Source: Bacillota bacterium (GTDB lineage: Bacteria > Bacillota > Sulfobacillia > DUMF01). Taken from it: 64,000 bases of DNA. Made by a program: the position numbers and the translations under genes. Shown one piece after another: positions 1-64,000 of this stretch (positions are counted from its first letter, which is position 1; each line of letters opens with the position of its first letter). The notes under the pieces are model-generated. The model searched no databases. It worked only from the letters and a program-made list of their open reading frames with translations, and was not told where the DNA came from. The DNA is taken from contig DUMF01000026.1 of the NCBI GenBank assembly GCA_012840015.1, positions 21,176 through 85,175 of the forward strand. The letters run 5' to 3'.

Positions 1-1309
1 GGTAGAGCCTGCATGAAGAAGTGGCTCATCCTACTCCAGGTTTTGGAGTACACGTTGGAAAGCAAAGGTGCCCTTATGGGAGGGAGCTCTATTAACAGCT
101 GTCCCGGCTTGAGCGGAAAAGACCCAGAAGCTAGCGTTGCGGCCGCGTATCCACCTAAAATCATGGTGAGGAATATGATCCGGGCATCGGCGGAAAACCT
201 TTGGATGACTGCGCCCACTATCCCCAATGTAGCTGCACAAGGCACAGCCACTGAAATAAGGCACTGGCAGGCTTTCCTTTGGGAAGGATTGCCGATCACG
301 CGCGATGCAAGTATAGCCGGGGTGCGGCAGCCGAACGCCAGCACTACTGGGATCAAGCAGTCTCCCTGAAAACCCACAACGCTACACGGTCCATCAGCAG
401 CCGCGACGATCCGGGGCAAAAGGCCGCTGTCCTCGAGGAAAGCTATCGCCAGGTAGACAGCTAGCATCGAGGGCATCACTATCCCAAATGGTACAAAGAG
501 GCCACCAGGGATGACGCGTATTGCTATGTCCTTCCAGGCAGCTGAGATGGGTAAGGCCTCCATCGTGTATACCAGGAACTGCTCCGCCTTTACCAGCACT
601 CCTGAAAACAGCCATTCGGTGATGCCCTGAAACCAGACGATCCCCAAACAAAGAACTGAAAGGATTAGCAGCAAGAGAAGCAACCCCAGCGGATGAGCGT
701 CGAATAACTCTTCAATGGCCTCTGACCTCGCAGCCATTCTCGGTAGTTTTTTCGTCCTGATCAAGTTCCTCATGACAGAGGCAGGCACTTGCCTACCGCC
801 CCGGAAGTCTCCATTTGTAAGCGCGTCTACCAACAGCTTTTTCACGCAGGCAATTCCCTCTCCCGTGACTGCCGACACCGGCACCACCGGAACGCCCAAA
901 GCCTGCGAAAGGCCCGCGAAATCTGCGCTTATGCCCAGATGCCGCATCCGGTCTACCTGGGTCACTGCTACTAACACAGGCCTTCCCAGTTTGAGCAGCT
1001 CGTTCGTCAAAGTAAGTTGTCTCAACATATTGCAGCCGTCTATTACGTTAAGTAGCACAGCGTCAGGTTCTCTTTCGAGCATTGCGAGGGTGACTGCCTT
1101 TTCCGCTGTGCCAGGCATGAGGCTGTACGTCCCCGGAGTATCGACCAGCTCCAACTCGCCGTTCGCCGTCTTGAGCCTGGCCGAGAAAACCTCCACCGTG
1201 GTGCCCGGAAAGTTGGAGACTAAGGCGTGTGCCCCCGTGAGCGCATTCAGGAGTGTGCTCTTTCCCACGTTCGGTTGTCCAATCAGCAAAACCTTTCTCG
1301 GCGGCAACC
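1..1309 (-). CDS. feoB: Ferrous iron transporter FeoB (3' end runs off window start)
   Basis: Reverse-strand translation gives MPPRKVLLIGQPNVGKSTLLNALTG (G1 motif), NFPGTTVE, DTPG and VPVSAVTGEGI, followed by hydrophobic membrane segments. TTG start is preceded by GGGGTGA. The ORF is open to the window edge, so it is absent from the ORF track. The 270-aa plus-strand ORF 715..1527 is its shadow. Confidence 0.7.
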
Positions 1310-1343
1310 TATTTCACCCCGGAAAACGTTATTCGCTCCGGGG

Positions 1344-2183
1344 TTATTTGATGAAACTAAGCGGGATGAATCTAGGGCTTCTACCTTTCGCGAGTTTGGA
1401 GCAGGCAATTATCTCCGAAAGGATGCTTATCGCGATTTCTTCTGGAGTCTCGGCCCCAATGTCGAGGCCTATTGGCGTCTTCACCCCTTTCAAGTCCGAC
1501 TCAGCCACTCCTTTCGCCCGTAACTGACTGAAGCATTCAGCCACTTTCTCCCGACTGCCTATCATCCCTATGTACCAGGGTTTGTGCGGCAGCTCCAGCA
1601 GTTGATGCAGCACCTGCGCGTCGTGAGCATGGTCTCGGGTAACCACCACCGCACAATCTCTCTCTCCAATCGGCAGCGACGCTTCACCCAGCCGCCTGGC
1701 GATTTGATCGAAAAGGCCACACACTGTACGGATGCTATCGCTTTCTTTAATCTTGCAGAGTATGTCTTCTCGATCGTCATATACCACGACTCCAATCCCG
1801 CATGCTGCGGCTACCCGTGCGAGCGCTTGCCCCACATGGCCGCCGCCGAACACGAACAGCCGTCTCTGCTGCGAGACAACCTCGATGAAAACCATGGCCT
1901 TACCGCCACAAGCCGTGCCAATGCCGCTCTCATCCTGCGTAAGAGAGAAACTCTTCAATTCGCTTTGGCCCTCTCTTAAGCAGCGCAGCGCCTCTTGCAC
2001 TACGGTCGCCTCGAGTTTCCCTCCGCCAACTGTACCTAGAGTGCTCCCGTCGCTCAACACGAGCATCTTCGCTCCCTGGTGCCTTGGGGCAGCTCCCTCG
2101 GTAGCCACGACAGTAGCGACCGCGCACGGCACGCCTTTCTGGGCAAGCTCCGCTATTTTTTGATAAATCTCAAGTTCCTCCAA
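1344..2183 (-). CDS. XdhC/CoxI-family accessory protein (Rossmann-like C-terminal domain)
   Basis: 279-aa ORF. It contains VFGGGHVGQALARVAAACGIGVVVYDDRED and the N-terminal XdhC_CoxI-like pattern LSDGSTLGTVGGG. Confidence 0.7.
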   Translation of the reverse strand: MEELEIYQKIAELAQKGVPCAVATVVATEGAAPRHQGAKMLVLSDGSTLGTVGGGKLEATVVQEALRCLREGQSELKSFSLTQDESGIGTACGGKAMVFIEVVSQQRRLFVFGGGHVGQALARVAAACGIGVVVYDDREDILCKIKESDSIRTVCGLFDQIARRLGEASLPIGERDCAVVVTRDHAHDAQVLHQLLELPHKPWYIGMIGSREKVAECFSQLRAKGVAESDLKGVKTPIGLDIGAETPEEIAISILSEIIACSKLAKGRSPRFIPLSFIK

Positions 2184-2227
2184 TGGCCAAACCCCCTTCT
2201 CGGTTACCCCAGTAGATCATAAAGAAG

Positions 2228-2267
2228 AAGGCCGGGGACCGCAATCTCTACCCCGGGCCCGGCCTTT
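2228..2267 (-). terminator. GC-rich hairpin (GGCCGGG...CCCGGCC) followed by a T-rich run, downstream of the SH3 gene
   Basis: Sequence is ggccggggaccgcaatctctaccccgggcccggcc. It is flanked by TTTTTCT on the plus strand and TTCTTCTTT on the minus strand. Confidence 0.4.
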
Positions 2268-2276
2268 TTCTCCCCC

Positions 2277-2714
2277 TCAACCTTGGGGAGTCACGCACTC
2301 CACGAAAGACCGCCATACGAAGCCGTGAGTCCCGTCATGCAGCCTCACCCTCGCCCAATCCCCTGCCTGTGATAGGATGACCACTGTGGTGCCGCGGCTC
2401 AGCACCCTCAGAACCGGTCTGTCCGTTCCCGGCCCTTCCCTCACGTTTAAGAAGTCGACGATTACCCTAGCAGTGCACACGAATTCACCCGGTGGTGAAG
2501 GCTGGGTAGGCGTGGGTGTGGGAGTAGGCGGCTTGTGGCCCAGGATCATCCCCAGAATGACGAGCTGTTCCTCTTCGAGGTCTTTCAACCTCTTGGCTAA
2601 TTCCCGATCACCCGCAGAAGGGGCCAGGTCCACAAGCTCGTGATACAGACGCAGCAGTCTTTCTTCTTCGTTTCTAAGGGTTTCCGCAGTTTCGCCGAAT
2701 GTCTGTGGCGCCAT
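2277..2714 (-). CDS. Bacterial SH3-domain protein with PT-rich linker
   Basis: N-terminal helical region, a PPTPTPTPTQPSPP linker and a C-terminal SH3b-like segment RVIVDFLNVREGPGTD...GDWARVRL. Confidence 0.55.
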   Translation of the reverse strand: MAPQTFGETAETLRNEEERLLRLYHELVDLAPSAGDRELAKRLKDLEEEQLVILGMILGHKPPTPTPTPTQPSPPGEFVCTARVIVDFLNVREGPGTDRPVLRVLSRGTTVVILSQAGDWARVRLHDGTHGFVWRSFVECVTPQG

Positions 2715-2785
2715 TTCTTAAGCCTCCTGTACCCAGGGTTGCTCTCCACATAATATGCGGCACTCCGAAATGGCGCTACGAACGC

Positions 2786-3322
2786 TCAGCGCATCCAAGT
2801 GCATACTTCCGGAAGAGACTTCCGCCGCCTGGGAGACGGCCGTTCTGCAGGGTACCCGAGCGGTATTATCGCCAAGGGGCGTATCACCGACGGGTCCAAG
2901 TTTAGACAACGCGCCGCGCGACCCTCGTCGAAAGCCCCCACCCAGCACGTTCCCAGCCCGAGTGCAGTAGCAGCTAACAAGATATTCTCCACCGCCGCAG
3001 CAGTGTCTTGGATCAGGTACAATTCTCGGCCGCGCCTCCCATAAGCCTTCTCTGCTTCGGCCGGTACTCCGCAAACCACGATCACACACGGCGCAGCGGC
3101 CACAAACTTTTGCCCGAACGCCGCCTCGCTCAGGCAAGTGCGAATCTTCTCGTTAAGCACTACGAAGAACCTCCATGGCTCCACGCCACCAGCCGTTGGC
3201 GCCTGCACAGCAGCTTCGATCAGGCGGTTGATGATCGCATCCGGAATCAGCTTTTGCTCAAAAGAGCGCACGCTACGGCGCTCCCTGATTGCGTCGAAAA
3301 CATCTTTGGTCATGTTCATCAT
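2786..3322 (-). CDS. Nitroreductase-family protein
   Basis: 178 aa with RRSVRSF near the N-terminus and a GLGTCWVG motif typical of NADH nitroreductases. Confidence 0.8.
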   Translation of the reverse strand: MMNMTKDVFDAIRERRSVRSFEQKLIPDAIINRLIEAAVQAPTAGGVEPWRFFVVLNEKIRTCLSEAAFGQKFVAAAPCVIVVCGVPAEAEKAYGRRGRELYLIQDTAAAVENILLAATALGLGTCWVGAFDEGRAARCLNLDPSVIRPLAIIPLGYPAERPSPRRRKSLPEVCTWMR

Positions 3323-3534
3323 ACCTCCTCACCCTTATTCTACCAATCTATAGTCAACTCTACGTGCTTAAGGTGACGAAACTGGTAGTACCTCTGGCCG
3401 GGCTGCACCAGCGATTAGCAGGCTGACTGAGTAAACACAGCTGGGTAGCAGGTACTACGAGATAACCTACGCCAAGTGCAGAAACGAGCCAGTGTTGTGA
3501 GTGAGAGAAGAAAAGACAGGACAGATAAAAAGCC

Positions 3535-3886
3535 TTGATGGCAGCTATCTTTTTGAAGACCAGCCGTTGTGGCTGGATTGGTGATATACGGCGATTCTAC
3601 TCTACAAAGGAACTGACAAGCTACGCAGGGCTTGTGCCACGGCGTCCAGAGCAACGTAGCGATCACGGGTGCGGCCAAGGCTGTGCGACACTCACCTATC
3701 CCAGCTTATGCCCACCTGGAGGGCGTAGGGCAGCCAGACAACTTCACGGGGTTCTGTGACCCAGGGCTAGCACGGCTGCCCTGCCGCACCCATTGGCTTT
3801 GCCCGCGCGCTGATCACTACATTCGAGGCGTTTACGCCTTTATCATGCCAATTCTTCATGGCGCTTCACGCCGTCACCGGGAATGA
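3535..3886 (+). pseudogene. IS110-family transposase C-terminal remnant
   Basis: Contains FYSTKELTSYAGLVPRRPEQRS, resembling the conserved IS110 C-terminal motif (F.S..QLAAYAGLVP). Surrounding frames are broken. Confidence 0.45.
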
Positions 3887-4039
3887 AAATCTCATGCCGA
3901 TGGGGTAGAACGGTGGCAAACAGCCGGTTCCTGAGGCGGCACCGTCCATTGCCACAGTTGACCAGGTGAGACGTGGGGGAAAATCTCCGGGACGAGGAGC
4001 ACTCCGCCAGCGATTTAGCGGTGTGTCTATCAGTGGTGT

Positions 4040-4460
4040 GCAGGGATCGACGTGTACAAAAAGAGTATAAACGTGGCCATCGAGGGCACCGATGTCAACT
4101 GGAAGCCGGTCTACAACATCCTCGAGAGCACTTGCCATATGGTGCTGGCCAACCTTCGTAATGTGAGGAACGTGCCTGATCGTAAAGCCGACGTTTGCGA
4201 CGCAGAGTGGCTTGCGGCCCTACTCCGGTATGGGCTCATTCGGGGGCTTTATCCCGCCCAAACCCATCCGGGACCTTCGAGACGTTGTGCGCTACCGCAG
4301 AACCCCGGTCAGGGAAAGGAGTTGCGAAGTAAACCGGTTGCACGAAAAACGTTGAGGTGATGAACATCAAACTGGCCTCGGTGGCTGCAGACGTGCTGGG
4401 TGTCTCGGATCGCGGTATGCTGGAAGCAATCAGCTCCATAGCGGCAGGAGTAGCGACAAA
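4040..4460 (+). pseudogene. IS110-family transposase N-terminal/middle remnant (frameshifted, truncated)
   Basis: GIDVYKKSINVAIEG...VRNVPDRKADVCDAEWLAALLRYGLIRG in one frame and MNIKLASVAADVLGVSDRGMLEAI in another. These are typical IS110 DEDD-transposase motifs. No C-terminal domain follows. Confidence 0.55.
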
Positions 4461-4495
4461 AACAGGTGGTTAAGCGTGGGGGTATGGTATATCGC

Positions 4496-5440
4496 CTAAA
4501 ACAGAAATTGCCCGGCTCTGATTACCAGTTGGCCGTCCAGGTAGAGGTCTGGTTTGGATATAACACAGTCGATGTGTTTACCGGCCCGGACTTTTCCACC
4601 GAAACCGGCGTTTTCGCCGAACGCCACGTGTATCGTGCCGTAAGCCTTCTCGTCTTCAACGATGATCCCGGTAAGTCGCGCCCTGGGGTTGGTCCCGATT
4701 CCCAATTCGGCCACGTTGCGAGCCTCTCCGTCTTCCAGTATCTGAGCAAGACGGTGTGCCTCACCGCCAGAGAAGTCCGTAGCGATCCCGCCCCTCACCG
4801 AAACCAGCAAGGGGGAGGATAGCTTCCCGACGCCGGCGACGGAGACGTCTATGTACAGCTCTCCTTCAGCGGTACCCTCGACAGGCGCTACATAGGCTTC
4901 GCCCGCAGGCAGGTTGCCCCACTCGCCTGGCCGCAAGTAATGTCCAGTATCCGCCACGGCTTTTCGGCCCTTCAGGCTCAAGTTAAGTTCGTGACCTTCC
5001 TTTACAATCCGAACATGGCTGGCTGCGTCCAGAAGAGATGCCACTTTCGCTGTAAGCTCCTTGACGACCCCATAATCTGCAGTCATCCCGCCGCAATAGA
5101 ACATCTCTTCTGTTATGCCTGGCATGGTGGCGATCCTCGCCCCAGCGGCGGTAGCCTCCGTCCTGGCGCGGGTGTGCGTCAGCGACCTGGTGGTCGGGCA
5201 GAGCACCACGTCTGATGCTCGCATGACCTGAGCCACGGCATCGGGAGGCTCTTCGCCGCTCACGTTCCTGGGCTTCATAACCACCATCACGGCATCGTTG
5301 CCTAGCTCGAAAGCGGCGGACAAGAAGGCGCTCCCTATTTCTTTCTTTCCGGTATCCGAGATCACCGCAACAGACTCCCCTGGCAACAGGCCCATGCATG
5401 TCACCAGGACTCTCTTGCATGTATCCGTGAGTATGCTCAT
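4496..5440 (-). CDS. M29-family (thermophilic aminopeptidase-like) metallopeptidase
   Basis: Contains ELGIGTNP and GTIHVAFG motifs. GGGAGGA RBS lies 5 nt upstream of the ATG at MSILTD. Confidence 0.6.
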   Translation of the reverse strand: MSILTDTCKRVLVTCMGLLPGESVAVISDTGKKEIGSAFLSAAFELGNDAVMVVMKPRNVSGEEPPDAVAQVMRASDVVLCPTTRSLTHTRARTEATAAGARIATMPGITEEMFYCGGMTADYGVVKELTAKVASLLDAASHVRIVKEGHELNLSLKGRKAVADTGHYLRPGEWGNLPAGEAYVAPVEGTAEGELYIDVSVAGVGKLSSPLLVSVRGGIATDFSGGEAHRLAQILEDGEARNVAELGIGTNPRARLTGIIVEDEKAYGTIHVAFGENAGFGGKVRAGKHIDCVISKPDLYLDGQLVIRAGQFLF

Positions 5441-5492
5441 ATGGAATCCTCCCGCTTCGCGCAGTAAATGCGGAGCGCTGTGCACCATTAGC

Positions 5493-6212
5493 TCAAGTTG
5501 CCATTTTGTGCGGAGGTCGGCAGTAGCTCAAGGCGCTGTGCGCGATTCGCATCCGCGCGAGGCCTTCAGCCAGAGCCATGGCGGCACCAACCGGGTCAAC
5601 CACTGGGACGTCGAGCCCTGTGGCCTCCAGGATGGCTTCGTGCAGGCTGGCTGCAGTGCCCGTCATCCCCGTGCAGCCCAGAACCAGCACGTGAGCACCG
5701 TGTTTTTTCACGGCTGTCAAGGCCTGGTCCTTCAACTGCGTTAGGAGCCGCCCCCTATCGCCGAGTTCCCTGACGGGTATGTCCACGGCCGAAATGCTGG
5801 TGATTTTATCCGCCAGCCCGATAGCCCTTGCATTTTCCAGGAGCACTGCTCTCAGGGCGCTGGCCACGGTGATAATCCCGATGGTCGCGCCAAGGGAGGC
5901 CGCCAGTAGCATAGCCGACTCACCCGCCCCCACCACTGGTATGCGTACCACCTCACGCGCGGCCCCAAGCCCCGGGTCCGCGAAACAGTTTACGATGCAC
6001 GCGTCGAAACCTTCGCTCTGAGCCACCAGTGCACACTCTACCACTCCGGTGGCCGCCATTGCCACATCGTACCTGGATTCCACCGAAGAGGGCCCATTGC
6101 GTATCTTCTCCGCTAGAACCTCGGTCCCCGGTGACGCATACGGCCTGAACTGCTCCTCGATGGCCGAATTGGGAGCCGCAGACGATACAGGCCTGATAAT
6201 GCGTATCCTCAA
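5493..6212 (-). CDS. Asp/Glu/hydantoin racemase-family protein
   Basis: 239 aa with MRIRIINP-like start, two-domain layout and GCTGM motif, matching hydantoin racemase/Asp-Glu racemase family. Confidence 0.65.
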   Translation of the reverse strand: MRIRIIRPVSSAAPNSAIEEQFRPYASPGTEVLAEKIRNGPSSVESRYDVAMAATGVVECALVAQSEGFDACIVNCFADPGLGAAREVVRIPVVGAGESAMLLAASLGATIGIITVASALRAVLLENARAIGLADKITSISAVDIPVRELGDRGRLLTQLKDQALTAVKKHGAHVLVLGCTGMTGTAASLHEAILEATGLDVPVVDPVGAAMALAEGLARMRIAHSALSYCRPPHKMAT

Positions 6213-6225
6213 CCCATATTCCCCC

Positions 6226-6942
6226 TCACGCGCCTAAGTACGCCTTTATCACTTCTTGGTCGCCCAGCAGCTGCTCGCCCGTGCCTTCCTTAACCACTCG
6301 CCCGTTCTCCAGCACATAGCTTCTGTGCGAAAGCTTGAGTGCCTTTCGGGCGTTTTGTTCCACGAGCAAAAGCGAGGTGCCCTCGGTGTTAATGGCTCTT
6401 AAAGTCTGAAACACCTCGTTCACCATCATCGGAGCGAGCCCCAGCGACGGTTCGTCCAGAAGCAAGAGCCTTGGTCTGGACATCAGCCCTCTCCCGATGG
6501 CCAGCATCTGCTGCTCGCCCCCAGAGAGAGTACCCGCCCGTTGGTTCAATCGCTCGCCCAGCCTGGGGAACTTCTCGATTACCCTATCCATATCCCGGAG
6601 CAAACCGGCGCGGTCTTTTCGCCTGAGGTACGCGCCCATCAAAAGATTCTCCCGGACACTCAGGTTTACGAACACTTGCCTGCCCTCCGGCACCAACACT
6701 ATCCCCTGTCCCGCCACCAAGTGAGGGACGCCCGGCAAACGCTTCCCGCAAAAGAGCACTTCGCCCTGCGCAACGCGTTGAAATCCCACGATCGCTCTGA
6801 GCAGAGTGGTCTTGCCGGCCCCGTTCGCGCCGATGATGGAGACCACTTCGCCTTCTTCCACTTCGATGTTTACACCCCACAGCGCATGTATTACACCGTA
6901 GAAAACATGCAGGTTCCTGACCTCTAGCAACACGTCACTCAT
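6226..6942 (-). CDS. livF: Branched-chain amino acid ABC transporter ATP-binding protein LivF
   Basis: Walker A GANGAGKTT, signature LSGGEQQML, and C-terminal KAYLG. Confidence 0.85.
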   Translation of the reverse strand: MSDVLLEVRNLHVFYGVIHALWGVNIEVEEGEVVSIIGANGAGKTTLLRAIVGFQRVAQGEVLFCGKRLPGVPHLVAGQGIVLVPEGRQVFVNLSVRENLLMGAYLRRKDRAGLLRDMDRVIEKFPRLGERLNQRAGTLSGGEQQMLAIGRGLMSRPRLLLLDEPSLGLAPMMVNEVFQTLRAINTEGTSLLLVEQNARKALKLSHRSYVLENGRVVKEGTGEQLLGDQEVIKAYLGA

Positions 6943-7714
6943 CCTCCCGCCCCAGATACGCTTCGATCACCGCGGGGTTGGAGCGCACCTCCTGGGGTGT
7001 GCCAGCCGCAATGGTCTTACCGAAGTTGAGCACCACAATGCGATCACAGATGCTCATGACGACGCCCATGTGGTGTTCTATCATGAGGATAGCGAGGGAA
7101 AACTGCTTCTGAATTCTGGCAATGGTCGAAATCATCTCCTCGGTCTCCACAGGGTTCATGCCGGACGTGGGCTCGTCGAGCAGGAGTATCCTGGGGGATA
7201 GCGCCAGGGCTCTGGCTATTTCGAGCTTGCGCTGGTGACCATACGGCAGCGCAGTGGCGCGCTTTCCGGCATCCGCCTCCAGCCCAAGCACCCGAAGAAT
7301 CTCCATGGCGGCACATCGGGCACGGGATACCTGGCGGGAATAAGGTCCCGCGTGAGTCAGGCTCGTCAGTACGCTGTAGCCGCTGCGGGCCTCGAGAGCT
7401 ACCATTACGTTTTCGATGACTGTAAGCTCCTTGAATAGTCTGATGTTCTGGAACGTCCTGGCCACTCCCTTGAGGGCGATTAGATCCGGCCTGAGGCCGG
7501 TTACCGGCTCGCCCATCAGGGTTATCTGCCCCGAGTCGGGTACGTATATGCCGGTGATCAAGTTGAACACCGTGGTCTTGCCCGCCCCGTTGGGACCGAT
7601 TAGCCCGACCACCTGCTCGGCTCCAAGGCTGAGGTTGAAATCCTGGACGGCCTTGATCCCGCCGAAAGCCTTACTTACATTTTTAATTTCCAGAACGCCG
7701 TTCAAACCGATCAC
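6935..7714 (-). CDS. livG: Branched-chain amino acid ABC transporter ATP-binding protein LivG
   Basis: GPNGAGKTT Walker A, LSYGHQRKLEIARALA signature, and C-terminal EAYLG. Confidence 0.85.
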   Translation of the reverse strand: MIGLNGVLEIKNVSKAFGGIKAVQDFNLSLGAEQVVGLIGPNGAGKTTVFNLITGIYVPDSGQITLMGEPVTGLRPDLIALKGVARTFQNIRLFKELTVIENVMVALEARSGYSVLTSLTHAGPYSRQVSRARCAAMEILRVLGLEADAGKRATALPYGHQRKLEIARALALSPRILLLDEPTSGMNPVETEEMISTIARIQKQFSLAILMIEHHMGVVMSICDRIVVLNFGKTIAAGTPQEVRSNPAVIEAYLGREDE

Positions 7715-8565
7715 CTCGCCCCCAACGAGGAGTCCTCCCGCCGCCAGAGCGTTAGCTCCCTTCCGCCCAATAACCCTTCAGGCCGTACGATCACCGTCAG
7801 AATGATGGCCAGCCCGTAGATGGTAAGCCTCCACTTCGCCAGCAACCTGAAAACCTCAGGTAATGTCACTAAAATGAAAGTCGCAATGGTGGGGCCCGTC
7901 ACCGAATTCAATCCGCCCAGCAAGACCGTAATGGATAGCTGAGACGACATGGCGATATCGAACATGTTGGGCTGCAGGTAAGTCAGGTAGTGCGCCAGGA
8001 GACCCCCGGACAAACCACACAGGACGCCGCTCACCACGAAGGCGGTCAATCTCGTCCTGTGCACGGGTATTCCCGAGGCGCTGGCCGCGATCTCATCATT
8101 CTTGACACAAACGCACGCCCGGCCCACAGGCGAGTACGCCAAGTTCCAAACCAATATGAAGGACAGAATACTCAGTGCCAAAACCCAAGGCAAGGTGGTC
8201 TGCAGGGGAATAGCCGAGTACCCTGAAGCCCCGCCGGTAAGGTCCTTCAGCATTATGGTGGAAATCCTCACTGTCTCGCCAAAGCCTAAGGCCACGATGG
8301 CGAAGTAGGTTCCCTTTATCCTAAGAGTTGGGATGCCTATCCCGAAAGCCACCAGCCCGGCCACCAGCGCACCCAGAGCGAGGCTCACCGGAAAAGGCAG
8401 CGACAGCCGAACTGACGAGATGGCGCTGGCGTATGCTCCAAGAGCCACGAAGCCCGCGTGGCCGAAGGAAAAATTCCCTGTGAAGCCCGTGAAAAACGCC
8501 AGACCAAGCACTGCTATGAGGTTGATCCCGGTTATTATGCATATACTTTCCAGGTAGCTGAGCAT
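7711..8565 (-). CDS. livM: Branched-chain amino acid ABC transporter permease LivM
   Basis: Polytopic membrane protein with LSFGHAGFVALGAY and LGGLNSVTGP motifs of LivM/BraE permeases. Confidence 0.8.
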   Translation of the reverse strand: MLSYLESICIITGINLIAVLGLAFFTGFTGNFSFGHAGFVALGAYASAISSVRLSLPFPVSLALGALVAGLVAFGIGIPTLRIKGTYFAIVALGFGETVRISTIMLKDLTGGASGYSAIPLQTTLPWVLALSILSFILVWNLAYSPVGRACVCVKNDEIAASASGIPVHRTRLTAFVVSGVLCGLSGGLLAHYLTYLQPNMFDIAMSSQLSITVLLGGLNSVTGPTIATFILVTLPEVFRLLAKWRLTIYGLAIILTVIVRPEGLLGGRELTLWRREDSSLGAR

Positions 8566-8578
8566 ATCCTTATCCCCT

Positions 8579-9395
8579 CTATGCCTTTTCCTCTACCTGC
8601 TTTCCCAAAAGCCCCTGAGGTCTGAACAGCAAGACCAGAATTAACAGCAGGAAAACCACCAGGTTACTGGCCTCAGAGGATACGTAAGCGGTGACGAAAG
8701 TCTCCAGCAGTCCCACGCCAAGGGAAGCCACTACGGCCCCGGCCAGACTCCCCAGGCCGCCGAAGACGGTCGCAATGAACACTTTGTTGGTCATGTACCA
8801 CATCTGAGGGTACACGGTATACTTGATCCCCAATATGACGCCGGCGAGCCCCGCTGCTCCCCCGGCTATGAAGAATATGAGGCCCAGGAGCACGTTGAGG
8901 TTGACTCCCATCAACTCGGTGGCCTCCAGGTTACCCGAGGCTGCGCGAATCGCAGCCCCCTCCATAGTGTTCTGTATCCCATATGAAAACACGACAAGAA
9001 AAGCCATCGTCAGCACTAGAGCCAGCAAGTCTGGTACTCCCATACTCAGGCCACCTATCGGAATAGGAGTGGTCCTCAAGACAGGCGGGTACACCAGGAA
9101 AAGCGGACCAATCACGTTTATTACCAGGTTCTCGAAGAACGTGCAGAATCCCATCGAAAGAGCCAGGTAGTATATCTTGGCGATCTTTTTCTGGCGTAGA
9201 AACCTATATCCGAAGAACTCCATCAGCGAGGACACAAGTCCTCCGCCCACCACCGCCACGAGAAGGCCCAGGGAGAAGGACGGTATGAGAATACACGAGA
9301 AATAGCCCAGGTATGCAGCTAGCATCATGGTGAACCACGGCTAAGGAAGCGTAGATGCTGCCTATGGATAAACCGTTCAGAATCTGCTGAACCAT
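8579..9395 (-). pseudogene. livH: LivH permease, disrupted (about 20 codons lost plus frameshift after SIYASLA); no livK upstream
   Basis: N-terminus MVQQILNGLSIGSIYASLA is in one frame. The rest (MMLAAYLGYF...) is in another, preceded by an in-frame TAG. The conserved LGYTMVYG..NFAHGD block present in the intact paralog at 49175 is absent. Confidence 0.6.
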
Positions 9396-9502
9396 GAACC
9401 CTCCCCCGGCCACCCGCCGCAATAGCCAGGGGAGGAAACGCAACCATCCACACCAATCGCTCGAGTTCACTCTACTTGCCCAGGAAAGGGAAAGTGGTGG
9501 TT

Positions 9503-9540
9503 GCAGAAGAAAAATAAAATTAGCGGGTATTATTACCCGC
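9503..9540 (-). terminator. Rho-independent terminator after the AT-rich cassette
   Basis: Hairpin gcgggta-ttat-tacccgc at 9523-9540. It is followed on the minus strand by TAATTTTATTTTTCTTCT. Confidence 0.5.
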
Positions 9541-9556
9541 ACAAATTTGGTTAATT

Positions 9557-9988
9557 TTACCTGTTTCTGCGCTGCGTTAGGTTTTTATGTAGCTCGAGGA
9601 GGTACTCGTAATCCCTATCGTGCTTTATTTTGTTGCTCTTGTGGGGCAGCGTTCTCAAGGCTATTTCCATCAAAGCGTCGTTTCCATTTAGAAAATATGC
9701 GGTCACTAACTCGTTGAAAGTCTTGATGTCTTTGAGGCCCATGGCGCGAGTGATTTTGGAGTATATTGTTTGCGGTGTTACCTTTTCCTCTTCGGCTATT
9801 GGGGGTATTATTTCTTCCGACAGGACTCGGTTCAAGAGCTTGTAATCGTCTTCTTTCAATTCCAACGCAAGCAAGGGACTGGGATAAAGAAAGACCTCCA
9901 ACTCCGAAAGGGCTGTCATGATTCGCCCGAAATGACGGGTTTTCTTTGATAGCCATTCTTGATTGATGACAGAAAAGTTTTCTTGCAT
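9557..9988 (-). CDS. Hypothetical protein, possible HTH, in AT-rich cassette
   Basis: 143-aa ORF in a visibly AT-rich stretch. It contains EEKVTPQTIYSKITRAMGLKD, a helix-turn-helix-like segment. No recognisable family. Confidence 0.45.
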   Translation of the reverse strand: MQENFSVINQEWLSKKTRHFGRIMTALSELEVFLYPSPLLALELKEDDYKLLNRVLSEEIIPPIAEEEKVTPQTIYSKITRAMGLKDIKTFNELVTAYFLNGNDALMEIALRTLPHKSNKIKHDRDYEYLLELHKNLTQRRNR

Positions 9989-10061
9989 ATTTCACGTAGC
10001 GGCCCCTTCCTGCCGCTAAATTCCTCCTTTCATCCGGTTTGCGACAAGCTTTGTCTTTCTG

Positions 10062-10751
10062 CTAGTTATCTGCTAAATCATTAGCATTAAGTTCAAGGTC
10101 TTGCAAGGTGAAATTATTTAAAGCGTAGGTTACGTCTACCGGCTTATCTCCTCTCACCTCATAAACGTGCCCGTTAATATCGCGGCGGAAAGAGCAATGG
10201 AGTCTTTCGTTGCTGTCTTTCTTCCTTCCCTCCAAGAGCTTTGCCATCTGTTTCCGGGAGAAAAGTAGGAAATATGGCTCGGCATCGTTTATGGCAAAAA
10301 GGAAATAGTCAAGCTTATTAATGTCCTCCTCAAAGATTGCACTCCAAGAAGCATGCTTAAGGTTGGCGTAAACCTTGCTGAAGTAGAAGTTAATTTTCTG
10401 GACCATATACCCCTTTTCAACGATGATGTCTGCATCCTCGGATCTGCTGCCCCTGCGGGCCACGACATTTTCGTTGTTTTCAATAAGCAACCTTATTGCT
10501 TTTTCCAGGGCTTCGCTGCGAGACATTGAGCCAAGGAAGACCTGTTCCTCAACTTCATTCTTTTTATCGCCATCTTTTTGGGTGGCAGGCAGGTAGCCGA
10601 TCAGGTCTGCAACTGTATCATCAAGTTCAGAAAAAACAATGTCATCGAGACCTGTTTTTTGGGTTTCGTCTTCTGGTTTTTCAATCTTGATGGCCAACCT
10701 TCCGGTGATATTGATACTTACAATGACTTCTCTTTCTTTGCTCACCGCCAT
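10062..10751 (-). CDS. Hypothetical protein (unknown family) in AT-rich cassette
   Basis: 229-aa ORF with an acidic N-terminal half and a C-terminal half containing DYFLFAINDAEPYFLLFSRKQ. No family recognised. Codon and GC usage differ from the flanking DNA. Confidence 0.5.
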   Translation of the reverse strand: MAVSKEREVIVSINITGRLAIKIEKPEDETQKTGLDDIVFSELDDTVADLIGYLPATQKDGDKKNEVEEQVFLGSMSRSEALEKAIRLLIENNENVVARRGSRSEDADIIVEKGYMVQKINFYFSKVYANLKHASWSAIFEEDINKLDYFLFAINDAEPYFLLFSRKQMAKLLEGRKKDSNERLHCSFRRDINGHVYEVRGDKPVDVTYALNNFTLQDLELNANDLADN

Positions 10752-11085
10752 GAGTTTACCTCCTTTTGGTTTAGTCTAATCCAATTGTACATGACAATCA
10801 TACGACTGTCAATCGTCCACCACATGGTGACCACCAAGATTTGCTTTTGAAAATAGAAACAGCCCTTCGCTTTTGCTTCCTGTACAAAACGGCCCCTTTT
10901 GCACAGAGAGCAGGAAATTCGCCCGACTTCCGCACTCTGACAACAGTTTTGGGCCTTTCTTGCCCCTTTTTGAAACCGCAAACCCTTGAGAGTTCTAGGG
11001 GTCATATTCGAAATGGCCAATGTAGTGACGACTGGTGTAGCTAGTGGGTATTGCGTTAGGCTCTGTGGTGTGTTAGCACAGTGGC

Positions 11086-11373
11086 ATGTACATCCGCAAA
11101 ACAGTCCGCAAGACCAAAGACGGCAAGGAGTACATCAACTACCTCCTGGTGGAATGTGTCTCGATTCCGAAGGGACCCAGGCAGCGCACAATCTGCTCTC
11201 TTGGGCCACTGGCCCCTGGTCCTGCCGAAGAATGGTGTGCGCTTGCCAAAAAGCTCGAATCTGCACTCTCCAGCCAGCTTTCCATTGTTGAAGAAGATGA
11301 TCCGCGGATTCGTGAGATAGTCGAGCGTGTGAAATCACGCAAGCACAGGTCACCAATGTCAACACCGGCTTAA
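11086..11373 (+). pseudogene. IS1634/IS4-like transposase, N-terminal 95 aa only (truncated by IS21 insertion)
   Basis: MYIRKTVRKTKDGKEYINYLLVECVSIPKGPRQRTICSLGPL resembles IS1634-family N-termini (MFIR.T..K..GK.Y....LVES...G). The ORF ends exactly at the IS21 left terminus. Confidence 0.5.
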
Positions 11374-11445
11374 AATTCCCCACTTTCAACGGAATGAAAT
11401 TCCCCAATTTCACCGGTGCAAATTCCACACCTCCCATTAGAAGCG

Positions 11446-12228
11446 TTAGCCGTGTTCACCTCCCTCCACAGCTGGGTGCGACGGCATTGGAACCCCAGCG
11501 CGAAGCTTGTCCTTGAGCCGGTAGCTCTGGCCGCGGATGTTGATGGTAACGGAGTGGTGTAGAAGGCGATCAAGCAAGGCGCTGGCTAAAATGGGATCGC
11601 CGAGCAGTTGTCCCCAGTTACCGTAGCTCACGTTGGAAGTGATGATGATCGACCCCTTCTCATACCTCTCTGCCACGACCCGGAAGATATGGGCCGCGTC
11701 CGCTGGCTCGATGGGCAGATACGTCATCTCGTCCAGTATGAGGAGCTTTGGCCGCGTATAGAGCTTCAGGCGCCTTTCAAACCGGTTCTCAAGGTAGGCC
11801 TTTCTTAGATCCGAAATCATTTCCTGGGCCGTGATGAAGTAGGTGCTGATGCGCCGCTTGACGGCTTCTATTCCCCAGAGCGACTGCAAGGTGCGTCTTC
11901 CCGACCCCGGGTGGGCCCAGAACCAGGATATTGGTGGCATTGTCAACGAAACCCAAGGTGGCCAGTTCCCTTACCTGGCGCTCGTCTATCGAGGGCTGAA
12001 ATGAAAAGTCGAACTCCCCGAGCGTGCAGCCAGCTTCATGAACGCAGTAGTATACCTCTGATAACGATATTCCATCTCCGCATCAAGCAAGCGGGCGATG
12101 AACTCGGTGTAGGTAAGCGATTCCCTTGCCGCTTCCTCGGCATGAGAAGGAAGCAAATCCGCCATTCGGTTAAGGCCTAGCTCACGCAGCAAGGCATCTG
12201 CTCGGTCAAGCGCCATGGCTTCGTTCAT
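11446..12228 (-). pseudogene. istB: IS21 helper ATPase IstB, frameshifted between N-terminal and Walker-A regions
   Basis: N-terminal piece 12228-11986 (LRELGLNRMADLL...TYTEFIARLLDAEMEYR). C-terminal piece 11946-11446 starts at HPGSGRRT and has LILDEMTY and ASALLDRL. Confidence 0.7.
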
Positions 12229-13457
12229 CTGCCCATCACCAACCGCTCGTACACATCAAGCGGCCGAACCTCCACATCGGGCGCCAGCTGGTGCGCGTAG
12301 ACGGTCTGCCGGAACCGTGCGGAACCCATGGGAATACCGCGGTAGTGCCTGCGGTCCACGACCGTCCGGTAACGCCCTCTCATCACCTCGTGAGTGGCTA
12401 CCACTTGGCCGGCGTGTTCAACGGTCAGGACTCCCTTTTCGTTCTCCCTGACGAGCACTGTATGGCCTACCAGGTTCCAGGGAACGGAGTAACGGTTCGA
12501 GTACCAGGAGATAAAGCAGTCTAAAGATACCCGCCGGGGTTCGATTTCCTCCAGTAAGAATCGTCCGCCCGGCAGGGGTTGCAGGTTCTCCTCCTGCCAC
12601 CTTTTTAAAGGGACCTCGTGGGTGGTGCCATGCACTCTCACGTTGGCCACTGCATCCCGCCAGGCCAAGGCCTGCCGGTTGAGATCATCTATGTCGGTGA
12701 AGTTCACCGGCCAGAAGCTATCTCGTATGTAGCGAATGGGTCGCTCGATCTTTCCTTTCGTCCGACTGCGGTAGGGACGGCAGGCCCGGGGAGTGAAGCC
12801 GTAGTGCTCGCAGAAGCGGAGGTACCCAGGCTGCCAATTGACTCCGTCCTCGTCGCGGGAAAGCACAAGGCTTGAGCAGTTGTCGCTAAGCGCTTCCACA
12901 GGGACACCTCCGAAGAACTCCAGAGCGTTGCGCAGTCCACGTAGTATATTCAATTGATCTGACCTTGGGATGAATTCTACGTAAAGCATGCGGGAGTAAC
13001 AGAGAGTCATGGCGAAACAATACACCGTGGACACCGTATTGTTTGCGTCAAGATACTTGAACATCCCTAAGTCGAGCTGGGCCTGCTGGCCGGGCGGAGT
13101 CTCGAACCTGCAGGTAGCTTTCCCTGCAAGTGGTGGACGGTAAGGTCTCATGAAGTCGCGCAGGATGGTGATCCCGCCCTGGTAGCCACGTTCGCGTATT
13201 TCTCGCAGCAGTCGGGCGGCGTTAAAGACTCCGGCCTCCATGCGCTCGAGGAGGTAGTCCTTGTGAGCATCCAGTTTGCTACCTCTTCTTGCTCCCTGCG
13301 CTTCACCTGGGACCCGCCTGAACGCTTCGTCGGTAACTACCTTCCTGATCGTCTTGCGGTCATGTCCGGTGCGCCGTGCCAGTTCGCTGATACTAACTCT
13401 CTCACGATACGCTTTTCTGATGTCCAACATTTCCTCACCCCTTAGCATTCTGGGCAC
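12225..13457 (-). CDS. istA: IS21 transposase IstA
   Basis: 410 aa with an N-terminal HTH (ISELARRTGHDRKTIRKV) and a DDE region. Adjacent to istB. Confidence 0.85.
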   Translation of the reverse strand: MPRMLRGEEMLDIRKAYRERVSISELARRTGHDRKTIRKVVTDEAFRRVPGEAQGARRGSKLDAHKDYLLERMEAGVFNAARLLREIRERGYQGGITILRDFMRPYRPPLAGKATCRFETPPGQQAQLDLGMFKYLDANNTVSTVYCFAMTLCYSRMLYVEFIPRSDQLNILRGLRNALEFFGGVPVEALSDNCSSLVLSRDEDGVNWQPGYLRFCEHYGFTPRACRPYRSRTKGKIERPIRYIRDSFWPVNFTDIDDLNRQALAWRDAVANVRVHGTTHEVPLKRWQEENLQPLPGGRFLLEEIEPRRVSLDCFISWYSNRYSVPWNLVGHTVLVRENEKGVLTVEHAGQVVATHEVMRGRYRTVVDRRHYRGIPMGSARFRQTVYAHQLAPDVEVRPLDVYERLVMGR

Positions 13458-14052
13458 CTCCGATCGCCAGTCTTCGGTGCCCTGATTCGCCAGGGGGGAA
13501 TTCTTTCTGTTGATTTTGAGGAATTCTCAACCGTTATTTTTGTAGACATGATAAAAGCGCAAGCCCGCCGAATTGAGGTGTGAGCGGTTTAGATGGGGTG
13601 CGGGTGGGGCAGCCGAAAAATCCCCTGGGACGTGTGAGCCCGAGTTTTTGTATGGCTGCCCCCAACGACCCGCCCAATTGGGACGAAGCTCCCGGATAGG
13701 TGAGTGTCGCAGCTTCTCCGCCTGCGCCCAAAGCAATTGTTTGCGGGGATTTTATCACCGTTGCTAACATCCTCGCGCTGTTAAATTGGAATCCCGAAGC
13801 AGTAAACCCAACTTTGACAGCGAACCAGTAAAATTAAGGGGTCTGTAGAGACGATTTTCACTATGGCCCCTCAGGAGGTGCCATTTCTGCAGAACACCTT
13901 GGGTGGCAAGGAAGCTTGAAGTCTTTCCATGGATCTGCTTCTGAGCTGGTCCGGGTTCAGTTATGGTGTAGAACCTGCGGTTTACTCCTGATCCACTGCC
14001 TTGATTCTGTCTAGCTCTTCGAAGATGCGTCAGCCGCTCAGGTGAGAAGCCT

Positions 14053-14470
14053 TTAGTTCGCGACGTTTCGCTTCCAGGTGCTCCCTGGGTGGTAAGCGAG
14101 ACGCTTCATACATCTCGGCTTCGATGTGGTAGCGGTGCAGCACGTAAAGCCACTGTTCGAAAAGTAAGCCAGCACGCAGATAAGGACGCGACCGCGCACA
14201 CGTGTTTGGTTGTAGTGGTAGATGAGCCGGAGGCGGATGAAGTCTTTGATCTCACGGAAAGCATTTTCGACCTGTAGGAGGTTCTTGTGGCCGGTCACCA
14301 CCGCTTCAGGTTCAAGGTCGCTGTTCGTCTTTACGAGAAACTTCCCGTCTCGGAGGCTCTCCTCTGCGATAGCAGCTTCGTTACGCTGGAAGCCGAGTGT
14401 ACCTTGGCCATCGTAAACAACATCGAATAACAGTGTTATGCCTTTCTTCTCTAGGATCCTGGCTAGCTTA
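14053..14470 (-). pseudogene. IS4/IS1634-like (DDE_Tnp_1) transposase C-terminal fragment
   Basis: LLQVENAFREIKDFIRLRLIYHY...RVLICVLAY matches the conserved C-terminus (W.VE..FR.LK..L.LRPIYH....RI.GH.FICFLAL). The frame opens after a TAA. Upstream frames are broken. Confidence 0.5.
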
Positions 14471-15547
14471 CGGCAATGCCTTTGGGGGTGAGCTTACGTC
14501 CGTGCCCGGGCGTCTTGTTTTCAGCTGCACTTCGAGACCTTTTAGTTCTTCTTCCACCTCTTTGAGCGCTTCTCCCCCGAAGGTAGGGGCATCCTCAGCC
14601 TCAGCCGCGTTACAATAGAGAATATAGCGGATTTTTGGTTGCGTCCCTGGTTTTCGCTCCTCGCCCGGAACATCAGTTGCACAACTTCCTTGTAGAGGAG
14701 GGAACCTCCTTCGCCAGTACGACTGTAGGTTGGTACTATTCAGCGCTCCAACTATTCGCCACGCATCAGGTCCGATTTCGCTTGCACTTATACGGTCCTT
14801 TCACTTTTCGTGAACCTGACGAGTTCTCCTGAGCTCACGTAATCATCTTCCATTCCGTGCCGTCCGCAAACATCTTGGTACGATGGGGCTGATGCACAGT
14901 GCCTTCGCCTCCGCAGTGCACGCTAGACCTTTCCCCATCTTTGGCCGACCGGTTCGTCTCGTTGACTACGGTCCGGAATCTCCCCGCATGCCCCTGGGAT
15001 TCTCCATCACGAGAGACACCCTGCCTGCCCTGGCTGCCTCACGCGGGCGAGGCATTACTCCCGACTTTGGATACGGCGCCCCGCATCCGAGCACCAGCGG
15101 GACTTTACCCCACCTGATGATTACGCTGCTCAGCCCACGCTACGGACTCGTCTGCCGCCCTGCACCACGTCTTCTCTCCCTTGCCTCTCAGTTTTTTGAG
15201 AGCTTACCAAGTTTACTTGGATGATACAGCGTTTCCCCAGTTAAGCCTGCCTGAACATGAACCCGTGCGTCCGAACTCCCCAGGTTATCCAGCCCTCGGG
15301 CTTTCCCACTCTATGCAAGGTTATCCACCTGTAGAGCCAACCTCGGTTCGCTTAGCGGTACGTTCCGTGTCCTTTCTTCGGCTTCCTTCAGACCCTGCCG
15401 TTACCTGCGGCGCCCTTGCCTACCGATTGTTTTCCCGCTGGTCAGGTGACAGGGTTTCTTTCAACCCATCGGCTCAGCAGACATGCTGGGCAAACACAAA
15501 AGCGCGGGAAGTTTCCCGCGCCTTCAGCAGTAAAGCCGCACCAAGCA
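14471..15547. other. About 1.1 kb with no coherent ORF on either strand; plus strand C-rich (unassigned)
   Basis: All six frames give only short low-complexity ORFs. There is strong C-over-G bias on the plus strand. No rRNA or group II intron signature was recognised. Confidence 0.3.
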
Positions 15548-16489
15548 TCAGCCGGGCTTCTCCGCGTAGCACCTCACAGTGTTGGATCGCAGTTTTCTCC
15601 CCAGAATGCTTTCGGCTCTCAGACCAACAGCCATCAGTTTGTTCAAGTCAATCCCGGTTTTGACCCCCATTTGCTCGAACAACCATACGAGATCTTCAGT
15701 GCAGGTGTTTCCGGCGTAGCCATAATGGTAGAGAGGTGATCCCGTCGCTGGCTGGCCGCCAATCCCTCCCACTGAGCAGTCGAAGTAAATCATCCCTTCC
15801 TCGAGGGCAGCCACGTTATTGGCTATACCCGATCCCCTCGTATCGTGAAAATGCACGATCACTTGCTCTGGCTGAAAACCCTCTTCTCGAACTCGCGAGT
15901 AGAATCTCTTGACCTGCTTGGGGTTTGCCATTCCGGTGGTGTCGCCGAAGCCAACCCAGGTGGCCCCTTGCGACAACCACCAGTGGCCAAACCAAAGCAC
16001 TTTCTCCATGGGAACCTCTCCCGTTATGGGACAGCCGAAGGACGTAAGCACCCAGCCGAGAATTTTGAAGCCATTGGCGAGAGCCATCTTGCACATACTC
16101 TCCAGCTGGAGCAGGTTCTCCTTATGGGTCATGTTTACGTTGGCGATGTTATGAGCCTCGCTAGCAGAAATAACCATGGCTATTTCGTCGATCTTGAGCC
16201 CCTTTTGCTTGGCCGCCACAGCCCGTTCCATCCCTTTCAGGTTGGTCACTATGGCCCGAAAGTTTACCCCTGGCTTTTGCTGAATACTTGAAAGCACTTC
16301 TTCAGCGTCCGCGAACTGGGGCAAGGTTTTGGGGCTCGCGAAACTGGTTACTTCGATTTCCTTGAACCCTGCATCCTGAAGAGCGTCTATCATCTCAACC
16401 TTCAGTTTGGTCGGGACGATGAGTCTTTCGTTTTGCAGGCCGTCCCTCGCCCAGCACTCCCCTATTATAACCCTTCTCGGTTCCATCAT
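15548..16489 (-). CDS. HMG-CoA lyase-family (DRE-TIM) protein
   Basis: Contains GECWARDGLQN and HFHDTRGSGIANNVAALEEG (HMGL signature H.HDT.G...AN). Confidence 0.75.
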   Translation of the reverse strand: MMEPRRVIIGECWARDGLQNERLIVPTKLKVEMIDALQDAGFKEIEVTSFASPKTLPQFADAEEVLSSIQQKPGVNFRAIVTNLKGMERAVAAKQKGLKIDEIAMVISASEAHNIANVNMTHKENLLQLESMCKMALANGFKILGWVLTSFGCPITGEVPMEKVLWFGHWWLSQGATWVGFGDTTGMANPKQVKRFYSRVREEGFQPEQVIVHFHDTRGSGIANNVAALEEGMIYFDCSVGGIGGQPATGSPLYHYGYAGNTCTEDLVWLFEQMGVKTGIDLNKLMAVGLRAESILGRKLRSNTVRCYAEKPG

Positions 16490-16511
16490 GCCGCAGACCC
16501 CCTGGCACGAT

Positions 16512-17771
16512 TCAGGACATTTCCCGGATCAGTTCCCGAGCGTAATCGATCCGGATTTTCCCCGCTCTCACCATCGCTTCAGCCACCTTATCAACTAGTT
16601 CCCCGGTGGCGCCAGCCGTCACCGCCACGTTTCTTGCATGAAGAGCCATGTGCCCTCTTTGTATGCCTTCCGTAGCCAGCACTCTCAGAGCAGCCAGGTT
16701 TTGGGCCAGTCCAACCGCAGCGAGCACCTCCCCTAGCTCGCCGGCCGTCTCGCATCCGAGTATCTTGACCGCAATCTTAGCTACCGGATGTACCTTTGTG
16801 GCTCCGCCGATCAGCCCAACTGCCACAGGCAACTCGATGCTACCCGTAAGGTTCCCATCTTTGTCCTTCTCCCACCGGGTGAGCGGACCATAATGCCCCG
16901 TCCTGGCGGCATATGAGTGGGCTCCGGCTTCTATGGCCCTGGTGTCGTTGCCGGTAGCGAGGACGACAGCCGTCACCCCGTTCATCACACCCTTATTATG
17001 GGTTGCTGCTCTGTATGGGTCCGCGGCGGCAAACTGGTACGCCAGGACGATTCCGTCCACCACCTCTTCCCCTCCCAGAGACTCTTTGGGCACCACGGTA
17101 CGTGCTCTGGCAACCCGCCTGTCTGCCAGATTCGATAGAATTCTCAGGCAGACCCTCCCACCGGTTATTCTCTCGATAGTCGGCGCCAGCGCCTCTGCCA
17201 TGGTGTTGACCGCATTGGCACCCATAGCGTCCCTCACGTCGACGAGAAGATGGGTCACCACCATCTTTCCGCACTCTGCCTCTATCACCCGGACTTCGAT
17301 ATCCCTGGCTCCTCCGCCGAGCTCCACCAGCACCGGGTCTTTTTGGTTTGCCAACTCCAAGATCTCGTCTCGAGCTTCAAGGAGTCTCAGCCTAGCAGCC
17401 GCCGGATCGATCACGTTTACGGCCTGAATTTGGGCGATCATTATCGGGCCCGTACTGCTTGTGAAGAAGCCGCCGCCATCCCTGGCCAACTTTGCCGCAT
17501 GACTACAAGCAGCTACCACCGAAGGCTCCTCTACCACCATAGGTATCAGGTAGTCCTTTTGGTTGATGAGGAAGTTCACCGCAATCCCGAGGGGCAGCTG
17601 GAACGTTCCGATAACGTTCTCGATCATCCGGTCGGCAGCGTCGAGGCTCAACGCCCCCGGGGCCTTGAGCGCAGATACTTCGTCGTCAGTGAGTGACGCG
17701 AATTCTTTGACGAATTTCAACCGTTCATCCACACTCAGTTTGTAGAAACCGCTCACCTTTGAGCTGGCCAT
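16512..17771 (-). CDS. Class II (degradative-type) HMG-CoA reductase
   Basis: Contains ENVIGTFQLPLGIA, DAMGAN and GTVGG-like motifs of class II HMGR. AGGAGGG RBS precedes the MASSK start. Confidence 0.85.
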   Translation of the reverse strand: MASSKVSGFYKLSVDERLKFVKEFASLTDDEVSALKAPGALSLDAADRMIENVIGTFQLPLGIAVNFLINQKDYLIPMVVEEPSVVAACSHAAKLARDGGGFFTSSTGPIMIAQIQAVNVIDPAAARLRLLEARDEILELANQKDPVLVELGGGARDIEVRVIEAECGKMVVTHLLVDVRDAMGANAVNTMAEALAPTIERITGGRVCLRILSNLADRRVARARTVVPKESLGGEEVVDGIVLAYQFAAADPYRAATHNKGVMNGVTAVVLATGNDTRAIEAGAHSYAARTGHYGPLTRWEKDKDGNLTGSIELPVAVGLIGGATKVHPVAKIAVKILGCETAGELGEVLAAVGLAQNLAALRVLATEGIQRGHMALHARNVAVTAGATGELVDKVAEAMVRAGKIRIDYARELIREMS

Positions 17772-17782
17772 TTGCATCCCTC

Positions 17783-19144
17783 CTATTTGGTCACCAACCG
17801 CAGGATCTGTGATACTATCCACCCGGAAGCGTAATATCCCATGAACTGGACTCCCGTGTGGATATCAAAGTAGTTGTGCAGGATGCCACCGAACAGAGCT
17901 ATGGTCAGAGCAACCGCCACCCCTACTATTCCCGCTTCATAATAGGCCAACATGATGATCAGCCCTACGAACGAACCGATCAGCGCTTCATGGCTTACCA
18001 GTTTGAACAGAAGCTCTGTGCCCTTGCGCGCGTACTTTATCGCCACCGGGTAAGCGATTAAAGCGCCGCCAATCATTCCAATATACCCGAACACGATGTA
18101 CTGCCACGGCGCCAAGTAATTGTGAAGGTTGTGTATCGGGTTTACAGTGAACCTAGGTGGTGCATTGAACAGCGGAGCTGCAGGACCCAGCCCCATGGGA
18201 CTCAGTGGTAAGCCGAAGGCCAGTAAAGGCACGATGACCTCTCCAAGATAAGTCGCATTGCTCACCGCGTCCATGACCGCAATGGTGGTTGTGGATCTGT
18301 CGTACACCTCTTTGCACCGCGCACCGAATATTTCTCCTAACAGTACCGTCATTCCGGCTGGAGAAAAGGTAAAGGTGCATGCCGACAATGCCGAAGCAAT
18401 TGACACGAAAATGTTTTGTTTCTTCGTGAGGATTTTGAACGGGTTTGGGAATAAACCAGAGTACTTTTGGATTTCCGGGGCGAGCCATACTTCGTTCATA
18501 GAGTGCCGCATCTGTTTGGCCCGTATCTTGGGTATAGTGGTGTTGAAGACCTCGGCCACCATGGGGCCCACGGTTATACCCATGAATATCGAGATGAAGA
18601 GGGTTTTGTTTACACTGGCCTGTGCCACTTTCTGAAGTCCCTGGATCAGGAAAGAGTAAGGTATTATAGCTAGAACCGCTCCCCACTTGGCTTTGGACAT
18701 CAAAGCGAGTATGACAGCCCCAACAGTGAACAAAAACGGGGCATACGGTGCGATCTGCTTGCCGAACGGAGCCAAAGCAATTCCAAACGCTGTAGCGACA
18801 GGAATTGCAATGATGCTACCGATTAGCGAACCGGCAGCCATTTTTCTCATGGCCATGTGCGGGGCGCCCAGGCGCTTCGCGATTGAACAACCGAACACCA
18901 TGGGGACCGCCATAGTGCTGCCGGGAAGCGCCGCCATTGCTGTCGGAATGGTATGAGAGATTTGCATAGCCGTGGCTATGCCTATGAACCATGAGAATAT
19001 CACCACCGGAGAAGCGCCCAGAAGAACCAGCACCAGAGTGAGCGGTACCATAGTGGCGGTTTCGTCGGTACCGGGGACAATCCCGATGATGGTAAAAATC
19101 ACTCCGCCGACGATCGCCGCGACGAACGAAAGTAAGATCTCCAT
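17783..19144 (-). CDS. TctA-like (DUF112) large transporter subunit
   Basis: 453-aa polytopic protein. It has the repeated P-G-x-G glycine-rich segments typical of tripartite tricarboxylate transporter TctA. Confidence 0.55.
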   Translation of the reverse strand: MEILLSFVAAIVGGVIFTIIGIVPGTDETATMVPLTLVLVLLGASPVVIFSWFIGIATAMQISHTIPTAMAALPGSTMAVPMVFGCSIAKRLGAPHMAMRKMAAGSLIGSIIAIPVATAFGIALAPFGKQIAPYAPFLFTVGAVILALMSKAKWGAVLAIIPYSFLIQGLQKVAQASVNKTLFISIFMGITVGPMVAEVFNTTIPKIRAKQMRHSMNEVWLAPEIQKYSGLFPNPFKILTKKQNIFVSIASALSACTFTFSPAGMTVLLGEIFGARCKEVYDRSTTTIAVMDAVSNATYLGEVIVPLLAFGLPLSPMGLGPAAPLFNAPPRFTVNPIHNLHNYLAPWQYIVFGYIGMIGGALIAYPVAIKYARKGTELLFKLVSHEALIGSFVGLIIMLAYYEAGIVGVAVALTIALFGGILHNYFDIHTGVQFMGYYASGWIVSQILRLVTK

Positions 19145-19151
19145 GGCGTCT

Positions 19152-19568
19152 TCACCCCCTTACGTTTCCTGAAAGGAAGTCCTTCAACCCCAGTTCAGAA
19201 AGCTCCGTAGCCGTCTGTGCATCGATGGACTCGAGAGCCTGTCGTTCTTCCTCAAGTGTCATGCCCGCCGCGTTCAAAATCTCAGGTAATTCGGCGTGCT
19301 CAGCTTTCTCCACTATCACGCGCTTAGGTTTGAAAAGGATCGCCGCCGTAACACAGCTGATGATGCACCCGACAACCCCAACCATCATGGCGTACCCCTT
19401 GGCCAGGTCGGGCTTTATGCCAGGATTCCGAGAAAAGAATGACAGACCAAACGAGTAGAAGGCCATGGTCAATACAACCCCCAATACGGTCGAGACAGCG
19501 AGGTGCTCTAATTTGACCGTATCGCCCCATACACTAGCGTATGGAAGTCGCTCTTCCTTCTGGCTCAC
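19152..19568 (-). CDS. Small membrane protein, possible TctB-like subunit
   Basis: About 139 aa with 3-4 hydrophobic helices, immediately upstream of the TctA-like gene. GTG start with AAAGGGGGAA RBS. The longer track ORF would begin inside the sigma54 promoter. Confidence 0.4.
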   Translation of the reverse strand: MSQKEERLPYASVWGDTVKLEHLAVSTVLGVVLTMAFYSFGLSFFSRNPGIKPDLAKGYAMMVGVVGCIISCVTAAILFKPKRVIVEKAEHAELPEILNAAGMTLEEERQALESIDAQTATELSELGLKDFLSGNVRG

Positions 19569-19596
19569 CCTGATTCCCCCTTTCACCATCGGATCG

Positions 19597-19612
19597 AGCA
19601 AAAACCGTACCA
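19597..19612 (-). promoter_or_regulatory. Sigma54 (-24/-12) promoter TGGTACGgtttTTGCT
   Basis: Reverse complement of 19597-19612 reads TGGTACGGTTTTTGCT. GG and GC have canonical spacing, 20-30 nt upstream of the transporter operon start and downstream of the sigma54 activator gene. Confidence 0.6.
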
Positions 19613-19801
19613 CTTCCGCTTGTCCTCCTGCGAAGCTGAACCAACGTGGGAAAGTAAGAAGCTGCAGCCTACAACTGCATACGGGTGTATACAGGTCTCA
19701 CGCCGCTAGAGAAAAATGCCGCTCTTGCGCTTATTTTCAGTCAGTTCTGGCTGTTTACTTTGGAACACATGGTGTATGCCAGAGGAAACAATAGGGAGGG
19801 C

Positions 19802-21544
19802 TTAGTTGGCTATCAGTCCGTGACGGCGCAGTTTTTTATAAAAGGTGCGTCTGCTTATGCCCAGAAGCTGCATCGCCCTGGTCTTATTGCCGCCCGCCTG
19901 CGCCAGGGCCGTCAGGATTACTTCTCGCTCGGTGCTATCCAGGACTCGCCTCAGGTTCCGCTCCTTTTGTTCCGGCACCCGGATTGCAGCAGTGTGAAGC
20001 CTAGTTTTTAGGTAGGCAGGTAGATGAGAGGGGCTTAGGACCCCACCGTCGGTCGCCACTACTGCACAGTGTTCTATTACGTTGCGAAGTTCCCGGACGT
20101 TACCCGGCCAATCATAGTCCATCAACGCCCGAAGTAGATCGTCGCTAAGGCGCAGGCTTTTCCCGTTGGCGGCCGTGAATTCGTCCAGGAAACGCTGGCA
20201 CAAGGCCGGTATATCCAGTTTCCGCGCTCTAAGGGGAGGGATGACAATGGATACGACGTTCAACCTGTAATAGAGGTCCTCCCTGAACTTCCCTTCTCTT
20301 ACCATATGCCAAAGGTCTCTGTTGGTGGCAGCTATTACCCTGATGTCTACTTTCGTAGTCTTTGTGCTCCCTATTCGTTCGAACTCCCGTTCCTGCAGCA
20401 GTCGCAGGACCTTCGCCTGCATTATCGGGCCCATATCCCCGACCTCATCGAAGAAAAGCGTACCGCCTTGAGCCAGTTCGGCCTTACCTGGCTTCCCGCC
20501 CTTACGCGCGCCTGTGAAAGCCCCTTCTTCGTATCCAAACAGTTCACTTTCCACCAAGGTTTCCGGTATCGAGGCGCAGTCCACGCAGATAAGCGGCATG
20601 TGAGCCCGCGGGCTGGAGAAATGAATTGCTCTGGCTACTAGTTCTTTGCCCACGCCGCTCTCGCCGGTTATCAGGACCGTCGCGTTGGTGGGAGCAACTC
20701 TCGCAGCCAGCGACAGAGCTGCCTTCATTACCTCGCTCTCTCCAACAATTGTTTTAAACGCTTCCGGCAATGGCATCTCAGTTTGCAGTTCCGCCTGCAG
20801 ATATCTAGCGATCATTTCTGCATTTTGAAGCCTAGCGATGAGACGCTTCGTCTCAGTCATGTCCCTGAAGACGGAAACGGCTCCTGTAATCTCATCGCCT
20901 GCCATTATGGGGGAGATGTTTACTACCACGTGTCTATCGACGCTCTTGATATGCACTTTCTCCTCCATCACCTCTTGACCGGTCTCCAAAACGCGGAGGA
21001 TTCTGGCATTGGGTTCCACATCTCTCAGTCTCTTGTGCAAGATCGAATGGATGGGTACCCCGAGAATCCTGGTGTAAGCAGGGTTTACGAAAATCACAGT
21101 AGACTCCTTGTCTACTACGATGACTCCTTCGCTCATGGAGTTGAGCACTGCGGCCAGTGCAAGATGACTCCTCTCATATTCCTGTGAGAGGGCCCTGATT
21201 AGAGTCCTCTCAGTGACGAGGCCCAACAGTCTCCCTTCAGAATCGCAGACGTATAGTCTGGGTTTCCCTTCCTTGAGAATCAACCTCTGGATTCTGCTTA
21301 TCGGGGTGTCAGTGCTGATCCTTACTGCATCACTTATCAGGTCGTCGACGCGCCTTGTCGCGCTGGGCCTGTCCCCGAGTCGGCGGCGAAAAAGCTCGCC
21401 CAGAAGACGGCCGGCCGAATCTACGACAGGTAGCTGTTTGAGGTCCGTTTGAAGAAACAGATCCATAGCTTCCTTTGCGGTGCTGCCAGAAGGAATCGAG
21501 GTTACGGGGGAAACCATGATGTCCTCAAGCTTCACAGGCGTCAC
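19802..21544 (-). CDS. Sigma54-dependent transcriptional activator with CBS and PAS sensor domains
   Basis: N-terminal CBS pair, PAS (SEGVIVVD), AAA+ sigma54 interaction domain ([22 protein letters not shown]), and C-terminal Fis-type HTH. Confidence 0.9.
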
Positions 21545-21608
21545 CCACCGCTAATCACTTACATTATACCGGTCGGAAGCAGAGAGTTCACTACGTCCCT
21601 GGTGGGTG

Positions 21609-21974
21609 TTATTGATTGCCAGACCGTTCTTCAGAACCAATAGCCACGCCGCAATTCTGCACGATATACATCAGTACTTCTATTCCGCCAGTCTCAGTGT
21701 ATTCGCTTCCGCACGCCCCCTTAGCCCACATACGCGCGCCTCGTAAGGTTACCGTGCCAACTCTTATCCAACAGAGTGGTGGATAGATTGTAAGTACTGT
21801 GGTCCTGCGTCGATCTGCCTCGGTGACTTCAATTGTCTTGGTCACGCTGGCTATGGGAAGGCGCCTTTCGAGGAAATTCTTCGGATGTGGCCAACCATCC
21901 GCCACGTCCTGGCCGTGAGGTGACACGCTCATCATGTCCGCGGCAATCTGTTGCAATCTCGTGTTTATGCCCAA
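21609..21974 (-). CDS. Hypothetical ORF in intergenic region (doubtful)
   Basis: 121-aa ORF with no recognisable family. It overlaps the promoter region of the plus-strand operon. Confidence 0.15.
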   Translation of the reverse strand: MGINTRLQQIAADMMSVSPHGQDVADGWPHPKNFLERRLPIASVTKTIEVTEADRRRTTVLTIYPPLCWIRVGTVTLRGARMWAKGACGSEYTETGGIEVLMYIVQNCGVAIGSEERSGNQ

Positions 21975-22197
21975 GCTCCATCCGCTCAGAAAATTTTCTA
22001 TTTATCAAGAAGGAGTTGGCTAACAAACGAAGAATATACTATCCGCGGTGAAATAGTATGCGATTTGCTTAAGATCGGTATTCTAGATGGGGGTGAATAT
22101 TATTCTGAATGCCGGTCTATCGCATACCATGGTGTACACAATAAGATACCGGCTTCACGTTGGTTAGTCTCACCTTGTACGGAAAGGAAGGGTGTAT

Positions 22198-23097
22198 ATG
22201 GACCTAGTCGACAGCGTTGTGGACGGAGCTCTTGACCTCCATCAACATCTGGGGCCGTCTGTTCTGCCGCGAGACCTCGACGTAGCGGAGGCAACGATCG
22301 AGGCGCAAGAGGCGGGCCTGAAGGCGATTACCGCTAAGGACCACCATGTCCCCACTATGGCTCTCGCCGACTTAGTACAGAAGCATTTCGTTAAAAAACC
22401 AGGTTTCAAGGTATTCTCTGGCATAGCTCTAAACAACCACATCGGAGGTCTAAACCTTGAAGCCCTGGAGACTGCCATAAACATGGGTGCCAGGTTCGTG
22501 TGGATGCCTACTGTCTCAACCGAGAATCACCATATCAAGCACACGAAGGGCGGGCTCAAATTCCCCACTGCTAAGAAGGTGTCCGCGGTACAGCACGAGT
22601 ACATTCCGTTAGTAAAAGAAGATGGGTCTCCGACAGACGACGTCCTACGAGTACTTGAATTTGTGGCTCAATATCAACAAGTCGTACTGAGCACAGGTCA
22701 TGGGAACGCGCAGGAAGTCGATGCCATCGTAAAGGCAGCTGCTGGCCTGGGAGTTAAACACATCATAGTGAACCACCCCGCATACATGATCGGCGCTACC
22801 ATTGAACAAATGAAAGCCTGGGCTAAGCTCGGTGCCTACCTCGAGATTGGTGCTGCAACATCCGACCCGGCATCGAAGTTTTGTGCTGTGGACATGAGCA
22901 CCACACTGAGAATCATTCGAGAGGTCGGGGTGGACCACATCATCATGAATTCGGACTGTGGGCAGCTCGGCAATATACGACCTGTAGCCGCAATCAAGCA
23001 CTTCAGTCGCCTATTGCTCGACAACGGAGTTACGGTACGTGAGCTGGAGACTATGCTTAAGACTAACCCGCGAACAGTTATGGAGATGGAGGACTGA
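22198..23097 (+). CDS. TIM-barrel metal-dependent hydrolase-like protein (amidohydrolase superfamily-like)
   Basis: N-terminal DLHQH motif (HxH metal ligands). About 300 aa. GGAAGGG RBS lies before ATG 22198. Confidence 0.45.
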   Translation: MDLVDSVVDGALDLHQHLGPSVLPRDLDVAEATIEAQEAGLKAITAKDHHVPTMALADLVQKHFVKKPGFKVFSGIALNNHIGGLNLEALETAINMGARFVWMPTVSTENHHIKHTKGGLKFPTAKKVSAVQHEYIPLVKEDGSPTDDVLRVLEFVAQYQQVVLSTGHGNAQEVDAIVKAAAGLGVKHIIVNHPAYMIGATIEQMKAWAKLGAYLEIGAATSDPASKFCAVDMSTTLRIIREVGVDHIIMNSDCGQLGNIRPVAAIKHFSRLLLDNGVTVRELETMLKTNPRTVMEMED

Positions 23098-23124
23098 GAA
23101 AAAGATACACTGGAGGTTACAGGA

Positions 23125-23826
23125 GTGCAGCACAACACCACGACAACTGAAACGAAACTTAAGGCGGACTTAGTGTACGACCACCTAAAGGAGAAGATCA
23201 TCTCCAGGGAACTCAAACCAGGCGAGCTCATACGTATCGATGCAGTAGCTAAAGAGCTCAATGTCAGTAAGACCCCCGTGCGTGAGGCATTGAAGCAGCT
23301 AGCTGCTAAGGGATTCGTAGAGATGAGGCCGAACTCAGGCGCCCGTGTGGCACGTCTCGATCTTGACGAGCTCGAGCAAATCTTCCTTGTTCGAAGGGAG
23401 CTTGAGGCTCTTGCTACGCGTCTCGCAGCTGAGAAGATAGACAGTTCGACCATAGCCAGGCTCCGGCAACTGGCGGACGAGATGGAAAAAGCTTGCAAGA
23501 CTGGAGACGCGAAGCTCTACGGACGGCTTAACAAGGAGTTCCACCTGACCGTCTACCGGAGCAGTAAGGCAGACGTAGTGATTCGCCTGATCGAAGATCT
23601 CTTCGACAGGAGTGAGTATTCGCGCTTGGTATTCTCAATGCTGCCTGACAGGTTTGAGCTTTCAAACAAAGAGCATTATGAATTGATCGAGTGTCTAGAA
23701 CGGGGCGACAGTGACCGTGCTTGCCAGATAATTGACAAGCAGAAGTCTGAAGGATTCTTCCGTCTTATCCGACTGCTCAAGGAGTACGAGAAACTGCAGA
23801 GCGGCACCGCCGCAGAGAAGCGATAA
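23125..23826 (+). CDS. GntR-family (FadR/FCD subfamily) transcriptional regulator
   Basis: N-terminal winged HTH (ELNVSKTPVREALKQL) and C-terminal FCD-like helical domain. Confidence 0.8.
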   Translation: MQHNTTTTETKLKADLVYDHLKEKIISRELKPGELIRIDAVAKELNVSKTPVREALKQLAAKGFVEMRPNSGARVARLDLDELEQIFLVRRELEALATRLAAEKIDSSTIARLRQLADEMEKACKTGDAKLYGRLNKEFHLTVYRSSKADVVIRLIEDLFDRSEYSRLVFSMLPDRFELSNKEHYELIECLERGDSDRACQIIDKQKSEGFFRLIRLLKEYEKLQSGTAAEKR

Positions 23827-23873
23827 ATCTGAGAACCTAAGTAAAAATCCAAGCAGAGAAAGGAGCAATCACA

Positions 23874-24206
23874 ATGTTACATGCAGCCAACTGGAAAGAG
23901 ATTAAAGAAGTGGTGGTGAGGCCAGGAGTTATGCGAAAGGCTTTCACCGGCGAGGGGGCTACTCTTGCGCTTAACAGGCTACAGCCTGGACACGAACCCA
24001 GGCCCCATGCCCATCCACACGAGCAGATCGTTTATATCATAAAGGGCAAGACCAAGTTCCACGTGGGTGATGAGATGGTGGTACTGGAGGAGGGAGGACT
24101 GCTCGTAGTACCACCCAACGTCGTCCATTATGCCGAAGTGCTCGGCGATGAAGAGGTTATTAACCTCGACGTGTTTACGCCCAAGAGGGAGGAGTACGTT
24201 AAGTGA
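23874..24206 (+). CDS. Cupin-2 domain protein
   Basis: 110 aa with PHAHPHEQIVYIIKG and a second conserved cupin motif. Confidence 0.7.
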   Translation: MLHAANWKEIKEVVVRPGVMRKAFTGEGATLALNRLQPGHEPRPHAHPHEQIVYIIKGKTKFHVGDEMVVLEEGGLLVVPPNVVHYAEVLGDEEVINLDVFTPKREEYVK

Positions 24207-24964
24207 GTGACTTTAAGAAGCAGCTGGCCCAAAAGCCAATGCTCGGTATATTTGTCAAAATCCCCAGTACTGAGATAATCGAGATGATTGCCTGGGCTGG
24301 GTTCGATTTCATCATTATCGATATGGAACACTCCCCCTTATCATACGGCGATGTGAAACTACTCACCTCGGTTGCTCAGCCGCAGGGCCTTAAGGTAGTC
24401 GTCCGGCCGTGGAACTTCGCGGATGATACATTGCTCCACGTGCTGGATACGGGCGTCGACGGAATCCAGGTCCCCCAGATTACTGGGCCCGCCGACGCAC
24501 AAAGGATCGTACGCGCCAGCAGATACCCGCCGCTCGGAACAAGGGGCGTGGCGTTCTCACATCGCGCTGGCAGGTACGGTTTTTCCGACACGAAGTCGTA
24601 CCTGACGGAGGCCAACGAAGAGACCCTGGTCGCGGTCCACATTGAAACTCGTGATGCGTTTGACTCAGTACGAGAGATAGCCAACACGCCCGGAGTCGAC
24701 CTGCTATTCCTCGGCCCTGTTGATCTGTCGTTTTCGCTCGGGGTCGACAGCGATTTTGTAAATGGTGGACTCAGGGACGCCTTCCTGAAGATCAACCGGG
24801 AAGTGAAAGAGGCCGGCAAACAGATGGGGATCGTTGTTGGCGATGAAAGAAAACTGGAATTTTGCTTAAACCATGGGATTCACTACGTTGTCTGGGATAC
24901 AGACGTCGGTCTGTTCAAAAAACAGCTGACAGCGGTCAGACAGACCGTAAAGAGATATTTCTGA
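24203..24964 (+). CDS. HpcH/HpaI-family 2-keto-3-deoxy-acid aldolase
   Basis: Contains FDFIIIDMEHSP and VRPW motifs of HpcH/HpaI aldolase/citrate-lyase family. Confidence 0.8.
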   Translation: MSDFKKQLAQKPMLGIFVKIPSTEIIEMIAWAGFDFIIIDMEHSPLSYGDVKLLTSVAQPQGLKVVVRPWNFADDTLLHVLDTGVDGIQVPQITGPADAQRIVRASRYPPLGTRGVAFSHRAGRYGFSDTKSYLTEANEETLVAVHIETRDAFDSVREIANTPGVDLLFLGPVDLSFSLGVDSDFVNGGLRDAFLKINREVKEAGKQMGIVVGDERKLEFCLNHGIHYVVWDTDVGLFKKQLTAVRQTVKRYF

Positions 24965-24965
24965 A

Positions 24966-26036
24966 TTGGGGGAGAGAAAGGTGAAAAGACTCGTAGCCAT
25001 TGTTGTCGTGATGGTGTTGGCAGTTTCCTTTATCAGTGGCTGCGGAGCAGGTTCGGGAACCAAGCCCGCTCAACCGGCGCAACCCGCGCAGTCCGCTCAG
25101 CCATCTACGTCCCAGCAGCCCGGGCAGATCACGCTCCGCCTGGGCCACGCGGCGCAGACCTCACACCCCTTCCACATCGCAACTCAGAAATTCGTTGAAC
25201 TCGTGGCACAAAAGAGCAACGGAAAGATCAAGATAGAGGTTTTTCCGGCCCGGCAGCTTGGAGACGACGGTGAGCTCCTGGAACAGGTAATGAAAGGCAC
25301 GCTGGACATGGGTGTAATTTCGTCCTCCACGTTCAGTAAGTATACTCCTTTGCTAGATACCTTGCAGCTCCCGTTCCTACTCAGTACGTACGACAAAGAG
25401 TACAAGGCGATCACCAGCAACGAAGCAAAAGAGCTGCTTAAGGGTCTCGAGTCACTAAAGATCAAGGGCCTCGCTATTTACGAAGGCGGTATTCGCCACT
25501 TCGCCAACAACGTCCGCCCCATTACAAAGCCAGAAGACCTAAAGGGACTGAAACTAAGGGTCGTGCCGAGCAATCTGATCCGTAATAGTGTTCAGGCTCT
25601 GGGCGCGAATCCTAATCCTATGGCTTATGGCGAAGTTTACAGCGCACTTCAAACCAAGGTCATTGACGGAGAAGAAATCAACCTGACCAGCATCTACTCT
25701 GAGAAACACTATGAAGTTCTAAAGTACGTCACGCTGATAGGGTTGTGGCCGTTCCCTGCTGCTAATGTAATGAACCTGGACAAGTTCAACTCTCTTTCGA
25801 AGGAAGACCAGAAGATTCTCGAGGATTCGGCCTGGGAATCCATAGAGTACGCTATCAAAGAGCTGACCAACCTCGAGAAGACTGCGACAAAGGCCATCCA
25901 GGACAACAAAGTCCAAGTGAACGAGGTCAAGGATCTAGCCCCGTTCCAGGCAAAAGTCACAAGCATCTGGGACGAGTATGCCGCTAAAGACCCGGCAATC
26001 AAGAAGTTCGTAGATATGGCCAAGACCCTTAAGTAA
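24966..26036 (+). CDS. dctP: TRAP transporter substrate-binding protein DctP (lipoprotein)
   Basis: Lipobox ISGCGAG, then DctP-family fold. Followed by dctQ and dctM. Confidence 0.8.
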   Translation: MGERKVKRLVAIVVVMVLAVSFISGCGAGSGTKPAQPAQPAQSAQPSTSQQPGQITLRLGHAAQTSHPFHIATQKFVELVAQKSNGKIKIEVFPARQLGDDGELLEQVMKGTLDMGVISSSTFSKYTPLLDTLQLPFLLSTYDKEYKAITSNEAKELLKGLESLKIKGLAIYEGGIRHFANNVRPITKPEDLKGLKLRVVPSNLIRNSVQALGANPNPMAYGEVYSALQTKVIDGEEINLTSIYSEKHYEVLKYVTLIGLWPFPAANVMNLDKFNSLSKEDQKILEDSAWESIEYAIKELTNLEKTATKAIQDNKVQVNEVKDLAPFQAKVTSIWDEYAAKDPAIKKFVDMAKTLK

Positions 26037-26047
26037 GGGGCTACTCC

Positions 26048-26081
26048 GTGCTGGTACCGTCGTCCAGGGCGGTACCAGCAC
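26048..26081 (+). promoter_or_regulatory. Perfect 12-bp stem hairpin between dctP and dctQ
   Basis: gtgctggtaccg-(10 nt)-cggtaccagcac. No T-tract follows. Likely mRNA stability or attenuation element. Confidence 0.4.
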
Positions 26082-26121
26082 CTCCCACCTAACTTGTCAT
26101 CGTAGACAGCCATCGAGCAGT

Positions 26122-26634
26122 TTGGGGGTGAATGGAATGAACAACACGGGTCTTTTGTCTAAGGTTACCGATTTCATGGAGTCCGCGGCTAAGTCTTTCC
26201 TTACGGTTGCGTTTGGTATCATGACCCTGGTTACGTCTGTCGAAGTAATCAGGCGTTATATATTCGGGCTGTCTTTTCCTTGGGCGGAGGAACTCGTTCG
26301 ATTCCTCCTGGTATGGGTGACGTTCATTGGTGGGAGCGTCGCCTTCAAACGGGGGGAACTCGTGTACCTAGACCTTTTCGTAGACAAACTCTCACCCACG
26401 TTTAAGAAAGTGGCGAAGGGGATCGTTACTGCCGTCACACTTGTATTTCTGCTCATCACGCTGTGGCTTAGTATTGACTATGTACGATCCCCGTCAATAA
26501 CAATGCAAATCAGCCCTGGCATGAACGTCCCGATGGCCTATCCGTACGCGGCCATCCCGGTGGGTCTCTCACTCATGATAGTTTTTTGCATAAGCAACCT
26601 GCTAAGTGCCAGCAAACCCGGAAAGGAGGGATGA
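26122..26634 (+). CDS. dctQ: TRAP transporter small permease DctQ
   Basis: 170-aa four-helix membrane protein between dctP and dctM. Confidence 0.75.
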   Translation: MGVNGMNNTGLLSKVTDFMESAAKSFLTVAFGIMTLVTSVEVIRRYIFGLSFPWAEELVRFLLVWVTFIGGSVAFKRGELVYLDLFVDKLSPTFKKVAKGIVTAVTLVFLLITLWLSIDYVRSPSITMQISPGMNVPMAYPYAAIPVGLSLMIVFCISNLLSASKPGKEG

Positions 26635-26637
26635 CGG

Positions 26638-27918
26638 TTGCTGTTGGCGGCCATAGGATTTGTCTTTCTCCTTATTATTGGGACACCCATTGCCTTCATG
26701 CTGGGGAGTGTGGGTTATCTTCATCTTCTCGCAATGGGCAATCCGGCGTTCTTCGACATAGTCACTCAGAGGATGTTTAGCGGGGTTAACCAGTTCAGCC
26801 TGATGGCGATTCCCTTCTTCATTCTGGCGGGTGAGCTCATGAATAAGGGAGGAGTCACTGCCCAGCTGATCGACTTCTCTAGAGAGTGTGTGGGATATCT
26901 CCGTGGGGGACTCGCCTATGTCGCCGTAGTAGTGGCCATGTTCTTAGCTGCCATACTTGGGTCGGCCAACGCGGTGGCGGCCATCCTGGGATCTGTACTC
27001 GCGCCCGAAATGGTCAAAGATGGATTCGACGACGACTTCACGTCGGCGCTCATTGCCGCGTCGTCCATTATAGGACCGATCATCCCGCCGAGCGTTGTTT
27101 TCATTCTCTATGGCGTCTTGAGCGGTACGTCTGTGAGCGCGTTGTTCCTTGCTGGATACGTGCCTGGTATCCTTCTCGGCATAGGATACATGGTAGTCTC
27201 GTATATCCAGGCCAAGAAGCGCAACTATCCCCGGTACAAAGAGAGGTTTGAGCCGATCAAGCTCCTGAAGTCATTTGTCCGCGCCGTACCCGCGTTGATT
27301 GTGCCTGTTATAATCATCGGCGGTATACTTTCAGGCGCTTTTACTCCCACGGAGTCGGGCGCAATTGCTGTAGTAGTTGCAGCGGTGTCCGGGTTATTCA
27401 TCTACCGAAAACTCAGGCCGAGGGACATCCCGGGTATACTCCTAAACACCGGTATGATTACGGCGGGGATAATGCTTATTATCGCTATGGGTAATATTTT
27501 CGGATGGACGCTTGCAATGGACAAGGCACCCCAAAAGTTCGCCGACGCCGTTCTACGCTTTACCAACAACCCGAACGTAGTAATGTTGCTAATCATCGTC
27601 CTGATGCTGTTTGTGGGCACCGTAATGGAGGCATTTGCTTCGATGATAGTTTTTACACCGGTGCTTGCCCCGCTAGCCGCTCAGGTCGGAATCGATCCTG
27701 TGCATTTCGGTCTGGTCTTCAGCGTCCTCTCATGTATAGCGCTTATCACGCCTCCAGTCGGGATGTGTCTGTTTGTGACTTCAGGTATTACAAACGTCCC
27801 CCTAAGCAAAATGAACAAGGCCATCTTGCCTTTCGTATGCGTAAGTATCATAGCCCTTCTGATAATGGCATACGTGCCCAGCGTGGTGTTGTTTTTGCCT
27901 CGAACGTTCCTTAAGTAA
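26638..27918 (+). CDS. dctM: TRAP transporter large permease DctM
   Basis: 426-aa 12-TM protein, DctM family. Confidence 0.85.
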   Translation: MLLAAIGFVFLLIIGTPIAFMLGSVGYLHLLAMGNPAFFDIVTQRMFSGVNQFSLMAIPFFILAGELMNKGGVTAQLIDFSRECVGYLRGGLAYVAVVVAMFLAAILGSANAVAAILGSVLAPEMVKDGFDDDFTSALIAASSIIGPIIPPSVVFILYGVLSGTSVSALFLAGYVPGILLGIGYMVVSYIQAKKRNYPRYKERFEPIKLLKSFVRAVPALIVPVIIIGGILSGAFTPTESGAIAVVVAAVSGLFIYRKLRPRDIPGILLNTGMITAGIMLIIAMGNIFGWTLAMDKAPQKFADAVLRFTNNPNVVMLLIIVLMLFVGTVMEAFASMIVFTPVLAPLAAQVGIDPVHFGLVFSVLSCIALITPPVGMCLFVTSGITNVPLSKMNKAILPFVCVSIIALLIMAYVPSVVLFLPRTFLK

Positions 27919-28128
27919 ACCGAGAAAGAGGGGGCGACCGATCTCGTCCCCTCCCATCGTCTGCAGCCAGCACGAGCGCTGATCATTAAATCACCTCACT
28001 GAAGCTATGTCCAGCGCACTGTTACATGGTTGTGAAAACTCCTCCAGCAGCCCGATGGAGACTTGCCCGAATAGTCAGATATGCGGTATTATGTTAGTGG
28101 ATGTTATGTAAACAAGGGGAGGCTGTAC

Positions 28129-29280
28129 ATGAAGCGGCTGTTACAACCCGTCGCTCTCCTCGCGATCTTACTGGCCACCCTACCTCAAATTGCATGGCGC
28201 CCAAACATGCAGAATCGCCCAAACCTACTACAAAATGTGGATTACCGCCTGGATCCGTTGGCACCCACTATGGTCAACCCTTCTGCAGCTCTGGAAGAGA
28301 AGTGGCTGCTCTCGAGCATCCGGGAAGATGGAGCAATCGCGATGTCCCCTTCCAAGGACAGAGTGGTACCATATTTCTCGAATCTGGCTGCCCTCGCGCT
28401 GTTAAATCGGAATCCCGAAGCAGTAAAGAAGTACATCCAATGGTATGTGGCTCATCTGGGTAAGCACGACCCGTGGGGAATGAAAGGCACCATAACCGAC
28501 TACATTTACAAGGGCGATGAGGAGATCTCCACCCTGGACTACGATTCTGCCGATGCCTATGCTGGCACCTTCTTGACCCTCGTGCTCGAATACCATAACG
28601 CGACCGGAGACTCAACTTTCCTTGAAACGATATTGCCGCAGTTGCATGAGGTAGCAAACACGATTCTAGCGTTGCAAAGTAAAGACGGTCTCGTCAGAGC
28701 CAAGATCTCAGACCCAAGCAAGTATCTCATGGACAATTGCGAAGCCTACCGCGGGCTCTGTGATTTCTCGCACTTGCTGTCCATGTTGGGCGACCAAACT
28801 GATGCCGTAAAGTACTATAGGAAAGCGCAGGCTATACGGCAAGGAATCCAGCAGAGACTTTGGGATCCCAAGACCAACTCGTACTATTGGAGAGTGCACT
28901 GGCTGGGATTCAGGCAGCGGTCGAATCTCGCAAAATGGTATCCCGACGCCATCTCACAGCTTTACCCCATCTTGACTCAGGTAATTGCACCGAACTCAGA
29001 CGAAGCCAAGGCGATCTGGGACAGCTTCAACCGCCACTTCCCAGGTTGGCCAGTTTTGAATCACGGCCAGAAATTCGCGTGGACGCAGGTGGCATACGTA
29101 TCCTTTAAGATGGGAGATATGGAACGCAGCCAGACATTCGTCGAAAGCTTAAAACGGCTCTTTGAGGTCAAAGGAAAGCCTGCCTCCTGGTACGCAACGG
29201 AGTCCTCCATGCTGATTATGGTGAAGGACATCTTGTGGCAGGACTCGAACCGATGGGTAGGTCCTTCACCTCACATCTGA
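28129..29280 (+). CDS. Secreted protein, possible (alpha/alpha)6-barrel glycoside-hydrolase-like fold
   Basis: Signal peptide MKRLLQPVALLAILLA. AAGGGGAGG RBS. No firm family assignment. Confidence 0.45.
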   Translation: MKRLLQPVALLAILLATLPQIAWRPNMQNRPNLLQNVDYRLDPLAPTMVNPSAALEEKWLLSSIREDGAIAMSPSKDRVVPYFSNLAALALLNRNPEAVKKYIQWYVAHLGKHDPWGMKGTITDYIYKGDEEISTLDYDSADAYAGTFLTLVLEYHNATGDSTFLETILPQLHEVANTILALQSKDGLVRAKISDPSKYLMDNCEAYRGLCDFSHLLSMLGDQTDAVKYYRKAQAIRQGIQQRLWDPKTNSYYWRVHWLGFRQRSNLAKWYPDAISQLYPILTQVIAPNSDEAKAIWDSFNRHFPGWPVLNHGQKFAWTQVAYVSFKMGDMERSQTFVESLKRLFEVKGKPASWYATESSMLIMVKDILWQDSNRWVGPSPHI

Positions 29281-30492
29281 TCCGTGGATAGCGTCATACC
29301 CCGCTTCCGCAAGCCTAGCTTCGATCCTGCGCATATGCTCCGGCCCGTACGTTTCCACCCTGATTTCTACCTCGGCTTGCCCGAGTACGAGATCTTGCCG
29401 GAGTCGGTCGTGCTCGACACTTACTACATTCGCCCCCTCGCTGGCGATAATATTCAAGAGCTTGAGGAGAGAACCAGGTCTATCGGGCACGCGGGTTACA
29501 ATCTGCATGTACCGGCCAGCTTTACTGAGGCCATGCTCGATGATCCGTGACATGAGGTTCACATCCACGTTCCCGCCGCTGATTATAGCAACCACCTTCT
29601 TACCAGGGCACGGGATCTTGCCGGAAACAAGTGCTGCTAGAGACGCGGCGCCTGCACCTTCCGCTACGAGCTTTGCCCGCTCTAAGAGCAGGAGCATGGC
29701 ATGCGCTATTTGGTCATCATCTACGGTTACAACGCCGTCCAGGTACTTTCGGCAGTAGTCGAACGTAAGCCCACCGGGTTTTTTCACCGCGATCCCATCC
29801 GCGATGGTATTCACACTGTCCAGAGCAGTGGGTTTCTTCCCAGCCAAAGACCTGACCATGGAAGGCGCCCCCGCTGCCTGCACCCCAAACACTCTGACTG
29901 ACGGTTTTATTTCCTTTGCCGCCATAGCTATGCCCGATGCCAATCCGCCGCCCCCAATTGGTACCACCAGGACGTCAACTTCAGGCAGTTGCTCCATTAT
30001 TTCCAGGGAAATAGTACCCTGTCCCGCTATAATCTCCTCGTCGTCAAACGGATGGACGAAAGCAGCATCGGTCTCCTTTGTAATCCTCAACGCCTCCTCG
30101 TAGGCTTCGTCGTAATTGCTCCCTTTGAGTACGACCCTGGCTCCATAACCCCGGGTAGCCTCCACCTTGGCCAGTGGCGCTACCGCCGGCATCACAATCG
30201 TGCACGAGATTCCCGCTTCAGTTGCCGCCAGAGCTACTCCCTGGGCGTGATTCCCCGCTGAAGCGGCCACCACGCCCTTCGCTTTTTCTTCTGCCGATAA
30301 ACGGGATATCTTGTTCCATGCACCCCTTATCTTGAATGAGCCCGTTTTTTGCAGGTTCTCCAGCTTGAGGTAGACATCCGCCCCCGTCATGCGACTGAAA
30401 GTCACTGAATGGTCCAGCGGTGTCACTCTGATCACGCCACTAAGTCGCCGGCGGGCCTCATGGAAGCGTTCGAGGCGATCCACGGCATTCAC
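29266..30492 (-). CDS. Threonine/serine dehydratase (PLP fold type II) with C-terminal ACT domain
   Basis: Contains GSFKIRGA PLP-lysine motif, GGGGL loop, and a C-terminal ACT-like region. GTG start overlaps the upstream gene's stop (GTGA). Confidence 0.8.
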   Translation of the reverse strand: MNAVDRLERFHEARRRLSGVIRVTPLDHSVTFSRMTGADVYLKLENLQKTGSFKIRGAWNKISRLSAEEKAKGVVAASAGNHAQGVALAATEAGISCTIVMPAVAPLAKVEATRGYGARVVLKGSNYDEAYEEALRITKETDAAFVHPFDDEEIIAGQGTISLEIMEQLPEVDVLVVPIGGGGLASGIAMAAKEIKPSVRVFGVQAAGAPSMVRSLAGKKPTALDSVNTIADGIAVKKPGGLTFDYCRKYLDGVVTVDDDQIAHAMLLLLERAKLVAEGAGAASLAALVSGKIPCPGKKVVAIISGGNVDVNLMSRIIEHGLSKAGRYMQIVTRVPDRPGSLLKLLNIIASEGANVVSVEHDRLRQDLVLGQAEVEIRVETYGPEHMRRIEARLAEAGYDAIHGSDVR

Positions 30493-31400
30493 CTCTTGTA
30501 CTTGGCTGTCACTCCCAGTTCATCCATGACGCGCTTAAGCTCCTCGAGCTTTTCCGGCGTAGCATCGGGCAGGGGCTTCCTAGGAAAACCTACAGGGATG
30601 CCCAGTAACCTGTAACCAGCCTTTATCATGATAGGATTCGTCACTACGTACAGCAGTTTCAGTAGGGGCAAGTACTTAAAGTAGAGTTCGCGGGAACGAG
30701 CGACATCCTCAAAAGTAGTCCACGGCTTCGCCATCGCAGCCATCTCTTCCGGTATGAGGTTGCCGCCGATGTTGGCAGCGCCATGTCCGCCTAGAGCGAG
30801 GGTAGGCATCAGGATCGAATAGCCGGGGTAGTCACAACAAAGCACGTGAAGTCGCTTGTTTGCTCTCCCCAGTACTTCTACAAGCTGGCTGACGTTCCCC
30901 ATGGCCTCCTTATCTGCCACGAAGTTTTCGCATTCCTCCGAAAGCCTCACAATGGTATCCGGTTCGATAGATACGTGAACCCTCGTAGGATTGTTGTATA
31001 TCGCCACTGGAATCCTTACACTGTTCATCGCAGTCTTCAAAAACTCGTACACAGCCGGTTGCGGCGGCGTGATATATGGAGGTACGGTGAAAAGCACTCC
31101 GTCTGCGCCCTCACCCTCCGCAAACTGGGCCAACCTCACTGTGTCATCGGTGGTGGGGCAGGTAACACCAAAGAAAATGGGCACTCGCCCCTTCGAATAG
31201 GGAGCCATCTCGCGGATGATTCTCCTTTTCTCGTCCATCGACAACAGGGTGGTCTCTCCTGCGGAACCCATTATTAGCAGGGCAGAAGTACCATGAGCGG
31301 CATGAAAGTCCACAATTTCCTTAAAAACACCAAAATCTATTTGATTATTCGAATCGAACGGTGTCGGGATGGCAACCCAGGAGCCACTTGGCCTGAGCAT
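30489..31400 (-). CDS. DapA-family (dihydrodipicolinate synthase / N-acetylneuraminate lyase superfamily) protein
   Basis: Contains TPF, GTSALLIMGSAGE and other DapA-family motifs. GGGGAGAG RBS lies before ATG at MLRPSGSW. Confidence 0.75.
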   Translation of the reverse strand: MLRPSGSWVAIPTPFDSNNQIDFGVFKEIVDFHAAHGTSALLIMGSAGETTLLSMDEKRRIIREMAPYSKGRVPIFFGVTCPTTDDTVRLAQFAEGEGADGVLFTVPPYITPPQPAVYEFLKTAMNSVRIPVAIYNNPTRVHVSIEPDTIVRLSEECENFVADKEAMGNVSQLVEVLGRANKRLHVLCCDYPGYSILMPTLALGGHGAANIGGNLIPEEMAAMAKPWTTFEDVARSRELYFKYLPLLKLLYVVTNPIMIKAGYRLLGIPVGFPRKPLPDATPEKLEELKRVMDELGVTAKYKR

Positions 31401-31506
31401 TCGATCACTCTCCCCATTCTCTGGTAAACTCTCCTGCAATTCTCTATGTTATTACAGCCTTTACTCGGCTTCAACTGATGCGGCTCCTGGGAGTCGCAAA
31501 AATGTT

Positions 31507-31991
31507 CTAGAAAACGTGCCTGTGAGCGAGATGTTCCTGCACTGCCATAAGCGTTTCGCCGAATCGCTGAAAATGCACGATTTCGCGTTCTCTCAGAAAG
31601 CGCAGTACTTCAGACACGTTAGCATCGTCGGACAACCGGATTAGGTTTTCGTAAGTGGCTCTGGCTTTTTGTTCCGCCGCCAGGTCTTCATGCAAATCCG
31701 CGAGCGGATCTCCCTTAGACTGGATGTATGAGGCTACCCACGGTGCACCGGAAGCATTGACGAAGTAAAGGGCCTTGTCGTGATCTGCATAGTACTCATC
31801 CATACCCGCGCGCCGGATCTCCTCGATAGATGCATCCTTCACCAGGTTGTATACCAGCGCGGCTACCATCTCCATGTGAGCAAGCTCTTCTGTCCCGATA
31901 TCGGTGAGAGTAGCCTTCGCCCTGGCTATGGGCATGCTGTACCTCTGGGTTAGATACCTCAACGATGCGCCGAGTTCACCGTCGGGGCCGC
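31507..31991 (-). CDS. cotJC: cotJC (Mn-catalase-like spore coat protein) 3' segment, codons about 34-189, split from its 5' end
   Basis: From DGELGASLRYLTQRY to the C-terminus the sequence matches CotJC/Mn-catalase family (TDIGTEELAHMEM, AAEQKARATYENL, REREIVH). The apparent N-terminal 38 aa of the track ORF are element-derived. Confidence 0.8.
31981..31991. repeat. 11-bp recombination core GTCGGGGCCGC (copy 1, attL-like)
   Basis: Identical 11-mer at 38806-38816. Flanks differ immediately outside the core. Confidence 0.7.
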
Positions 31992-32304
31992 TCGACTGCA
32001 ATTTTTTCCACTGTTCTAGCCGGTGAAAAAAGCCTCGGAGAAGGGCACGCACGAAGGATGAAATCTCTTCCGTCATCGAGCCACGTGCGTCAGGCCGTTT
32101 CTGCATGGCAGGAGGTTTTAATGGGATCTCCCTTTTACTCCCTATATTGACCCTTTTTACGCCCTAATAGCCTTCAACCAGTTGATAGAATCATGGTTTC
32201 TCCAGCTAAAAAGCATTTACCCGGTTGCCCTACGTTCGGCATAATAATTGCTTAGTGTACCCAACAACACAGCTGCGGCAAAAAAACGGCGATGGCGGTG
32301 ATTC

Positions 32305-33399
32305 ATGCTGCGGGAAGTCCAAGAGATCGTAGAACTTACCAAGAGCTTCATTAGGGCAAAGGCGATTGACGCCAGCGGTGTAACCCAGGCTATGGAGATT
32401 GCCGAATCCTGGCTGAAATCGAGGGGGGTGAGAGTTTATAAGGAAAGAAATCAGGGCTTGCCCATGATTGTAGCGTTCGTGGGTCCAACTGGCCCTCAAG
32501 ACCGCGCCAAGGTTCTGCTCAACGGGCACCTCGACGTGGTACCTGGCAAGCCTGAACAGTTCGAGCCGTATGAGTCCGGTGGGAAGCTATTCGGAAGAGG
32601 AAGCTACGACATGCTGGCGGCTGCTGCAGCGATGATGAACTGTGTGGCCAGCCTTGCGAATAAATCTTCATCTCAAGCGGTCGCACTAATGCTGGTTCCA
32701 AGTGAAGAGACAGCAGGCGAGATCGGTACGGGTTTCCTTCTCCAAAAAGGCGTGACGGCAGACTTCGCCATATGTGGCGAGCCTACAAACCTCGGAATAG
32801 CGATCCAGAGCAAAGGCGTACTCCAGATAGAGCTGGAGGTATCGGGTAAGGCCGCTCATGGCTCGAGACCGTGGGAAGGAGAGAACGCGATAGAAAACGC
32901 CTTACACCTTTACAAACAAATAGCGGAACTACCTTTTATGCAAGCACACTCAAGCTGTTATAATGGGCCTTCCCTAAATCTGGCTCGCATTGCAGCAGGC
33001 GATGCTATCAACCGCGTGCCAGACAAGTGCGTGATAGCTCTTGACATCCGTTACTTGCCGGGCCAGCAGTGGCAAGCAATCCTGGAAGAAATTCGGGGTC
33101 TAGCACCGTCCAGCATTAAGGTAATATCTACAGGTGCGCCTGTGTGCGTAGACCAAAATGACCCGCACGTGCTGTTGCTAGCACAAGCAGTCCAGAAGTA
33201 TACGGGCTCGCCTGCTAGGTTCATCTGTCAGCATGGCGCGGCAGACACCAGGTTCTTCGCAGAGGCAGGAATCCCATCGGTCGAGTTCGGACCAGTCGGA
33301 CGGAACCACCATGGTGAGGGCGAGTACGTGGAAGTCAATTCAATCGGCACTTTTCTATCCATCTTGAAGGATTTCATTGAAAGGGAGGTCAAAGCTTAA
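32305..33399 (+). CDS. M20-family peptidase (ArgE/DapE-like deacylase)
   Basis: Contains NGHLDVVP and other M20 metal-ligand motifs. 364 aa. Confidence 0.8.
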   Translation: MLREVQEIVELTKSFIRAKAIDASGVTQAMEIAESWLKSRGVRVYKERNQGLPMIVAFVGPTGPQDRAKVLLNGHLDVVPGKPEQFEPYESGGKLFGRGSYDMLAAAAAMMNCVASLANKSSSQAVALMLVPSEETAGEIGTGFLLQKGVTADFAICGEPTNLGIAIQSKGVLQIELEVSGKAAHGSRPWEGENAIENALHLYKQIAELPFMQAHSSCYNGPSLNLARIAAGDAINRVPDKCVIALDIRYLPGQQWQAILEEIRGLAPSSIKVISTGAPVCVDQNDPHVLLLAQAVQKYTGSPARFICQHGAADTRFFAEAGIPSVEFGPVGRNHHGEGEYVEVNSIGTFLSILKDFIEREVKA

Positions 33400-34784
33400 T
33401 GCATTTGCTGGACTCCATCATCTTCTACCTTTATCTGGCCAGCAACTTGTTCATCGGCTGGTATTTCACAAAGAGAGCCAGGAGCGCTGATGAATTTATC
33501 GTAGCTAATAGGTCTCTTGGTCTGTCAGTATTCATAGCTACCATGGTAGCCACCTCTGTCGGAGGGGGAACTACTATAGGTTATGTGGGCACTATTTATC
33601 AGGGCGGGCTGCTCCTCGTGCCTTCGATACTACTCTTCTACGTGCTGCAGGTAATAATCGCACTGGCTCTGGCAGAACGGCTTAGAGGCTTTGCTGGCTA
33701 TACGGCGCCGGATGTGCTGGGTAGGACATACGGCAAATGGGCTCAGTTGGTTGGCGGAATCGAGAGCATGATTTACATGCTCGGCACAGGTCCTGCACTT
33801 CAAGCGATCGCACTTGGCACTCTCATCAGGATATTCACCGGTTGGCCGCTGGCCTATGGTGCGATACTGGCTATGGCCATTATCGTGATTTACACATATG
33901 CGAGCGGGCTATGGGGCGTGGCCATGACGGATTTCATGCAGTTCATAGTGATGGCCTTTGGCCTGGCGATATGCGGTATTCTGGCTTTAGGTAAAGCGGG
34001 AGGCTGGGCCGGAATCCTGGCCTCAGTGCCTTCCGGATACTTCGATTTCAAGACGAACATCAAATCCATGATCGAGCTGGCTTTTGCCTTATCGCTCCCA
34101 GGGCTAATCGATGGGAACAGGTACCAGAGGTTTTATGCTGCCAAAGATAAGCGTGTGGCCAAAGCTGGCTACCTGCTGGCCATAATTCCGTGGCACCTTA
34201 TGTTCTCCATGATATTCGTGTGCGGCTTCGCCTCCAGGGTGCTTCTAACTGGGGTCAAAGGCGACGCGATATTCCCCACCCTGGTCCTTCAAACCCTACC
34301 TATCGGGCTGCGGGGGTTGGTATTTGCAGCACTCGCGGCTGCCATAATGTCCACCGCTGATTCGTATACGCTTGTCGGTGCTACCAACTTTACGGAAGAC
34401 ATTTACAAGCCGTTCATAAACCCCCATGCCACCGATGAGGAGATCGTCCGCGTTACCAAGCTCAGCGTAGTGGCCCAAGGGGCGTTAGGTGTCATACTAG
34501 CGTTGTGTGTCCCATCCATAATGGGGGTTTGGACGCTAGCCTCGACAGCTTATGTTGGCGGTTGCTTCGTTCCGATGATGGCAGCGTTGTTCACGAAGGG
34601 ACAAAAGTCGCCCGCGGCCGCTCTGTCGTCTATGATACTTGGCGGAGGTATAGGGGTTTACCTGAAGCTGGCGAACAAGTCAATTCTGGGGCAATCGCCA
34701 ATCGTGATAGGCGTGCTGGTGAGTCTAATCGTATACGTGGTTGTCCAGGCAGCCTCACCGCAGAAGCGCGAAGCCATATCATGA
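33399..34784 (+). CDS. Sodium:solute symporter (SSS) family transporter
   Basis: 461 aa, 13 predicted TMs. SSS-family conserved glycine-rich segments. Confidence 0.8.
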   Translation: MHLLDSIIFYLYLASNLFIGWYFTKRARSADEFIVANRSLGLSVFIATMVATSVGGGTTIGYVGTIYQGGLLLVPSILLFYVLQVIIALALAERLRGFAGYTAPDVLGRTYGKWAQLVGGIESMIYMLGTGPALQAIALGTLIRIFTGWPLAYGAILAMAIIVIYTYASGLWGVAMTDFMQFIVMAFGLAICGILALGKAGGWAGILASVPSGYFDFKTNIKSMIELAFALSLPGLIDGNRYQRFYAAKDKRVAKAGYLLAIIPWHLMFSMIFVCGFASRVLLTGVKGDAIFPTLVLQTLPIGLRGLVFAALAAAIMSTADSYTLVGATNFTEDIYKPFINPHATDEEIVRVTKLSVVAQGALGVILALCVPSIMGVWTLASTAYVGGCFVPMMAALFTKGQKSPAAALSSMILGGGIGVYLKLANKSILGQSPIVIGVLVSLIVYVVVQAASPQKREAIS

Positions 34785-34937
34785 GGGGGTTCATCAAATG
34801 GACGTTCTAATCTACTTGCATGCGATCGCCTTGATCGCCTTTTCATGTTGGATGGTATGGGTATTCTTCCAGAAGGAATGGAGCCAAAACTACGCAAGCA
34901 AGAACTAGAATAATTTGGTACCGGAGGCGCTTCTATC

Positions 34938-35831
34938 ATGGATTACGTTGAGAGCTTGCGAGCGATGAACTACCAGGATACGTGGTCCAAGCTCTACTTA
35001 CACCTGGCAAAGGGGCTTGTAGCCGAGTTTGGTCTCGACGGTGAAGCGGCGGTGCGGAAGGCAGTTCGAGACTTCGGAGTAGACAGGGGCAAGGCCCTTA
35101 AGGCACTGCATGAGAAATATGGGCTGAAGCTCAATTTATACAACCTATTTACCTTTTACGATTTGCCCAACGACCCGAGGTTCCGGCGAAACAAAATCAG
35201 CCTGACGTCTCAGCAAAGGCTTTCTGAGACGCTAGTTTGCCCTATCGCAAACATGTGGGCCAGTATGGGCGGAAAGGAACTGGGTCGAGTCTATTGTGAG
35301 GAGTTCCACCACGCCATGTTCATGGCGTATGCTCCGAAGGCACAGGTAAACCTCTCTCAGACCCTGACGCAGGAAGGCGACGATCACTGCAGATTCTCGG
35401 TCTATTTGAGGCCGGCAAACATGGACGAGGCTGAACGGCGTGCTTCATTCGAGGAGTTCGACAAGGATTATGTCAAGCCGGCAGTCTATCCGGAATGCCC
35501 AAGCCACCGGGCCGGGTTCGGTGTACTCTGCGCCAAGCTGTACTATCATATGGTCAGGGTAGCGAAGGAACGCTTCGGAGCCAAGGGGCTGGAGGTTATC
35601 GGCCGCGCTACAAAGGCATTCGCCGCAGATATGTATACTTTTCTGAAGGGCCGTGCCGAAGCGACCGGCGATGCATTCAACGAAGCATTCGTCAGGGAGA
35701 ACTGCCCTATCGAGTTCCCAGTAAACGGTAAGCTAGGTGGACCGTGGGAACAGTTCACCGACCCTGATGCCGAAAGACTCATGATAAGCGAGTTTTTCGG
35801 AGAGCTCAAAAGGCAGCTCGCCGTCAAGTGA
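34938..35831 (+). CDS. Possible L-2-amino-thiazoline-4-carboxylate hydrolase-like protein (weak)
   Basis: 297 aa with CPIANMW and GDDHCRFSVY motifs. These are reminiscent of the ATC-hydrolase family, from memory only. Confidence 0.35.
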   Translation: MDYVESLRAMNYQDTWSKLYLHLAKGLVAEFGLDGEAAVRKAVRDFGVDRGKALKALHEKYGLKLNLYNLFTFYDLPNDPRFRRNKISLTSQQRLSETLVCPIANMWASMGGKELGRVYCEEFHHAMFMAYAPKAQVNLSQTLTQEGDDHCRFSVYLRPANMDEAERRASFEEFDKDYVKPAVYPECPSHRAGFGVLCAKLYYHMVRVAKERFGAKGLEVIGRATKAFAADMYTFLKGRAEATGDAFNEAFVRENCPIEFPVNGKLGGPWEQFTDPDAERLMISEFFGELKRQLAVK

Positions 35832-37380
35832 AGTATACCGAGCTTACGCGGTAAAGGCTGTCGATATAAACTGCATGTAGTACGGCCGAGACGAGCGCTA
35901 GCTTTACGCCGTGCTCGAGTTCGTCTGGATGGCGGAGCAAATCCGCCATCTTTTTTGCAATCGCCGATGCCTCTCGCAGGTGATCTCCTTCAGAGTTCGC
36001 CTCACGAGCGAGTCGCTCCAATTCCAAGCGCAGTGATAGGCTTTCTTTACGAAGCTCCGACATCCGCTCCTGGTATTCTTCAACCGTAATCGCTCCTTGT
36101 TCGAAAGCCAGGCTCTCGAGCTGTCTGGCCTCTCTGTTTCGTGCGGCGAGCTCCAGTATTTTCTGCCTACGCTGGCTTAGATCGTCTCGCCCAATTCTCA
36201 TGTGCCGTACGACCGCGGAGAGAAGTCTGTCGTGGTCTGAAACCGCACCTGCCACCAGATCCATGAGTATCTTGTCGCAAACGTCCATATTCCACGAGCG
36301 TCGTGCGGACTTACACGTTCCGTCGCGGTCGCTGCAAAAGTATGCCCGCCTTTCTCCATGACCGTAGAGTTTACTTCCGCAAACACCACATCGCAGCACC
36401 CCCGAGCCCAAATACCGTTTCCCCGATTGCCATTCGTGCCAGTGCAGCTTGCGGCGAGTTTCCATCTCCTTCTGAAGAAGCTCCCACTCTGCCCTGCTCA
36501 GCAAAGGCTGGTGTGTACCTTCTTTAATCACCCATTCTTCCTTCGGCCTGAGCACTCTCTTGGCCAGCCCGGTTTCTGCGTCACGCACCAGCGTCGTGGC
36601 ATTGTATATGGTGACTCCAAGGTACACAGGGTTGGTTAACACGATCCGCACGGCGTTCGGGTACCATCTTCTGCCCCTGTTAGGTTTTATGCCACGCTGG
36701 TTCAACCACTTCGCGATCTTCGATTGCCCCCAGCCGCTAAGGAACTTCCACACGATTTCCCTGTAAATAGGCGCACGTACGGGGTCCGGTTCGAGGTGCC
36801 CTCCGTCAGCGGTACGCTTATACCCAAAAGCGGGCGTCGCAACGTTGGTCTTTCCATCGCGAGCCTTGAGCATCTGTGTTAGTTTTACCCTGCTTGAAGT
36901 TACCTTACGCTCCCGCTGTGCAAGACCGCCATGCAGCAAGAGGAAGAACTCATCCTCATCCGTCCGGCTGTCATATCCTTCTTTTATCGAAATGAAACAG
37001 GCTCCGCAACTGGCAAGCTCCCTCTTCAACTCCAGCAGGTCGAGGATGTCCCTCGAGGTCCTGGAGATTTCCTTGGTCACAATACCATCGATTCTGCGTG
37101 CTATGACATCGCGCCGCAGTTCCTCCATCTCGCGGCGCGAACCGGCGTATGCACCTGTCCTAATGTCCACATAATGGCGCACTATTTCGTGACCGTTGAA
37201 CAAGGCCCATTCGTTCAGCAGCCGTTTCTGATTCTCAATGCTGCTCCTCTGCTCTTCTTTCCGAGTCGAAACCCTCACGTAGCCCCCCAGCCGCAGTCCC
37301 TTTCGAGCCAGACTGCTCCGAGGATCTTTTAACTCTGGTAGTCTTGTCCCCAGCACGTGAGCCGGTATCAGATCCTCCAT
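35824..37380 (-). CDS. Large serine recombinase (resolvase catalytic domain, recombinase domain, zinc ribbon, coiled coil)
   Basis: GYVRVSTRKEEQRSSIENQ (catalytic Ser), CGVCGSKLYGHGERRAYFC zinc ribbon, and a C-terminal coiled coil. 518 aa. Confidence 0.9.
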   Translation of the reverse strand: MEDLIPAHVLGTRLPELKDPRSSLARKGLRLGGYVRVSTRKEEQRSSIENQKRLLNEWALFNGHEIVRHYVDIRTGAYAGSRREMEELRRDVIARRIDGIVTKEISRTSRDILDLLELKRELASCGACFISIKEGYDSRTDEDEFFLLLHGGLAQRERKVTSSRVKLTQMLKARDGKTNVATPAFGYKRTADGGHLEPDPVRAPIYREIVWKFLSGWGQSKIAKWLNQRGIKPNRGRRWYPNAVRIVLTNPVYLGVTIYNATTLVRDAETGLAKRVLRPKEEWVIKEGTHQPLLSRAEWELLQKEMETRRKLHWHEWQSGKRYLGSGVLRCGVCGSKLYGHGERRAYFCSDRDGTCKSARRSWNMDVCDKILMDLVAGAVSDHDRLLSAVVRHMRIGRDDLSQRRQKILELAARNREARQLESLAFEQGAITVEEYQERMSELRKESLSLRLELERLAREANSEGDHLREASAIAKKMADLLRHPDELEHGVKLALVSAVLHAVYIDSLYRVSSVYFT

Positions 37381-37558
37381 CCGCCTTCACCGCTTCCCAC
37401 AGTACGGCTACCACTCTGTCGTACACGTCCGGAACCTCGGGAATGCCTCCAGCCAATTGGTCCCACCAGAGAATATTTACGCCGCTTCGCCCAGCGGTAG
37501 ATCAGGAAGCACTTGACAAGTGATCGCTCTAGTGGCTAAGTATGAGGAGGGCGCTAGG

Positions 37559-38704
37559 ATGTACAGGCTTTTTCGATTCTGCTTTACTTCGCTCTTACTG
37601 TTGGCACTGTTCGTGCCATTACTAGTGGTTCACAACGCACGGGCTACCCCTAGAGTCGTCTTGGACGGACAAACCATCACCTTCGACGTACCTCCAGTAA
37701 TCGAGCAAGGACGAACTCTCGTCCCCTTGCGCACGATCTTTGAAGCCCTAGGCTGCACCGTGGAGTGGGACCCTGAGAGCGCTACTGTCATCGCCACCAA
37801 AGGGCATACCACGACCATTAAGCTGACAGTGGGCGACAGCATAGCGTATAAGGACGGCCAGCGCGTTCACCTGGACGTGCCGAGCAAGCTCATCCGCGGC
37901 AGGACGATGGTGCCTTTGCGTTTCCTGAGTGAAGCGCTGGGCGCCAGCGTCTCATGGGACGAGGCCACACAAACCGTAACCATTCTCACTCAGCCTGAAG
38001 CAGCAGGCCCCAGCTTATCTCTAGTCTCATCTCTCGTCGAGGCCAGAGTCACAAAGGTCGTTGACGGCGACACAATCTACGTAGAGTTGCCTCAAGGACG
38101 GCAGGAAAAGGTGCGCTTCATCGGTGTGAATACCCCTGAGAGCACTATTGCGCATGAGCCGTACAGCAAGGAGGCTTCAGCATATACGGCCCGGCGGTTA
38201 AGCGGGGCAACGGTTTACCTCGAGAAGGACGTCCAGGAACGCGATAAGTACGGTCGCCTTCTCGCCTACGTGTGGCTGGCACCACCTGAGGAACGCTCCG
38301 AGCAGGAAATAAGGAGGAAGATGTTCAACGCGGAGCTGCTTCGTGAGGGTTACGCCCAGGTGATGACCGTCCCGCCCAATGTCAAGTATGTAGAGGTATT
38401 TCTCAAGCTCCAACGAGAAGCGCGGGAAGCCGGTGAGGGCTTGTGGAGTCTCGAGGACCAAACACCTGAAACTAACCCTTCCCAGCTACCTAGCGTTCTG
38501 GCAGGCCAGCACGACGGGGTACGCCAGGGCGCCGCGGTAAACCAGCAGGACGCGTCTCAGAAGACGGTATACATCACTAAGAGCGGGAGCAAGTACCACC
38601 GTGATGGGTGTAAGTATCTCAGCAAGAGCAAGATTCCCATTTCCCTGAAAGAAGCAAAGAGGCGAGGCCTCGAGCCTTGTCTGAGCTGTAGGCCGGGCTG
38701 CTAA
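37559..38704 (+). CDS. Secreted thermonuclease (SNase-like) with two copper-amine-oxidase-N-like wall-binding domains and C-terminal Cys motif
   Basis: Signal peptide, then two repeats of VLDGQ..F.V.P....GRT.VPLR...E.LG..V.WD. SNase motifs follow (VVDGDTIYV, VRFIGVNTPE, GRLLAYVW), and the protein ends SKYHRDGCKYL...PCLSC. Confidence 0.75.
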   Translation: MYRLFRFCFTSLLLLALFVPLLVVHNARATPRVVLDGQTITFDVPPVIEQGRTLVPLRTIFEALGCTVEWDPESATVIATKGHTTTIKLTVGDSIAYKDGQRVHLDVPSKLIRGRTMVPLRFLSEALGASVSWDEATQTVTILTQPEAAGPSLSLVSSLVEARVTKVVDGDTIYVELPQGRQEKVRFIGVNTPESTIAHEPYSKEASAYTARRLSGATVYLEKDVQERDKYGRLLAYVWLAPPEERSEQEIRRKMFNAELLREGYAQVMTVPPNVKYVEVFLKLQREAREAGEGLWSLEDQTPETNPSQLPSVLAGQHDGVRQGAAVNQQDASQKTVYITKSGSKYHRDGCKYLSKSKIPISLKEAKRRGLEPCLSCRPGC

Positions 38705-38805
38705 CCTCTGCCGCCGAGGCATAATTATTGGGCGTTCAACCGCAGCAGCTCAACTGGGGTGTGCTGGCCCGTGACATCTTAACCATGACATGTCAAAAAA
38801 ATGCA

Positions 38806-38816
38806 GTCGGGGCCGC
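38806..38816. repeat. 11-bp recombination core GTCGGGGCCGC (copy 2, attR-like)
   Basis: Identical to 31981-31991. Confidence 0.7.
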
Positions 38817-38904
38817 CGTACTGTGTGATGATGACTTTCGCCAGGCGCGGATTTGGTCTAGTGATGCGAATCGGGTGTTCCGTCATCTTTTCATACAGCC
38901 ACAC
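38806..38904 (-). CDS. cotJC: cotJC 5' segment (33 codons) directly after cotJB
   Basis: GTG start 1 nt after the cotJB stop, with GGAGGG RBS. MWLYEKMTEHPIRITRPNPRLAKVIITQYGGPD aligns with the CotJC N-terminus (MWVYEKKLQYPVKVSTCNPALAKLLIEQYGGAD). After the core it reads into the element and stops 8 codons later. Confidence 0.75.
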
Positions 38905-38905
38905 G

Positions 38906-39178
38906 TTAAATCCCTCCTTCAAATACGATCTCCCAAGGCCATGGCTCGTCCACCCAACGCCACGTGCCAGAGCTTTCCGAGAAGCCGTAGTTGATCAGGG
39001 GCCCGTACCTCATCTCGTACATGCTCACAGCCGTTCTTAGTTCCTGAACTGTAGCGTTGTAGTCGGCCAACGCCCTCTGGTCATCGGGATGAGTATCCAG
39101 GAAAAGGTTGAGATCAGTGGCCGTGAACTGGAGCTCCATGATTCTCCTCAAAAGAGAAAGCCTGTCGCTCATGTGCAA
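38906..39178 (-). CDS. cotJB: Spore coat protein CotJB
   Basis: Contains LLRRIMELQFTATDLNLFLDTHPDD and YEMRYGPL, matching CotJB-family signature. Confidence 0.85.
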   Translation of the reverse strand: MHMSDRLSLLRRIMELQFTATDLNLFLDTHPDDQRALADYNATVQELRTAVSMYEMRYGPLINYGFSESSGTWRWVDEPWPWEIVFEGGI

Positions 39179-39265
39179 CCCTCCTTACGTAAACCTCCCT
39201 GCGCAAACCCTCTTACGTACCCCCCTGTGTAGGCTGGCCTGCATAGGGTTCTTTTTACGCTAACC

Positions 39266-39505
39266 TCAGCCCTGAATACGGTAAGGCTTATATAGTTCTG
39301 GAAATATAGTGCCGCGTCTCAACCCTTCCGCTGGATCAAATCTCCTCGTGTAGACCTGAATTGGAATGAAGGCCATTGCAAGCTCGCCGAATCGGAATAG
39401 TGCCTTGAACTGGTTTTCGTCCATCGACACGGTCTCCCCGGCCATAGGTGCACCTCCTACCTGTCTTGGCAACATACTTTTATAACAACATATTCCGTCA
39501 AGCAT
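39266..39505 (-). CDS. cotJA: Spore coat associated protein CotJA
   Basis: AFIPIQVY...EGLRRGTIFPELYKPY matches the CotJA motif. Confidence 0.7.
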   Translation of the reverse strand: MLDGICCYKSMLPRQVGGAPMAGETVSMDENQFKALFRFGELAMAFIPIQVYTRRFDPAEGLRRGTIFPELYKPYRIQG

Positions 39506-39716
39506 AGCGTTGTTACGTCTGTTGCCCCGGATGAGGTAATGGTACTTTATCTTTGCGCTGATGCTGTCTGCCGCAAAGTTTGCTTATCGGCTTTGGCAGT
39601 GTGTGGGCTGGGACCCTGGTGATCTCCTACGAGCAATGAGATAGACATCTGTCAAACTGCTTGGGCTATGAAAAAACTGCCCCGCCAGCAATCTGGCGGG
39701 GTTCTGTAGAACTATC

Positions 39717-40241
39717 TCACGTGCAAGACTTATCGAAACCTTTTTCTGGTGGGTTGGCGAGGAGAATCTCTGCCAGCCACCTTGCCGTGTTACCTACCAC
39801 GACAGGGCACTTGTCGCTATGACCCCCTTGAGCTTCGAATTCTTCCCGGTCCTTTGGGTCGAGCAGATTGAACCACCTGCCGAAGAGTCGCGTCTGGACG
39901 TCCTTGCAGAAGATGCTCCCGTATTCAGCGGTGAACTTGCACCACAGTGTTCTGCCGTGTTTTGCGGCATAACGGGCCTTCTCAATGTCAGAGAAATTAT
40001 CCCTATCACGGCCATAGTAGTACCCCAGTACGAGCATCGCCCCCGAAAGGGCCCCACAAGGTCCATGACCCATGCTACATACACCTGCTGATAATGTACT
40101 GGCCGCTTTAAACACGGAGTCGTCGATACCGAACACATCCTGGACGGCTCCAATGACGCATTGCGCGCAGCCGTGGTACGTCTTTTCGTATTTCAATCCA
40201 AGATCGTAGACTTTCTGGAGAAGCTCTTCTTTGCTTTCCAT
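39717..40241 (-). CDS. C_GCAxxG_C_C family putative redox-active protein
   Basis: Contains HGCAQCVIG ... CSMGHGPCGALSGAML, the C-GCAxxG-C-C motif. Confidence 0.75.
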   Translation of the reverse strand: MESKEELLQKVYDLGLKYEKTYHGCAQCVIGAVQDVFGIDDSVFKAASTLSAGVCSMGHGPCGALSGAMLVLGYYYGRDRDNFSDIEKARYAAKHGRTLWCKFTAEYGSIFCKDVQTRLFGRWFNLLDPKDREEFEAQGGHSDKCPVVVGNTARWLAEILLANPPEKGFDKSCT

Positions 40242-40725
40242 TTCGATATCACCACCTGTTTTCCCATGTCAGAGAGGGATCTCAACGCGATGGCAACCAC
40301 CGGCAAATCTTATTGGCTAATACCATTCGCTCCATTTTAATTCTTCGTTTTGGCAGCCAGAGTTTCCTTCCTGATTTGGCATATACCTTTACACAGCGAA
40401 GTTCTGGGAAATCGAACGTTCTCGGAGAGCCACAGTGGTCCCATCAGCAGAAACGACCAGCTGTATAACCAGTGCACTTCCACTGGGTTGGAGTACCCCT
40501 TTTCACGCATCTACTTTGCAGCAGCTGGCTGCGATTCATCTACAACACAACTACCAGAACATGCCGCTCTGTCGCTTGGCCGCTTGAAGCACAGCATTGG
40601 CGCAGGTACTCCCTTCACTGCCCAGCGACGACGGTGATCTAGGCTGAGCCCGGGATCGCGTCACGGCGAATTGCACTTTCCCGAGCCGATCTGTAGGATG
40701 TAATCATGGAGAAGGAGGGACTCGT

Positions 40726-41565
40726 GTGAAGACCCTCGCTGCTTTTATCGGTATTACCGTTGGAGCAGTGGTTTTTGCGCTCGGGTTGAACTATTTTATC
40801 GTCGCCAACCGGCTCGCAGAGGGCGGCTTGACAGGCATTTCCTTGATACTCTATTACGTCGCCAGCGTGCCGGTGGGTATCAGTTACCTCCTGTTCAACA
40901 TTCCTTTGTTTATACTTGGCCATAAACTTATGGGCAGGGATTTCAGCATCAGGACTCTGTACGGGGTAGCAGTCTCGTCATTCGCAATAGAACTCACCAA
41001 AAGCCTGCAGGGTCCCACTCCCGATCTACTTCTCGCAGGTCTTTACGGAGGAGCGCTCACCGGGCTGGGCATGGGGATTATATTTCGGTACGGGGGAAGC
41101 ACTGGCGGAATCGACATAGTGGCAAGGCTTCTATGGCATTCTAGAGGAGTGGAAATGGGCAAGACATTGTTCACCATCGATGCTGCTGTGATAGGTATGA
41201 GCGCGGCCTTCTTCGGGAAAGAGGTCGCGCTGTACTCCCTGGTAGCGATGTTCGTAGCCTCGAGAGTAGTAGATGCCGTACAAGAAGGGGCCTACACGGC
41301 TAAAGCGGTCATGATCATTTCGGAACGCTACGAAGAGATCGCAGACAGGATAATCAACGAAATGGAAAGAGGCGCGACAGTGCTTGAAGGCAAGGGGGCA
41401 TACACGGGCAAGAAACGTGGGGTACTGTATTCCGTCGTGGCTAGAAATGAAGTAGCACAGCTCAAAAGGCTGATCAGCGAAGTTGACCCCGTAGCTTTCG
41501 TCACGGTGCACGATATTCGGGAAGCTCTAGGCGAAGGGTTCCGACCGCTGCGAGAACACCACTGA
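40726..41565 (+). CDS. YitT-family membrane protein (DUF161/DUF2179)
   Basis: 279 aa. N-terminal polytopic region with the GGLTGISLIL motif and a C-terminal soluble domain. Confidence 0.75.
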   Translation: MKTLAAFIGITVGAVVFALGLNYFIVANRLAEGGLTGISLILYYVASVPVGISYLLFNIPLFILGHKLMGRDFSIRTLYGVAVSSFAIELTKSLQGPTPDLLLAGLYGGALTGLGMGIIFRYGGSTGGIDIVARLLWHSRGVEMGKTLFTIDAAVIGMSAAFFGKEVALYSLVAMFVASRVVDAVQEGAYTAKAVMIISERYEEIADRIINEMERGATVLEGKGAYTGKKRGVLYSVVARNEVAQLKRLISEVDPVAFVTVHDIREALGEGFRPLREHH

Positions 41566-41573
41566 GGCACGAT

Positions 41574-42755
41574 CTATCTGCGCACTGATAATATCTCTGT
41601 GGCTTCCACTGCTGTACGAACGAGGCCAACTATATCGAGCTTCGCCTCCTCTGCCTCTGCCTCCGCAGGCTGAGGTCGCGTGCGCGGATGTTTTGGCGCG
41701 AAAAGGGTACAGCAATCTTCGTAGGGGCGTATGGATATTTCGAAGGTGCCGATCTCCTTGGCGAGCCGTACGATTTCGGTCTTGTCCGCACCCGCGAGCG
41801 GGCGCAATACCGGCAAGTTCGTCACGGCGTTTACTGCACGCATGCTCTCGAGCGTCTGACTCGCTACCTGCCCCACGCTCTCGCCCGTGACCAGGGCTAG
41901 TGCCCCGTGCCTGCCTGCCAGCTCCTGGGCAATACGGAACATCATTCGCCTCATTACCACGATGCGCATCTCCTCGTGGCAATGTTCCATTATGCTCGTC
42001 TGGATCTCCGCAAACGGCACTACGTACAACTGGATTGCTCCCGACCACCTGGCGAGAGCCTTACAGATGTCGATTACTTTCGTCTTGGACTTTTCTCCGG
42101 TAAATGGGAAACTGTAGAAATGCACGGCTTGGATCTCAACCCCACGTTTCATCGCAAGCCACCCTGCTACCGGGCTGTCGATCCCGCCGGACAAAAGCAA
42201 CAGCGCCCTCCCGCTCACTCCGTACGGGAGTCCCCCGGGGCCGGGCAATGTCCGGCAAGACACGTAGGCCCTGTCCCTGATCTCGACAGCCAGGGTTATG
42301 TCGGGGTTGTGGACATCTACACTCAGGCCAGGAATGTTCTTTAGAACGTGTGCACCGAGATGGCGGTTCAGCTCCATGGAATCGAGAGGGAAAGCCTTAT
42401 TGGCCCGTGTGGCATGCACTTTGAACGTCACTGATTTCCCTTCGGCCACGACTGTCATGGCACGACGAAACACCTCGAGCGAAACCTGCTCCACCTGGTC
42501 TAGCTCCAACTCCGCGGCCATGGCAGGGCTAAAAGACACGATGCCGAACACACGCGACAGCCTGGAAAGGAATTCGCCCTCCTCCCCCATCGAATAATTC
42601 TCGATGAATATCCTGCCGCGGTCACGATGTATGTACCTGTACTCTAAGCCCTGTAGGGCCCTCTTTATGTTTTCCGAAAGTGCTTTCTCGAAATCAGGCC
42701 TATTCAACCCCTTGAGCCCTAGTTCCCCATACCTCACCAGAATGACCGGTACCAT
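41574..42755 (-). CDS. thiI: tRNA 4-thiouridine synthase ThiI
   Basis: THUMP domain followed by the PP-loop LLSGGIDSPVAG. Confidence 0.85.
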   Translation of the reverse strand: MVPVILVRYGELGLKGLNRPDFEKALSENIKRALQGLEYRYIHRDRGRIFIENYSMGEEGEFLSRLSRVFGIVSFSPAMAAELELDQVEQVSLEVFRRAMTVVAEGKSVTFKVHATRANKAFPLDSMELNRHLGAHVLKNIPGLSVDVHNPDITLAVEIRDRAYVSCRTLPGPGGLPYGVSGRALLLLSGGIDSPVAGWLAMKRGVEIQAVHFYSFPFTGEKSKTKVIDICKALARWSGAIQLYVVPFAEIQTSIMEHCHEEMRIVVMRRMMFRIAQELAGRHGALALVTGESVGQVASQTLESMRAVNAVTNLPVLRPLAGADKTEIVRLAKEIGTFEISIRPYEDCCTLFAPKHPRTRPQPAEAEAEEAKLDIVGLVRTAVEATEILSVRR

Positions 42756-42765
42756 GCTTGCTCCC

Positions 42766-43920
42766 CTATCTACGCACGAGAGCAGCTAGCTTCGCAACGC
42801 ATGCTGCCAGTGCTTCGCACGCGTAGTCTATGTCTTCGGCAGTGGTATTCCACCCAAGGCTAATCCTAATCGAACCCACGGCTTCATCAGAAGTCAAGCC
42901 CATCGCGGTCAATGTGCGACTCAAAGCACGGCTCCGCGAAGAACATGCCGAACCAGTGGAAACGTACACGCCGCGCTCCTCGAGATAGTGAAGTAGAAGC
43001 TCGCCCCTCAGCCCAGGGAAGCTCAGATTCACGATGTGCGGCGCACAGCCTTCTACGGCGCCAACCAGCCGGGCGCCCTTTATTGCAGAGGCCTTCTCAA
43101 TAAGCCTGCGCCTTAACGCGTCTAACTCACTAGCCTCGCGTTCACGTCCTGCCATCGCCGCTTTCACTGCTGCGCCAAACCCCGCAATCCCTGGAACGTT
43201 CTCGGTCCCGGAGCGGAGGCCGCGTTCTTGCCCGCCGCCCAAAATGATCGGTGCGATCTTCGTGCCCTTCTTTATGAACAAGGCGCCCACGCCCTTGGGC
43301 CCACCGATCTTGTGAGAGCTTACCGAGACCAGGTCAATCCCCCATTCGCGCGGGAGCACCGGAAGCTTACAGAAGGACTGAACCGCATCTACATGGAACG
43401 TGATTTTCTCGCGCATTTGTTTCAGCAGAGTACCTACTTGCACCACAGGCTGCACTATGCCCGTCTCGTTGTTGACGTGCATAATACTTACAAGAATAGT
43501 ACCCGGAATGATCGCTTCTCGTAACTCGTCCAGATCGATCATCCCGTCTTGCTTCACATGGAGGTATGTAACCTGAAAGCCTTCCTCCTCCAGCTGTTTG
43601 CACGTCTCGAACACCGACGGGTGTTCAATCCTGGTGGTAATGATGTGGTTTCCATAGCGCGACAGTGCCCTAGCGACGCCCTTTATGGCCATGTTGTTGG
43701 ACTCAGTAGCCCCCGACGTGAAAACTACTTCGTCCGGTTCCCCTCCAAGAGCGCCTGCGACCACTTCCCTCGCCTCGGAGATGATCCGCTCAGCGTCCAC
43801 CCCTTTCCGGTGTAATGAAGAAGGATTACCGAAATCCCGCAACGCCGCTTCCTGTAAAGCCTGGAAAGCCTCCGGGCGAATGGGCGAAGTGGCGCTGTGA
43901 TCGAGATACACTTCCCTCAT
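42766..43920 (-). CDS. Cysteine desulfurase (NifS/IscS class V aminotransferase)
   Basis: Contains SVSSHKIGGPKGVGAL PLP-lysine motif and C-terminal SGSACS active-site cysteine. Confidence 0.85.
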   Translation of the reverse strand: MREVYLDHSATSPIRPEAFQALQEAALRDFGNPSSLHRKGVDAERIISEAREVVAGALGGEPDEVVFTSGATESNNMAIKGVARALSRYGNHIITTRIEHPSVFETCKQLEEEGFQVTYLHVKQDGMIDLDELREAIIPGTILVSIMHVNNETGIVQPVVQVGTLLKQMREKITFHVDAVQSFCKLPVLPREWGIDLVSVSSHKIGGPKGVGALFIKKGTKIAPIILGGGQERGLRSGTENVPGIAGFGAAVKAAMAGREREASELDALRRRLIEKASAIKGARLVGAVEGCAPHIVNLSFPGLRGELLLHYLEERGVYVSTGSACSSRSRALSRTLTAMGLTSDEAVGSIRISLGWNTTAEDIDYACEALAACVAKLAALVRR

Positions 43921-43928
43921 CGGTTCTA

Positions 43929-45317
43929 CTAAGCCCCCTTAAACAATGAGGCCGCAGCCGTCTTGGCGGTAGAGACCGCCAGCCCCCAAAAGCTCTTGCG
44001 TTGGCTCAATACCTCCTCTACTGCCTGGAGCACCCGATTCACCTGTTCCCTCGTGACCGTGAGCGGTGGTTCCAATCTCATCACGTTGGGGTTGTTCAAA
44101 GTGTATGCAGTAATCACGTGGTGCCGGTTAAGGAGCTCACCCGCAACCATGGCCCCAATGTACTCGTCTGCTGCCTTGTTTATCATACCCGCTGTGACTT
44201 TATCTAACAACCCTTTGACGGGTTGATCAAACTCCACCCCGATGAGAAGGCCCCTACCCCGCACTTCCTTCACCGCAGGGCATCTCGCCCCTATAGCCTT
44301 GAGTCCGTTCAGCATGTATGAACCCAGCTCCGCAGCATTTTCCCATAGTCTCCTTTGCACGATAGCTTCCAGAGCTGCTATCCCCGCAAGACAAGCGAGG
44401 GTATTTCCGCCAAAAGTGGAAGTGTGTAGCATGCACCTATCGAGGCCTCCATAAGCGGCATTCCACACTTTCTCCGTAGCGATGCAGGCTCCTATCGGGA
44501 CCAAACCGCCCCCCAGCGACTTCGATATGCACATAATATCGGGCCGGACACCTTCATGTTCACACGCGAAAAGCCTTCCGGTACGCCCCAAGCCCGTCTG
44601 GATTTCGTCAACTATGAGTAATGTTCCGTACTTATGGCAAAGCTCTTCAGCCGCCTTGAGGTACCCCTCAGGCGGAACCCTTACTCCTCCCTCTCCTTGA
44701 ATGGGTTCCACGATGAACGCTGCTACTTCCGATGCCTGAAGCCGCGACTCCAGGGCCGCTAAATCTCCATAAGGTACCTTTTCGCACCCTGGGAGTAGTG
44801 GGGCAAACGGCTTCTGGTACTTTTCCCGCCCAGTCACCGACAGCGAACCAAATGTCTTACCGTGGAAGGATCCCTCACAGTAAAGAATGGTACCTCGGCC
44901 AGTAGCCGCCCTAGACATCTTGAGGGCTGCTTCTACAGTCTCGGTACCGCTGTTGGTGAAAAAACATCGTTTGAGCTCGCCCGGGGTGACTTGCGCGAGG
45001 TTGTGAGCCAGCGCCGCCGCGGCAGCGCCGGGCAACGCTTGAAGTAGGTTGGTAGGATGGCACACGCGAGCCTTCTCCAATGCCGCCCATACTTCCGGAG
45101 GGTTATGCCCTAGATTCAACGCCCCGAAAGCGCCAAGGAAATCCAGGTACACGTTCCCATCCTGATCCCAGACTTCCACTCCCTCGGCTTTCACGAAACG
45201 TTTGTCGAAGTCCAAAAGCTTAAGTAGCGAAATGAATCCCGGGTTCACATACTCAGAATACAGTCTCCTTATTTCCGATCTGTCCATCTCTAATACTTGA
45301 TCCACGCTAAAAAGCAC
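43929..45317 (-). CDS. Class-III aminotransferase (acetylornithine/GABA/omega-aminotransferase family)
   Basis: 462 aa with DEIQTGLGRTG and ISKSLGGG (PLP lysine). Confidence 0.8.
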   Translation of the reverse strand: MLFSVDQVLEMDRSEIRRLYSEYVNPGFISLLKLLDFDKRFVKAEGVEVWDQDGNVYLDFLGAFGALNLGHNPPEVWAALEKARVCHPTNLLQALPGAAAAALAHNLAQVTPGELKRCFFTNSGTETVEAALKMSRAATGRGTILYCEGSFHGKTFGSLSVTGREKYQKPFAPLLPGCEKVPYGDLAALESRLQASEVAAFIVEPIQGEGGVRVPPEGYLKAAEELCHKYGTLLIVDEIQTGLGRTGRLFACEHEGVRPDIMCISKSLGGGLVPIGACIATEKVWNAAYGGLDRCMLHTSTFGGNTLACLAGIAALEAIVQRRLWENAAELGSYMLNGLKAIGARCPAVKEVRGRGLLIGVEFDQPVKGLLDKVTAGMINKAADEYIGAMVAGELLNRHHVITAYTLNNPNVMRLEPPLTVTREQVNRVLQAVEEVLSQRKSFWGLAVSTAKTAAASLFKGA

Positions 45318-45772
45318 TGCCTGGCACCTGCCTTCCGCAGCCCGTCTCCGGGCGGACTCCTAGGGAGCATTGTAGCACAAAACTGTGCACAAAGGGTTCG
45401 TCCACGTATGATTTCCTACGACAAAGCACGCCACGGCGGTTGAGCACCCGAGCAAAAAGAATTGTGGGTCCTTCCAAAACGCCTCCTGCTTTGGACAGGA
45501 TACTGTGGTCAGGAGGTAACCCATCGATGTTGTATCCCAGAACCACAAGAAGGCCAGGTTCAGCCGCACCTGTTCACCATTTCATATAAAAACCACCTCG
45601 GCCAGTCTGCGTGCTGCCTACATCTCGAGAACTCGCCCTCTTTCTCGCAGTACCTTGTCGTTTCAACAGAATGCACCCCCGAGACAGACCACTTCGGCTC
45701 ACGCTCACCGTCAATTTTTTCTGTGATCGATGAGATCCCGGAAGGAAAACCGCACTTGGTGACGAACTATTT

Positions 45773-45786
45773 GGACATTAGATGTC
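45773..45786. promoter_or_regulatory. Palindrome GGACAT-TAG-ATGTC upstream of GntR/HutC gene (candidate operator)
   Basis: Perfect 5-bp arms (GACAT/ATGTC) about 60 bp upstream of the regulator start, in a 530-bp divergent intergenic region. Confidence 0.3.
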
Positions 45787-45845
45787 TAACAAAGTGGCGG
45801 TGCGGAAAGTTTGTCAGAGTGAACTAGAAAAGCGAGGCGTTAGGG

Positions 45846-46574
45846 TTGGCGAGGCGTGACAGATTATACCTCGGTGTGGTGGAAGAGCTGACATCAAGGA
45901 TACGCAGCGGCCGGATCAAGCCGGGTGAAAAGCTGAAAAGCGAGCCGGAATTGGCGGGTGAATTCAACGTAAGCAGGGGTACCATTCGAGAAGCGTTGGG
46001 ATGCCTTGAATTCCGGGGCCTTATTGCCCGCACGCACGGCATAGGATCCTTTGTAGTCGGCCAGCCTCACGAGGTAACAGCAGGACTGGAGAAAATGGAG
46101 AGTTTTACGCAGACCATCCGGAGAACCGGCCACACCGCTGGAGACCGGGTGATAGGAATAACCGAAATCGGGCTGTCCAAAGAAGTAGCGTATGCAATGG
46201 GGCTGGGCAACGGCACTACGGGGTACGAAATAAGGAGCGTCAGAACGCTGGATGGAGTGCCTGTTATCCTTACCGTGGACGTCCTGCGTGGCGACCTGCT
46301 CAAAGACGCAAAGGTCCTGGAGCTTAGGAAGAACCACGAGTCTCTGTTGGAGTTTCTGGAGGACGAGCTCGGAATTACCGTGGGTTACTCCCTGATGAGC
46401 CTTGAGGCTCTAAGGGCTTTCGGTGACCTCGCGGCCCTACTGGAGATCCCTGAAGGGTTCCCGCTCGTGCATCTCGAGGGAGTTGTCCGGGCAAGGGATG
46501 GGATGGCCATCTACCATTCCTCCAACTACTTCCGTAGCGATAAATACAGGTTCAATCTGGTCAGGCGTTCTTAG
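45846..46574 (+). CDS. GntR-family regulator, HutC subfamily (UTRA effector domain)
   Basis: GEFNVSRGTIREALGCLEFRGLI HTH plus a C-terminal UTRA-like domain. Confidence 0.8.
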   Translation: MARRDRLYLGVVEELTSRIRSGRIKPGEKLKSEPELAGEFNVSRGTIREALGCLEFRGLIARTHGIGSFVVGQPHEVTAGLEKMESFTQTIRRTGHTAGDRVIGITEIGLSKEVAYAMGLGNGTTGYEIRSVRTLDGVPVILTVDVLRGDLLKDAKVLELRKNHESLLEFLEDELGITVGYSLMSLEALRAFGDLAALLEIPEGFPLVHLEGVVRARDGMAIYHSSNYFRSDKYRFNLVRRS

Positions 46575-46607
46575 TCTTGCGATTCCTACTTCAAAGAGGA
46601 GGATCAT

Positions 46608-47877
46608 CTTGGGACGCATCATTGGATTGAAGTGCGTGCGGTGTGGCAAGATTTACGGCACCGAACTTGGGCCGAAGGCATTTGAGGGTTGTCCGGTCTG
46701 CGCTCAAGAGGGGCAACCAGCAAACCTCAGTACTGTCTACGATTACAGCGGCTTGAATGCGGACGACCTCGTCAGAGCTTTTTCTCAAAGGCCCAGGACC
46801 ATGTGGCGCTACATTGAAATGTTGCCAGCTGACAACGTGGACGAGGTTGTATCCCTGCACGAAGGGTGTACACCCCTCATGCGTCTGCACAAATTGGAAG
46901 AGGAATACGGGATAGGGCGCCTGTACATCAAGGATGAGTCGAGAAACCCCACAGGGTCCTTCAAGGATAGACTGGCCTCGTGCGCCGTAACTCGTGGCCT
47001 TAAAACAGGTGCTAGAGTGATAACCGTATCCTCCACTGGGAACCACGGCTCATCGACGGCTGCCTATGCGACCAGGGCTGACCTGGACTGTATCGTATTT
47101 ACAATGGATTCCGTGCCGCTGATGATGAAGGTCCTCATGCAGGTCTATGGCGGCAAACTGGTGGCATGCAAGAACGGGCCCGATAGATGGAAGTTAATGG
47201 CATGGGGAGTACGTGAGAAGGGCTGGTACCCGCTGGGGAATTACGTTAACCCTCCCGTAGGCAGTAATCCCTACGGGGTGGACGGATACAAGTCAATGGC
47301 GCTGGAAATATGCGAAGACCTCGGATGGAAAGTCCCGGACGTGGTTATCCAGCCCACCGCGTACGGCGACGGGTTGTACGGTATGTGGAAGGGCTTTGCG
47401 GAGATGAAACAGCTGGGGATTATCGACTCAACCCCACGCATGTACGCTGCGGAAGTCTTCGGCCCCCTCTGCAACGCCCTGGCGAAAGGCGGGAAACTTG
47501 AACCCGTGGCGGCCGGACCGAGCGTAGCTTTCTCCATCGCGTCGCCTTTCGGGACCCACCAGGCGCTCAGGGCCCTGGTGGATTCCAGGGGCGGGGCTAT
47601 TAGTGTCAGCGATGAGGAGATCCTCGCCGTACAGGAGCGTCTGGGAAAGCATGGCCTGTATGCTGAGGCATCATCGTGCGCGTCCGTTGCCGCGGCCATC
47701 AGGTTGGCAAAGAAAGGGGTGATAGGCAAGTCAGATACGGTGGTGGCTGTTATCACTGCTACCGGTCAGAGGGATCCGTGGGTGACGCAGTCGAGGTTGC
47801 CGGCGGTGCCCGTGGTCGAGCCTGATCCAGATCACTTGTCAGATGTGCTTAAGACCACGTATGGGTTCGTCGTGTAA
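46608..47877 (+). CDS. PLP-dependent threonine-synthase-like enzyme with N-terminal zinc ribbon
   Basis: CVRCG...CPVC zinc ribbon, then the TGSFKDR PLP-lysine motif of the ThrC/TrpB fold. AGAGGAGGA RBS lies before a TTG start. Confidence 0.75.
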
Positions 47878-47929
47878 CAGTTCGTCGCACAGCATGGCCA
47901 GAAGATTGAAAGGGAGGTAAGACCAGACT

Positions 47930-49096
47930 ATGAAGGTTAGAAAGCACACAGTGCTGTTCCCTGCGGTATGTCTCTTGCTGATAGCCGCCGTGGTCTCGGG
48001 TTGCTCGTCCAAGCCAGCGGAGAAGGCCGCACAGAAACCGGCCGAAGGACCGATAAAGATCGGCGCCGCGCTCGCTCTTACCGGTGGCAGCGCCGAACAG
48101 GGCAACAGGGCCAGGAGAGGCGCACTCCTCGCTATCGAGGAAGCAAACCAGGCTGGTGGTATCAACGGCAGAAAGATCGAGCTCGTGGAAATGGACGATA
48201 GGGCCGACCCGAAAGAAGCGGCCAACGTGGCTAACAGGCTCGCGGCCGATCCCAGCGTAGTAGCGGTCATAGGCCACACTAACAGCTCTTGCACACTTGC
48301 TGGCGCTCCCATCTATAACAAGGCGGGGCTGGTCCACATCACTTGTTCGTCGAGCTCGCCGAAGATCAGCGACGCGGGTCCGTACACGTTCAGGGTGTGG
48401 AACTCTGACGCCTATACAGCCAGTTTCAACGTTAAGAAAATAATTGAGCTGGGCTACAAGAAGATCGCGATTATCTATGAGAATAACGACTACGGCCGCG
48501 GTGGCTACGATGTGGCCAAGAAGACCCTAGAAGAGGCCGGGATCCAGCCCGTGGCCGCTGAGTCGTACCTCCTTGGTGAGACTAAAGACTTCAGCACGAT
48601 CATCACCAAGCTAAAGAACGCAGGTGCTGAGGCCATTTACGGTGTTTCAGACGAGACCGAAATCCCACTGTTCCTGAAGCAGGCCCATCAGATGGGATAT
48701 AAGCCGTTCTTCGTTAGCTCGGGAACGTATAACCCCGCAGTTATTAGGTTAGGCGGTCAAGACGTCGAGGGTGCTGTGGGGAACGCCCTGTTCAATCCAG
48801 AGGATCCGAAGCCGTCTCTAAAGGCGTTCTTCGATAAGTACCTTGAGAGGTTCAAGTCCGAAGGAGTAACCGGAACCGATCCGGTATCCCCAGCGGCCTA
48901 CGACGCTACGCGCATGATCATCGAAGCTCTAAAGAAGGGCGGCACTACAAGAGAAGCTGTCAAGGATTACCTAACCAACCTCAAGGACTTTGACGGGGTG
49001 TTGGGCAAGCTGTCCTTCGACAAGAATGGGGATACGTTCATCCCGATGATCTACATGACGATAAAGGACGGCAAGTTTGTCGAGTTCAAGAAGTAG
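47930..49096 (+). CDS. livK: Branched-chain amino acid ABC transporter substrate-binding lipoprotein LivK
   Basis: Lipobox VVSGCSS, then a type I periplasmic binding fold (Leu/Ile/Val-binding family). Confidence 0.85.
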   Translation: MKVRKHTVLFPAVCLLLIAAVVSGCSSKPAEKAAQKPAEGPIKIGAALALTGGSAEQGNRARRGALLAIEEANQAGGINGRKIELVEMDDRADPKEAANVANRLAADPSVVAVIGHTNSSCTLAGAPIYNKAGLVHITCSSSSPKISDAGPYTFRVWNSDAYTASFNVKKIIELGYKKIAIIYENNDYGRGGYDVAKKTLEEAGIQPVAAESYLLGETKDFSTIITKLKNAGAEAIYGVSDETEIPLFLKQAHQMGYKPFFVSSGTYNPAVIRLGGQDVEGAVGNALFNPEDPKPSLKAFFDKYLERFKSEGVTGTDPVSPAAYDATRMIIEALKKGGTTREAVKDYLTNLKDFDGVLGKLSFDKNGDTFIPMIYMTIKDGKFVEFKK

Positions 49097-49136
49097 TCAT
49101 CGAAGAGCAGGTCTAGGTTAGCGAGGTTCGCAAGGC

Positions 49137-49163
49137 GGGGTCCGCCGGCCGCCGGCAGACCCC
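49137..49163 (+). promoter_or_regulatory. GC-rich hairpin between livK and livH
   Basis: ggggtccgccgg-ccg-ccggcagacccc. No T-tract follows. Typical intercistronic stem-loop after a binding-protein gene. Confidence 0.35.
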
Positions 49164-49174
49164 GAACTACTACT

Positions 49175-50065
49175 ATGAGAACGGGAGAAATCACCATGAT
49201 CTTTCAGCAGGTTATTAACGGACTTACGCTTGGGACAACCTACTCCCTTCTCGCACTGGGGTACAGCATGATATTCGGCGTGCTGTCGTTTATAAACTTC
49301 GCCCATGGCGACATAGCGATGGTCGGAGCGTACGTCGCGTGGTACTGCTTTGTTGGTCTCAGACGGGGATTCATTCCGTCGTGCCTTTTGGCTATGTTGG
49401 CGTGTGCAGTCCTGGGTGTCACCATGGAGAAGGTCGGGTATATGCCGATCAGGCGGGCCCCCCGGTTGGCTGCTGTCATCGCCTCGCTTGGATTCTCGTT
49501 CATTCTGGCGACTGGAGTGCAGGTAATCTGGGGAACTCAACCACAACAAATGCCGCCCGTTATTGATGCAGTTACTTACAGAGTCCTCGGTGTGACGTTC
49601 AATTCGATACAGATGGGGGTCGTGGTACTATCCATTGTAATAATGGGGTTGTTGCAGTTGTTGATCCACAGAACCAAGGTTGGTATGGCGCTGAGAGCGA
49701 CCGCGATCGATCGCGACACCGCAGGGCTAATGGGGATCAACATAAACAATATAATATCCTTCACCTTTGCCCTCGGTTCCGTGCTCGCAGCGATCTCCGG
49801 CATCATGGTCGCGGTTTACTACGGTGCCCTTTACCCGTCAATGGGCGGGGTCATAGGCACGAAGGGGTTTACTGCCGTCGTACTTGGTGGGGCCGGCAGC
49901 ATCCCCGGAGCTATGGTCGGAGGAATACTTATGGGCCTCATCGAGAGCCTGGCGGGTACCTTTATGCCGTCGGAGGTTCGGGACGCTGTGGCCTTCCTGG
50001 TGCTTATACTGGTGCTGCTAATTAAGCCGTCCGGACTATTCGGAAGAGAGATGGTGAAGGAATGA
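49175..50065 (+). CDS. livH: LivH permease (intact paralog)
   Basis: MIFQQVINGLTLGTTYSLLALGYSMIFGVLSFINFAHGD. Full-length 296 aa. Confidence 0.85.
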   Translation: MRTGEITMIFQQVINGLTLGTTYSLLALGYSMIFGVLSFINFAHGDIAMVGAYVAWYCFVGLRRGFIPSCLLAMLACAVLGVTMEKVGYMPIRRAPRLAAVIASLGFSFILATGVQVIWGTQPQQMPPVIDAVTYRVLGVTFNSIQMGVVVLSIVIMGLLQLLIHRTKVGMALRATAIDRDTAGLMGININNIISFTFALGSVLAAISGIMVAVYYGALYPSMGGVIGTKGFTAVVLGGAGSIPGAMVGGILMGLIESLAGTFMPSEVRDAVAFLVLILVLLIKPSGLFGREMVKE

Positions 50066-51021
50066 GCACTGTCAGGAGATTCTGGCCCATACTCGGCCTT
50101 CTGGTTTGGGCCGTGCTTCCGGCCGTTGTTAAGGACCCTTATGTCATCCACATGCTCTTCATGGTTACGATGTTCAGCATCCTGGCCGTCAGCTTGAACA
50201 TCGCGGTGGGCTATACGGGGCTTTCCAACCTGTCGCATGCCACGTTCTTCGGCATAGGGGCGTACGTGGCGGCGTTGCTTTCCATCAAGACGGGCGCTTC
50301 GTTTCTGATCACCCTTCTGGCCGGAGGGCTGGTCGCCCTGGGATTTGGCTTGCTCCTGGGATTACCGACGCTGCGGCTCAAGGGGTTTTACCTAGCGCTG
50401 GTCACTATTGGCTTCGGCCAGATAATAAGGTTAACGGAGCTCAACTGGATATCGCTCACAAACGGGCCTATGGGAATCCCTGGTATTCCAACTGCCCGAC
50501 TGGCAGGCTACGAGTTCACCCCTGTGGCCTTCAATTACTACGCGCTAGTAATCCTTCTCCTTGAGATCGAGGCAGTTAGGAGGATCAGCGATTCCCGCAT
50601 AGGCAGGGCTCTCATGGCGATCAAGAACGACGAAATAGTCGCCAACGCTCTGGGGGTCAACATCACCTACTATAAGGTACTTGCTTTCGCGCTGTCCTCA
50701 CTATTCGCCGGCATGGCCGGCAGTATATACGCGCATTATGTCACGTTCGTTAGTCCCGACAGCTTCACGATGGCGGATTCTGTATCCATCCTCTGCATGG
50801 TCATTCTGGGTGGTAGCGGGACTCTCCTCGGTCCGGTAATCGGCGCGGTTGCCCTGGTGGTTATACCCGAGCTCCTAAGGTTCGCGTCTCTTTACAGGAT
50901 GATCTTCGTGGGCGCCGCGATGGTGATCGGCATACTGGTGAGAGAAGGCGGGTTGGGACAAACGATCAAAGAGGCGATAGGACGGTTCGGTGCCAGCCTC
51001 CACAGGGAGGTGAAGGCGTGA
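50062..51021 (+). CDS. livM: LivM permease
   Basis: 319-aa membrane protein with LSHATFFGIGAY, of the LivM family. Confidence 0.85.
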   Translation: MSTVRRFWPILGLLVWAVLPAVVKDPYVIHMLFMVTMFSILAVSLNIAVGYTGLSNLSHATFFGIGAYVAALLSIKTGASFLITLLAGGLVALGFGLLLGLPTLRLKGFYLALVTIGFGQIIRLTELNWISLTNGPMGIPGIPTARLAGYEFTPVAFNYYALVILLLEIEAVRRISDSRIGRALMAIKNDEIVANALGVNITYYKVLAFALSSLFAGMAGSIYAHYVTFVSPDSFTMADSVSILCMVILGGSGTLLGPVIGAVALVVIPELLRFASLYRMIFVGAAMVIGILVREGGLGQTIKEAIGRFGASLHREVKA

Positions 51022-51809
51022 TGGGGAATATCCTTGAGATCAAGAACGTGAGCATGAGATTCGGTGGTCTGCAGGCATTGCACGATGTCTCGATGACAGT
51101 CGAAGAGGGATCCATAGCCGGCTTGATAGGCCCAAACGGGGCGGGCAAGACCACGCTATTCAACATCATTTCGGGGTTCCTGACCCCCACATCGGGAGAG
51201 GTCATTTTCGAGGGGAAACCGGTTCATGGCCTTCCGCCGTACCGTCTGACGGAGATCGGTATCAATCGTACCTTCCAGAACATCAGGCTCCTCCAGGAAA
51301 TGACGGTGCTCCAGAATGTGCAGCTGGGTTACCACTGTCGGACGCGCACGGGTCTTTTCGACGCCCTTGGACGTACCAGCCTATTTAAGCAAGAAGAGGA
51401 GACAACCAGGCGGCAGGCCCTGGAGCTTCTGGACTTCGTGGGGATAGCCCAGTACAAGGATGAACTCGCTAAAAACCTCTCTTACGGGCTTCAGAGGAAA
51501 CTGGAAATCGCTAGAGCGATAGCCACGGGGGCGAAGCTGCTACTGCTCGATGAGCCGTCTGCAGGCATGAACCCCGCTGAAAAGGATGGCCTGGCGGCTT
51601 TAGTGCGCGCGATAAACGACCAGCTCGGCAGGACCGTCCTTCTCATAGAACACGACATGAGACTGGTGATGTATCTAAGCCAGAAGATAACGGTCCTCAA
51701 TCAGGGCGAGAAGATAGCGGAAGGCGATCCGGCTCAGATTCAGTCGCACCCGCGCGTTATCGAGGCCTATCTGGGGAGGTCGTACAAAGGGGGCGAGAGG
51801 AGTGCTTGA
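51018..51809 (+). CDS. livG: LivG ATP-binding protein
   Basis: Contains GPNGAGKTT and LSYGLQRKLEIARAIA. Confidence 0.9.
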   Translation: MMGNILEIKNVSMRFGGLQALHDVSMTVEEGSIAGLIGPNGAGKTTLFNIISGFLTPTSGEVIFEGKPVHGLPPYRLTEIGINRTFQNIRLLQEMTVLQNVQLGYHCRTRTGLFDALGRTSLFKQEEETTRRQALELLDFVGIAQYKDELAKNLSYGLQRKLEIARAIATGAKLLLLDEPSAGMNPAEKDGLAALVRAINDQLGRTVLLIEHDMRLVMYLSQKITVLNQGEKIAEGDPAQIQSHPRVIEAYLGRSYKGGERSA

Positions 51810-52509
51810 GATAAAGGACCTCGATGTAAACTACGGGAAAATCGCAGCTGTCAAAGGCATGAACCTAGAAGTCGGCCCTAACGAGATAGTTGCGCTTATC
51901 GGTAACAACGGAGCCGGAAAGACCACCACGTTGAAAACGATCTCGGGCCTTATCGTTCCGCGTAGTGGGTCCATACATTTCAACGGTCATCGCATAGACA
52001 GGTTGCCAGTCCACCTCATCGCTTCTCTTGGAATCGTACACGTCCCCGAGGGACGCAAGATTTTCGGTAAACTCACTGTATACGAGAATCTGATGATCGG
52101 CGCCTACCTGCAGAAGGACAGAGCCAAAATACAGGGTAACCTGGATCGGGTTCTATCGCTGTTCCCCATACTGAAGCAGCGCCTCCGCCAGCACGGGGGT
52201 ACTCTGAGCGGGGGCGAGCAACAAATGCTAGCCATCGGCAGGGCGCTGATGGCTGAACCCAAGCTCCTGCTACTCGACGAGCCGTCGCTGGGCCTAGCGC
52301 CCCTGGTGGTCGAAAAGATCGTTGAGACCATCGTGTCGATTGCGAAGTCCGGCATACCGATACTCTTGGTGGAGCAGAACGCCAAGATGGCGCTGGAGAT
52401 ATCGAGCAGGGGTTATGTAATCGAGACGGGGGAAATAGTCTTGAGCGGATCTTCGAGGGAGCTACTGGAAAGCGATAGGGTGAGAAAAGCATACCTCGGG
52501 GTTGCCTAG
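51802..52509 (+). CDS. livF: LivF ATP-binding protein
   Basis: Contains GNNGAGKTT and LSGGEQQMLAIGRAL. Confidence 0.9.
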   Translation: MLEIKDLDVNYGKIAAVKGMNLEVGPNEIVALIGNNGAGKTTTLKTISGLIVPRSGSIHFNGHRIDRLPVHLIASLGIVHVPEGRKIFGKLTVYENLMIGAYLQKDRAKIQGNLDRVLSLFPILKQRLRQHGGTLSGGEQQMLAIGRALMAEPKLLLLDEPSLGLAPLVVEKIVETIVSIAKSGIPILLVEQNAKMALEISSRGYVIETGEIVLSGSSRELLESDRVRKAYLGVA

Positions 52510-52539
52510 CAATCTGTGAAAGGCGGTGTATCACTGAAC

Positions 52540-53040
52540 GCGCAAAGGCTCAAGCAGCTGGTCCGCGTACCCCAATGGGTTGCCCGGACCCCGCAGGTTC
52601 AGGAAGGGCGAATTATACTGTTCGACTCGGGGTGAACTACAAGAACTAGTATGCAGATCTTGCGCGGGGTTGCATTTTTCGGAGAGCCCGGGCGTGCGCG
52701 AAGGCGTACGCCCATTTTTCGAGAGTGTATAATGGCAACTCTGAACGTCTCTCGTGGGAGACAGCAGCTTGTAGCCAACGAGGGTGTCCGGGTATCTACC
52801 AAAACCAGTCCCACACAAGGCCGCAAGGCATTCTTCCTTGACGTACGGAAGGGCAGTCTGATTCATTGGCTAGGGTTGCTCGGGCCCAGGCGCAATCTAG
52901 ACCCGCGGCTCATCATGATCACAGTCCGAGCCATTGGCCACAACGACTTGGGCCACACCTACTTACCAGCGCGAACCCCACTCATCGGCTCCGTGGTTTC
53001 GAGAGAAATCCACGATTGTTAGTTTGGCTTCCTCCCGGGC
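52540..53040. repeat. Degenerate duplicated segment (copy 1), about 85-90% identical to 60430-60660 plus 61853-61995
   Basis: 52806-52910 aligns with 60551-60660, and 52915-53035 aligns with 61853-61995. Looser similarity extends leftwards. It contains an N-terminal remnant (IVDFSRNHGADEW) of a QueG/RdhA-like gene on the minus strand. Confidence 0.5.
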
Positions 53041-53112
53041 TTCTTCTTCCACGGTTAGGCGGGGCATTCCTGCTTTGTATTAGCGAAACAGAGTCTCTTG
53101 AGTAAAGGCAAG

Positions 53113-54130
53113 TTAACGGGTTGCCTCGATCTCAAACTGCCTCTTGATTATCGCATCTTTCTCACCGGGGCTCAACGCAGTGTTCACAGCGTAAGCGATA
53201 GCGAAGATCACAGGGACGTTGGCCACCATCCGCGCGATCGAAAATCTGGCTCCGAGCGAAGCAGTCTCGAACAGTATCTGCGGAATCTTCAAGGTGGACC
53301 ATGCTCCCAGCAGAACCACAACATTCCTCAGCGATACTCCCTTTCGGAGCATCCATCGATGCTACAGGGAAGGCTCCGTAAAGCGGGCCAGCTGCAAAGG
53401 CGCCTAGCAGGATAGCCAGCATGGCTCCCACGATCCCCGAGTTGCTCCCCATGTATTTCACGAAAGTCTCGCGAGGGACCCAGACGTCCATGAGCCCCAA
53501 CAGGACGAAAATGGGTGGCAGTATGCACAGCATTTCCGTGAAATTGGCAGTGGTGTTCCCCACAATGGCCACGATTTTATCGGGTTTGAACAGGCAGACT
53601 GCCACGGTGATTGCCAGCATGGCCAACGGGAACTTGTATCTCTCGTAAAGCTTCATCCTGCTACCACTCACACGATAATGGCTACGATGAACGACAGGCA
53701 ATAGGCCATTAGATTGCGCGCCAGCGTGGCTTTCTTGCCGAAGTATCTGATTTCCACGAGGGCCGTGACAACTCCCACCATCATCAAAGTGGATATGAAT
53801 ACCGCGATCTGACTAATTCCCGCGCCCAGCGCGAAGAGGGACTTGGCCAGGGGGAAAGCGATGAACCCAGGGATTAGAGTGATGGAACCTATAATCGAAG
53901 TCAAAAACATACCCCAGAAGCCGCTGCGGGCCCCGATTAGTCCAGAGATAGTGTCGGGCGGCAGGAGAGCGAGCGCAAGGCTGATTAAGAGCAGTATTCC
54001 GGTAAAGTCAGGTAGTATGTTTTCAAAGGCCCTCCATGCCCTGAGCAGGCTTTGCAGTGTTTTCTGCCTATCGCGGCTCCATGACCCTAGAAGTACAGCC
54101 CGCCGCGATCAACCAAGTAGCGACCGTAAA
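53113..54130 (-). pseudogene. DUF318-like permease in at least three frame-shifted pieces
   Basis: The pieces MTFTVATWLIAAG, ...GMFLTSIIGSITLIPGFIAFPL...AIIV*, MKLYERYKFPLAMLAITVAV... and MLRKGVSLRNVVVLLGAW... together resemble a COG0701/DUF318 permease of about 330 aa. Confidence 0.4.
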
Positions 54131-54162
54131 AGTCATGAATGGCTCGCCCCCTTCGCCAAGGA

Positions 54163-54507
54163 TTACCCGTCCTCACCCTCGCCGTCTTTTCCATCGCTGG
54201 ACAGCCGCTCATAGGCTGCCAGGAGACCTTCTAGCGATGCCTTTCTTGCACGCAGAGTGCTCACCCAGGCGCCGAGATAGTCCTCTCCCTCAGGTGTAAT
54301 AGAGTACACCTTACGAGCAGGCCCTCCACTGCTTTGCTCCAAGCGAGAGACTACCATCCCTTCTACTTCCAGTCGCCTTAGGTGACGATAGACCACGCCG
54401 GGGTCTGGTACAGCAGGCAGAAAGTTTAGGCCGTTCAGCTCCTCCATCAGCTCGTAACCGTGAGCGGGCTTCTTCTTCAGGAGAAGCAGCAGGGTCGGGA
54501 GCAGCAT
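54163..54507 (-). CDS. PadR-family transcriptional regulator
   Basis: MLLPTLLLLLKKKPAHGYELMEEL...GVVYRHLRRLEVEGMV winged HTH of PadR family. Confidence 0.75.
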   Translation of the reverse strand: MLLPTLLLLLKKKPAHGYELMEELNGLNFLPAVPDPGVVYRHLRRLEVEGMVVSRLEQSSGGPARKVYSITPEGEDYLGAWVSTLRARKASLEGLLAAYERLSSDGKDGEGEDG

Positions 54508-54868
54508 CCCACCGCGGAAAGCAGACGGATCATGGCAGCCGCAGCTTCGGAGGTGAGCTCCTGGATATCCAAAACCTCTGGAGTGTTCGCACATAAGTCA
54601 GACCTCCCCACATAGTGACCTTTGGTCACTAGTGGCACAGTATCATGACCCATCAGCTCTCGTCAAGCACTATGGGGACGTGAGCGCGAACAGTCATTGT
54701 GATGCATTCTACGGGTGGCTGTGACTGCGGCAGAAAATGCGCTCTTCGCTAACCGCCGGTAAGAATCTCGACAGTACGGCCATGCCATGTGGCCCCAGCG
54801 CTGGCCCATGTTCATTCTCCCCGTCTTAATTTATGGTGTGCCGGTGAACCATCGAACCAAAATATTTC

Positions 54869-54898
54869 TTAGCAAGTATTGTCAATTTATGGTATACT
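54869..54898 (+). promoter_or_regulatory. Candidate sigma70 promoter for arsR operon (TTAGCA-18-TATACT)
   Basis: -35 TTAGCA (54869-54874) and -10 TATACT (54893-54898) with an 18-nt spacer, about 50 nt upstream of arsR. Confidence 0.35.
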
Positions 54899-54908
54899 CA
54901 TCCGTGTA

Positions 54909-54928
54909 AAATCAAGAAAAATTGATTT
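54909..54928 (+). promoter_or_regulatory. Inverted repeat AAATCAA-N6-TTGATTT between -10 and RBS (candidate ArsR operator)
   Basis: Perfect 7-bp arms. This position is typical for ArsR/SmtB autoregulation. Confidence 0.4.
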
Positions 54929-54949
54929 AAGGAGTCGCCGGTACAACCA

Positions 54950-55282
54950 ATGGTGAAGTTAGAACTGCCAAGTAGCTTTCTCTCCAATGCTGAGCGATAC
55001 GCCGAGCGCTTTAAGGCATTATCGGACCCCACGCGTTTGAAGATCCTATGCTTACTGGGTATGAATGAAGAACTCTGCGTATGTAAGCTCAACGAAGCGC
55101 TGGGGGGGCCACAATCTGGGATATCGTATCACCTGCGCATCTTGGCCGAAGCGGGCTTGGTGACGCGCAGGGATGCCGGCACCTGGTCATATTATCGGTT
55201 GAACCGTAAGGCGATTGGTGAGCTGCTGAGCTGCGAATGCTGTTCCGCGCTCACGAGCACGGATATTCCGGCTTCGAGCTAA
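54950..55282 (+). CDS. arsR: ArsR/SmtB-family metalloregulator
   Basis: LSDPTRLKILCLLGMNEELCVCKL...SQSGISYHLRILAEAGLV, with an ELCVC metal site and a C-terminal CECCS. Confidence 0.8.
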   Translation: MVKLELPSSFLSNAERYAERFKALSDPTRLKILCLLGMNEELCVCKLNEALGGPQSGISYHLRILAEAGLVTRRDAGTWSYYRLNRKAIGELLSCECCSALTSTDIPASS

Positions 55283-55310
55283 GAATGGGTGGAGGCGATC
55301 TGTTGGACTT

Positions 55311-56228
55311 ATGGACTTACACGTGTTGTTTTCGGCGGCTGGCTTCTTCGCGAAGATTACGGGAGAACTCATGGTTTTGTTTGTCGGCATCAGCTTCTTG
55401 GTTGTCTTCCTCCAAAAGCTCCTGCCTCAAGAGCTAATCGGCCGCACATTGAGTGGCTCCAGGAGAGGCCTGGGCAATGTGTTGGGCGCTGCATTTGGCG
55501 CTCTCACTCCCTTCTGTTCCTGTTCGACGATTCCCATCCTGGTGGGCCTGCTGAACAGCGGGGTGCCGTTCGGGGCCTCCATGTCGTTCCTCATCGCCTC
55601 GCCTATACTGAATCCTGCGATAATAGGATTGTTGCTCATGCTGTTCGGCTTGGAGTTCACCCTCGTTTACTTCGCTTTAGCCTTTGCATCAGCAGTCGTC
55701 ACGGGTGCGCTGTGGGAACGTCTTGGGCTTGCCAGAGACGTGAAGAGGGTGAGGATAGTAAAAGAAAACTGCTGCGCTTCGGAAACGAGCGACTTTTCGC
55801 CGGGACTTCAAAACGCAGTTCAAAAGGCAAAAGAAGCTTTGTTGCAGGCCACGGGCTTGTTTCTACAGGTATTGCCATATCTCCTGGTGGGAGCGTTGAT
55901 AGGTGCGTTCATATACGGCTGGGTTCCAGAAGAACTAATAGTAAGGCTGGCCGGCAGGAGCAACGCACTAGCAGTACCCATCGCTGCGGCGATCGGAGTG
56001 CCGATGTATATCAGAGCGGAGACCATGATTCCCATCAGCTCCGTCCTCATAAAAAAGGGCATGAGCTTAGGTGCGGTGACCGCACTGATAATAGGAGGCG
56101 CAGGTGCAAGTATCCCCGAAGTGCTGCTATTGAATGCCGTTTTCAAGAGACGCCTCTTGATCGCATTCGTAGTCACCGTGTTTTTGACGGCCACGGTCAC
56201 GGGATATGTCGTGAACCTTATTGTATAA
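55311..56228 (+). CDS. ArsP-like (DUF318) permease with TPFCSCS motif
   Basis: 305-aa membrane protein with GALTPFCSCSTIPILVGLL, the signature of ArsP/DUF318 permeases. Confidence 0.7.
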   Translation: MDLHVLFSAAGFFAKITGELMVLFVGISFLVVFLQKLLPQELIGRTLSGSRRGLGNVLGAAFGALTPFCSCSTIPILVGLLNSGVPFGASMSFLIASPILNPAIIGLLLMLFGLEFTLVYFALAFASAVVTGALWERLGLARDVKRVRIVKENCCASETSDFSPGLQNAVQKAKEALLQATGLFLQVLPYLLVGALIGAFIYGWVPEELIVRLAGRSNALAVPIAAAIGVPMYIRAETMIPISSVLIKKGMSLGAVTALIIGGAGASIPEVLLLNAVFKRRLLIAFVVTVFLTATVTGYVVNLIV

Positions 56229-56243
56229 AAGGAGGCTACTTCG

Positions 56244-56453
56244 ATGAGCGAGACTGATCAACCGAGAAAAACCGTCCTTGGAAGGCTGTTTAAAGGTTTT
56301 GGATGCTGCTGCGGTCAGGATCGAGACCCCTCTAAAGGGCCGGCAGACGGAAGGTCGCCGGCGGGGCCATTGGCCAAGCAACCGTCTCTCAAAAAGAGGA
56401 AGTGCTGCGATTTCCGGATAGAGAACATCGATGAGGAGAAGCGCTCTGAGTGA
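56244..56453 (+). CDS. Small Cys-rich protein (GFGCCCG ... KCCDF), unknown family
   Basis: 69-aa ORF with a strong RBS (AAAGGAGG, 8-nt spacer), sitting between the ArsP-like permease and the arsC remnant. It has two vicinal-cysteine clusters. Confidence 0.45.
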   Translation: MSETDQPRKTVLGRLFKGFGCCCGQDRDPSKGPADGRSPAGPLAKQPSLKKRKCCDFRIENIDEEKRSE

Positions 56454-56479
56454 ACTGAGCGGATCAATAATAGGCCGCA

Positions 56480-57100
56480 TTGAGAAACACTGTGGCGAGG
56501 GGGCAGGACGGCGGCTAGCGTCACGCCCTCTTTCCCGGCGGCCTTCCCTAGTTCGCCAGGGAGCTTTCTGGCGCTCTTCGAGAGATCGGGTTTGTGGAGG
56601 AAACAGCCTCGGCTTTGCCGCACTTGCCAGCCTAGATGCTACATATTGCAGTCATGCCCGGTCGTGGCGAGAATCATCGAGAGGAAATATCTCGAGCTGT
56701 CCCGGTCACTGGCGATGTACCGTCGCCCATGCACCCTCATGGGCAAATGCTGAAAGGTCTGTGGGAGAAGACACGCTCGTGGTTTTCCCTGGCCCGTGCG
56801 GCGACAAGCGATGGGGAACCGCGCTGGAGGGAGCGAGCGTAGACGCGATTCTAACCTTTGCCAAGGCGACTGCCTGGTTAAACGAAAGGAGGAGGATATC
56901 GTTCGAGCAGCTGCAGCCCTTGCGTCTGGGCTCGTCAGTACCGGCGTGGGCGCGGCTCGTAGTACTCACAGACGGGATCAACAGATTAAAGGGTTGCAGG
57001 AGGGTGCTTGATGAACTGGCTCGCCTCGTTCGCAAAGACAACGGATGTGGCCTGACAGGTGGCGGCGGGCCAAAGCTGTACTAAACTGCTGGCGTGTGAG
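56480..57100 (+). pseudogene. Probable decayed arsC (LMW-PTPase-type arsenate reductase) remnant
   Basis: No clean ORF. Frames contain TLVVFPGPCGDKRW (compare ArsC DLVVTLCGDAADKCP) and an N-terminal HIAVMPGRGENH-like segment. An Arg-rich 217-aa track ORF covers it. Confidence 0.3.
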
Positions 57101-57274
57101 TGAGGCTGCCTGGCCGGGCCCGGGATGGGTCAAGTACCATGCTTGAAGAACGACGAAAGGCAGCATTTGATATGGTTTGGCAGGCAAGTGCCAAGTCAAC
57201 GGGAGGACCTAACCTAGGTAGTGATAGAATTGCGGTTTGCACATTATCGCAGGAGGAACAGGAGGATTGTACTA

Positions 57275-58357
57275 ATGCCAGAAAAGGTGCCTAAGAAAAG
57301 GGGACTTGGGTTCTTCGAGAAGTACTTGAGCGTGTGGGTGGCGGCATGCATAATGGCAGGCATTCTGATTGGCCTTACGTTTCCCGGATTTCCGGCTTTA
57401 TTGAGCAAGTTCGAATACGCTCACGTTTCGATCCCTGTCGCGATCTTGATCTGGTTCATGATTTATCCCATGATGGTGCAGATCGATTTCGGCAGCATCG
57501 CAAAAGCGGGCAAAAAACCCAAGGGACTTATCGTTACTCTTGTGGTAAACTGGTTGATCAAACCCTTCACGATGTATGGCTTATCCACCCTATTTTTGAG
57601 AGGCGTATTTGCTCCTCTCATACCGGCGGAGCTTGGCCGGCAATATGTGGCGGGCGCGATTCTGCTGGGAGCGGCGCCTTGTACCGCTATGGTATTCGTT
57701 TGGAGTTACCTCACCGATGGAGACCCCGCTTATACTCTGGTGCAGGTGGCCATCAACGACCTCGTTCTTCTGGGGTTGTATGCTCCCATAGTGATGTTTC
57801 AGTTAGGCTTGACACAGCTCACTGTGCCATACGACACGGTGCTACTATCGGTGTTTCTTTATATCGTAATACCGCTGGCGTTCGGCTATTACACCAGGGT
57901 CAGGTTGATTAAGACCAGAGGGATGGACTGGTTTGAAAAGGAGTTCTTGCCTCGCCTCAAGCCGTTCACCATCGTCGGCTTGCTTCTTACCTTGATCATT
58001 CTGTTCTCCTTCCAAGGCGAGACCATAATCCACAATCCAGTGCACATTTTGCTCATAGCGGTACCGCTCACCATACAGACATACCTAATCTTCATAGTCG
58101 GTTACGCGTGGGCCTGGGCGTGGAAGGTAGAACGCAGTGTAGCCGCTCCTGCTGCGATGATCGGCGCGAGCAACTTCTTCGAGCTCGCGGTTGCCGTAGC
58201 CATATCCCTTTTCGGCTTGAGTTCCGGTGCGGCTCTGGCGACAGTAGTAGGAGTGCTCGAGGAAGTGCCCATAATGCTCAGCCTGGTGGCCATAGCAAAC
58301 CGTACTGCACATTGGTTCCCCGACGTACGGCGGGCTCCTCAGCTTGCAGACAACTGA
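57275..58357 (+). CDS. acr3: ACR3-family arsenite efflux transporter
   Basis: Contains [20 protein letters not shown] and the conserved ACR3 Cys region. About 360 aa, 10 TMs. Confidence 0.85.
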
Positions 58358-58401
58358 CTACCGGGGCGTGCGCATTAAATTTATAGGGTTTGACTTGCGA
58401 C

Positions 58402-58433
58402 AGCCATGGCTATATGGTAATATAGCCATGGCT
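58402..58433. promoter_or_regulatory. Perfect 14-4-14 palindrome AGCCATGGCTATAT-GGTA-ATATAGCCATGGCT (candidate ArsR operator)
   Basis: Perfect dyad upstream of the second arsR-like gene and ArsP-like permease. Each arm also contains the self-complementary AGCCATGGCT. Confidence 0.5.
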
Positions 58434-58469
58434 ATGAAAGATGGGTAGTAACGGAGCTGTGACGGGGAT

Positions 58470-58770
58470 TATGGCGGGAGAGCTGAAGGCAGCAGTTTTT
58501 TGAGCGATGGTACATACTACCAGGCAAGAATAGTGGAGATCCCGGCGGACAGGCGGCGGAAAGTGTACATGTGAACTCGTAGATTCATTGGTATTCGACC
58601 AATCGACGATATCCAAACATCTTGCGGTGCTCAAATCTGCGGGTATTCTTATGAGTACCAAGCAAGGAGCAACAGCGATCTGCGAGCGAAACATTAAGTG
58701 TGTATATGGCTCCATGAAGTGTATAGAACGGCTTCAGGCCGCATCACTCGATCTTGTCACGCAGTCTTGA
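58470..58770 (+). pseudogene. ArsR-family regulator, frameshifted
   Basis: CELVDSLVFDQSTISKHLAVLKSAGIL (the recognition helix) is in one frame. The upstream part (RIVEIPADRRRKVYM*) is in another, and an in-frame stop lies before the HTH. Confidence 0.5.
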
Positions 58771-58820
58771 GTGCGGAGAGCCGGGGCTGGACTCTTCGCA
58801 GAAAAAGGGAGAAGCGACAA

Positions 58821-59987
58821 ATGGCTGAGGTCTACAAATTCATCGCGATAGTTGGTATGTTCCTGGCAGCTTACTTCGCTCCGCTGGGCTCTCCTCGCGT
58901 TCAGGGGGCCATACTCGAAGGGTTCTATATGCTGCAGGAGTATGCGAGACAACACGTGTTATTCTGCCTGGTTCCAGCCTTCTTCATTGCGGGCGCGATA
59001 CAAAACTTCATATCTACCCGCTCGGTCATGAGGTACCTGGGGAAGGGAGCAAAGCAGTGGCTGGCCTACAGTGTTGCAGCCGTATCTGGAGCGATTCTTG
59101 CCGTTTGCTCGTGTACGGTGCTACCGCTCTTCATGGGTATCTATAAGAGAGGTGCGGGGCTTGGCCCCGCGACCGCGTTCCTCTACTCAGGCCCTGCAAT
59201 AAACGTGCTGGCGATCATTCTCACGGCGAGAGTGCTCGGCTGGCAAATAGGAGTGGCCAGGGCGGCAGGTGCTGTTTTGTTCTCTGTGGTGATAGGCCTT
59301 CTAATGGCGACGATATTCAGGGAAGAGGAAACGGAACGGCAAAAGGGGTTCGAAGCAACCGAGGAAGAGCCTGGCGAACGTACGCTGGCGCAAACCAGCG
59401 CTTACTTTGCTGTGCTGGTACTAATACTCGTGTTTGCGGCATGGGGCAGGCCTGCTGAGCGCATGGGCTTTTTCTACGACGTATACGTCGTAAAATGGTA
59501 TCTCGTAATAGGCCTGCTCGCCCTACTTGCTTACATGATGAAGGCCTGGTTTAACGGAGAAGAGCTTAAGGCGTGGAAAGACTCGACCTGGGACTTCGCG
59601 AAGAAAACGTTGCCGTTGTTGTTCGGCGGAGTGCTCGTGTCCGGGTTGCTTATGGGAAGACCGGGTGTCGACGCCGGATTGATACCGTCCAAGTACGTGG
59701 CTGCAATAGTCGGAGGGAATTCGCTTCTGGCTAACTTCGTGGCTTCGATAATCGGCGCTTTCATGTACTTCGCGACTCTGACTGAGGTACCCATAATCCA
59801 GGGTTTGATCGGCTCTGGCATGGGCAAGGGCCCAGCGCTCGCGCTGCTCTTGGCGGGCCCGGCATTGAGTCTTCCGAGCATGATCGTGATCAACAGCGTA
59901 CTGGGGTTCAGGAAAACGTTCGTTTACGTGTCTTTGGTCGTGGTGATGGCTACTATCAGCGGTTTGATTTTCGGAGCAATAGTCTAG
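58821..59987 (+). CDS. ArsP-like (DUF318) permease, second copy, CSC motif
   Basis: MAEVYKFIAIVG... with AVCSCTVLPLF and a duplicated permease half. About 388 aa. Confidence 0.7.
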   Translation: MAEVYKFIAIVGMFLAAYFAPLGSPRVQGAILEGFYMLQEYARQHVLFCLVPAFFIAGAIQNFISTRSVMRYLGKGAKQWLAYSVAAVSGAILAVCSCTVLPLFMGIYKRGAGLGPATAFLYSGPAINVLAIILTARVLGWQIGVARAAGAVLFSVVIGLLMATIFREEETERQKGFEATEEEPGERTLAQTSAYFAVLVLILVFAAWGRPAERMGFFYDVYVVKWYLVIGLLALLAYMMKAWFNGEELKAWKDSTWDFAKKTLPLLFGGVLVSGLLMGRPGVDAGLIPSKYVAAIVGGNSLLANFVASIIGAFMYFATLTEVPIIQGLIGSGMGKGPALALLLAGPALSLPSMIVINSVLGFRKTFVYVSLVVVMATISGLIFGAIV

Positions 59988-60008
59988 TAGATAGTCTAGT
60001 GAGGTGAG

Positions 60009-60154
60009 TTGAGAACGAGGATCGAGGTACTAGGTACTGGTTGTCCAAAGTGCAGGAAGAAATGAGCACTCCCGCAGTGTTCGTCGACGGCGTCAAGAAG
60101 ATCGAGGGCAAGATTCCTAGTGAGGCTCAAATAAGGGCATGGTTTGCTACCTGA
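60009..60154 (+). pseudogene. Thioredoxin-like 'redox-active disulfide protein 2' remnant with internal deletion and frameshift
   Basis: RIEVLGTGCPKCRKK* joins directly, out of frame, to MSTPAVFVDGVKKIEGKIPSEAQIRAWFAT*. The about 35-aa middle is missing. Confidence 0.45.
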
Positions 60155-60171
60155 GCGAGGAGGTGCTGAGA

Positions 60172-60417
60172 TTGCGTTTTAAGGTCCCCAGGGAACAGAT
60201 ACCGTGGCATCCGACAGTCGATTTAGCGAAATGCATTGGCTGCAAGACATGCTTTGAGTTTTGCCCGCACGGCACCTACGAGTGGGACGAAGAGAATGGC
60301 AGACCGGTGGTGAAAAACCCCAGCAACTGCGTTGTGGGCTGTAGCAATTGCGCACCGCACTGCCCTGCCGAGGCCATAGCCTTCCCGCCTCTGTCCATAC
60401 TCAAGGAATACATGTGA
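60172..60417 (+). CDS. 2x[4Fe-4S] ferredoxin
   Basis: Contains CIGCKTCFEFCPHG and CVVGCSNCAPHCP. GAGGAGGTG RBS lies before a TTG start. Confidence 0.65.
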   Translation: MRFKVPREQIPWHPTVDLAKCIGCKTCFEFCPHGTYEWDEENGRPVVKNPSNCVVGCSNCAPHCPAEAIAFPPLSILKEYM

Positions 60418-60429
60418 TAATACACGACA

Positions 60430-60660
60430 ATTGTACAGTAGGCGTCTGACCCGATAACAACTTGGGCGAAGGCTTTGTGAATGGCAAGAAGGTACGTAGC
60501 CAACGCTGGCGTCGGGGCCATCCCTTCAAAAGCGCAGGCCACGACTAAAACCAGTTCCACCCAAGGCCGCAAGGTATTCTTCCTTGATGTACGGAAGGGC
60601 AGTCTCATTCATTGCGTCAGCCAGGGTTGCTCGGGCACAGGAGCGATCTAGACTCGCGGC
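60430..60660. repeat. Duplicated degenerate segment, copy 2 left half
   Basis: About 88% identity to 52806-52910, with weaker similarity extending to about 60430. Confidence 0.45.
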
Positions 60661-60956
60661 TGCTTTGATCGCCAGAATTCGTTTTTTTGGGTGGCTGGTG
60701 GTAGGCCCTCCTGACTGTCTTCCACTGCTTTCATCTTATGGATGCCACTGTTCAAAGGAAGCACGGTGGTCGTGGAGCTTGGGCTCAGGATGCTGGCTGA
60801 TAGCTGCTCTATGTAAGCGAAACCCTCTGTGCTCCCGTCCTCGCGGCGCTCGTATCGGGTCTCCTTCACGTCGTTAGCATACGCGCCCACTATGCCCCAC
60901 GAGCCATGGTAGTGAATGGAGTAATGCACATCCGGCTCCCAGATGAATAAGTGCAC
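60648..60956 (-). pseudogene. Cupin (cysteine-dioxygenase-like HxH motif) fragment, N-terminus in another frame
   Basis: IWEPDVHYSIHYHGSWG cupin motif. The ORF opens after a TAG with a GTG start and no RBS. An upstream frame holds a plausible N-terminal piece. Confidence 0.4.
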
Positions 60957-61149
60957 GGAGAAAGACTTAGACGGGCTGCGCTAAAGAGTGATGTCGTTGG
61001 GATCCGCAGAGTGCCACTGGAAGCAGAGGAATTGGTCATCTCCCTGACGAGATCTTCGAATGCCGCGCAGAACTCTTCCAGTGAAAAGCTATTGTGGGCT
61101 ACCCGCCTTTCGTTCTCTTTCGTTTGTCACTCATTTCCCTAAGTCTAAC

Positions 61150-62000
61150 ACGTTACACGTCGGTGGGACGCAATCTACACTACGTTATGGTTGCCCTTCC
61201 GGCCAGCTTCCGAACGGCGAACGTGCGTCCAGACGCTGTAATCCGGATCATCAGGGTCGGCAGTGAGAGCGGCCCGCTCTTGAAGGTACTTCTTGGCCAA
61301 TTCCTTCTCACGGTATAGCTCTCTGTCCTGACCAACCGGACAGACCTTGATGCAAACGCCACACGGACATCAGCGCCTACGCGTTAATTCTTCCCCTCTC
61401 TCGGCGCATCGCAGTTTGTCATATCTGGCCAACCAATCCCCCTATTCCACTGAAGAGCTCCCGCTGGGCAGGTTTTCACACAGGCGTAACACCGACAGCA
61501 GTGGTCTCCGGCTATGTCGACTTCGGTGATACCGACACGAGGCGAACTCTGTGCCCGAATTAGGCGTCAGAAGGTTATGCTCAAGAGGTTATGCTCACGC
61601 CGATCGTGCAGAGCCCGGCGTACTTCGCTGCCGGAGCGTGCCCGAAAGCGGCCAACTGCGCCTGCTTGAGTATCTCGATGCTGCCGTAACAGTCCCGCGG
61701 AAAAAAGAACGCCGCCCAACCCCGCTCATTGAGAAATCAAGTGAGGCTGAACGCCAGCCCGTCCAGTGCCCGGCTGCAGGTCTTGTAAAGCTCCATGTGG
61801 AGCGCAGAAGGAGCGGTATCTACCATCGGTAGCGTCATCTGCATTCCCATCACGATCACAGTCCGAGCCACTGGCCACAACGACTGGGGGCAGAACTCGC
61901 GAGGAACTTCGCCCGCTTCTTCTCACCTACTTACCAGCGCGAACCACACTACATCGGCTCCGTGGTTTCGAGCGAAATCCACGATTGGTTAGTTTGGCTT
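61150..62000 (-). pseudogene. Degraded QueG/RdhA-like double-[4Fe-4S] protein (contains copy-2 right half of the repeat)
   Basis: Minus-strand fragments in different frames: IVDFARNHGADVVWFA (N-terminal ...GADLVG-type motif), AAKYAGLCTIGVS, DHCCRCYACVKTCPAG and CPCGVCIKVCP. Stops lie between them. Confidence 0.45.
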
Positions 62001-62072
62001 CTTTGCGGCAAAGTCCAAGAGGTGGCCAGTCTCGTCCGCCGCCCTGAGGAGACTCAGGGCGGCGAGTAGGGC

Positions 62073-64000
62073 TTAAAGTCCTCTGGCGACCTCGTAAGCG
62101 TCCCAGATGGAATACATGATGTTCTGGGGCTTTCTGGAATCGCCTATGCAGAAGGCTTTTGTGGTCTTGGCCAGGGACTTGAAAAGGGTGTCGTTGGGCT
62201 TCATGCCCACCGCGATCACTACGGTATCTGCCGGGATAGTCTTTGTGCGGGATTCGGCATCTTTCACCACTGCGCCCTCATCGGTGACTTCAGCGAGGGA
62301 AGTGTTCGTGAGCACTTCCACACCGTGGAACTTCAGCAGGTCTTTGAGCATGATCCTATTGGCGTGCGGCACCGGAACCCCGGAAAGCATTAGGTCGCTC
62401 AGCATTTCGACTATGACGACCCTTTTCCCTTGCTGAGCGAGCCATAGCGCGACTTCGCAGCCGACAAGCCCGCCTCCGATCACGGCCACTCGGTCGCCCG
62501 CCTCTTTTTTGCCTAAGAAAATGTCCGACGCAGTCGACACCTTGGCCTTGTCTAGCCCTGGCACGGTAGGCATCACTGGCTCGGAGCCTGTGGCCACGAC
62601 TACCGCGTCGGGCTTCTTTTCCTCTATCAACTGAGGATCTACTTCGGTCCTCAGGTGGATCCTGACGCCCACTTTCGTCATCTGGTTTTTGTACCACTCC
62701 AGGAGCCTCGCGATGTCCTTTTTGAACTCGGGTACGGATGCTTCGATCACGTGACCGCCGAGACTGTCGCTCTTTTCATATAGATCCACAGTGTGACCTC
62801 TTAAGGCGGCCACCCGCGCAGCTTCCATTCCGGCGATTCCTCCGCCCACCACCATCACGGACTTCTTGTCGCCAGCAGGAGCAATACCGTACTCCTTTTC
62901 ACGGCCACAAGCCGGGTTTACCGCGCATGAGAGCGGCCTAGCAAGGAAAATCCTACCGAGGCAACCGTCATGGCAGCCGATGCACGGGCGTATGTCATCC
63001 GTTCTTCCTTCCAGTACCTTGTTGGGCCAGTAGGGATCCGCCAGGAGCCCCCTACCCACTACCACCATGTCTGCTTTGCCTTCCGCCAGAACGCTTTCCG
63101 CGAGATCGGGTATATCGAGCCTTCCGGCGCTCAGGACAGGCACTTTGACCGCTCGTTTTAGCTCTTCGATCAGCGGCAGGTAGCAGCCGTGCTTCTGGTA
63201 CATCGGTGGGTGAGCCCAGTACCAGGCATCGTATGATCCGCCGTCTGCGTCGAAGGCATCGTAGCCGGCCTCTTCGAGGATCTTAGCGGCTTCAAGCCCT
63301 TCGGGTACGTCGCGACCCTTTTCCACGAAATCCTCATCTGGAAGGCCACCCTGGTTCCAATCTTTGATGAAGCTCTTGATGCTGAACCTTAGTATGACGG
63401 GGAAGCCGGGGCCCAGCGCTTTCTTGATACCCTTGACTATCTTCACTGGGAAGTTCAACCTGCCCCTTAAATCACCGCCGTACTCGTCGGTTCTCTTGTT
63501 AAACAGCGCGATTGTAAATTGGTCCAGCAAGTACCCTTCGTGAACCGCATGGATCTCAACTCCGTCGAAGCCTGCTTGAGCCGCTATCGCCGCTGCTTCA
63601 ACCGCCTTCTTGATGAGGGTATCCACTTCAGCGGTAGTCAGCTCCCGGCAAGTTATACTGGGCTCCCAGTAGTTGGGGATGGGGGAAGGAGCGACTGGGT
63701 GGGTGAGGACCATGTGGGGAGATCCCACCCTGCCCAGACCGATACCTAGTTGCAGGAAGATCTTGGAGCCGTAACTATGTACTCGCTCCGTCATTTCGCT
63801 GGCCGTCTGAATGAACCGCGCCGGGTTCAGGGATACCATCGGGGCCAGCCCCGGGACCAGCTTTTCTATTTCATTCTCGATCTTGGTGACTCCGGTGATT
63901 ATCAGCCCTGTGCCGCCTTTCGCTCTCTCCACGAAGTAATCGACTCCACGCTGTGAGAAGCAACCATCGGATGTGGATAATCCCAGGTTTCCCATCGGGG
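62073..64000 (-). CDS. Old-Yellow-Enzyme / 2,4-dienoyl-CoA-reductase-like flavoprotein (OYE TIM barrel, 4Fe-4S, FAD/NAD(P) domain), 5' end beyond window
   Basis: Contains STSDG...RAKGGTGLIIT, the CIGCHDGC cluster motif, and VVGGGIAG / VIGGGLVG dinucleotide folds. The ORF is open at the window end. Confidence 0.85.
   Translation of the reverse strand, partial: PMGNLGLSTSDGCFSQRGVDYFVERAKGGTGLIITGVTKIENEIEKLVPGLAPMVSLNPARFIQTASEMTERVHSYGSKIFLQLGIGLGRVGSPHMVLTHPVAPSPIPNYWEPSITCRELTTAEVDTLIKKAVEAAAIAAQAGFDGVEIHAVHEGYLLDQFTIALFNKRTDEYGGDLRGRLNFPVKIVKGIKKALGPGFPVILRFSIKSFIKDWNQGGLPDEDFVEKGRDVPEGLEAAKILEEAGYDAFDADGGSYDAWYWAHPPMYQKHGCYLPLIEELKRAVKVPVLSAGRLDIPDLAESVLAEGKADMVVVGRGLLADPYWPNKVLEGRTDDIRPCIGCHDGCLGRIFLARPLSCAVNPACGREKEYGIAPAGDKKSVMVVGGGIAGMEAARVAALRGHTVDLYEKSDSLGGHVIEASVPEFKKDIARLLEWYKNQMTKVGVRIHLRTEVDPQLIEEKKPDAVVVATGSEPVMPTVPGLDKAKVSTASDIFLGKKEAGDRVAVIGGGLVGCEVALWLAQQGKRVVIVEMLSDLMLSGVPVPHANRIMLKDLLKFHGVEVLTNTSLAEVTDEGAVVKDAESRTKTIPADTVVIAVGMKPNDTLFKSLAKTTKAFCIGDSRKPQNIMYSIWDAYEVARGL

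Follow-up and report, generated by a model that had tools for sequence, protein, structure and literature searches.

We identified a self-contained operon, composed of a promoter, two co-oriented genes (ORF1 and ORF2) and a terminator, in a 64,000-nucleotide stretch of DNA (hereafter the window) from an uncultured Bacillota genome. The operon was acquired horizontally. We hold with moderate confidence that it is a mobile-element-derived and probably autoregulated DNA-targeting module, in which ORF1 contributes a protein of predicted nuclease fold and ORF2 its partner. The evidence comes from the composition and limits of the unit, its recurrence in other lineages, the family to which ORF1 belongs, and structure prediction for both proteins.

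Composition, limits and surroundings of the operon

Both members of the minus-strand ORF pair are present as genuine genes, as a sequence-only reading of the window had described them: ORF1 encodes 229 aa (10062..10751, minus strand) and ORF2 encodes 143 aa (9557..9988, minus strand). That reading had also placed about 1.3 kb of AT-rich DNA in a chromosome of ~58% GC. The first part stood, with 43.8% GC in the module (9523-10812) versus a window mean of 54.4% (sd 2.5%, 1290-bp windows), making it the lowest-GC 1290-bp window anywhere in the 64 kb; the second was slightly high relative to the window mean and matches the adjacent liv genes (54–58% GC). Codon usage follows the same pattern when compared with the flanks, with GC3 of 0.50 and 0.56 in the two ORFs and 0.64–0.73 in neighbouring genes. 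The composition of the module is foreign to the surrounding window. Measured against the copy in a Moorellaceae metagenome-assembled genome (MAG; L001), dN/dS was 0.28 for ORF1 and 0.235 for ORF2 at dS of 0.55–0.76, so both are truly coding and under purifying selection.

DNA identity to the Moorellaceae locus runs exactly from the -35 box of the promoter to the ORF2 stop, and the flanks on either side are unrelated. The extent originally proposed took in both genes and the terminator and left out the promoter (10784-10812), which is part of the unit. We looked for terminal repeats and target-site duplications around the module and found none, so it is not a discrete transposable cassette; the earlier suggestion of a mobile two-gene module survives in that the unit is self-contained, acquired, and recurs in a third lineage. 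Neither an Rfam family nor tandem repeats such as ToxI-like arrays were found within the module.

The module lies, as previously noted, between a broken livH and a pile-up of insertion sequences. Downstream, the ORF for a LivH-type permease lacks the first 36 positions of the Pfam profile; because the LivH N-terminus is encoded in a different frame, livH is broken by an internal frameshift and not at the module boundary. Upstream are a frameshifted IS21 (istA/istB, with istB broken) and one or more IS1634 fragments. A Pfam search of the flanking ORFs at 7711-9542 and 11086-13457 detected no methyltransferase. The result is a well-delimited accessory operon of an uncultured Bacillota genome, which is useful for annotation and not surprising.

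Control elements

The best sigma-70-type promoter of the region, TTGACA-17 nt-TACAAT (10784..10812, minus strand), matches 11 of 12 consensus positions, with the -35 box at 10812..10807 and the -10 box at 10789..10784. Comparable near-consensus promoters were read by eye upstream of the homologs in L002 and L017. The promoter spacer holds a palindrome of 20 bp, TGACAGTCGTATGATTGTCA (10792..10811), which is a putative operator. It occurs once in the 64-kb window, where the chance expectation is 0 matches. The window copy has two mismatches between its arms, and the equivalent site in the Moorellaceae locus is a perfect 10+10 palindrome, TGACAGTCAT/ATGACTGTCA. The palindrome is absent from the L017 promoter and from the promoters of solo homologs; since L017 is the third paired locus, the candidate operator rests on two closely related loci only.

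ORF1 is preceded by the ribosome-binding site AAGGAGG (10759..10765, minus strand), which lies 7 nt before the ATG and is kept in the Moorellaceae locus. For ORF2, a Shine-Dalgarno-like (SD-like) sequence, GAAAGGAGG (10023..10031, minus strand), sits 34 nt upstream of the start and is kept in all three paired loci. Between this sequence and the ORF2 AUG we predict a hairpin, UAGCGGC-loop-GCCGCUA (9997..10018, minus strand). A hairpin is predicted at the same position in all three paired loci, with fold z-scores that are not significant and a sample (n=3) too small for covariation; the stem in L017 differs in sequence (GGGCGG/CCGCCC).

The operon is closed by an intrinsic terminator, GCGGGTA-ATAA-TACCCGC followed by TAATTTTATTTTT (9513..9540, minus strand). 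Its hairpin (9540..9523) consists of a 7-bp stem, in which five pairs are GC, and a 4-nt loop, and a T-rich tail follows. A terminator scan confirmed the clean rho-independent terminator first read from the sequence at 9523-9540. The terminator is not kept in the Moorellaceae locus, where identity has already ended at the ORF2 stop.

Recurrence of the gene pair

Co-occurrence of the two genes in other genomes, which the sequence-only reading had proposed examining, was found: the pair is present in the window, in the Moorellaceae MAG, and in L017/L018. The L017/L018 pair is far more divergent (~35% identity for ORF1 and ~44% for ORF2), with dN relative to L017 equal for the two genes at 0.587. 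ORF1 is inherited together with ORF2, a helical protein, in these three lineages, which are also the only family members that have the N-terminus of ORF1. Toxin-antitoxin genes (HicA, PIN) are abundant around the Moorellaceae locus. The genes called beside the pair in L001 and L017 include none with a recorded methyltransferase domain.

ORF1 belongs to an unnamed protein family

Sequence comparison shows ORF1 to be a divergent member of an unnamed family of sparse and patchy distribution. An exhaustive profile search gathered 66 cluster representatives at E<=1e-3; homologs include P0002 (74% identity) and P0003/P0004 (53%), and the L017 homolog is P0007. Conservation along the family alignment nowhere suffices for a scan of genome contigs. 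Neither ORF1 nor ORF2 matched Pfam, NCBIfam, PADLOC or PHROGs, in keeping with the initial impression that both lack a recognisable family, and the same four resources gave nothing meaningful for 54 members of the ORF1 family. In PADLOC-DB v2, ORF1 and ORF2 had 0 matches and the 54 members just three stray weak ones (E 0.002–0.003). A lone B3-domain match in one of the 54 members (E=0.0013) was dismissed as chance.

The N-terminal region of ORF1 (aa 1-74; 10530..10751, minus strand) is acidic and predicted to be disordered (pLDDT <50 over residues 1-73). ORF1 had been described as having an acidic N-terminal half and a conserved-looking C-terminal half. The acidic stretch covers the first 75 of the 229 residues (pI 4.3, net charge -8), and the remainder is indeed more constrained, with an omega of 0.19 against 0.50 in the N-terminal region. 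Most family members carry instead an N-terminal coiled-coil helix that matches GCN4, Jun and Lpp in a PDB profile search, which suggests oligomerisation. The N-terminus of the ORF1 type is confined to P0001, P0002 and P0007. In the paired subfamily, then, an acidic N-terminus of another kind stands in place of the usual coiled coil, and ORF1 is followed by a second gene.

Predicted fold and conserved residues of ORF1

At the level of fold prediction, the C-terminal ~145 residues of ORF1 take a restriction-endonuclease-like PD-(D/E)xK fold. The domain (aa 75-217; 10101..10529, minus strand) has pLDDT of 70–88 in an AF2 model, a single model of moderate confidence built from a 4-sequence alignment. 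When this model was compared with the PDB by Foldseek, ranks 1-38 all belonged to the PD-(D/E)xK fold class, including Hjc (1gef, E=3e-3, the best E-value), I-Ssp6803I (2ost, the best TM-scores at 0.59–0.62), MepB, RecU/PrfA and the nuclease domain of SPARDA, with MGME1 and HincII at lower ranks. Foldseek probability reached 1.00 and target-normalised TM-score 0.62. The core arrangement of the class, alpha-beta-beta-beta-alpha-beta, is present in the model of residues 75-217.

Sequence profiles gave no corresponding signal. There was no match to a PDDEXK, Hjc, RecU or MepB family in Pfam (54 members) or NCBIfam, and PDB profile searches with ORF1 returned either nothing or coiled-coil matches to the N-terminus, leaving the folded domain unmatched. 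Alignment of the ORF1 family to Hjc by hhalign, with the Hjc sequence confirmed as 1gef, was not significant (probability <1%). A literature search on MepB and endonuclease found nothing relevant.

Alignment shows no conservation of the canonical D...(D/E)xK catalytic motif across the family. Position 83 is D or E in 25 of 54 members, position 108 is G in 38 and D in 15, and positions 121-123 read K/N-F-Y where (D/E)-x-K would be expected, in a register taken from the non-significant hhalign alignment to Hjc. The pair E112-K113 was considered as a shifted catalytic pair and rejected as not conserved across the family. Another polar set is conserved instead, comprising S125, K/R126, W136, D148, K176, D179, H185, E198 and R200, among which S125 (54/54), R200 (53/54) and W136 (52/54) are invariant or nearly so. 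DNA cleavage by ORF1 is uncertain because the catalytic motif is missing.

ORF2, a nearly orphan partner

ORF2 is all-helical and nearly an orphan. Its only two homologs are P0006 (71% identity), which adjoins P0002, and a 175-aa protein of L017 (44%), which adjoins P0007; the N-terminus is kept from the first ATG onward. Searches of genome contigs with ORF2 reached the Moorellaceae lineage only, and searches of metagenome contigs, plasmids and phages returned nothing.

The segment that the sequence-only reading called HTH-like is a candidate helix-turn-helix of LuxR/GerE or resolvase type (residues 47-101; 9686..9850, minus strand), with model helices at 47-68, 72-82 and 88-101. Alignment by hhalign placed ORF2 residues 55-99 on GerE 23-67 (P=0.017, though at a probability of 2.7%), Foldseek matched the model weakly to the DNA-binding domains of LiaR and VraR (E 5–7), and a local HMM search gave a weak resolvase HTH match in register with the segment (E=0.019). 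While none of these three indications is significant singly, they concur on one register. On the other side, Pfam contained no HTH family matching ORF2 (E<=10, full proteins and isolated segments) and PDB profile searches gave chance-level matches only (E>0.5). Foldseek of the ORF2 model against PDB and BFVD returned nothing better than E of about 1. The candidate segment is acidic (pI 4.7).

Genomic positions of the ORF1 family

Most members of the ORF1 family stand alone as accessory ("cargo") genes on mobile elements of Bacillota. The contexts number about 14, which makes any association with neighbours anecdotal. In a prophage head module, the family gene is flanked by those for prohead protease and capsid; in a temperate phage, it follows the integrase gene; in a T4SS operon, it separates TrbL from PrgI; and in an element with integrase and primase, it comes immediately after Kiwa KwaB-KwaA. 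Others reside on Rep3, ParA and MobA plasmids near C5-methyltransferase/EcoRII-C and ToxN genes, on plasmids of Bacillus subtilis and Macrococcoides adjoining recombinases and a methyltransferase, beside a DUF2357/PDDEXK_7 operon, and next to an IS21. The B. subtilis plasmid protein, a solo homolog, is WEY82917.1. We saw no intron context for any of these genes.

A local HMM search of the window, the paired loci and other family loci, among them the plasmid, IS21 and DUF2357/PDDEXK_7 contexts, confined ORF2-like ORFs to the three paired lineages. In further loci, read for gene order, the family gene has no co-oriented gene directly behind it (L021, L022) or is followed by a capsid gene (L024/25) or by small genes (PrgI in L026/27, and L028).

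Proposed function and alternative explanations

We hypothesize that DNA is the target of ORF1, which would either bind particular structures or modifications or be a nuclease whose active site has moved, and that its role would lie in the conflicts or the maintenance of mobile elements, for example in defence, anti-defence or exclusion. Through a putative HTH of LuxR or resolvase type, ORF2 would bind the 20-bp palindrome in the promoter spacer and, once bound, repress the operon. It may also partner ORF1 by way of the subfamily-specific N-terminus. The hairpin between the strong SD and the ORF2 start could tune translation of ORF2 relative to ORF1. The paired version offers a natural experimental handle because promoter and candidate operator, regulator and effector are all present.

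A bolder form of this proposal, which we offer tentatively and regard as rather unlikely, holds that the ORF1 family is an undescribed PD-(D/E)xK-fold class with a relocated site (S125, W136, H185, E198, R200) and a widespread single-gene conflict factor in Bacillota mobile elements, whether for defence, anti-defence or exclusion. The ORF1-ORF2 pair would then be a regulated derivative with two components: ORF2 would take the place of the coiled coil as oligomerisation module and would provide both DNA targeting and autoregulation.

Should the ORF1 family prove to be a functional DNA-targeting factor, the known cargo of phages, plasmids and conjugative elements would gain a member of the restriction-endonuclease superfamily that is unannotated and recognised at the level of fold. 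The family shares hot spots with Kiwa, restriction-modification (R-M) and McrBC-like systems, and at ~200 aa it would add a compact new candidate to screens for defence and anti-defence.

ORF1 might instead be a free-standing selfish gene resembling a homing endonuclease, which cuts or targets cognate sites that lack the gene, with ORF2 a lineage-specific regulator. Such a gene would account for the sporadic solo insertions between conserved mobile-element genes, such as the one that parts a phage protease gene from the capsid gene and the one among T4SS genes. The best TM-scores of the ORF1 model are to I-Ssp6803I, a PD-(D/E)xK homing endonuclease, members carry strong promoters of their own and are distributed sparsely and patchily, and the composition of the window copy is foreign to its host. 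We nevertheless consider it unlikely: the family shows no conservation of the canonical catalytic D and (D/E)xK, a search for a related phage with which to compare loci with and without the gene found none, no comparable plasmid without it turned up either, and the window and Moorellaceae copies sit in unrelated flanks with no recognisable shared target.

The nuclease-like fold would also suit a regulated restriction-like or defence effector, be it a type IV-like modification-dependent nuclease with its controller or a new two-gene anti-phage system. The promoter palindrome is reminiscent of C-boxes, and family members adjoin R-M genes, the DUF2357/PDDEXK_7 operon and Kiwa. That adjacency, though, would be expected just as much of anti-defence genes or of whatever cargo shares these hot spots. 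The family lacks conserved catalytic residues, ~200 aa is small for a sensor plus effector, and the gene order is the reverse of that in classical C-protein/REase operons. The defence pair that the sequence-only reading had suggested found no backing among the known systems in PADLOC: no model there matched ORF1 or ORF2, and none gave a meaningful match to a family member (54 searched). We judge this explanation improbable.

The same reading had suggested a toxin-antitoxin pair. On this view the toxin would be ORF1, with its nuclease-like fold, and the antitoxin would be ORF2, an HTH protein that counteracts ORF1 and represses its own operon through the palindrome, forming a type II-like system. 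The compactness of the two-gene operon, the operator-like palindrome in its promoter, the co-inheritance of the pair in three lineages and the HicA and PIN genes near the Moorellaceae locus all lend themselves to this idea, and the toxin-first order has precedent in higBA and mqsRA. It fits poorly, however, because most ORF1 homologs are without an ORF2-like partner and the nuclease catalytic motif is not conserved. Outside the three paired loci, the HMM-searched loci of ORF1 homologs have no ORF2-like gene, a situation that a toxin should not tolerate. Further, neither protein matches a known toxin or antitoxin family (Pfam, NCBIfam, PADLOC, PHROGs), both are large for typical type II components, and the palindrome is missing in L017. 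We therefore view a toxin-antitoxin pair as distinctly improbable.

The broken genes nearby (the livH frameshift, frameshifted istB and IS1634 fragments) might suggest AT-rich junk beside the insertion sequences, with ORFs that are spurious or in decay. This reading is effectively refuted by two intact ORFs with ribosome-binding sites, promoter and terminator, by dN/dS of 0.24–0.28 at dS of 0.55–0.76, and by retention of the pair in three lineages.

Comparison with known systems

Hjc, RecU, I-Ssp6803I and MepB are the closest structural parallels to ORF1, sharing with it a small domain of ~120–150 residues in which an alpha-beta-beta-beta core is likewise predicted. Hjc and RecU act as dimers. 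The ORF1 family has no sequence-profile relationship to these proteins, has its own set of polar residues in place of a conserved D...(D/E)xK, and adds an N-terminal coiled coil or acidic segment together with a C-terminal beta extension.

ORF2 aligns in register with GerE 23-67 and with the plasmid resolvase HTH (HTH_7) over the pattern IA-E-x-x-VT-x-x-T-(I/V)-x-x-K-(I/L)-T-R-x-(M/L)-G-L, and the palindrome in the promoter of its operon is the kind of target expected of dimeric HTH proteins. It differs from LuxR/GerE and resolvase HTH proteins in that the match is never significant, the Pfam GerE and HTH models are silent, and the segment is acidic. Relative to LuxR/GerE, ORF2 also carries additional helices at its N-terminus (~45 aa) and C-terminus (~40 aa), which have conserved motifs of their own, including LPHK-x-NK-x-x-HD-x-D-x-EY.

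As an operon, the pair resembles toxin-antitoxin systems of the higBA and mqsRA type in its two co-oriented genes, its palindrome over the promoter and its horizontal acquisition. It departs from them in that ORF1 homologs are mostly solo, with neither toxin or antitoxin homology nor a conserved catalytic motif. Classical R-M operons place the C-protein gene before the REase gene, whereas here the candidate HTH gene is downstream and no methyltransferase was found in the flanking ORFs at 7711-9542 and 11086-13457.

Phage morons and other mobile-element cargo offer the nearest parallel in genomic position, which the ORF1 family holds in a prophage, a temperate phage, plasmids, a T4SS operon and an integrase-bearing element. 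"Moron" and "cargo" name a genomic position and not a function. Like morons, family members have their own promoter, and the window copy also has a terminator and foreign GC content. In contrast to them, the window copy is chromosomal, lies within no recognisable element borders, and is paired with ORF2.

Layout and inheritance of the gene pair

Both minus-strand genes called by the sequence-only reading are present, ORF1 at 10062..10751 (229 aa) and ORF2 at 9557..9988 (143 aa), and composition calculations bear out the AT-rich character ascribed to them. The module (9523–10812, minus strand) has 43.8% GC relative to a window mean of 54.4% and is the lowest-GC 1290-bp window within the 64 kb (sd 2.5%). 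GC drops to 0.42–0.46 across ~9500–11000 between flanks of 0.52–0.63, and GC3 of the two ORFs is 0.50 and 0.56 compared with 0.64–0.73 in neighbouring genes. The claimed terminator was recovered by a terminator scan as GCGGGTA-ATAA-TACCCGC plus a T tract at 9540..9523. An addition to the earlier description is a promoter, TTGACA-17-TACAAT (10812..10784, minus strand; 11 of 12 consensus positions), after which lies the ORF1 ribosome-binding site AAGGAGG on the same strand, with the ATG 7 nt further on. No terminal repeats or target-site duplications were found around the window copy.

Close homologs of ORF1 are very few among the 5.8 billion proteins searched: the protein itself (Firmicutes MAG, GXX40_07975), a 74% relative from a Moorellaceae MAG, and two 53% relatives covering the C-terminal two thirds only. 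ORF2 matched only itself and a 71% relative adjoining the Moorellaceae ORF1 homolog. When the window and Moorellaceae locus are aligned as DNA, identity begins abruptly at the -35 hexamer and stops at the ORF2 stop codon, with unrelated flanks and terminators. Against the Moorellaceae copy, ORF1 has a dN/dS of 0.28, which breaks down into 0.50 over its N-terminal 70 codons and 0.19 over its C-terminal domain; ORF2 has 0.235, and dS is 0.55–0.76. Metagenomic contigs of 4.5 kb (L017/L018) carry a third, far more divergent pair, in which a 246-aa ORF1 relative with the same N-terminal type (P0007) is followed after 103 nt by a 175-aa protein 44% identical to ORF2. Divergence from the L017 locus is equal for ORF1 and ORF2 (dN 0.587 each). 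ORF1 and ORF2 are real genes that move as a unit.

The promoter spacer contains a 20-bp palindrome, which in the window has two arm mismatches and is unique in 64 kb; at the same place in the Moorellaceae locus it is perfect (TGACAGTCAT/ATGACTGTCA). It was not found in L017 or in promoters of solo homologs. Repressor operators classically lie between the -35 and -10 boxes, and we infer that the palindrome is a candidate operator of ORF2. Before ORF2, all three paired loci show the order strong SD-like GAAAGGAGG, hairpin, AUG (SD-like motif and hairpin at window 9997–10031, ~10759–10795 in the Moorellaceae locus, and ~3634–3666 in L017). The stem differs in L017 (GGGCGG/CCGCCC vs GCGGC/GCCGC), and hairpin z-scores are non-significant for these n=3 sequences. 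The arrangement may represent a translation-initiation region that is split or structured, where the hairpin might reduce the effective SD–AUG distance or else gate ORF2 translation.

Family and predicted fold of ORF1

For ORF1, searches of Pfam, NCBIfam, PADLOC, and PHROGs bore out the absence of a recognisable family. When 1.84 billion cluster representatives were searched exhaustively with a HMMER profile, 66 proteins matched at E ≤ 1e-3 (23 at ≤ 1e-10), most of them 190–215 aa. Pfam gave no convincing match in any of 54 aligned members, and PADLOC and PHROGs searches of family members were negative. Members usually begin with a short coiled-coil helix (PDB matches GCN4, Jun, Lpp), which a low-complexity acidic linker joins to a conserved domain at the C-terminus.

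In the ORF1 AlphaFold2 model, residues 1–73 are disordered and 75–217 have pLDDT 70–88, forming a helix (78–92) and then strands. The PD-(D/E)xK fold class fills Foldseek ranks 1–38 against the PDB (best E-value 3e-3), including Hjc, the homing endonuclease I-Ssp6803I (TM up to 0.62), MepB, RecU/PrfA, and the SPARDA nuclease domain; MGME1 and HincII rank lower. No sequence-profile link was found between the family and Hjc. The sole hhalign register offered equates Hjc catalytic D33 with ORF1 D108, a position occupied by G in 38 of 54 members, and sets K/N-F-Y at the place expected for E-x-K. Conservation instead falls on S125 (54/54), R200 (53/54), and W136 (52/54), along with F152, R78, R103, G106, D148, K176, D179, H185, and E198. 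Because the catalytic positions are not conserved and these residues are, the C-terminal domain is predicted either to bind DNA or a ligand non-catalytically or to act as a nuclease whose site has been relocated. In the A4 alignment, N at 121 occurs in five members, all with D108, and in none with G108; these positions, expected neighbours in the beta2–beta3 hairpin, may be a compensatory pair.

ORF2 and the HTH question

The ORF2 model is all-helical (pLDDT 69; helices 15–28, 47–68, 72–82, 88–101, 105–112, and 120–142), and whole-model fold searches returned nothing significant. The HTH-like segment proposed from sequence receives weak but concordant support. Pfam and PDB sequence searches identified no HTH, but three weak results share one register, with residues ~55–82 (IPPIAEEEKVTPQTIYSKITR) as HTH helices 2 and 3: an hhalign match of ORF2 55–99 to GerE 23–67 (P=0.017, probability 2.7%), Foldseek matches to the LiaR and VraR DNA-binding domains (E 5–7), and a local HMM match to a plasmid serine recombinase C-terminal HTH (E=0.019 among 2769 ORFs). 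The candidate segment is acidic (pI 4.7), which counts against DNA binding; the C-terminal 40 residues are basic.

Genomic contexts

In the fetched loci covered by a local HMM search, no ORF2-like ORF adjoined a solo ORF1-family member. Solo members occupy Rep3/ParA and Rep3/MobA plasmids, where they adjoin an integrase, lie ~1 kb from a C5-methyltransferase and EcoRII-C pair, or are near ToxN; another context is beside IS21. Those on Bacillus subtilis 49–53-kb plasmids and Macrococcoides canis pMiCAN82b, annotated 'hypothetical protein', neighbour recombinases, a methyltransferase, and IS3. On pMiCAN82b (L019, 1026–2452), the gene that begins 2 nt after the member is unannotated, encodes 277 aa, and does not resemble ORF2; it could represent an alternative partner used by a separate family branch. 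One member (P0010; L022, 4103–6630) lies co-oriented 336 nt 3′ of Kiwa (KwaB, KwaA) on an element also encoding an integrase, D5_N primase, and HTH_17, and another sits shortly after invertase and integrase genes in a Syntrophomonadaceae temperate phage. Members also intrude, unusually, into conserved operons, separating the prohead protease gene of a prophage from its major capsid gene (L024, 5284–7766) or, in a T4SS operon, TrbL from PrgI (L026, 114–2076). The 53% relatives (L002, 10885–15688; also L003–L008) are wedged beside the flagellar genes fliD/fliT, convergent with a suspected McrBC-like three-gene operon encoding 337-aa, 661-aa, and 606-aa (DUF2357+PDDEXK_7) products. The 337-aa protein has a weak ORF1-family HMM match (E about 1e-3), the aligned part starting in the family's coiled-coil N-terminus. 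In about half of contexts a site-specific recombinase lies ≤3 genes away; anecdotally, the locations show the pattern of accessory genes carried as cargo in hot spots of mobile elements.

Just downstream of the window module, a LivH-type permease gene is interrupted (9204–9542 and 8579–9328, minus strand). One frame, from about 9397, encodes its N-terminus (MVQQILNGLSIGSIYASLAV...), and a different frame, from 9328, the other 249 aa; the Pfam match begins at profile position 37. The break reflects either a frameshift plus small deletion or a MAG assembly error. The IS pile-up noted on the other side is real. An IS21-family element (11446–13457, minus) has an intact istA (410 aa, rve plus Mu-transposase C domain) and an istB split into two ORFs (11986–12228 and 11446–11946) and therefore frameshifted. 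A possible IS end lies at 11357–11406, which many Bacillus plasmids match at 86% in stretches that carry no annotation. NCBIfam confirmed an IS1634-family transposase fragment (14056–14301, minus; profile positions 376–421 of 483), and a 95-aa ORF at 11086–11373 (plus strand; MYIRKTVRKTKDGKEYINYLLVE...) with no Pfam or NCBIfam match looks like an IS1634-type N-terminus. The sole long repeat in the window is a 71-nt direct repeat (92% identical; 52798–52868 and 60544–60614, 7.7 kb apart).

Interpretation

The evidence best supports an accessory operon derived from a mobile element. ORF1 would be the effector, a DNA-directed PD-(D/E)xK-fold protein with a non-canonical site, and ORF2 a subfamily-specific partner and probable autoregulator. 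Alternatively, ORF1 may be a selfish homing-endonuclease-like gene, or a new defence or anti-defence factor; the defence pair suggested earlier is unsupported as part of a known system (PADLOC negative). The accompanying toxin–antitoxin suggestion is disfavoured because many ORF1 homologs are solo.

As an accessory operon, the ORF1–ORF2 pair is a clean, testable candidate of putative function that overturns no expectations. Both its fold superfamily and 'cargo genes' as a phenomenon are already known; the family has no name in Pfam, NCBIfam, PADLOC, or PHROGs, and its paired architecture is undescribed in the same libraries.

Follow-up and report, generated by a model that had tools for sequence, protein, structure and literature searches.

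We find that a Bacillota genome carries a compact gene cluster that is likely to be a sigma-54–controlled, substrate-inducible operon for mevalonate uptake and catabolism, as judged by comparison with related loci. The cluster lies in a 64,000-nucleotide stretch of DNA, analyzed whole and referred to here as the window. A sequence-only reading of this DNA had proposed a sigma-54 operon in which a TctA-type importer is coupled with an HMG-CoA reductase of the degradative type and an HMG-CoA lyase (HMGL)–family enzyme. Promoter conservation, the grouping of the reductase, and gene linkage support this proposal. The features of the locus are as follows:

19802–21544, minus strand: sigma-54 enhancer-binding activator, CBS pair-PAS-AAA+ (GAFTGA)-Fis-type HTH, 580 amino acids (Pfam domains, motifs)
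19675–19694, minus strand: candidate UAS, imperfect palindrome CTGTATAC-ACCC-GTATGCAG (spacer comparison with the related operon L001)
19597–19612, minus strand: predicted sigma-54 promoter, −24/−12 element TGGTACGgtttTTGCT (motif scan and conservation in orthologous spacers)
19152–19568, minus strand: small membrane subunit of the permease, ~138 amino acids from GTG 19568 (sequence, ribosome-binding site, hydropathy)
17783–19144, minus strand: TctA-family large permease subunit, 453 amino acids, divergent subfamily (PF01970)
16512–17822, minus strand: class II NAD(H)-type HMG-CoA reductase, MvaA-like (TIGR00532, PDB matches, residues)
15548–16489, minus strand: HMGL-family lyase, 313 amino acids, non-canonical subclade (NF004283, PF00682)

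An ORF check of the window confirmed all five genes at these coordinates on the minus strand. Together with the Pfam domains, it agrees with the arrangement read earlier, in which the activator lies directly upstream of a four-gene minus-strand operon. The operon genes are co-oriented in the order small membrane protein, TctA-family permease, reductase, and lyase, with intergenic gaps of ~5 to 22 nt. The annotated start of the small ORF (GTG 19613; ORF 19152–19613) overlaps the promoter; its true start is probably GTG 19568, which is preceded by a AAAGGGGGA ribosome-binding site. For the reductase, the probable start is ATG 17777, 5 nt beyond the permease stop codon. The operon is inverted relative to its closest relative, L001, and abuts insertion-sequence debris, and has thus been rearranged.

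The reductase and its partner lyase

The reductase matches PF00368 (387 bits) and TIGR00532 (516 bits; cutoff, 260). It groups with the NAD(H)-dependent enzymes of Pseudomonas mevalonii, Delftia, and Burkholderia, scoring 515 bits to PDB 6dio (Delftia) and 512 bits to 1qax (P. mevalonii) versus 317 to 328 bits against the biosynthetic NADPH enzymes of S. pneumoniae and E. faecalis. In the alignment, the window enzyme keeps E83, K267, D283, H381, and D146 (D162 in the window); the catalytic residues are kept in all permease-linked reductases. NAD(H) preference is governed by an Asp, with P. mevalonii D146 equivalent to R. pomeroyi D154 (PMC12292504). This Asp is present in the window reductase and in all 70 permease-linked reductases.

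In pairing adjacent, co-oriented genes for a class II reductase of the NAD(H) type and for an HMGL-family lyase, the operon recalls mvaAB of P. mevalonii, in which the MvaA reductase and MvaB lyase serve growth on mevalonate. The predicted chemistry also matches, running from mevalonate through HMG-CoA to acetyl-CoA and acetoacetate. Unlike mvaAB, the window enzymes are predicted to be co-transcribed with a two-subunit TctA-type permease under a sigma-54 activator, and their host is an uncultured, presumably anaerobic Bacillota known from a metagenome-assembled genome. Nor does the window lyase keep the Cys that has been assigned to the active site of the P. mevalonii enzyme (C237).

The lyase matches PF00682 (137 bits) and NF004283 (278 bits; cutoff, 246). 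It keeps R41/D42, HxHDT, and GN, and its metal and substrate residues (RDGLQ, HFHDT, and GN) are intact. Alignment with human, B. subtilis, and other solved lyases places a Gln at Cys266 and reveals six inserted residues, such that its loop reads GGQP-ATGSPLYHYGYAGN where canonical enzymes have GGCP-YAxGAxGN. Judged by its sequence, it is a member of a non-canonical subclade and not a canonical HMG-CoA lyase. By the same measure, the lyase of L001 is not its orthologue: the two are only 39% identical, compared with 74% for the permease and 71% for the reductase. Of its three closest relatives with inspected neighborhoods, two belong to clusters of the leucine/isovalerate type and have a canonical paralogue as neighbor. 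Subclade members in Calderihabitans and Deferrisoma adjoin a canonical HMGL paralogue and lie near carboxyltransferase, enoyl-CoA hydratase, and acyl-CoA dehydrogenase genes. The predicted activity of the window lyase on HMG-CoA is thus uncertain, given the Cys-to-Gln replacement, the low identity to L001, and the leucine/isovalerate-type relatives.

Each of these features, and the IS21 and ORF-poor debris directly downstream of the gene, would also fit a scheme in which sigma-54 control and mevalonate oxidation hold but the last gene is a recruited leucine/isovalerate-type paralogue, with another substrate or weak activity. In that case, HMG-CoA would be processed elsewhere, e.g., by a canonical lyase or through dehydration to 3-methylglutaconyl-CoA. 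We consider such recruitment unlikely. The gene begins only 22 nt past the reductase gene in the same operon, passes the NF004283 cutoff with its key motifs intact, and recurs in another sample (P0121) at 98% identity, with its termini unchanged. Furthermore, an HMGL-like or AtuA lyase-type partner accompanies the reductase in 62 of 70 loci, and a lyase step is therefore expected at this position.

AtuA-family lyases offer a parallel. In 24 related loci, AtuA and AtuA_ferredoxin genes hold the place of the window lyase, which suggests that both types of enzyme cleave a 3-hydroxy-3-methyl acyl compound at this point of the pathway. Unlike those loci, the window has no AtuA or AtuA_ferredoxin genes. 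PDB entries 9erq and 9evf are deposited as “AtuA family protein / citramalate lyase subunit A, CmlA”; the link from AtuA to these entries rests on a common Pfam family and on gene position, with the Fusobacterium AtuA giving a marginal sequence match to 9erq (E = 0.0045).

The permease pair and its linkage to the reductase

The large permease subunit has ~10 or more hydrophobic segments by hydropathy, and no NCBIfam model matches it. It has 1473 relatives at E ≤ 1e-5, and every one of those listed carries PF01970. As in TctABC (TTT family, TCDB 2.A.80), the large subunit matches PF01970 (TctA) over its whole length, and a small membrane protein gene lies directly upstream, as tctB does for tctA. 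Unlike TctA, it belongs to a divergent subfamily with a weak PF01970 score (66 bits; cutoff, 28.9). By hydropathy, the small protein shows two hydrophobic segments in place of the four of TctB and ends in a polar tail of ~57 amino acids; it lacks the TctB signature, with no Pfam match (including PF07331) and no meaningful NCBIfam match. Thus, the name “TctB-like,” given to it earlier, is positional only. Profile searches and alignments uphold the other assignments of operon content (TctA-like permease, class II reductase, and HMGL-family enzyme) but not that of a canonical HMG-CoA lyase.

A TctC binding protein is also missing, unlike in TctABC. No TctC/Bug family protein was found among the ~45 window ORFs scanned, as the sequence-only reading had observed, or in the nine related loci with scanned neighborhoods. 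To our knowledge, the TTT-family carriers characterized so far use a TctC binding protein. A further difference is the predicted substrate, a monocarboxylic dihydroxy acid.

Linkage was counted across 80 related loci with enough upstream sequence. In 73 of these, the TctA-like gene is directly preceded by a gene for a homologue of the small protein, and in 70 an HMG-CoA reductase gene shares the locus with the permease pair. The coupling of importer and reductase, earlier called unusual, is therefore the rule for this permease subfamily. The usual order is HMGR-small-TctA, and the linked loci span at least six phyla (Bacillota, Fusobacteriota, Synergistota, Planctomycetota, Proteobacteria, and Actinobacteria). 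The reductase is present in all 27 Proteobacteria and Actinobacteria loci and in 43 of 53 anaerobe-group loci. The regulator varies by lineage (sigma-54 EBP, MocR-type GntR, or GAF-PucR), as does the lyase partner. In five rhizobial loci, an SMP-30/gluconolactonase-family gene right behind the permease is compatible with mevalonolactone as a substrate. Cultivable carriers include Fusobacterium hwasookii, Eubacterium ramulus, and Clostridium bovifaecis. Planctomycetaceae loci carry the whole module, with a permease ~64% identical to that of the window (Bacillota), pointing to possible transfer as a functional unit. The module is unnamed in NCBIfam, and we found no description of it in the literature searched.

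Loci without the reductase are also informative. In three Carnobacteriaceae loci, the permease pair lies inside (L024) or ~4 to 5 kb from (L021 and L031) an operon of the mevalonate kinase pathway, encoding mevalonate kinase, diphosphomevalonate decarboxylase, phosphomevalonate kinase, and IPP isomerase. The two kinds of partner, the reductase and the kinase pathway, have just one metabolite in common, mevalonate. The other 7 of 10 reductase-less loci have no mevalonate-related neighbors, among them a Lachnospiraceae locus (L030) with der-plsY neighbors; similar gene sizes recur in four further loci.

The TTT family is named for tricarboxylates but carries varied carboxylates. This breadth, like the seven loci above, leaves some room for a permease that carries 3-hydroxy-3-methylglutarate or another hydroxy acid, with the reductase linkage reflecting a pathway other than mevalonate oxidation. 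We find this improbable: a CoA ligase or transferase would be required for free HMG, and the operon encodes neither; the invariant partner is the reductase and not the lyase; and HMG cannot explain the Carnobacteriaceae linkage. In P. mevalonii, inducible mevalonate transport was reportedly described physiologically in the 1980s, with no gene assigned. Occurring in at least six phyla, the module thus provides a testable candidate for a bacterial mevalonate transporter.

Predicted pathway and direction

In the mevalonate-catabolic reading, a signal, most simply mevalonate or a derivative, would be sensed by the PAS domain of the activator, and the extra CBS pair may supply a second input, e.g., adenylate status. 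The activator would bind upstream and, by hydrolyzing ATP, would bring about open-complex formation by sigma-54 RNA polymerase at TGGTAC-N5-TTGCT, with transcription predicted to start ~11 to 13 nt downstream of the GC, near 19586. A single mRNA would carry the small membrane protein, permease, reductase, and lyase. The two membrane proteins might form a binding-protein–independent secondary carrier importing mevalonate. The reductase would then work oxidatively, converting (R)-mevalonate, CoA, and 2 NAD+ to (S)-HMG-CoA and 2 NADH, and the lyase would convert HMG-CoA to acetyl-CoA and acetoacetate. No acetoacetate-activating enzyme is encoded among the window ORFs scanned. In butyrate-forming anaerobes, the 2 NADH could be reoxidized via acetoacetyl-CoA to butyryl-CoA; if so, fermentation of mevalonate to acetate and butyrate would be redox-balanced.

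The HMG-CoA reductase reaction is reversible, and NADH-dependent enzymes serve mevalonate production in engineered strains (PMC12292504). The module could thus run reductively, from HMG-CoA to mevalonate exported as an electron sink or cross-feeding metabolite. This is very improbable, since net synthesis is at odds with an HMG-CoA–destroying lyase on the same transcript, neither HMG-CoA synthase nor thiolase was found in the operon or window, inducible PAS-domain activators are typical of catabolic operons, and the Carnobacteriaceae permease accompanies a mevalonate-consuming pathway.

The activator and its promoter

The activator comprises a CBS pair, PAS, Sigma54_activat (232 bits), AAA_lid_14, and HTH_8 domains, with Walker A at residue 294, GAFTGA at 341, and Walker B at 366. 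This CBS-PAS-AAA+-HTH architecture is that of PrdR, among the Clostridia sigma-54 activators (survey PMC6615313). The PrdR model aligns over the full length, but its 500 bits fall below the cutoff of 795, ruling out PrdR itself. As in Clostridia sigma-54 regulons, a dedicated activator stands beside a catabolic operon with a −24/−12 promoter. The main text of two sigma-54 regulon surveys does not mention an operon of HMG-CoA reductase and a TctA-type permease. In 37 related loci, the module is preceded by an orthologous PAS-AAA+-HTH activator, and predicted sigma-54 control is the rule in the anaerobe group (37 of 53 loci). Among the 37 activators compared, only that of the window has a CBS pair.

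The sequence TGGTACGGTTTTTGCT (19597–19612, minus strand) is the sole match to TGGYAY-N5-TTGCW on either strand of the 64 kb (0.23 expected). It lies in operon orientation within the 188-bp spacer just downstream of the activator gene. Of 36 distinct activator-to-operon spacers, 34 contain a −24/−12 element in the direction of the operon (0.39 expected from shuffles), and none contains one on the opposite strand. The earlier claim of a canonical −24/−12 element is thus well founded. The host can be presumed to have sigma-54, given this activator and promoter. That the match arose by chance, and that an ordinary sigma-70 promoter or read-through from the activator gene drives the operon, might be argued from its fourth base, a T (TGGTAC) in place of the C of TGGCAC, from the at least one match somewhere in 18 of 100 whole-window shuffles, and from the lack of any rpoN found within the window, but is extremely improbable given its conservation, its position and orientation exactly as expected beside a GAFTGA-bearing activator, the TGGTAT variants in Fusobacterium and Flavonifractor orthologues, and the absence of any sigma-70–like site found in the spacer.

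The candidate UAS lies 82 nt upstream of the −24 element. L001 has a perfect palindrome, GGGTGTATAC-TTAT-GTATACACCC, 95 nt upstream of its own −24 element, and shares the decamer GTATACACCC with the window; the chance of a common 10-mer between two regions of this size is estimated at ~13%. The window palindrome is no more than suggestive as a candidate activator-binding site.

Operon layout and predicted sigma-54 control

Five co-oriented ORFs and their Pfam domains agree with a sequence-only reading of this DNA, which had placed a sigma-54 activator directly upstream of a four-gene minus-strand operon. The features are:

15548-21544, minus strand: five co-oriented ORFs (ORF listing)
19802-21544, minus strand: activator gene, 580 aa (Pfam, NCBIfam, and motifs)
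After the activator gene: spacer, 188 bp, containing a -24/-12 element
19152-19568, minus strand: small gene, ~138 aa (most likely extent, start GTG 19568)
17783-19144, minus strand: TctA-family gene, beginning 7 nt past the small gene's stop codon
16512-17822, minus strand: reductase gene (probable start ATG 17777, 5 nt past the permease stop)
15548-16489, minus strand: lyase gene, beginning 22 nt past the reductase stop

We prefer GTG 19568 as the start of the small gene because its listed start, GTG 19613, overlaps the promoter element. The in-frame GTG 19568 lies six nucleotides after a AAAGGGGGA ribosome-binding site and agrees with the start position in homologues of the small protein. 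We saw no convincing intrinsic terminator beyond the lyase gene, and comparing the entire window with Rfam at gathering thresholds returned no RNA families.

The activator comprises a CBS pair, a PAS domain, a sigma-54 interaction AAA+ domain (PF00158, 232 bits), an AAA lid (PF25601), and a Fis-type helix-turn-helix (PF02954). Its GAFTGA, Walker A, and Walker B motifs are at residues 341, 294, and 366, respectively, and it aligns end to end with the PrdR model at 500 bits, below the cutoff of 795. None of the other 36 activators compared has such a CBS pair. In having a dedicated sigma-54 activator, the operon resembles clostridial sigma-54 systems, where this is the usual pattern.

The promoter element, TGGTACGGTTTTTGCT (19597-19612, minus strand), matches 10 of the 11 specified positions of TGGCAC-N5-TTGCW, with GG at -24 and GC at -12. 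It is the sole match to TGGYAY-N5-TTGCW on either strand of the 64-kb window, where 0.23 would be expected. In 37 related loci, the operon is directly preceded by an activator gene. Promoter matches (at least 9 of 11 positions, GG and GC fixed) are present in 35 of these 37, situated 36-170 nt before the first operon gene. Among distinct spacers, the operon strand bears such a site in 34 of 36, compared with 0.39 expected from shuffled sequence, and the opposite strand in none. Orthologues from Fusobacterium and Flavonifractor have TGGTAT variants, which resemble the window's TGGTAC. The description of a canonical -24/-12 element is thus borne out, and the sigma-54 promoter is established on the basis of sequence and conservation. 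We found no rpoN among the ~45 window ORFs scanned.

An imperfect palindrome, CTGTATAC-ACCC-GTATGCAG (19675-19694), is a candidate upstream activator site. At the equivalent distance in L001, the locus most closely related to that of the window, there is a perfect palindrome, GGGTGTATAC-TTAT-GTATACACCC, and GTATACACCC is common to both. Many spacers have one or two TGNCA-N4-6-TGNCA palindromes ~80-230 nt upstream. As activator-binding sites, these palindromes are suggestive only. When the promoter regions of the window and L001 were aligned with each other, the result was too noisy for defining an upstream activator site, and we therefore report only the shared decamer and the palindromes.

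The reductase and the lyase

The reductase scores 516 bits against TIGR00532 (cutoff 260). Among solved structures, it is closest to the P. mevalonii/Delftia enzymes (512-515 bits; 6dio 515, and 1qax from P. mevalonii 512), with 6p7k at 496 bits, compared with only 317-328 bits for the biosynthetic enzymes of S. pneumoniae and E. faecalis. By these scores it groups with the NADH-dependent enzymes and not with the biosynthetic ones; clustering with the latter was among the signs that the sequence-only reading had named as speaking against its assignment. The reductases of P. mevalonii and B. cenocepacia are listed as strictly NADH-dependent, and cofactor preference is governed by an Asp equivalent to P. 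mevalonii D146 (R. pomeroyi D154), a position occupied by Tyr or His in NADPH-type reductases (PMC12292504). The window reductase keeps this residue, as D162, along with E83, K267, D283, and H381 (P. mevalonii numbering). The catalytic residues and the D146 equivalent are also kept in 70 permease-linked reductases. With the family model passed, higher scores to NADH-type enzymes, and D146 retained, these comparisons identify a class II, NAD(H)-type reductase, as expected of the degradative enzyme first proposed. We reject a biosynthetic role: the enzyme has the NAD-type Asp and a co-transcribed lyase, and no mevalonate kinase pathway genes were found among the window ORFs scanned.

The lyase belongs to the HMGL family (PF00682, 137 bits; NF004283, 278 bits against a cutoff of 246). 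In an alignment with solved lyases, including those of human and B. subtilis, it keeps ARDGLQ, HFHDT, and GN (human R41, D42, H233, H235, and N275). However, the GGCP loop reads GGQP in the same alignment and is followed by six inserted residues. The cysteine of GGCP is the active-site residue of the characterised lyases (human C266, P. mevalonii C237), so that a defining feature of canonical HMG-CoA lyase is missing. The substitution is characteristic of a subclade: Gln is present in 8 of 8 aligned members, and Cys in 4 of 4 canonical HMGL-type sequences aligned alongside. Members of the subclade are 58-69% identical to the window lyase, the nearest being from Calderihabitans, Deferrisoma, and Myxococcota; one copy, from another sample, is 98% identical.

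Two loci carrying relatives of the window lyase, from Calderihabitans and Deferrisoma (L085 7001-8894; L086 5087-8014), have the subclade member adjoining a canonical HMGL paralogue in leucine/isovalerate-type clusters. Both loci have an enoyl-CoA hydratase gene close by, and the Calderihabitans one has carboxyltransferase and acyl-CoA dehydrogenase genes as well. A third subclade context differs from this pattern. The window and L001 lyases are only 39% identical, compared with 74% for the permeases and 71% for the reductases; by this comparison, the window lyase and that of its nearest related reductase operon are not orthologues. Thus, of the proposed HMG-CoA lyase, the domain, the NF004283 match, and the metal and substrate residues stand, but the catalytic Cys is replaced by Gln and the L001 enzyme is not its orthologue. 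The lyase is for these two reasons the weakest link in the window pathway. The Gln variant also raises the question of how HMGL-family catalysis proceeds without the catalytic Cys.

The permease pair and its genomic partners

The large subunit matches PF01970 (TctA) weakly but over its full length (66 bits against a cutoff of 28.9; profile positions 2-413 of 423), as anticipated from sequence alone. Source annotations call it "tripartite tricarboxylate transporter permease" or hypothetical. The small protein has two hydrophobic segments (~22-46 and ~55-81) and a polar tail of ~57 residues. It had been called TctB-like, a label we do not retain: it has no Pfam match at E ≤ 0.01, including to PF07331 (TctB), and has two hydrophobic segments instead of TctB's four transmembrane helices. 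It corresponds to TctB by position only. NCBIfam has no model for either membrane protein. No TctC/Bug binding protein (PF03401) was detected among the ~45 window ORFs scanned, consistent with its reported absence, or among neighbours scanned or annotated in nine related permease loci (L001-L004, L021, L030, L058, L063, and L067). The pair therefore shares the TctA large subunit with the TTT family (TctABC), but two of the three defining components were not recognised among the ORFs scanned.

Relatives of the permease number 1473 at E ≤ 1e-5. We aligned 14 of them and used the alignment to search contigs representing one genome per species, which gave 80 loci (the best 80 of 285 relatives); identical-protein-sequence look-ups supplied four more. 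All loci were compared by tblastn with the window proteins. Counts are over the 80 loci in which the sequence upstream of the permease extends for at least 2.6 kb, drawn from the best 80 of 285 relatives and the look-ups. The loci form an anaerobe group (n = 53; Bacillota, Fusobacteriota, Synergistota, and Planctomycetota; 57-75% permease identity) and a Proteobacteria and Actinobacteria group (n = 27; 41-46%).

Genes accompanying the permease, counted in loci from the best 80 of 285 relatives
Gene in locus; all loci; anaerobe group; Proteobacteria and Actinobacteria
HMG-CoA reductase; 70/80; 43/53; 27/27
HMGL-like lyase; 38/80; 17/53; 21/27
AtuA and AtuA_ferredoxin; 24/80; 24/53; 0/27
Sigma-54 activator; 37/80; 37/53; 0/27
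MocR-type GntR regulator; 21/80; 0/53; 21/27
GAF-PucR regulator; 6/80; 0/53; 6/27

Reductase and permease thus form a constant core, around which regulator and lyase partner are interchangeable. The usual order is HMGR-small-TctA, with the reductase mostly immediately upstream. Given linkage in 70 of 80 loci (best 80 of 285 relatives), we reject chance adjacency of permease and reductase, and the same count removes the earlier impression that their coupling is unusual. Rhizobial modules have a divergent MocR-type GntR-aminotransferase regulator, and Microbacterium versions have GAF-PucR. In five rhizobial loci (L063 11407-12435; L064, L065, L071, and L080), an SMP-30/gluconolactonase-family gene directly follows the permease. 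Its product could be a mevalonolactone hydrolase, as the family would fit mevalonolactone hydrolysis.

Neither type of lyase partner is nearby in eight reductase-bearing loci. In 24 loci (best 80 of 285 relatives), an AtuA (PF07287) and AtuA_ferredoxin gene replaces the HMGL-type lyase beside the reductase:

L003 4552-6284; L005, L006, L009, L012-L020, L023, L025, L027-L029, L033, L035, L041, L042, L048, L056

An AtuA family protein in PDB entries 9erq/9evf is named "citramalate lyase subunit A (CmlA)". This name, together with the replacement of the lyase, suggests that AtuA proteins may offer another way of cleaving HMG-CoA-like substrates, a possibility relevant to what AtuA does in the catabolism of acyclic terpenes. 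We found no paper on AtuA as a citramalate lyase in the open-access literature.

The reductase is missing from 10 of the 80 loci (best 80 of 285 relatives). In three of these ten, all Carnobacteriaceae, the pair is found next to the genes of the lower mevalonate pathway or among them; all four of these pathway genes score above NCBIfam equivalog cutoffs. In one (L024 39-6343), fni and mvk are followed by the small and TctA genes on the opposite strand, then by pmk and mvaD. In the other two (L021, 737-11350; L031, 1083-11350), mvk-mvaD-pmk-fni lies ~4-5 kb upstream of the pair. This arrangement suggests that the Carnobacteriaceae pair serves mevalonate salvage for isoprenoid synthesis. Nothing informative adjoins the pair in the other seven reductase-less loci; in L030, from Lachnospiraceae, it comes after der and plsY, and four more loci have genes of equal size there.

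Mevalonate is the one metabolite common to the reductase and kinase-pathway partners, and this is the strongest argument for the substrate. HMG was also considered as the transported substrate; it is rejected because the operon has no CoA-activating enzyme and because the permease is tied to the kinase pathway elsewhere. We give roughly even odds to the proposal that the small and TctA proteins form the mevalonate permease of bacteria. This permease would be a branch of the TTT family that needs no binding protein and spans at least six phyla, and it would serve catabolism beside an NAD(H)-type reductase and salvage beside the mevalonate kinase pathway.

Proposed pathway and local history

Gene sequences and their conservation show which parts make up the operon and in what order, that it has a sigma-54 promoter and an NAD-type reductase, and that permease and reductase are linked. 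In the pathway we propose, the activator would sense mevalonate or a derivative and open the sigma-54 promoter, and the two membrane proteins would import mevalonate with no binding protein. The reductase would convert mevalonate, CoA, and 2 NAD+ to HMG-CoA, from which the lyase would yield acetyl-CoA and acetoacetate. In butyrate formers, conversion of acetoacetyl-CoA to butyryl-CoA could consume the two NADH. The enzymology would be the same as that of P. mevalonii mvaAB.

To our knowledge, mevalonate catabolism is known biochemically from essentially this one organism, P. mevalonii, and we know of no gene to which its mevalonate transporter has been assigned. Searches of the open-access literature found no paper on a TctA-type mevalonate transporter or a sigma-54-controlled HMG-CoA reductase operon, and the main text of two sigma-54 regulon surveys does not mention HMG, mevalonate, or TctA. 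The chemistry is ordinary; of moderate interest is a widespread, unnamed module that would serve mevalonate uptake and catabolism. The window has one instance of this compact module, for which the reductase and the kinase pathway provide two independent links to mevalonate.

The pair is a concrete two-gene candidate for a mevalonate importer and makes the identity of the transporter directly testable. An importer gene would be of use in metabolic engineering, where one group resorted to evolving a yeast lactate carrier for mevalonate import (PMC12405511). If the proposal is true, sigma-54 would control mevalonate fermentation in many anaerobes (Fusobacterium, Anaerococcus, Eubacterium ramulus, Flavonifractor, Synergistaceae, and the organism of the window). 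For anaerobes of the gut and mouth, mevalonate from hosts, archaea, or Gram-positive cocci may be an overlooked nutrient, and the module would be a new class of target in the sigma-54 regulons of Clostridia and Fusobacteria. As a corollary, AtuA with AtuA_ferredoxin would be an alternative HMG-CoA-type lyase, giving a function to the AtuA of the acyclic terpene pathway.

The surroundings of the operon indicate rearrangement. Features flanking it are:

22192-27918, opposite strand, abutting the activator end: divergent cluster of DUF6282, GntR/FCD regulator, cupin, HpcH/HpaI aldolase, and TRAP DctP-DctQ-DctM genes
13458-15547: ORF-poor stretch of ~2.1 kb, abutting the lyase end
12225-13457: istA of an IS21 element
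11986-12228 and 11446-11946: istB of the same element, split in two

L001, from a Bacillota MAG, has the same gene order as the window operon (identity: permease 74%, reductase 71%, activator 56%, small protein 55%). The genes that come next on that strand encode DUF6282, GntR, cupin, HpcH aldolase, and TRAP DctPQM. In the window, this cluster is on the opposite strand, and the 6-kb operon block is therefore inverted relative to L001. The cluster is probably a separate catabolic unit for some acid. The different lyase type may be connected with the rearrangement. Searches of the ORF-poor stretch by blastx and tblastx gave no informative match, and an 82-aa ORF within it (14053-14301), which resembles a transposase fragment, had no Pfam match, so that we propose no identity for it.

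The L001 reductase gene (9469-10718) is in two overlapping pieces in different frames and is uncalled in the source record, reflecting either a frameshift or a MAG assembly error. A 36-bp intergenic repeat (97% identity) occurs in the window at 13771-13806 and 28392-28427, 14.6 kb apart. A large serine recombinase of 518 aa (35824-37380; Resolvase, Recombinase, and zinc ribbon domains) is a further sign of mobile DNA in the window.

Follow-up and report, generated by a model that had tools for sequence, protein, structure and literature searches.

A large serine recombinase element splits the spore-coat gene cotJC in a Bacillota genome at a site shared by related elements

The sporulation genes so far known to be rebuilt by programmed DNA excision are sigK, spsM, spoVFB, spoVR, gerE, and yabG. 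In sigK (B. subtilis, C. difficile), the interrupting element is skin, a 48-kb defective prophage whose large serine recombinase (LSR), SpoIVCA, restores this regulatory gene precisely and in frame; its excision gates late gene expression. SPbeta, an active 134-kb phage in spsM, uses an LSR and a small directionality factor, SprB, under sporulation control (PMC4191935, PMC5499854). In the non-phage element gin of Bacillus cereus ATCC 10987, located in gerE, the LSR GirC excises at a short core repeat together with the 42-aa protein GirX (PMC5595907). A similar reaction is seen in Anabaena heterocysts, where cells that differentiate terminally use the LSR XisF to remove the fdxN element from a gene. 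The gene cotJC has itself been noted as an insertion target (Abe et al., 2013, Mol Microbiol 90:415, cited in bioRxiv 2021.11.22.469490), and a skin-like element was reported in cotJC of Laceyella sacchari (Galperin et al., 2022, bioRxiv 2022.02.25.481979); as far as can be judged from the citation of the former, these are in-silico mentions of phage, transposon, or skin-like insertions into the same target gene in other taxa.

The cotJC element described here shares with skin an LSR and, in silico, the precise in-frame rebuilding of a sporulation gene, and with both spoIVCA and yin the placement of the recombinase gene, which follows the 5' gene piece and points the same way (PMC10747680). 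In contrast to skin, it is non-phage, small, and resides in a structural coat gene. Like gin, it is non-phage, lies inside a mother-cell sporulation gene, and carries accessory cargo, while its candidate small ORF, likened to GirX by description, has no known domain either (PMC5595907); the two differ in target (gerE versus cotJC), in size and recombinase number (28.6 kb and three versus 6.8 kb and one), and in that excision of gin is experimental, whereas that of the cotJC element is predicted from sequence. The logic of SPbeta may be alike, by analogy, and its integrase SprA (YokA) comes closest to the recombinase among solved relatives, in structure as in sequence, yet with only ~19% identity, and its target gene and att sites differ. 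XisF is the best NCBIfam match of the recombinase (E = 9.1e-36), but its 124 bits come nowhere near the equivalog cut-off of 375, and the recombinase is therefore not an orthologue of XisF; phylum and developmental programme are different as well. The original prediction was aware of no characterised element in cotJC. Indeed, we found no experimentally characterised one in the literature examined (Abe, 2013, enters this comparison by its citation, not its text); the published cotJC insertions, however, make the novelty lower than was implied. None of the 120 recombinase homologues listed comes from Laceyella. The cotJC element is a further example of the known intervening elements of spore-formers, not a new kind of system.

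The window analysed is a stretch of 64,000 nt from contig DUMF01000026.1 of a metagenome-assembled genome (assembly GCA_012840015.1), with the cotJABC operon on the minus strand. Its first gene, cotJA (39266..39505; Pfam CotJA, E = 4.4e-17), may have its real start 3' of the first in-frame ATG. It is followed by cotJB (38906..39178; Pfam CotJB, E = 3.5e-30), which likely starts at the ATG at 39172, yielding 88 aa, the form deposited and annotated as CotJB in GenBank (HHV79554.1). The third gene, cotJC, is broken after codon 33, and its two pieces lie 6,825 bp apart. The 5' piece (38806..38904, minus strand; codons 1–33, tblastn covering residues 1–33) has a GTG start 1 nt beyond the cotJB TAA, with GGAGGG upstream; unexcised, its frame continues for 8 further codons into the element. 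The 3' piece (31507..31991, minus strand) comprises codons 31–190 and the stop, the shared core being counted. Both pieces lie exactly where the original prediction had put them. In GenBank the 3' piece now figures as a protein in its own right, a "manganese catalase family protein" of 189 aa with an element-derived N-terminus (HHV79549.1). Mother-cell expression of the split gene is assumed from B. subtilis.

Deletion of positions 31992–38816 (6,825 bp) in silico regains an intact reading frame of 573 nt, encoding 190 aa, with the junction ...TQYGGPDGELGAS..., as had been proposed. The joined CotJC matches Pfam Mn_catalase over residues 1–183 (E = 2.3e-54) and aligns colinearly over its whole length to 80 uninterrupted CotJC genes, the junction being free of indels; its identity to uninterrupted 190-aa CotJC is at most 73% over residues 1–190. 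The references in this alignment are clostridial homologues, not the B. subtilis CotJC to which the N-terminal region had been compared. The exact joined protein has no match among ~15 billion proteins, hence no empty-site allele was found for the source organism. A second CotJC/YjqC paralogue may be encoded in the genome outside the 64-kb window.

The two breakpoints carry the 11-bp core GTCGGGGCCGC, which, in agreement with the initial observation, is present at 31981 and 38806 and nowhere else in the window. With one mismatch allowed, 2.07 chance matches are expected, and other chance repeats of 11–13 nt are present in the same 7.6 kb; repeat statistics were dropped as evidence, the core alone being not significant. 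What makes it significant is that it lies at both in-frame breakpoints and is conserved throughout the family of related elements. On the minus strand, attL (38785..38840, core 38806–38816) consists of the B half in cotJC and the P' half (TGCATTTTTTTGACA) in the element, and attR (31960..32015, core 31981–31991) consists of the P half (GGAAAAAATTGCAGTCGA) in the element and the B' half in cotJC. The predicted excision would yield the attB junction CACACAGTACGGCGGCCCCGACGGTGAACTCGGCGC and, in the circle, the attP junction AATTGCAGTCGAGCGGCCCCGACTGCATTTTTTTG. The attP-like dyad that had been noticed in the element-side flanks is real, if imperfect. In attP and attB sites reconstructed from eight loci, dyad scans peak at one shared position, a non-palindromic GG, with 144/192 complementary arm positions in attP (against ~30–79 at other centres) and 88/192 in attB. 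This points to GG as the crossover dinucleotide, predicted at 38813–38814 in attL and at 31988–31989 in attR. In the relative L081, attL is mutated inside the repeat.

The element encodes a recombinase of 518 aa (35824..37380, minus strand), co-directional with the cotJ genes, and its earlier identification as an LSR is borne out by the Pfam domains Resolvase (E = 1.8e-27, residues 33–177), Recombinase (E = 2.5e-26), and Zn_ribbon_recom (E = 2.7e-6). Residues R36, S38 (the catalytic serine), and T39 are invariant in 44 homologues, as are the zinc-binding C331, C334, and C356; C349 is invariant in a six-sequence alignment. In the AF2 model (pLDDT 81), helices 399–427 and 433–483 form a helical hairpin, the predicted coiled coil. 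The recombinases of the relatives L081 and L082 lack a coiled coil. The model aligns full-length with the SPbeta, phiC31, and Bxb1 integrase structures, SprA being the best PDB match (Foldseek E = 1.7e-22, phmmer E = 7e-16). With all three domains, the catalytic serine, four cysteines, and the predicted coiled coil, this is by sequence an intact LSR, and omega of ~0.1 indicates purifying selection on it.

Directly upstream of the recombinase, and overlapping its start out of frame, lies a small ORF of 73 aa (37235..37456, minus strand) with a TTG start and GGTGGG 5 nt upstream; in the window it extends 146 nt into the recombinase gene. It belongs to no Pfam family. A small ORF with no known domain is conserved at this place in most family members, and its N-terminal motif IPEVPDVYDRVVAVLWEAV has likewise been kept in front of the recombinase gene throughout the family. 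By position and conservation, the small ORF is a candidate recombination directionality factor, for which the 42-aa GirX gives a precedent (PMC5595907). The factors SprB, Skr, and CD1234 bind at the zinc-ribbon/coiled-coil region of the recombinase.

A sigma-70 scan detected no promoter before the recombinase, and no convincing sigma-E or sigma-K promoter precedes it or the small ORF in the window. Upstream of 27 family recombinases, sigma-E and sigma-K boxes defined by regular expressions are not enriched; strict sigma-K boxes give 2 matches, with 0.74 ± 0.87 expected. Box matches just upstream of the small ORF in L091, L096, and L102/L110 are only suggestive. In the window, inspection by eye reveals no more than part of a sigma-K-like box, AC-N16-CATACTTAG, around 37545–37575.

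The cargo consists of metabolic and nuclease genes, all on the plus strand: an M20 (ArgE/DapE-type) metallohydrolase (32305..33399; Pfam Peptidase_M20 and M20_dimer, with all NCBIfam matches under their cut-offs), a sodium:solute symporter (33399..34784; Pfam SSF, E = 7.7e-33), an ATC_hydrolase-like protein (34938..35831; E = 6.4e-13), and a protein with Cu_amine_oxidN1 and staphylococcal-nuclease domains (37520..38704; E = 9.2e-41 and 3.3e-22, respectively; NCBIfam thermonuclease match under its cut-off). Phage structural, lysis, and replication genes are absent from the element, the PHROGs matches being limited to the integrase and the nuclease, and no transfer genes were found with Pfam and PHROGs. 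Among 50,697 phage records, no recombinase is more than ~35% identical over any matched stretch; a single IMG/VR contig matches the recombinase at 36% and has no cotJC fragment. A prophage or defective prophage was rejected, given the absence of PHROGs structural genes and of a close phage recombinase. Rfam and tRNA scans of the window revealed no non-coding RNA. The GC content of the element equals that of the host, with no break in GC or skew at the borders, and hence a foreign origin cannot be argued from composition.

The family survey covered 34 loci whose recombinases show at least 40% identity, and 24 of them have the cotJC break found here, at GGPD|GEL, including the cultured Desulfofarcimen acetoxidans DSM 771 (finished genome CP001720, with the cotJC 3' piece near 3.15 Mb). 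Three syntenic relatives all carry an element at this site, their recombinases being 64–66% and host genes 65–89% identical; in a fourth close relative cotJC is split as well. The similar divergence of recombinase and host genes suggests long residence. Between L081 and L082, which have a homologous element in common, the joined cotJC shows dN = 0.035 and dS = 1.28, while dN and dS are 0.064 and 0.95 for the 5' piece and 0.027 and 1.39 for the 3' piece. The cotJC halves in element-bearing relatives are thus under strong purifying selection (omega ~0.03), an argument for continued reassembly of the gene. The skin-like architecture proposed for this locus (a gene split in frame, direct-repeat cores, a dyad, and its own LSR) is present in full, and the reading is strengthened by the same site in more than 20 assemblies, the shared dyad centre, and purifying selection on the halves.

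We consider it probable that this is a 6,825-bp non-phage integrative element sitting in cotJC at the att site of its own LSR, whose excision rebuilds cotJC, most likely in the mother cell. The target of the LSR would be the DNA coding for the conserved peptide QYGGPDGEL. The recombinase would bind the hybrid sites attL (~38785–38840) and attR (~31960–32015), cut with a 2-nt stagger at the central GG, which belongs to the second glycine codon, and swap and religate the half-sites, producing a circle with attP and an intact 190-aa cotJC behind cotJB. The small ORF, the best directionality-factor candidate, may license this excision, a role that we infer from its place upstream of the recombinase. 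The parallel with skin, SPbeta, vfbin, gin, and yin suggests timing and cell type: excision would most likely occur in the terminally differentiating mother cell, while in the forespore the element would stay in the chromosome and be transmitted vertically. More tentatively, rather than a recent mobile-element hit, the insert could be one case of an excision switch of ancient origin that has been domesticated and passed on vertically and is widespread in Clostridia, having a dedicated LSR clade for the site that encodes GGPDGE, a so far undescribed family of small directionality factors of its own, and a cargo slot whose genes are purposely cleared from the mother-cell chromosome at sporulation; this is possible, though we lean towards doubting it. 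If true, the genes so cleared would be the transporter–hydrolase set here, and phosphoglycerate mutase, enolase, and aldolase, the cargo found in sister genomes.

Alternatively, the insert might be an ordinary integrative mobile element for which cotJC is a mere landing site, knocked out while the element is resident, with any excision serving transfer rather than sporulation. Conserved coding sequences are frequent targets of LSR elements, the cargo is accessory (metabolic here, defence-like in L083 and L084), and the scans revealed no sporulation promoter. The cotJC of B. subtilis is non-essential for sporulation, so that a simple knock-out could be tolerated. On the other hand, both cotJC halves are intact and under strong purifying selection at dS ~1.3 in two genomes with a homologous element; the element lacks transfer, replication, and phage genes, has a host-like GC content, and the divergence of its recombinase is roughly on a par with that of the host genes; and the smallest family members, of 3.2 kb, contain little beyond the recombinase and the small ORF. 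On balance we find a mere landing site unlikely. Still less probable is a fossil that has lost the ability to excise, the 3' piece being expressed alone, e.g., from the ATG at 32106, to give a truncated protein of the Mn-catalase type. A 199-aa ORF does extend from this ATG in the element to reach into the 3' piece, a 189-aa product is annotated in GenBank, and L081 has its mutated attL; however, the ATG has no ribosome-binding site, for which reason it was rejected as a real start and the ORF is taken as fortuitous. The recombinase, itself under purifying selection, and both att cores are intact in the window, and the 33-codon 5' piece has been kept too, start codon and ribosome-binding site included. 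An artefact of assembly or binning that joined unrelated DNA inside cotJC, conceivable for a metagenome-assembled genome, is effectively refuted by recurrence of the same codon split with homologous recombinases in more than 20 independent assemblies, including the finished CP001720.

With its att site defined and both a recombinase clade and a putative directionality factor identified, cotJC is a candidate addition to the short list of excision-rebuilt sporulation genes, and the prediction of its excision is directly testable in D. acetoxidans DSM 771, a cultured strain with a finished genome. The 3.2-kb members are natural LSR units which, along with natural recombinases that have no coiled coil, may be of use in directionality studies and as recombination tools.

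On the minus strand of the window, cotJA (39505–39266) and cotJB (39178–38906) are followed by the 5' piece of cotJC, which has a GTG start 1 nt past the cotJB stop, preceded by GGAGGG, and forms the ORF MWLYEKMTEHPIRITRPNPRLAKVIITQYGGPD, beyond which the sequence is unrelated. The rest of the Mn-catalase/CotJC protein (GELGASLRYLTQRY... up to the stop) lies at 31991–31507 of the same strand. Both breakpoints carry an identical 11-mer, GTCGGGGCCGC (31981–31991 and 38806–38816), found nowhere else in the 64-kb window; the core alone is statistically unremarkable, and its weight lies in its position. The original prediction, made without databases, had placed both pieces and the repeated 11-mer in this way, and the check it proposed, joining and aligning, agrees: in silico excision of 31992–38816 (6,825 bp) yields a 573-nt ORF, the 190-aa product of which matches Pfam Mn_catalase (E = 2.3e-54, residues 1–183) and is colinear with uninterrupted cotJC. 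In tblastn, 80 uninterrupted cotJC genes are matched across residues 1–190 at up to 73% identity, with no indel at the TQYGGPDGEL junction. No second cotJC copy is present within the window. The public record fails to recognise the split gene; GenBank HHV79549.1 (31507–32076, minus; 189 aa, "manganese catalase family protein") consists of the cotJC 3' piece and an element-derived N-terminus.

The element encodes a large serine recombinase (LSR) of 518 aa at 35824–37380, in the same direction as cotJ, as originally predicted and now borne out by its Resolvase, Recombinase, and Zn_ribbon_recom domains. Ser38 and three of the four zinc-ribbon cysteines are invariant among 44 homologues, and the fourth, Cys349, among six aligned sequences; in the AlphaFold2 model (pLDDT 81) the helical hairpin 399–483 corresponds to the coiled-coil motif. 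Among solved relatives, the SPbeta integrase SprA/YokA is the closest in both fold and sequence; this enzyme likewise belongs to an element interrupting a sporulation gene. The cargo comprises an M20 hydrolase, a sodium:solute symporter, and an ATC_hydrolase-like protein, all on the strand opposite to the recombinase, and a protein combining a Cu_amine_oxidN1 and an SNase domain. A PHROGs search of the element finds an integrase and a nuclease, nothing more, and close recombinases are absent from deposited phages. The GC content of the element equals that of the window (0.540 vs. 0.544), with no skew break at the borders. A transposase ORF of the rve/Mu-transposase_C type at 12225–13457 (minus) is not related to the element.

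The two closest recombinases, in the relatives' loci L081 and L082, are 64–66% identical to that of the window and lie in syntenic loci (YitT, cotJA, cotJB, cotJC', element, 'cotJC, DHDPS, threonine dehydratase), and there too cotJC is split at this codon. The cargo of both is wholly unlike that of the window: phosphoglycerate mutase, enolase, and class II aldolase, joined in one locus by a PilZ protein; central glycolytic genes thus reside in an excisable element (L081, 11377–14909; L082, 11397–14964). Homologues with 41–49% identity (from a JGI metagenome, Desulfofarcimen acetoxidans DSM 771 (CP001720), and a metagenome scan) adjoin cotJC fragments broken at the same GGPD/GEL position. This break is seen in 24 of the 34 loci with a recombinase at least 40% identical, the remainder being mostly contigs that break off at the recombinase or close to it; it is not seen at homologues of 36% identity, and L105, L106, and L165 (IMG/VR UViG_3300001041_000017), all at that level, have no cotJC fragment nearby. 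Hence, 36% identity approximately marks the outer limit of the cotJC-specific clade. Element size varies from ~3.2 kb to more than 10 kb; the smallest elements (3.2–3.4 kb) are those of L093, L095, L097, L098, and L112, and the one with ORFs listed, L098, holds the recombinase, a small ORF, and a single unknown gene of 344 aa. In some elements the recombinase sits at attL and converges with cotJ; in others the two are co-directional, with the recombinase either immediately ahead of attR or, as in the window, near attL.

LSR-catalysed attL × attR excision that would restore cotJC is the best-supported reading. The L081 and L082 elements are clearly homologous, hence the insertion is older than the split between these two lineages, and cotJC is also split in a fourth close relative. 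Between L081 and L082, the joined cotJC has dN = 0.035 and dS = 1.28, with dN and dS of 0.064 and 0.95 for the 5' piece, and of 0.027 and 1.39 for the 3' piece; between the window and either of them, dN is 0.08 and dS is saturated. The recombinases are under purifying selection (omega ~0.1), and their divergence (64–66% identity) is close to that of neighbouring host proteins (65–89%). A two-piece gene kept intact over such divergence beside a conserved recombinase would be hard to explain unless it is rejoined, and it is mainly this indirect argument that points to functional excision. The analysis also adds evidence that the element has long been resident by vertical descent while its cargo turned over. 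The exact rejoined CotJC is absent from a collection of ~15 billion proteins, which thus shows no empty-site allele for this organism.

Junctions were aligned for all loci, and attP and attB were rebuilt for the eight with both ends captured. A dyad-symmetry scan of these gives a sharp peak at one common position in attP and attB, where arm complementarity is 144/192 for attP (~30–79 at other centres) and 88/192 for attB. The centre is GG, the first two bases of the second glycine codon, a non-palindromic dinucleotide. Serine-integrase att sites are imperfect dyads around a common asymmetric central dinucleotide; since the GG centre matches this architecture, crossover in the window is predicted at 38813–38814 and 31988–31989, where cleavage would occur. 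The attL core of L081 (9860–9885) is mutated, GGAGGGCTTGAC vs. GGCGGGCCCGAC in attR, mostly on the element side of the predicted crossover, so that excision would still yield ...GGPDGEL...; L081 also seemingly has no small ORF, and its element may be decaying.

In nearly every cotJC-type element, this small ORF (30–85 aa) lies directly upstream of the recombinase start, often overlapping it (window, L083–L104, L109–L112, and L122). The shared amphipathic motif is (I/V)P(D/E)xVYxRLVRxLI or MSKIELLNDIIEYLITKA (variant listing: IPExVYxRLVRxLI or MSKIELLNDIIEYLI). The window copy (MAGGIPEVPDVYDRVVAVLWEAV..., 37456–37235, minus) has a TTG start with GGTGGG 5 nt upstream and matches no Pfam family; database relatives are unnamed hypothetical proteins. 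As a rule, recombinases of this class have a small domain-less directionality factor encoded in the same element, and we therefore propose, by analogy, the small ORF as a candidate for this role. Known factors include GirX, of 42 aa (PMC5595907), and SprB, Skr, and CD1234 (PMC10747680).

The recombinases of L081 (P0005, 10001–11341) and L082 (P0004, 10001–11368) have an in-frame deletion of ~70 residues that takes out the greater part of the coiled-coil motif (residues ~417–489 in window numbering), and are under purifying selection despite it (dN 0.24, dS ~2.4). Because LI integrase without its coiled coil carries out low-level attL × attR deletion with no directionality factor (PMC5499577), these may be natural excision-only enzymes.

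By analogy, excision would most likely take place during sporulation, in the mother cell. No convincing sigma-E or sigma-K promoter is found in the window, and motif enrichment across the family is not significant. Sigma-K-like boxes (AC-N17-CATAnnnTA) immediately precede the small ORF in L091 (–153), L096 (–173), and L102 and L110 (–169), counted from the recombinase start, with no enrichment vs. shuffled sequence. The recombinases of the window and of its two closest relatives lie downstream of, and co-directional with, the cotJ 5' piece, hence, more speculatively, read-through from the cotJ promoter could provide mother-cell specificity, an idea that does not extend to the convergent arrangements.

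The cotJC element is a further case of the known sporulation intervening elements, those characterised interrupting sigK, spsM, spoVFB, spoVR, gerE, and yabG (yabG/yin: PMC10747680); functionally, the non-phage gin element resembles it most closely. A citing paper (bioRxiv 2021.11.22.469490) credits cotJC as an insertion target to Abe et al. 2013, and cotJC of Laceyella sacchari is reported to contain a skin-like element (Galperin et al. 2022, bioRxiv 2022.02.25.481979). Insertions in cotJC had thus been reported already; in line with the original prediction, which was not aware of a characterised element of this kind, no experimental study of one was found in the literature searched. Added here are a defined cotJC site, a dedicated recombinase clade across Clostridia, a candidate co-factor, and a cultured organism suited to testing, D. 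acetoxidans DSM 771. In its finished genome (locus L084, CP001720 3139666–3161240, reversed) the split is the same and the recombinase stop is 20 bp ahead of the cotJC 3' piece; the 5' piece, more than 10 kb off, was not located. The element side here has CRISPR-Cas genes (Cas4/Cas1, Cas2, Cas6) and an AAA_15/DUF4276 pair. In L083 (1–11605), it holds a nSTAND/NACHT-type protein, a tyrosine integrase, and an SLH/Lactamase_B protein, suggesting that some members of the family carry defence-type cargo. In L112 the cotJC 3' piece (2937–3086) matches only to about residue 80, diverging past about residue 64, which may reflect a second disruption of cotJC; in the near-identical L097 this piece is intact.
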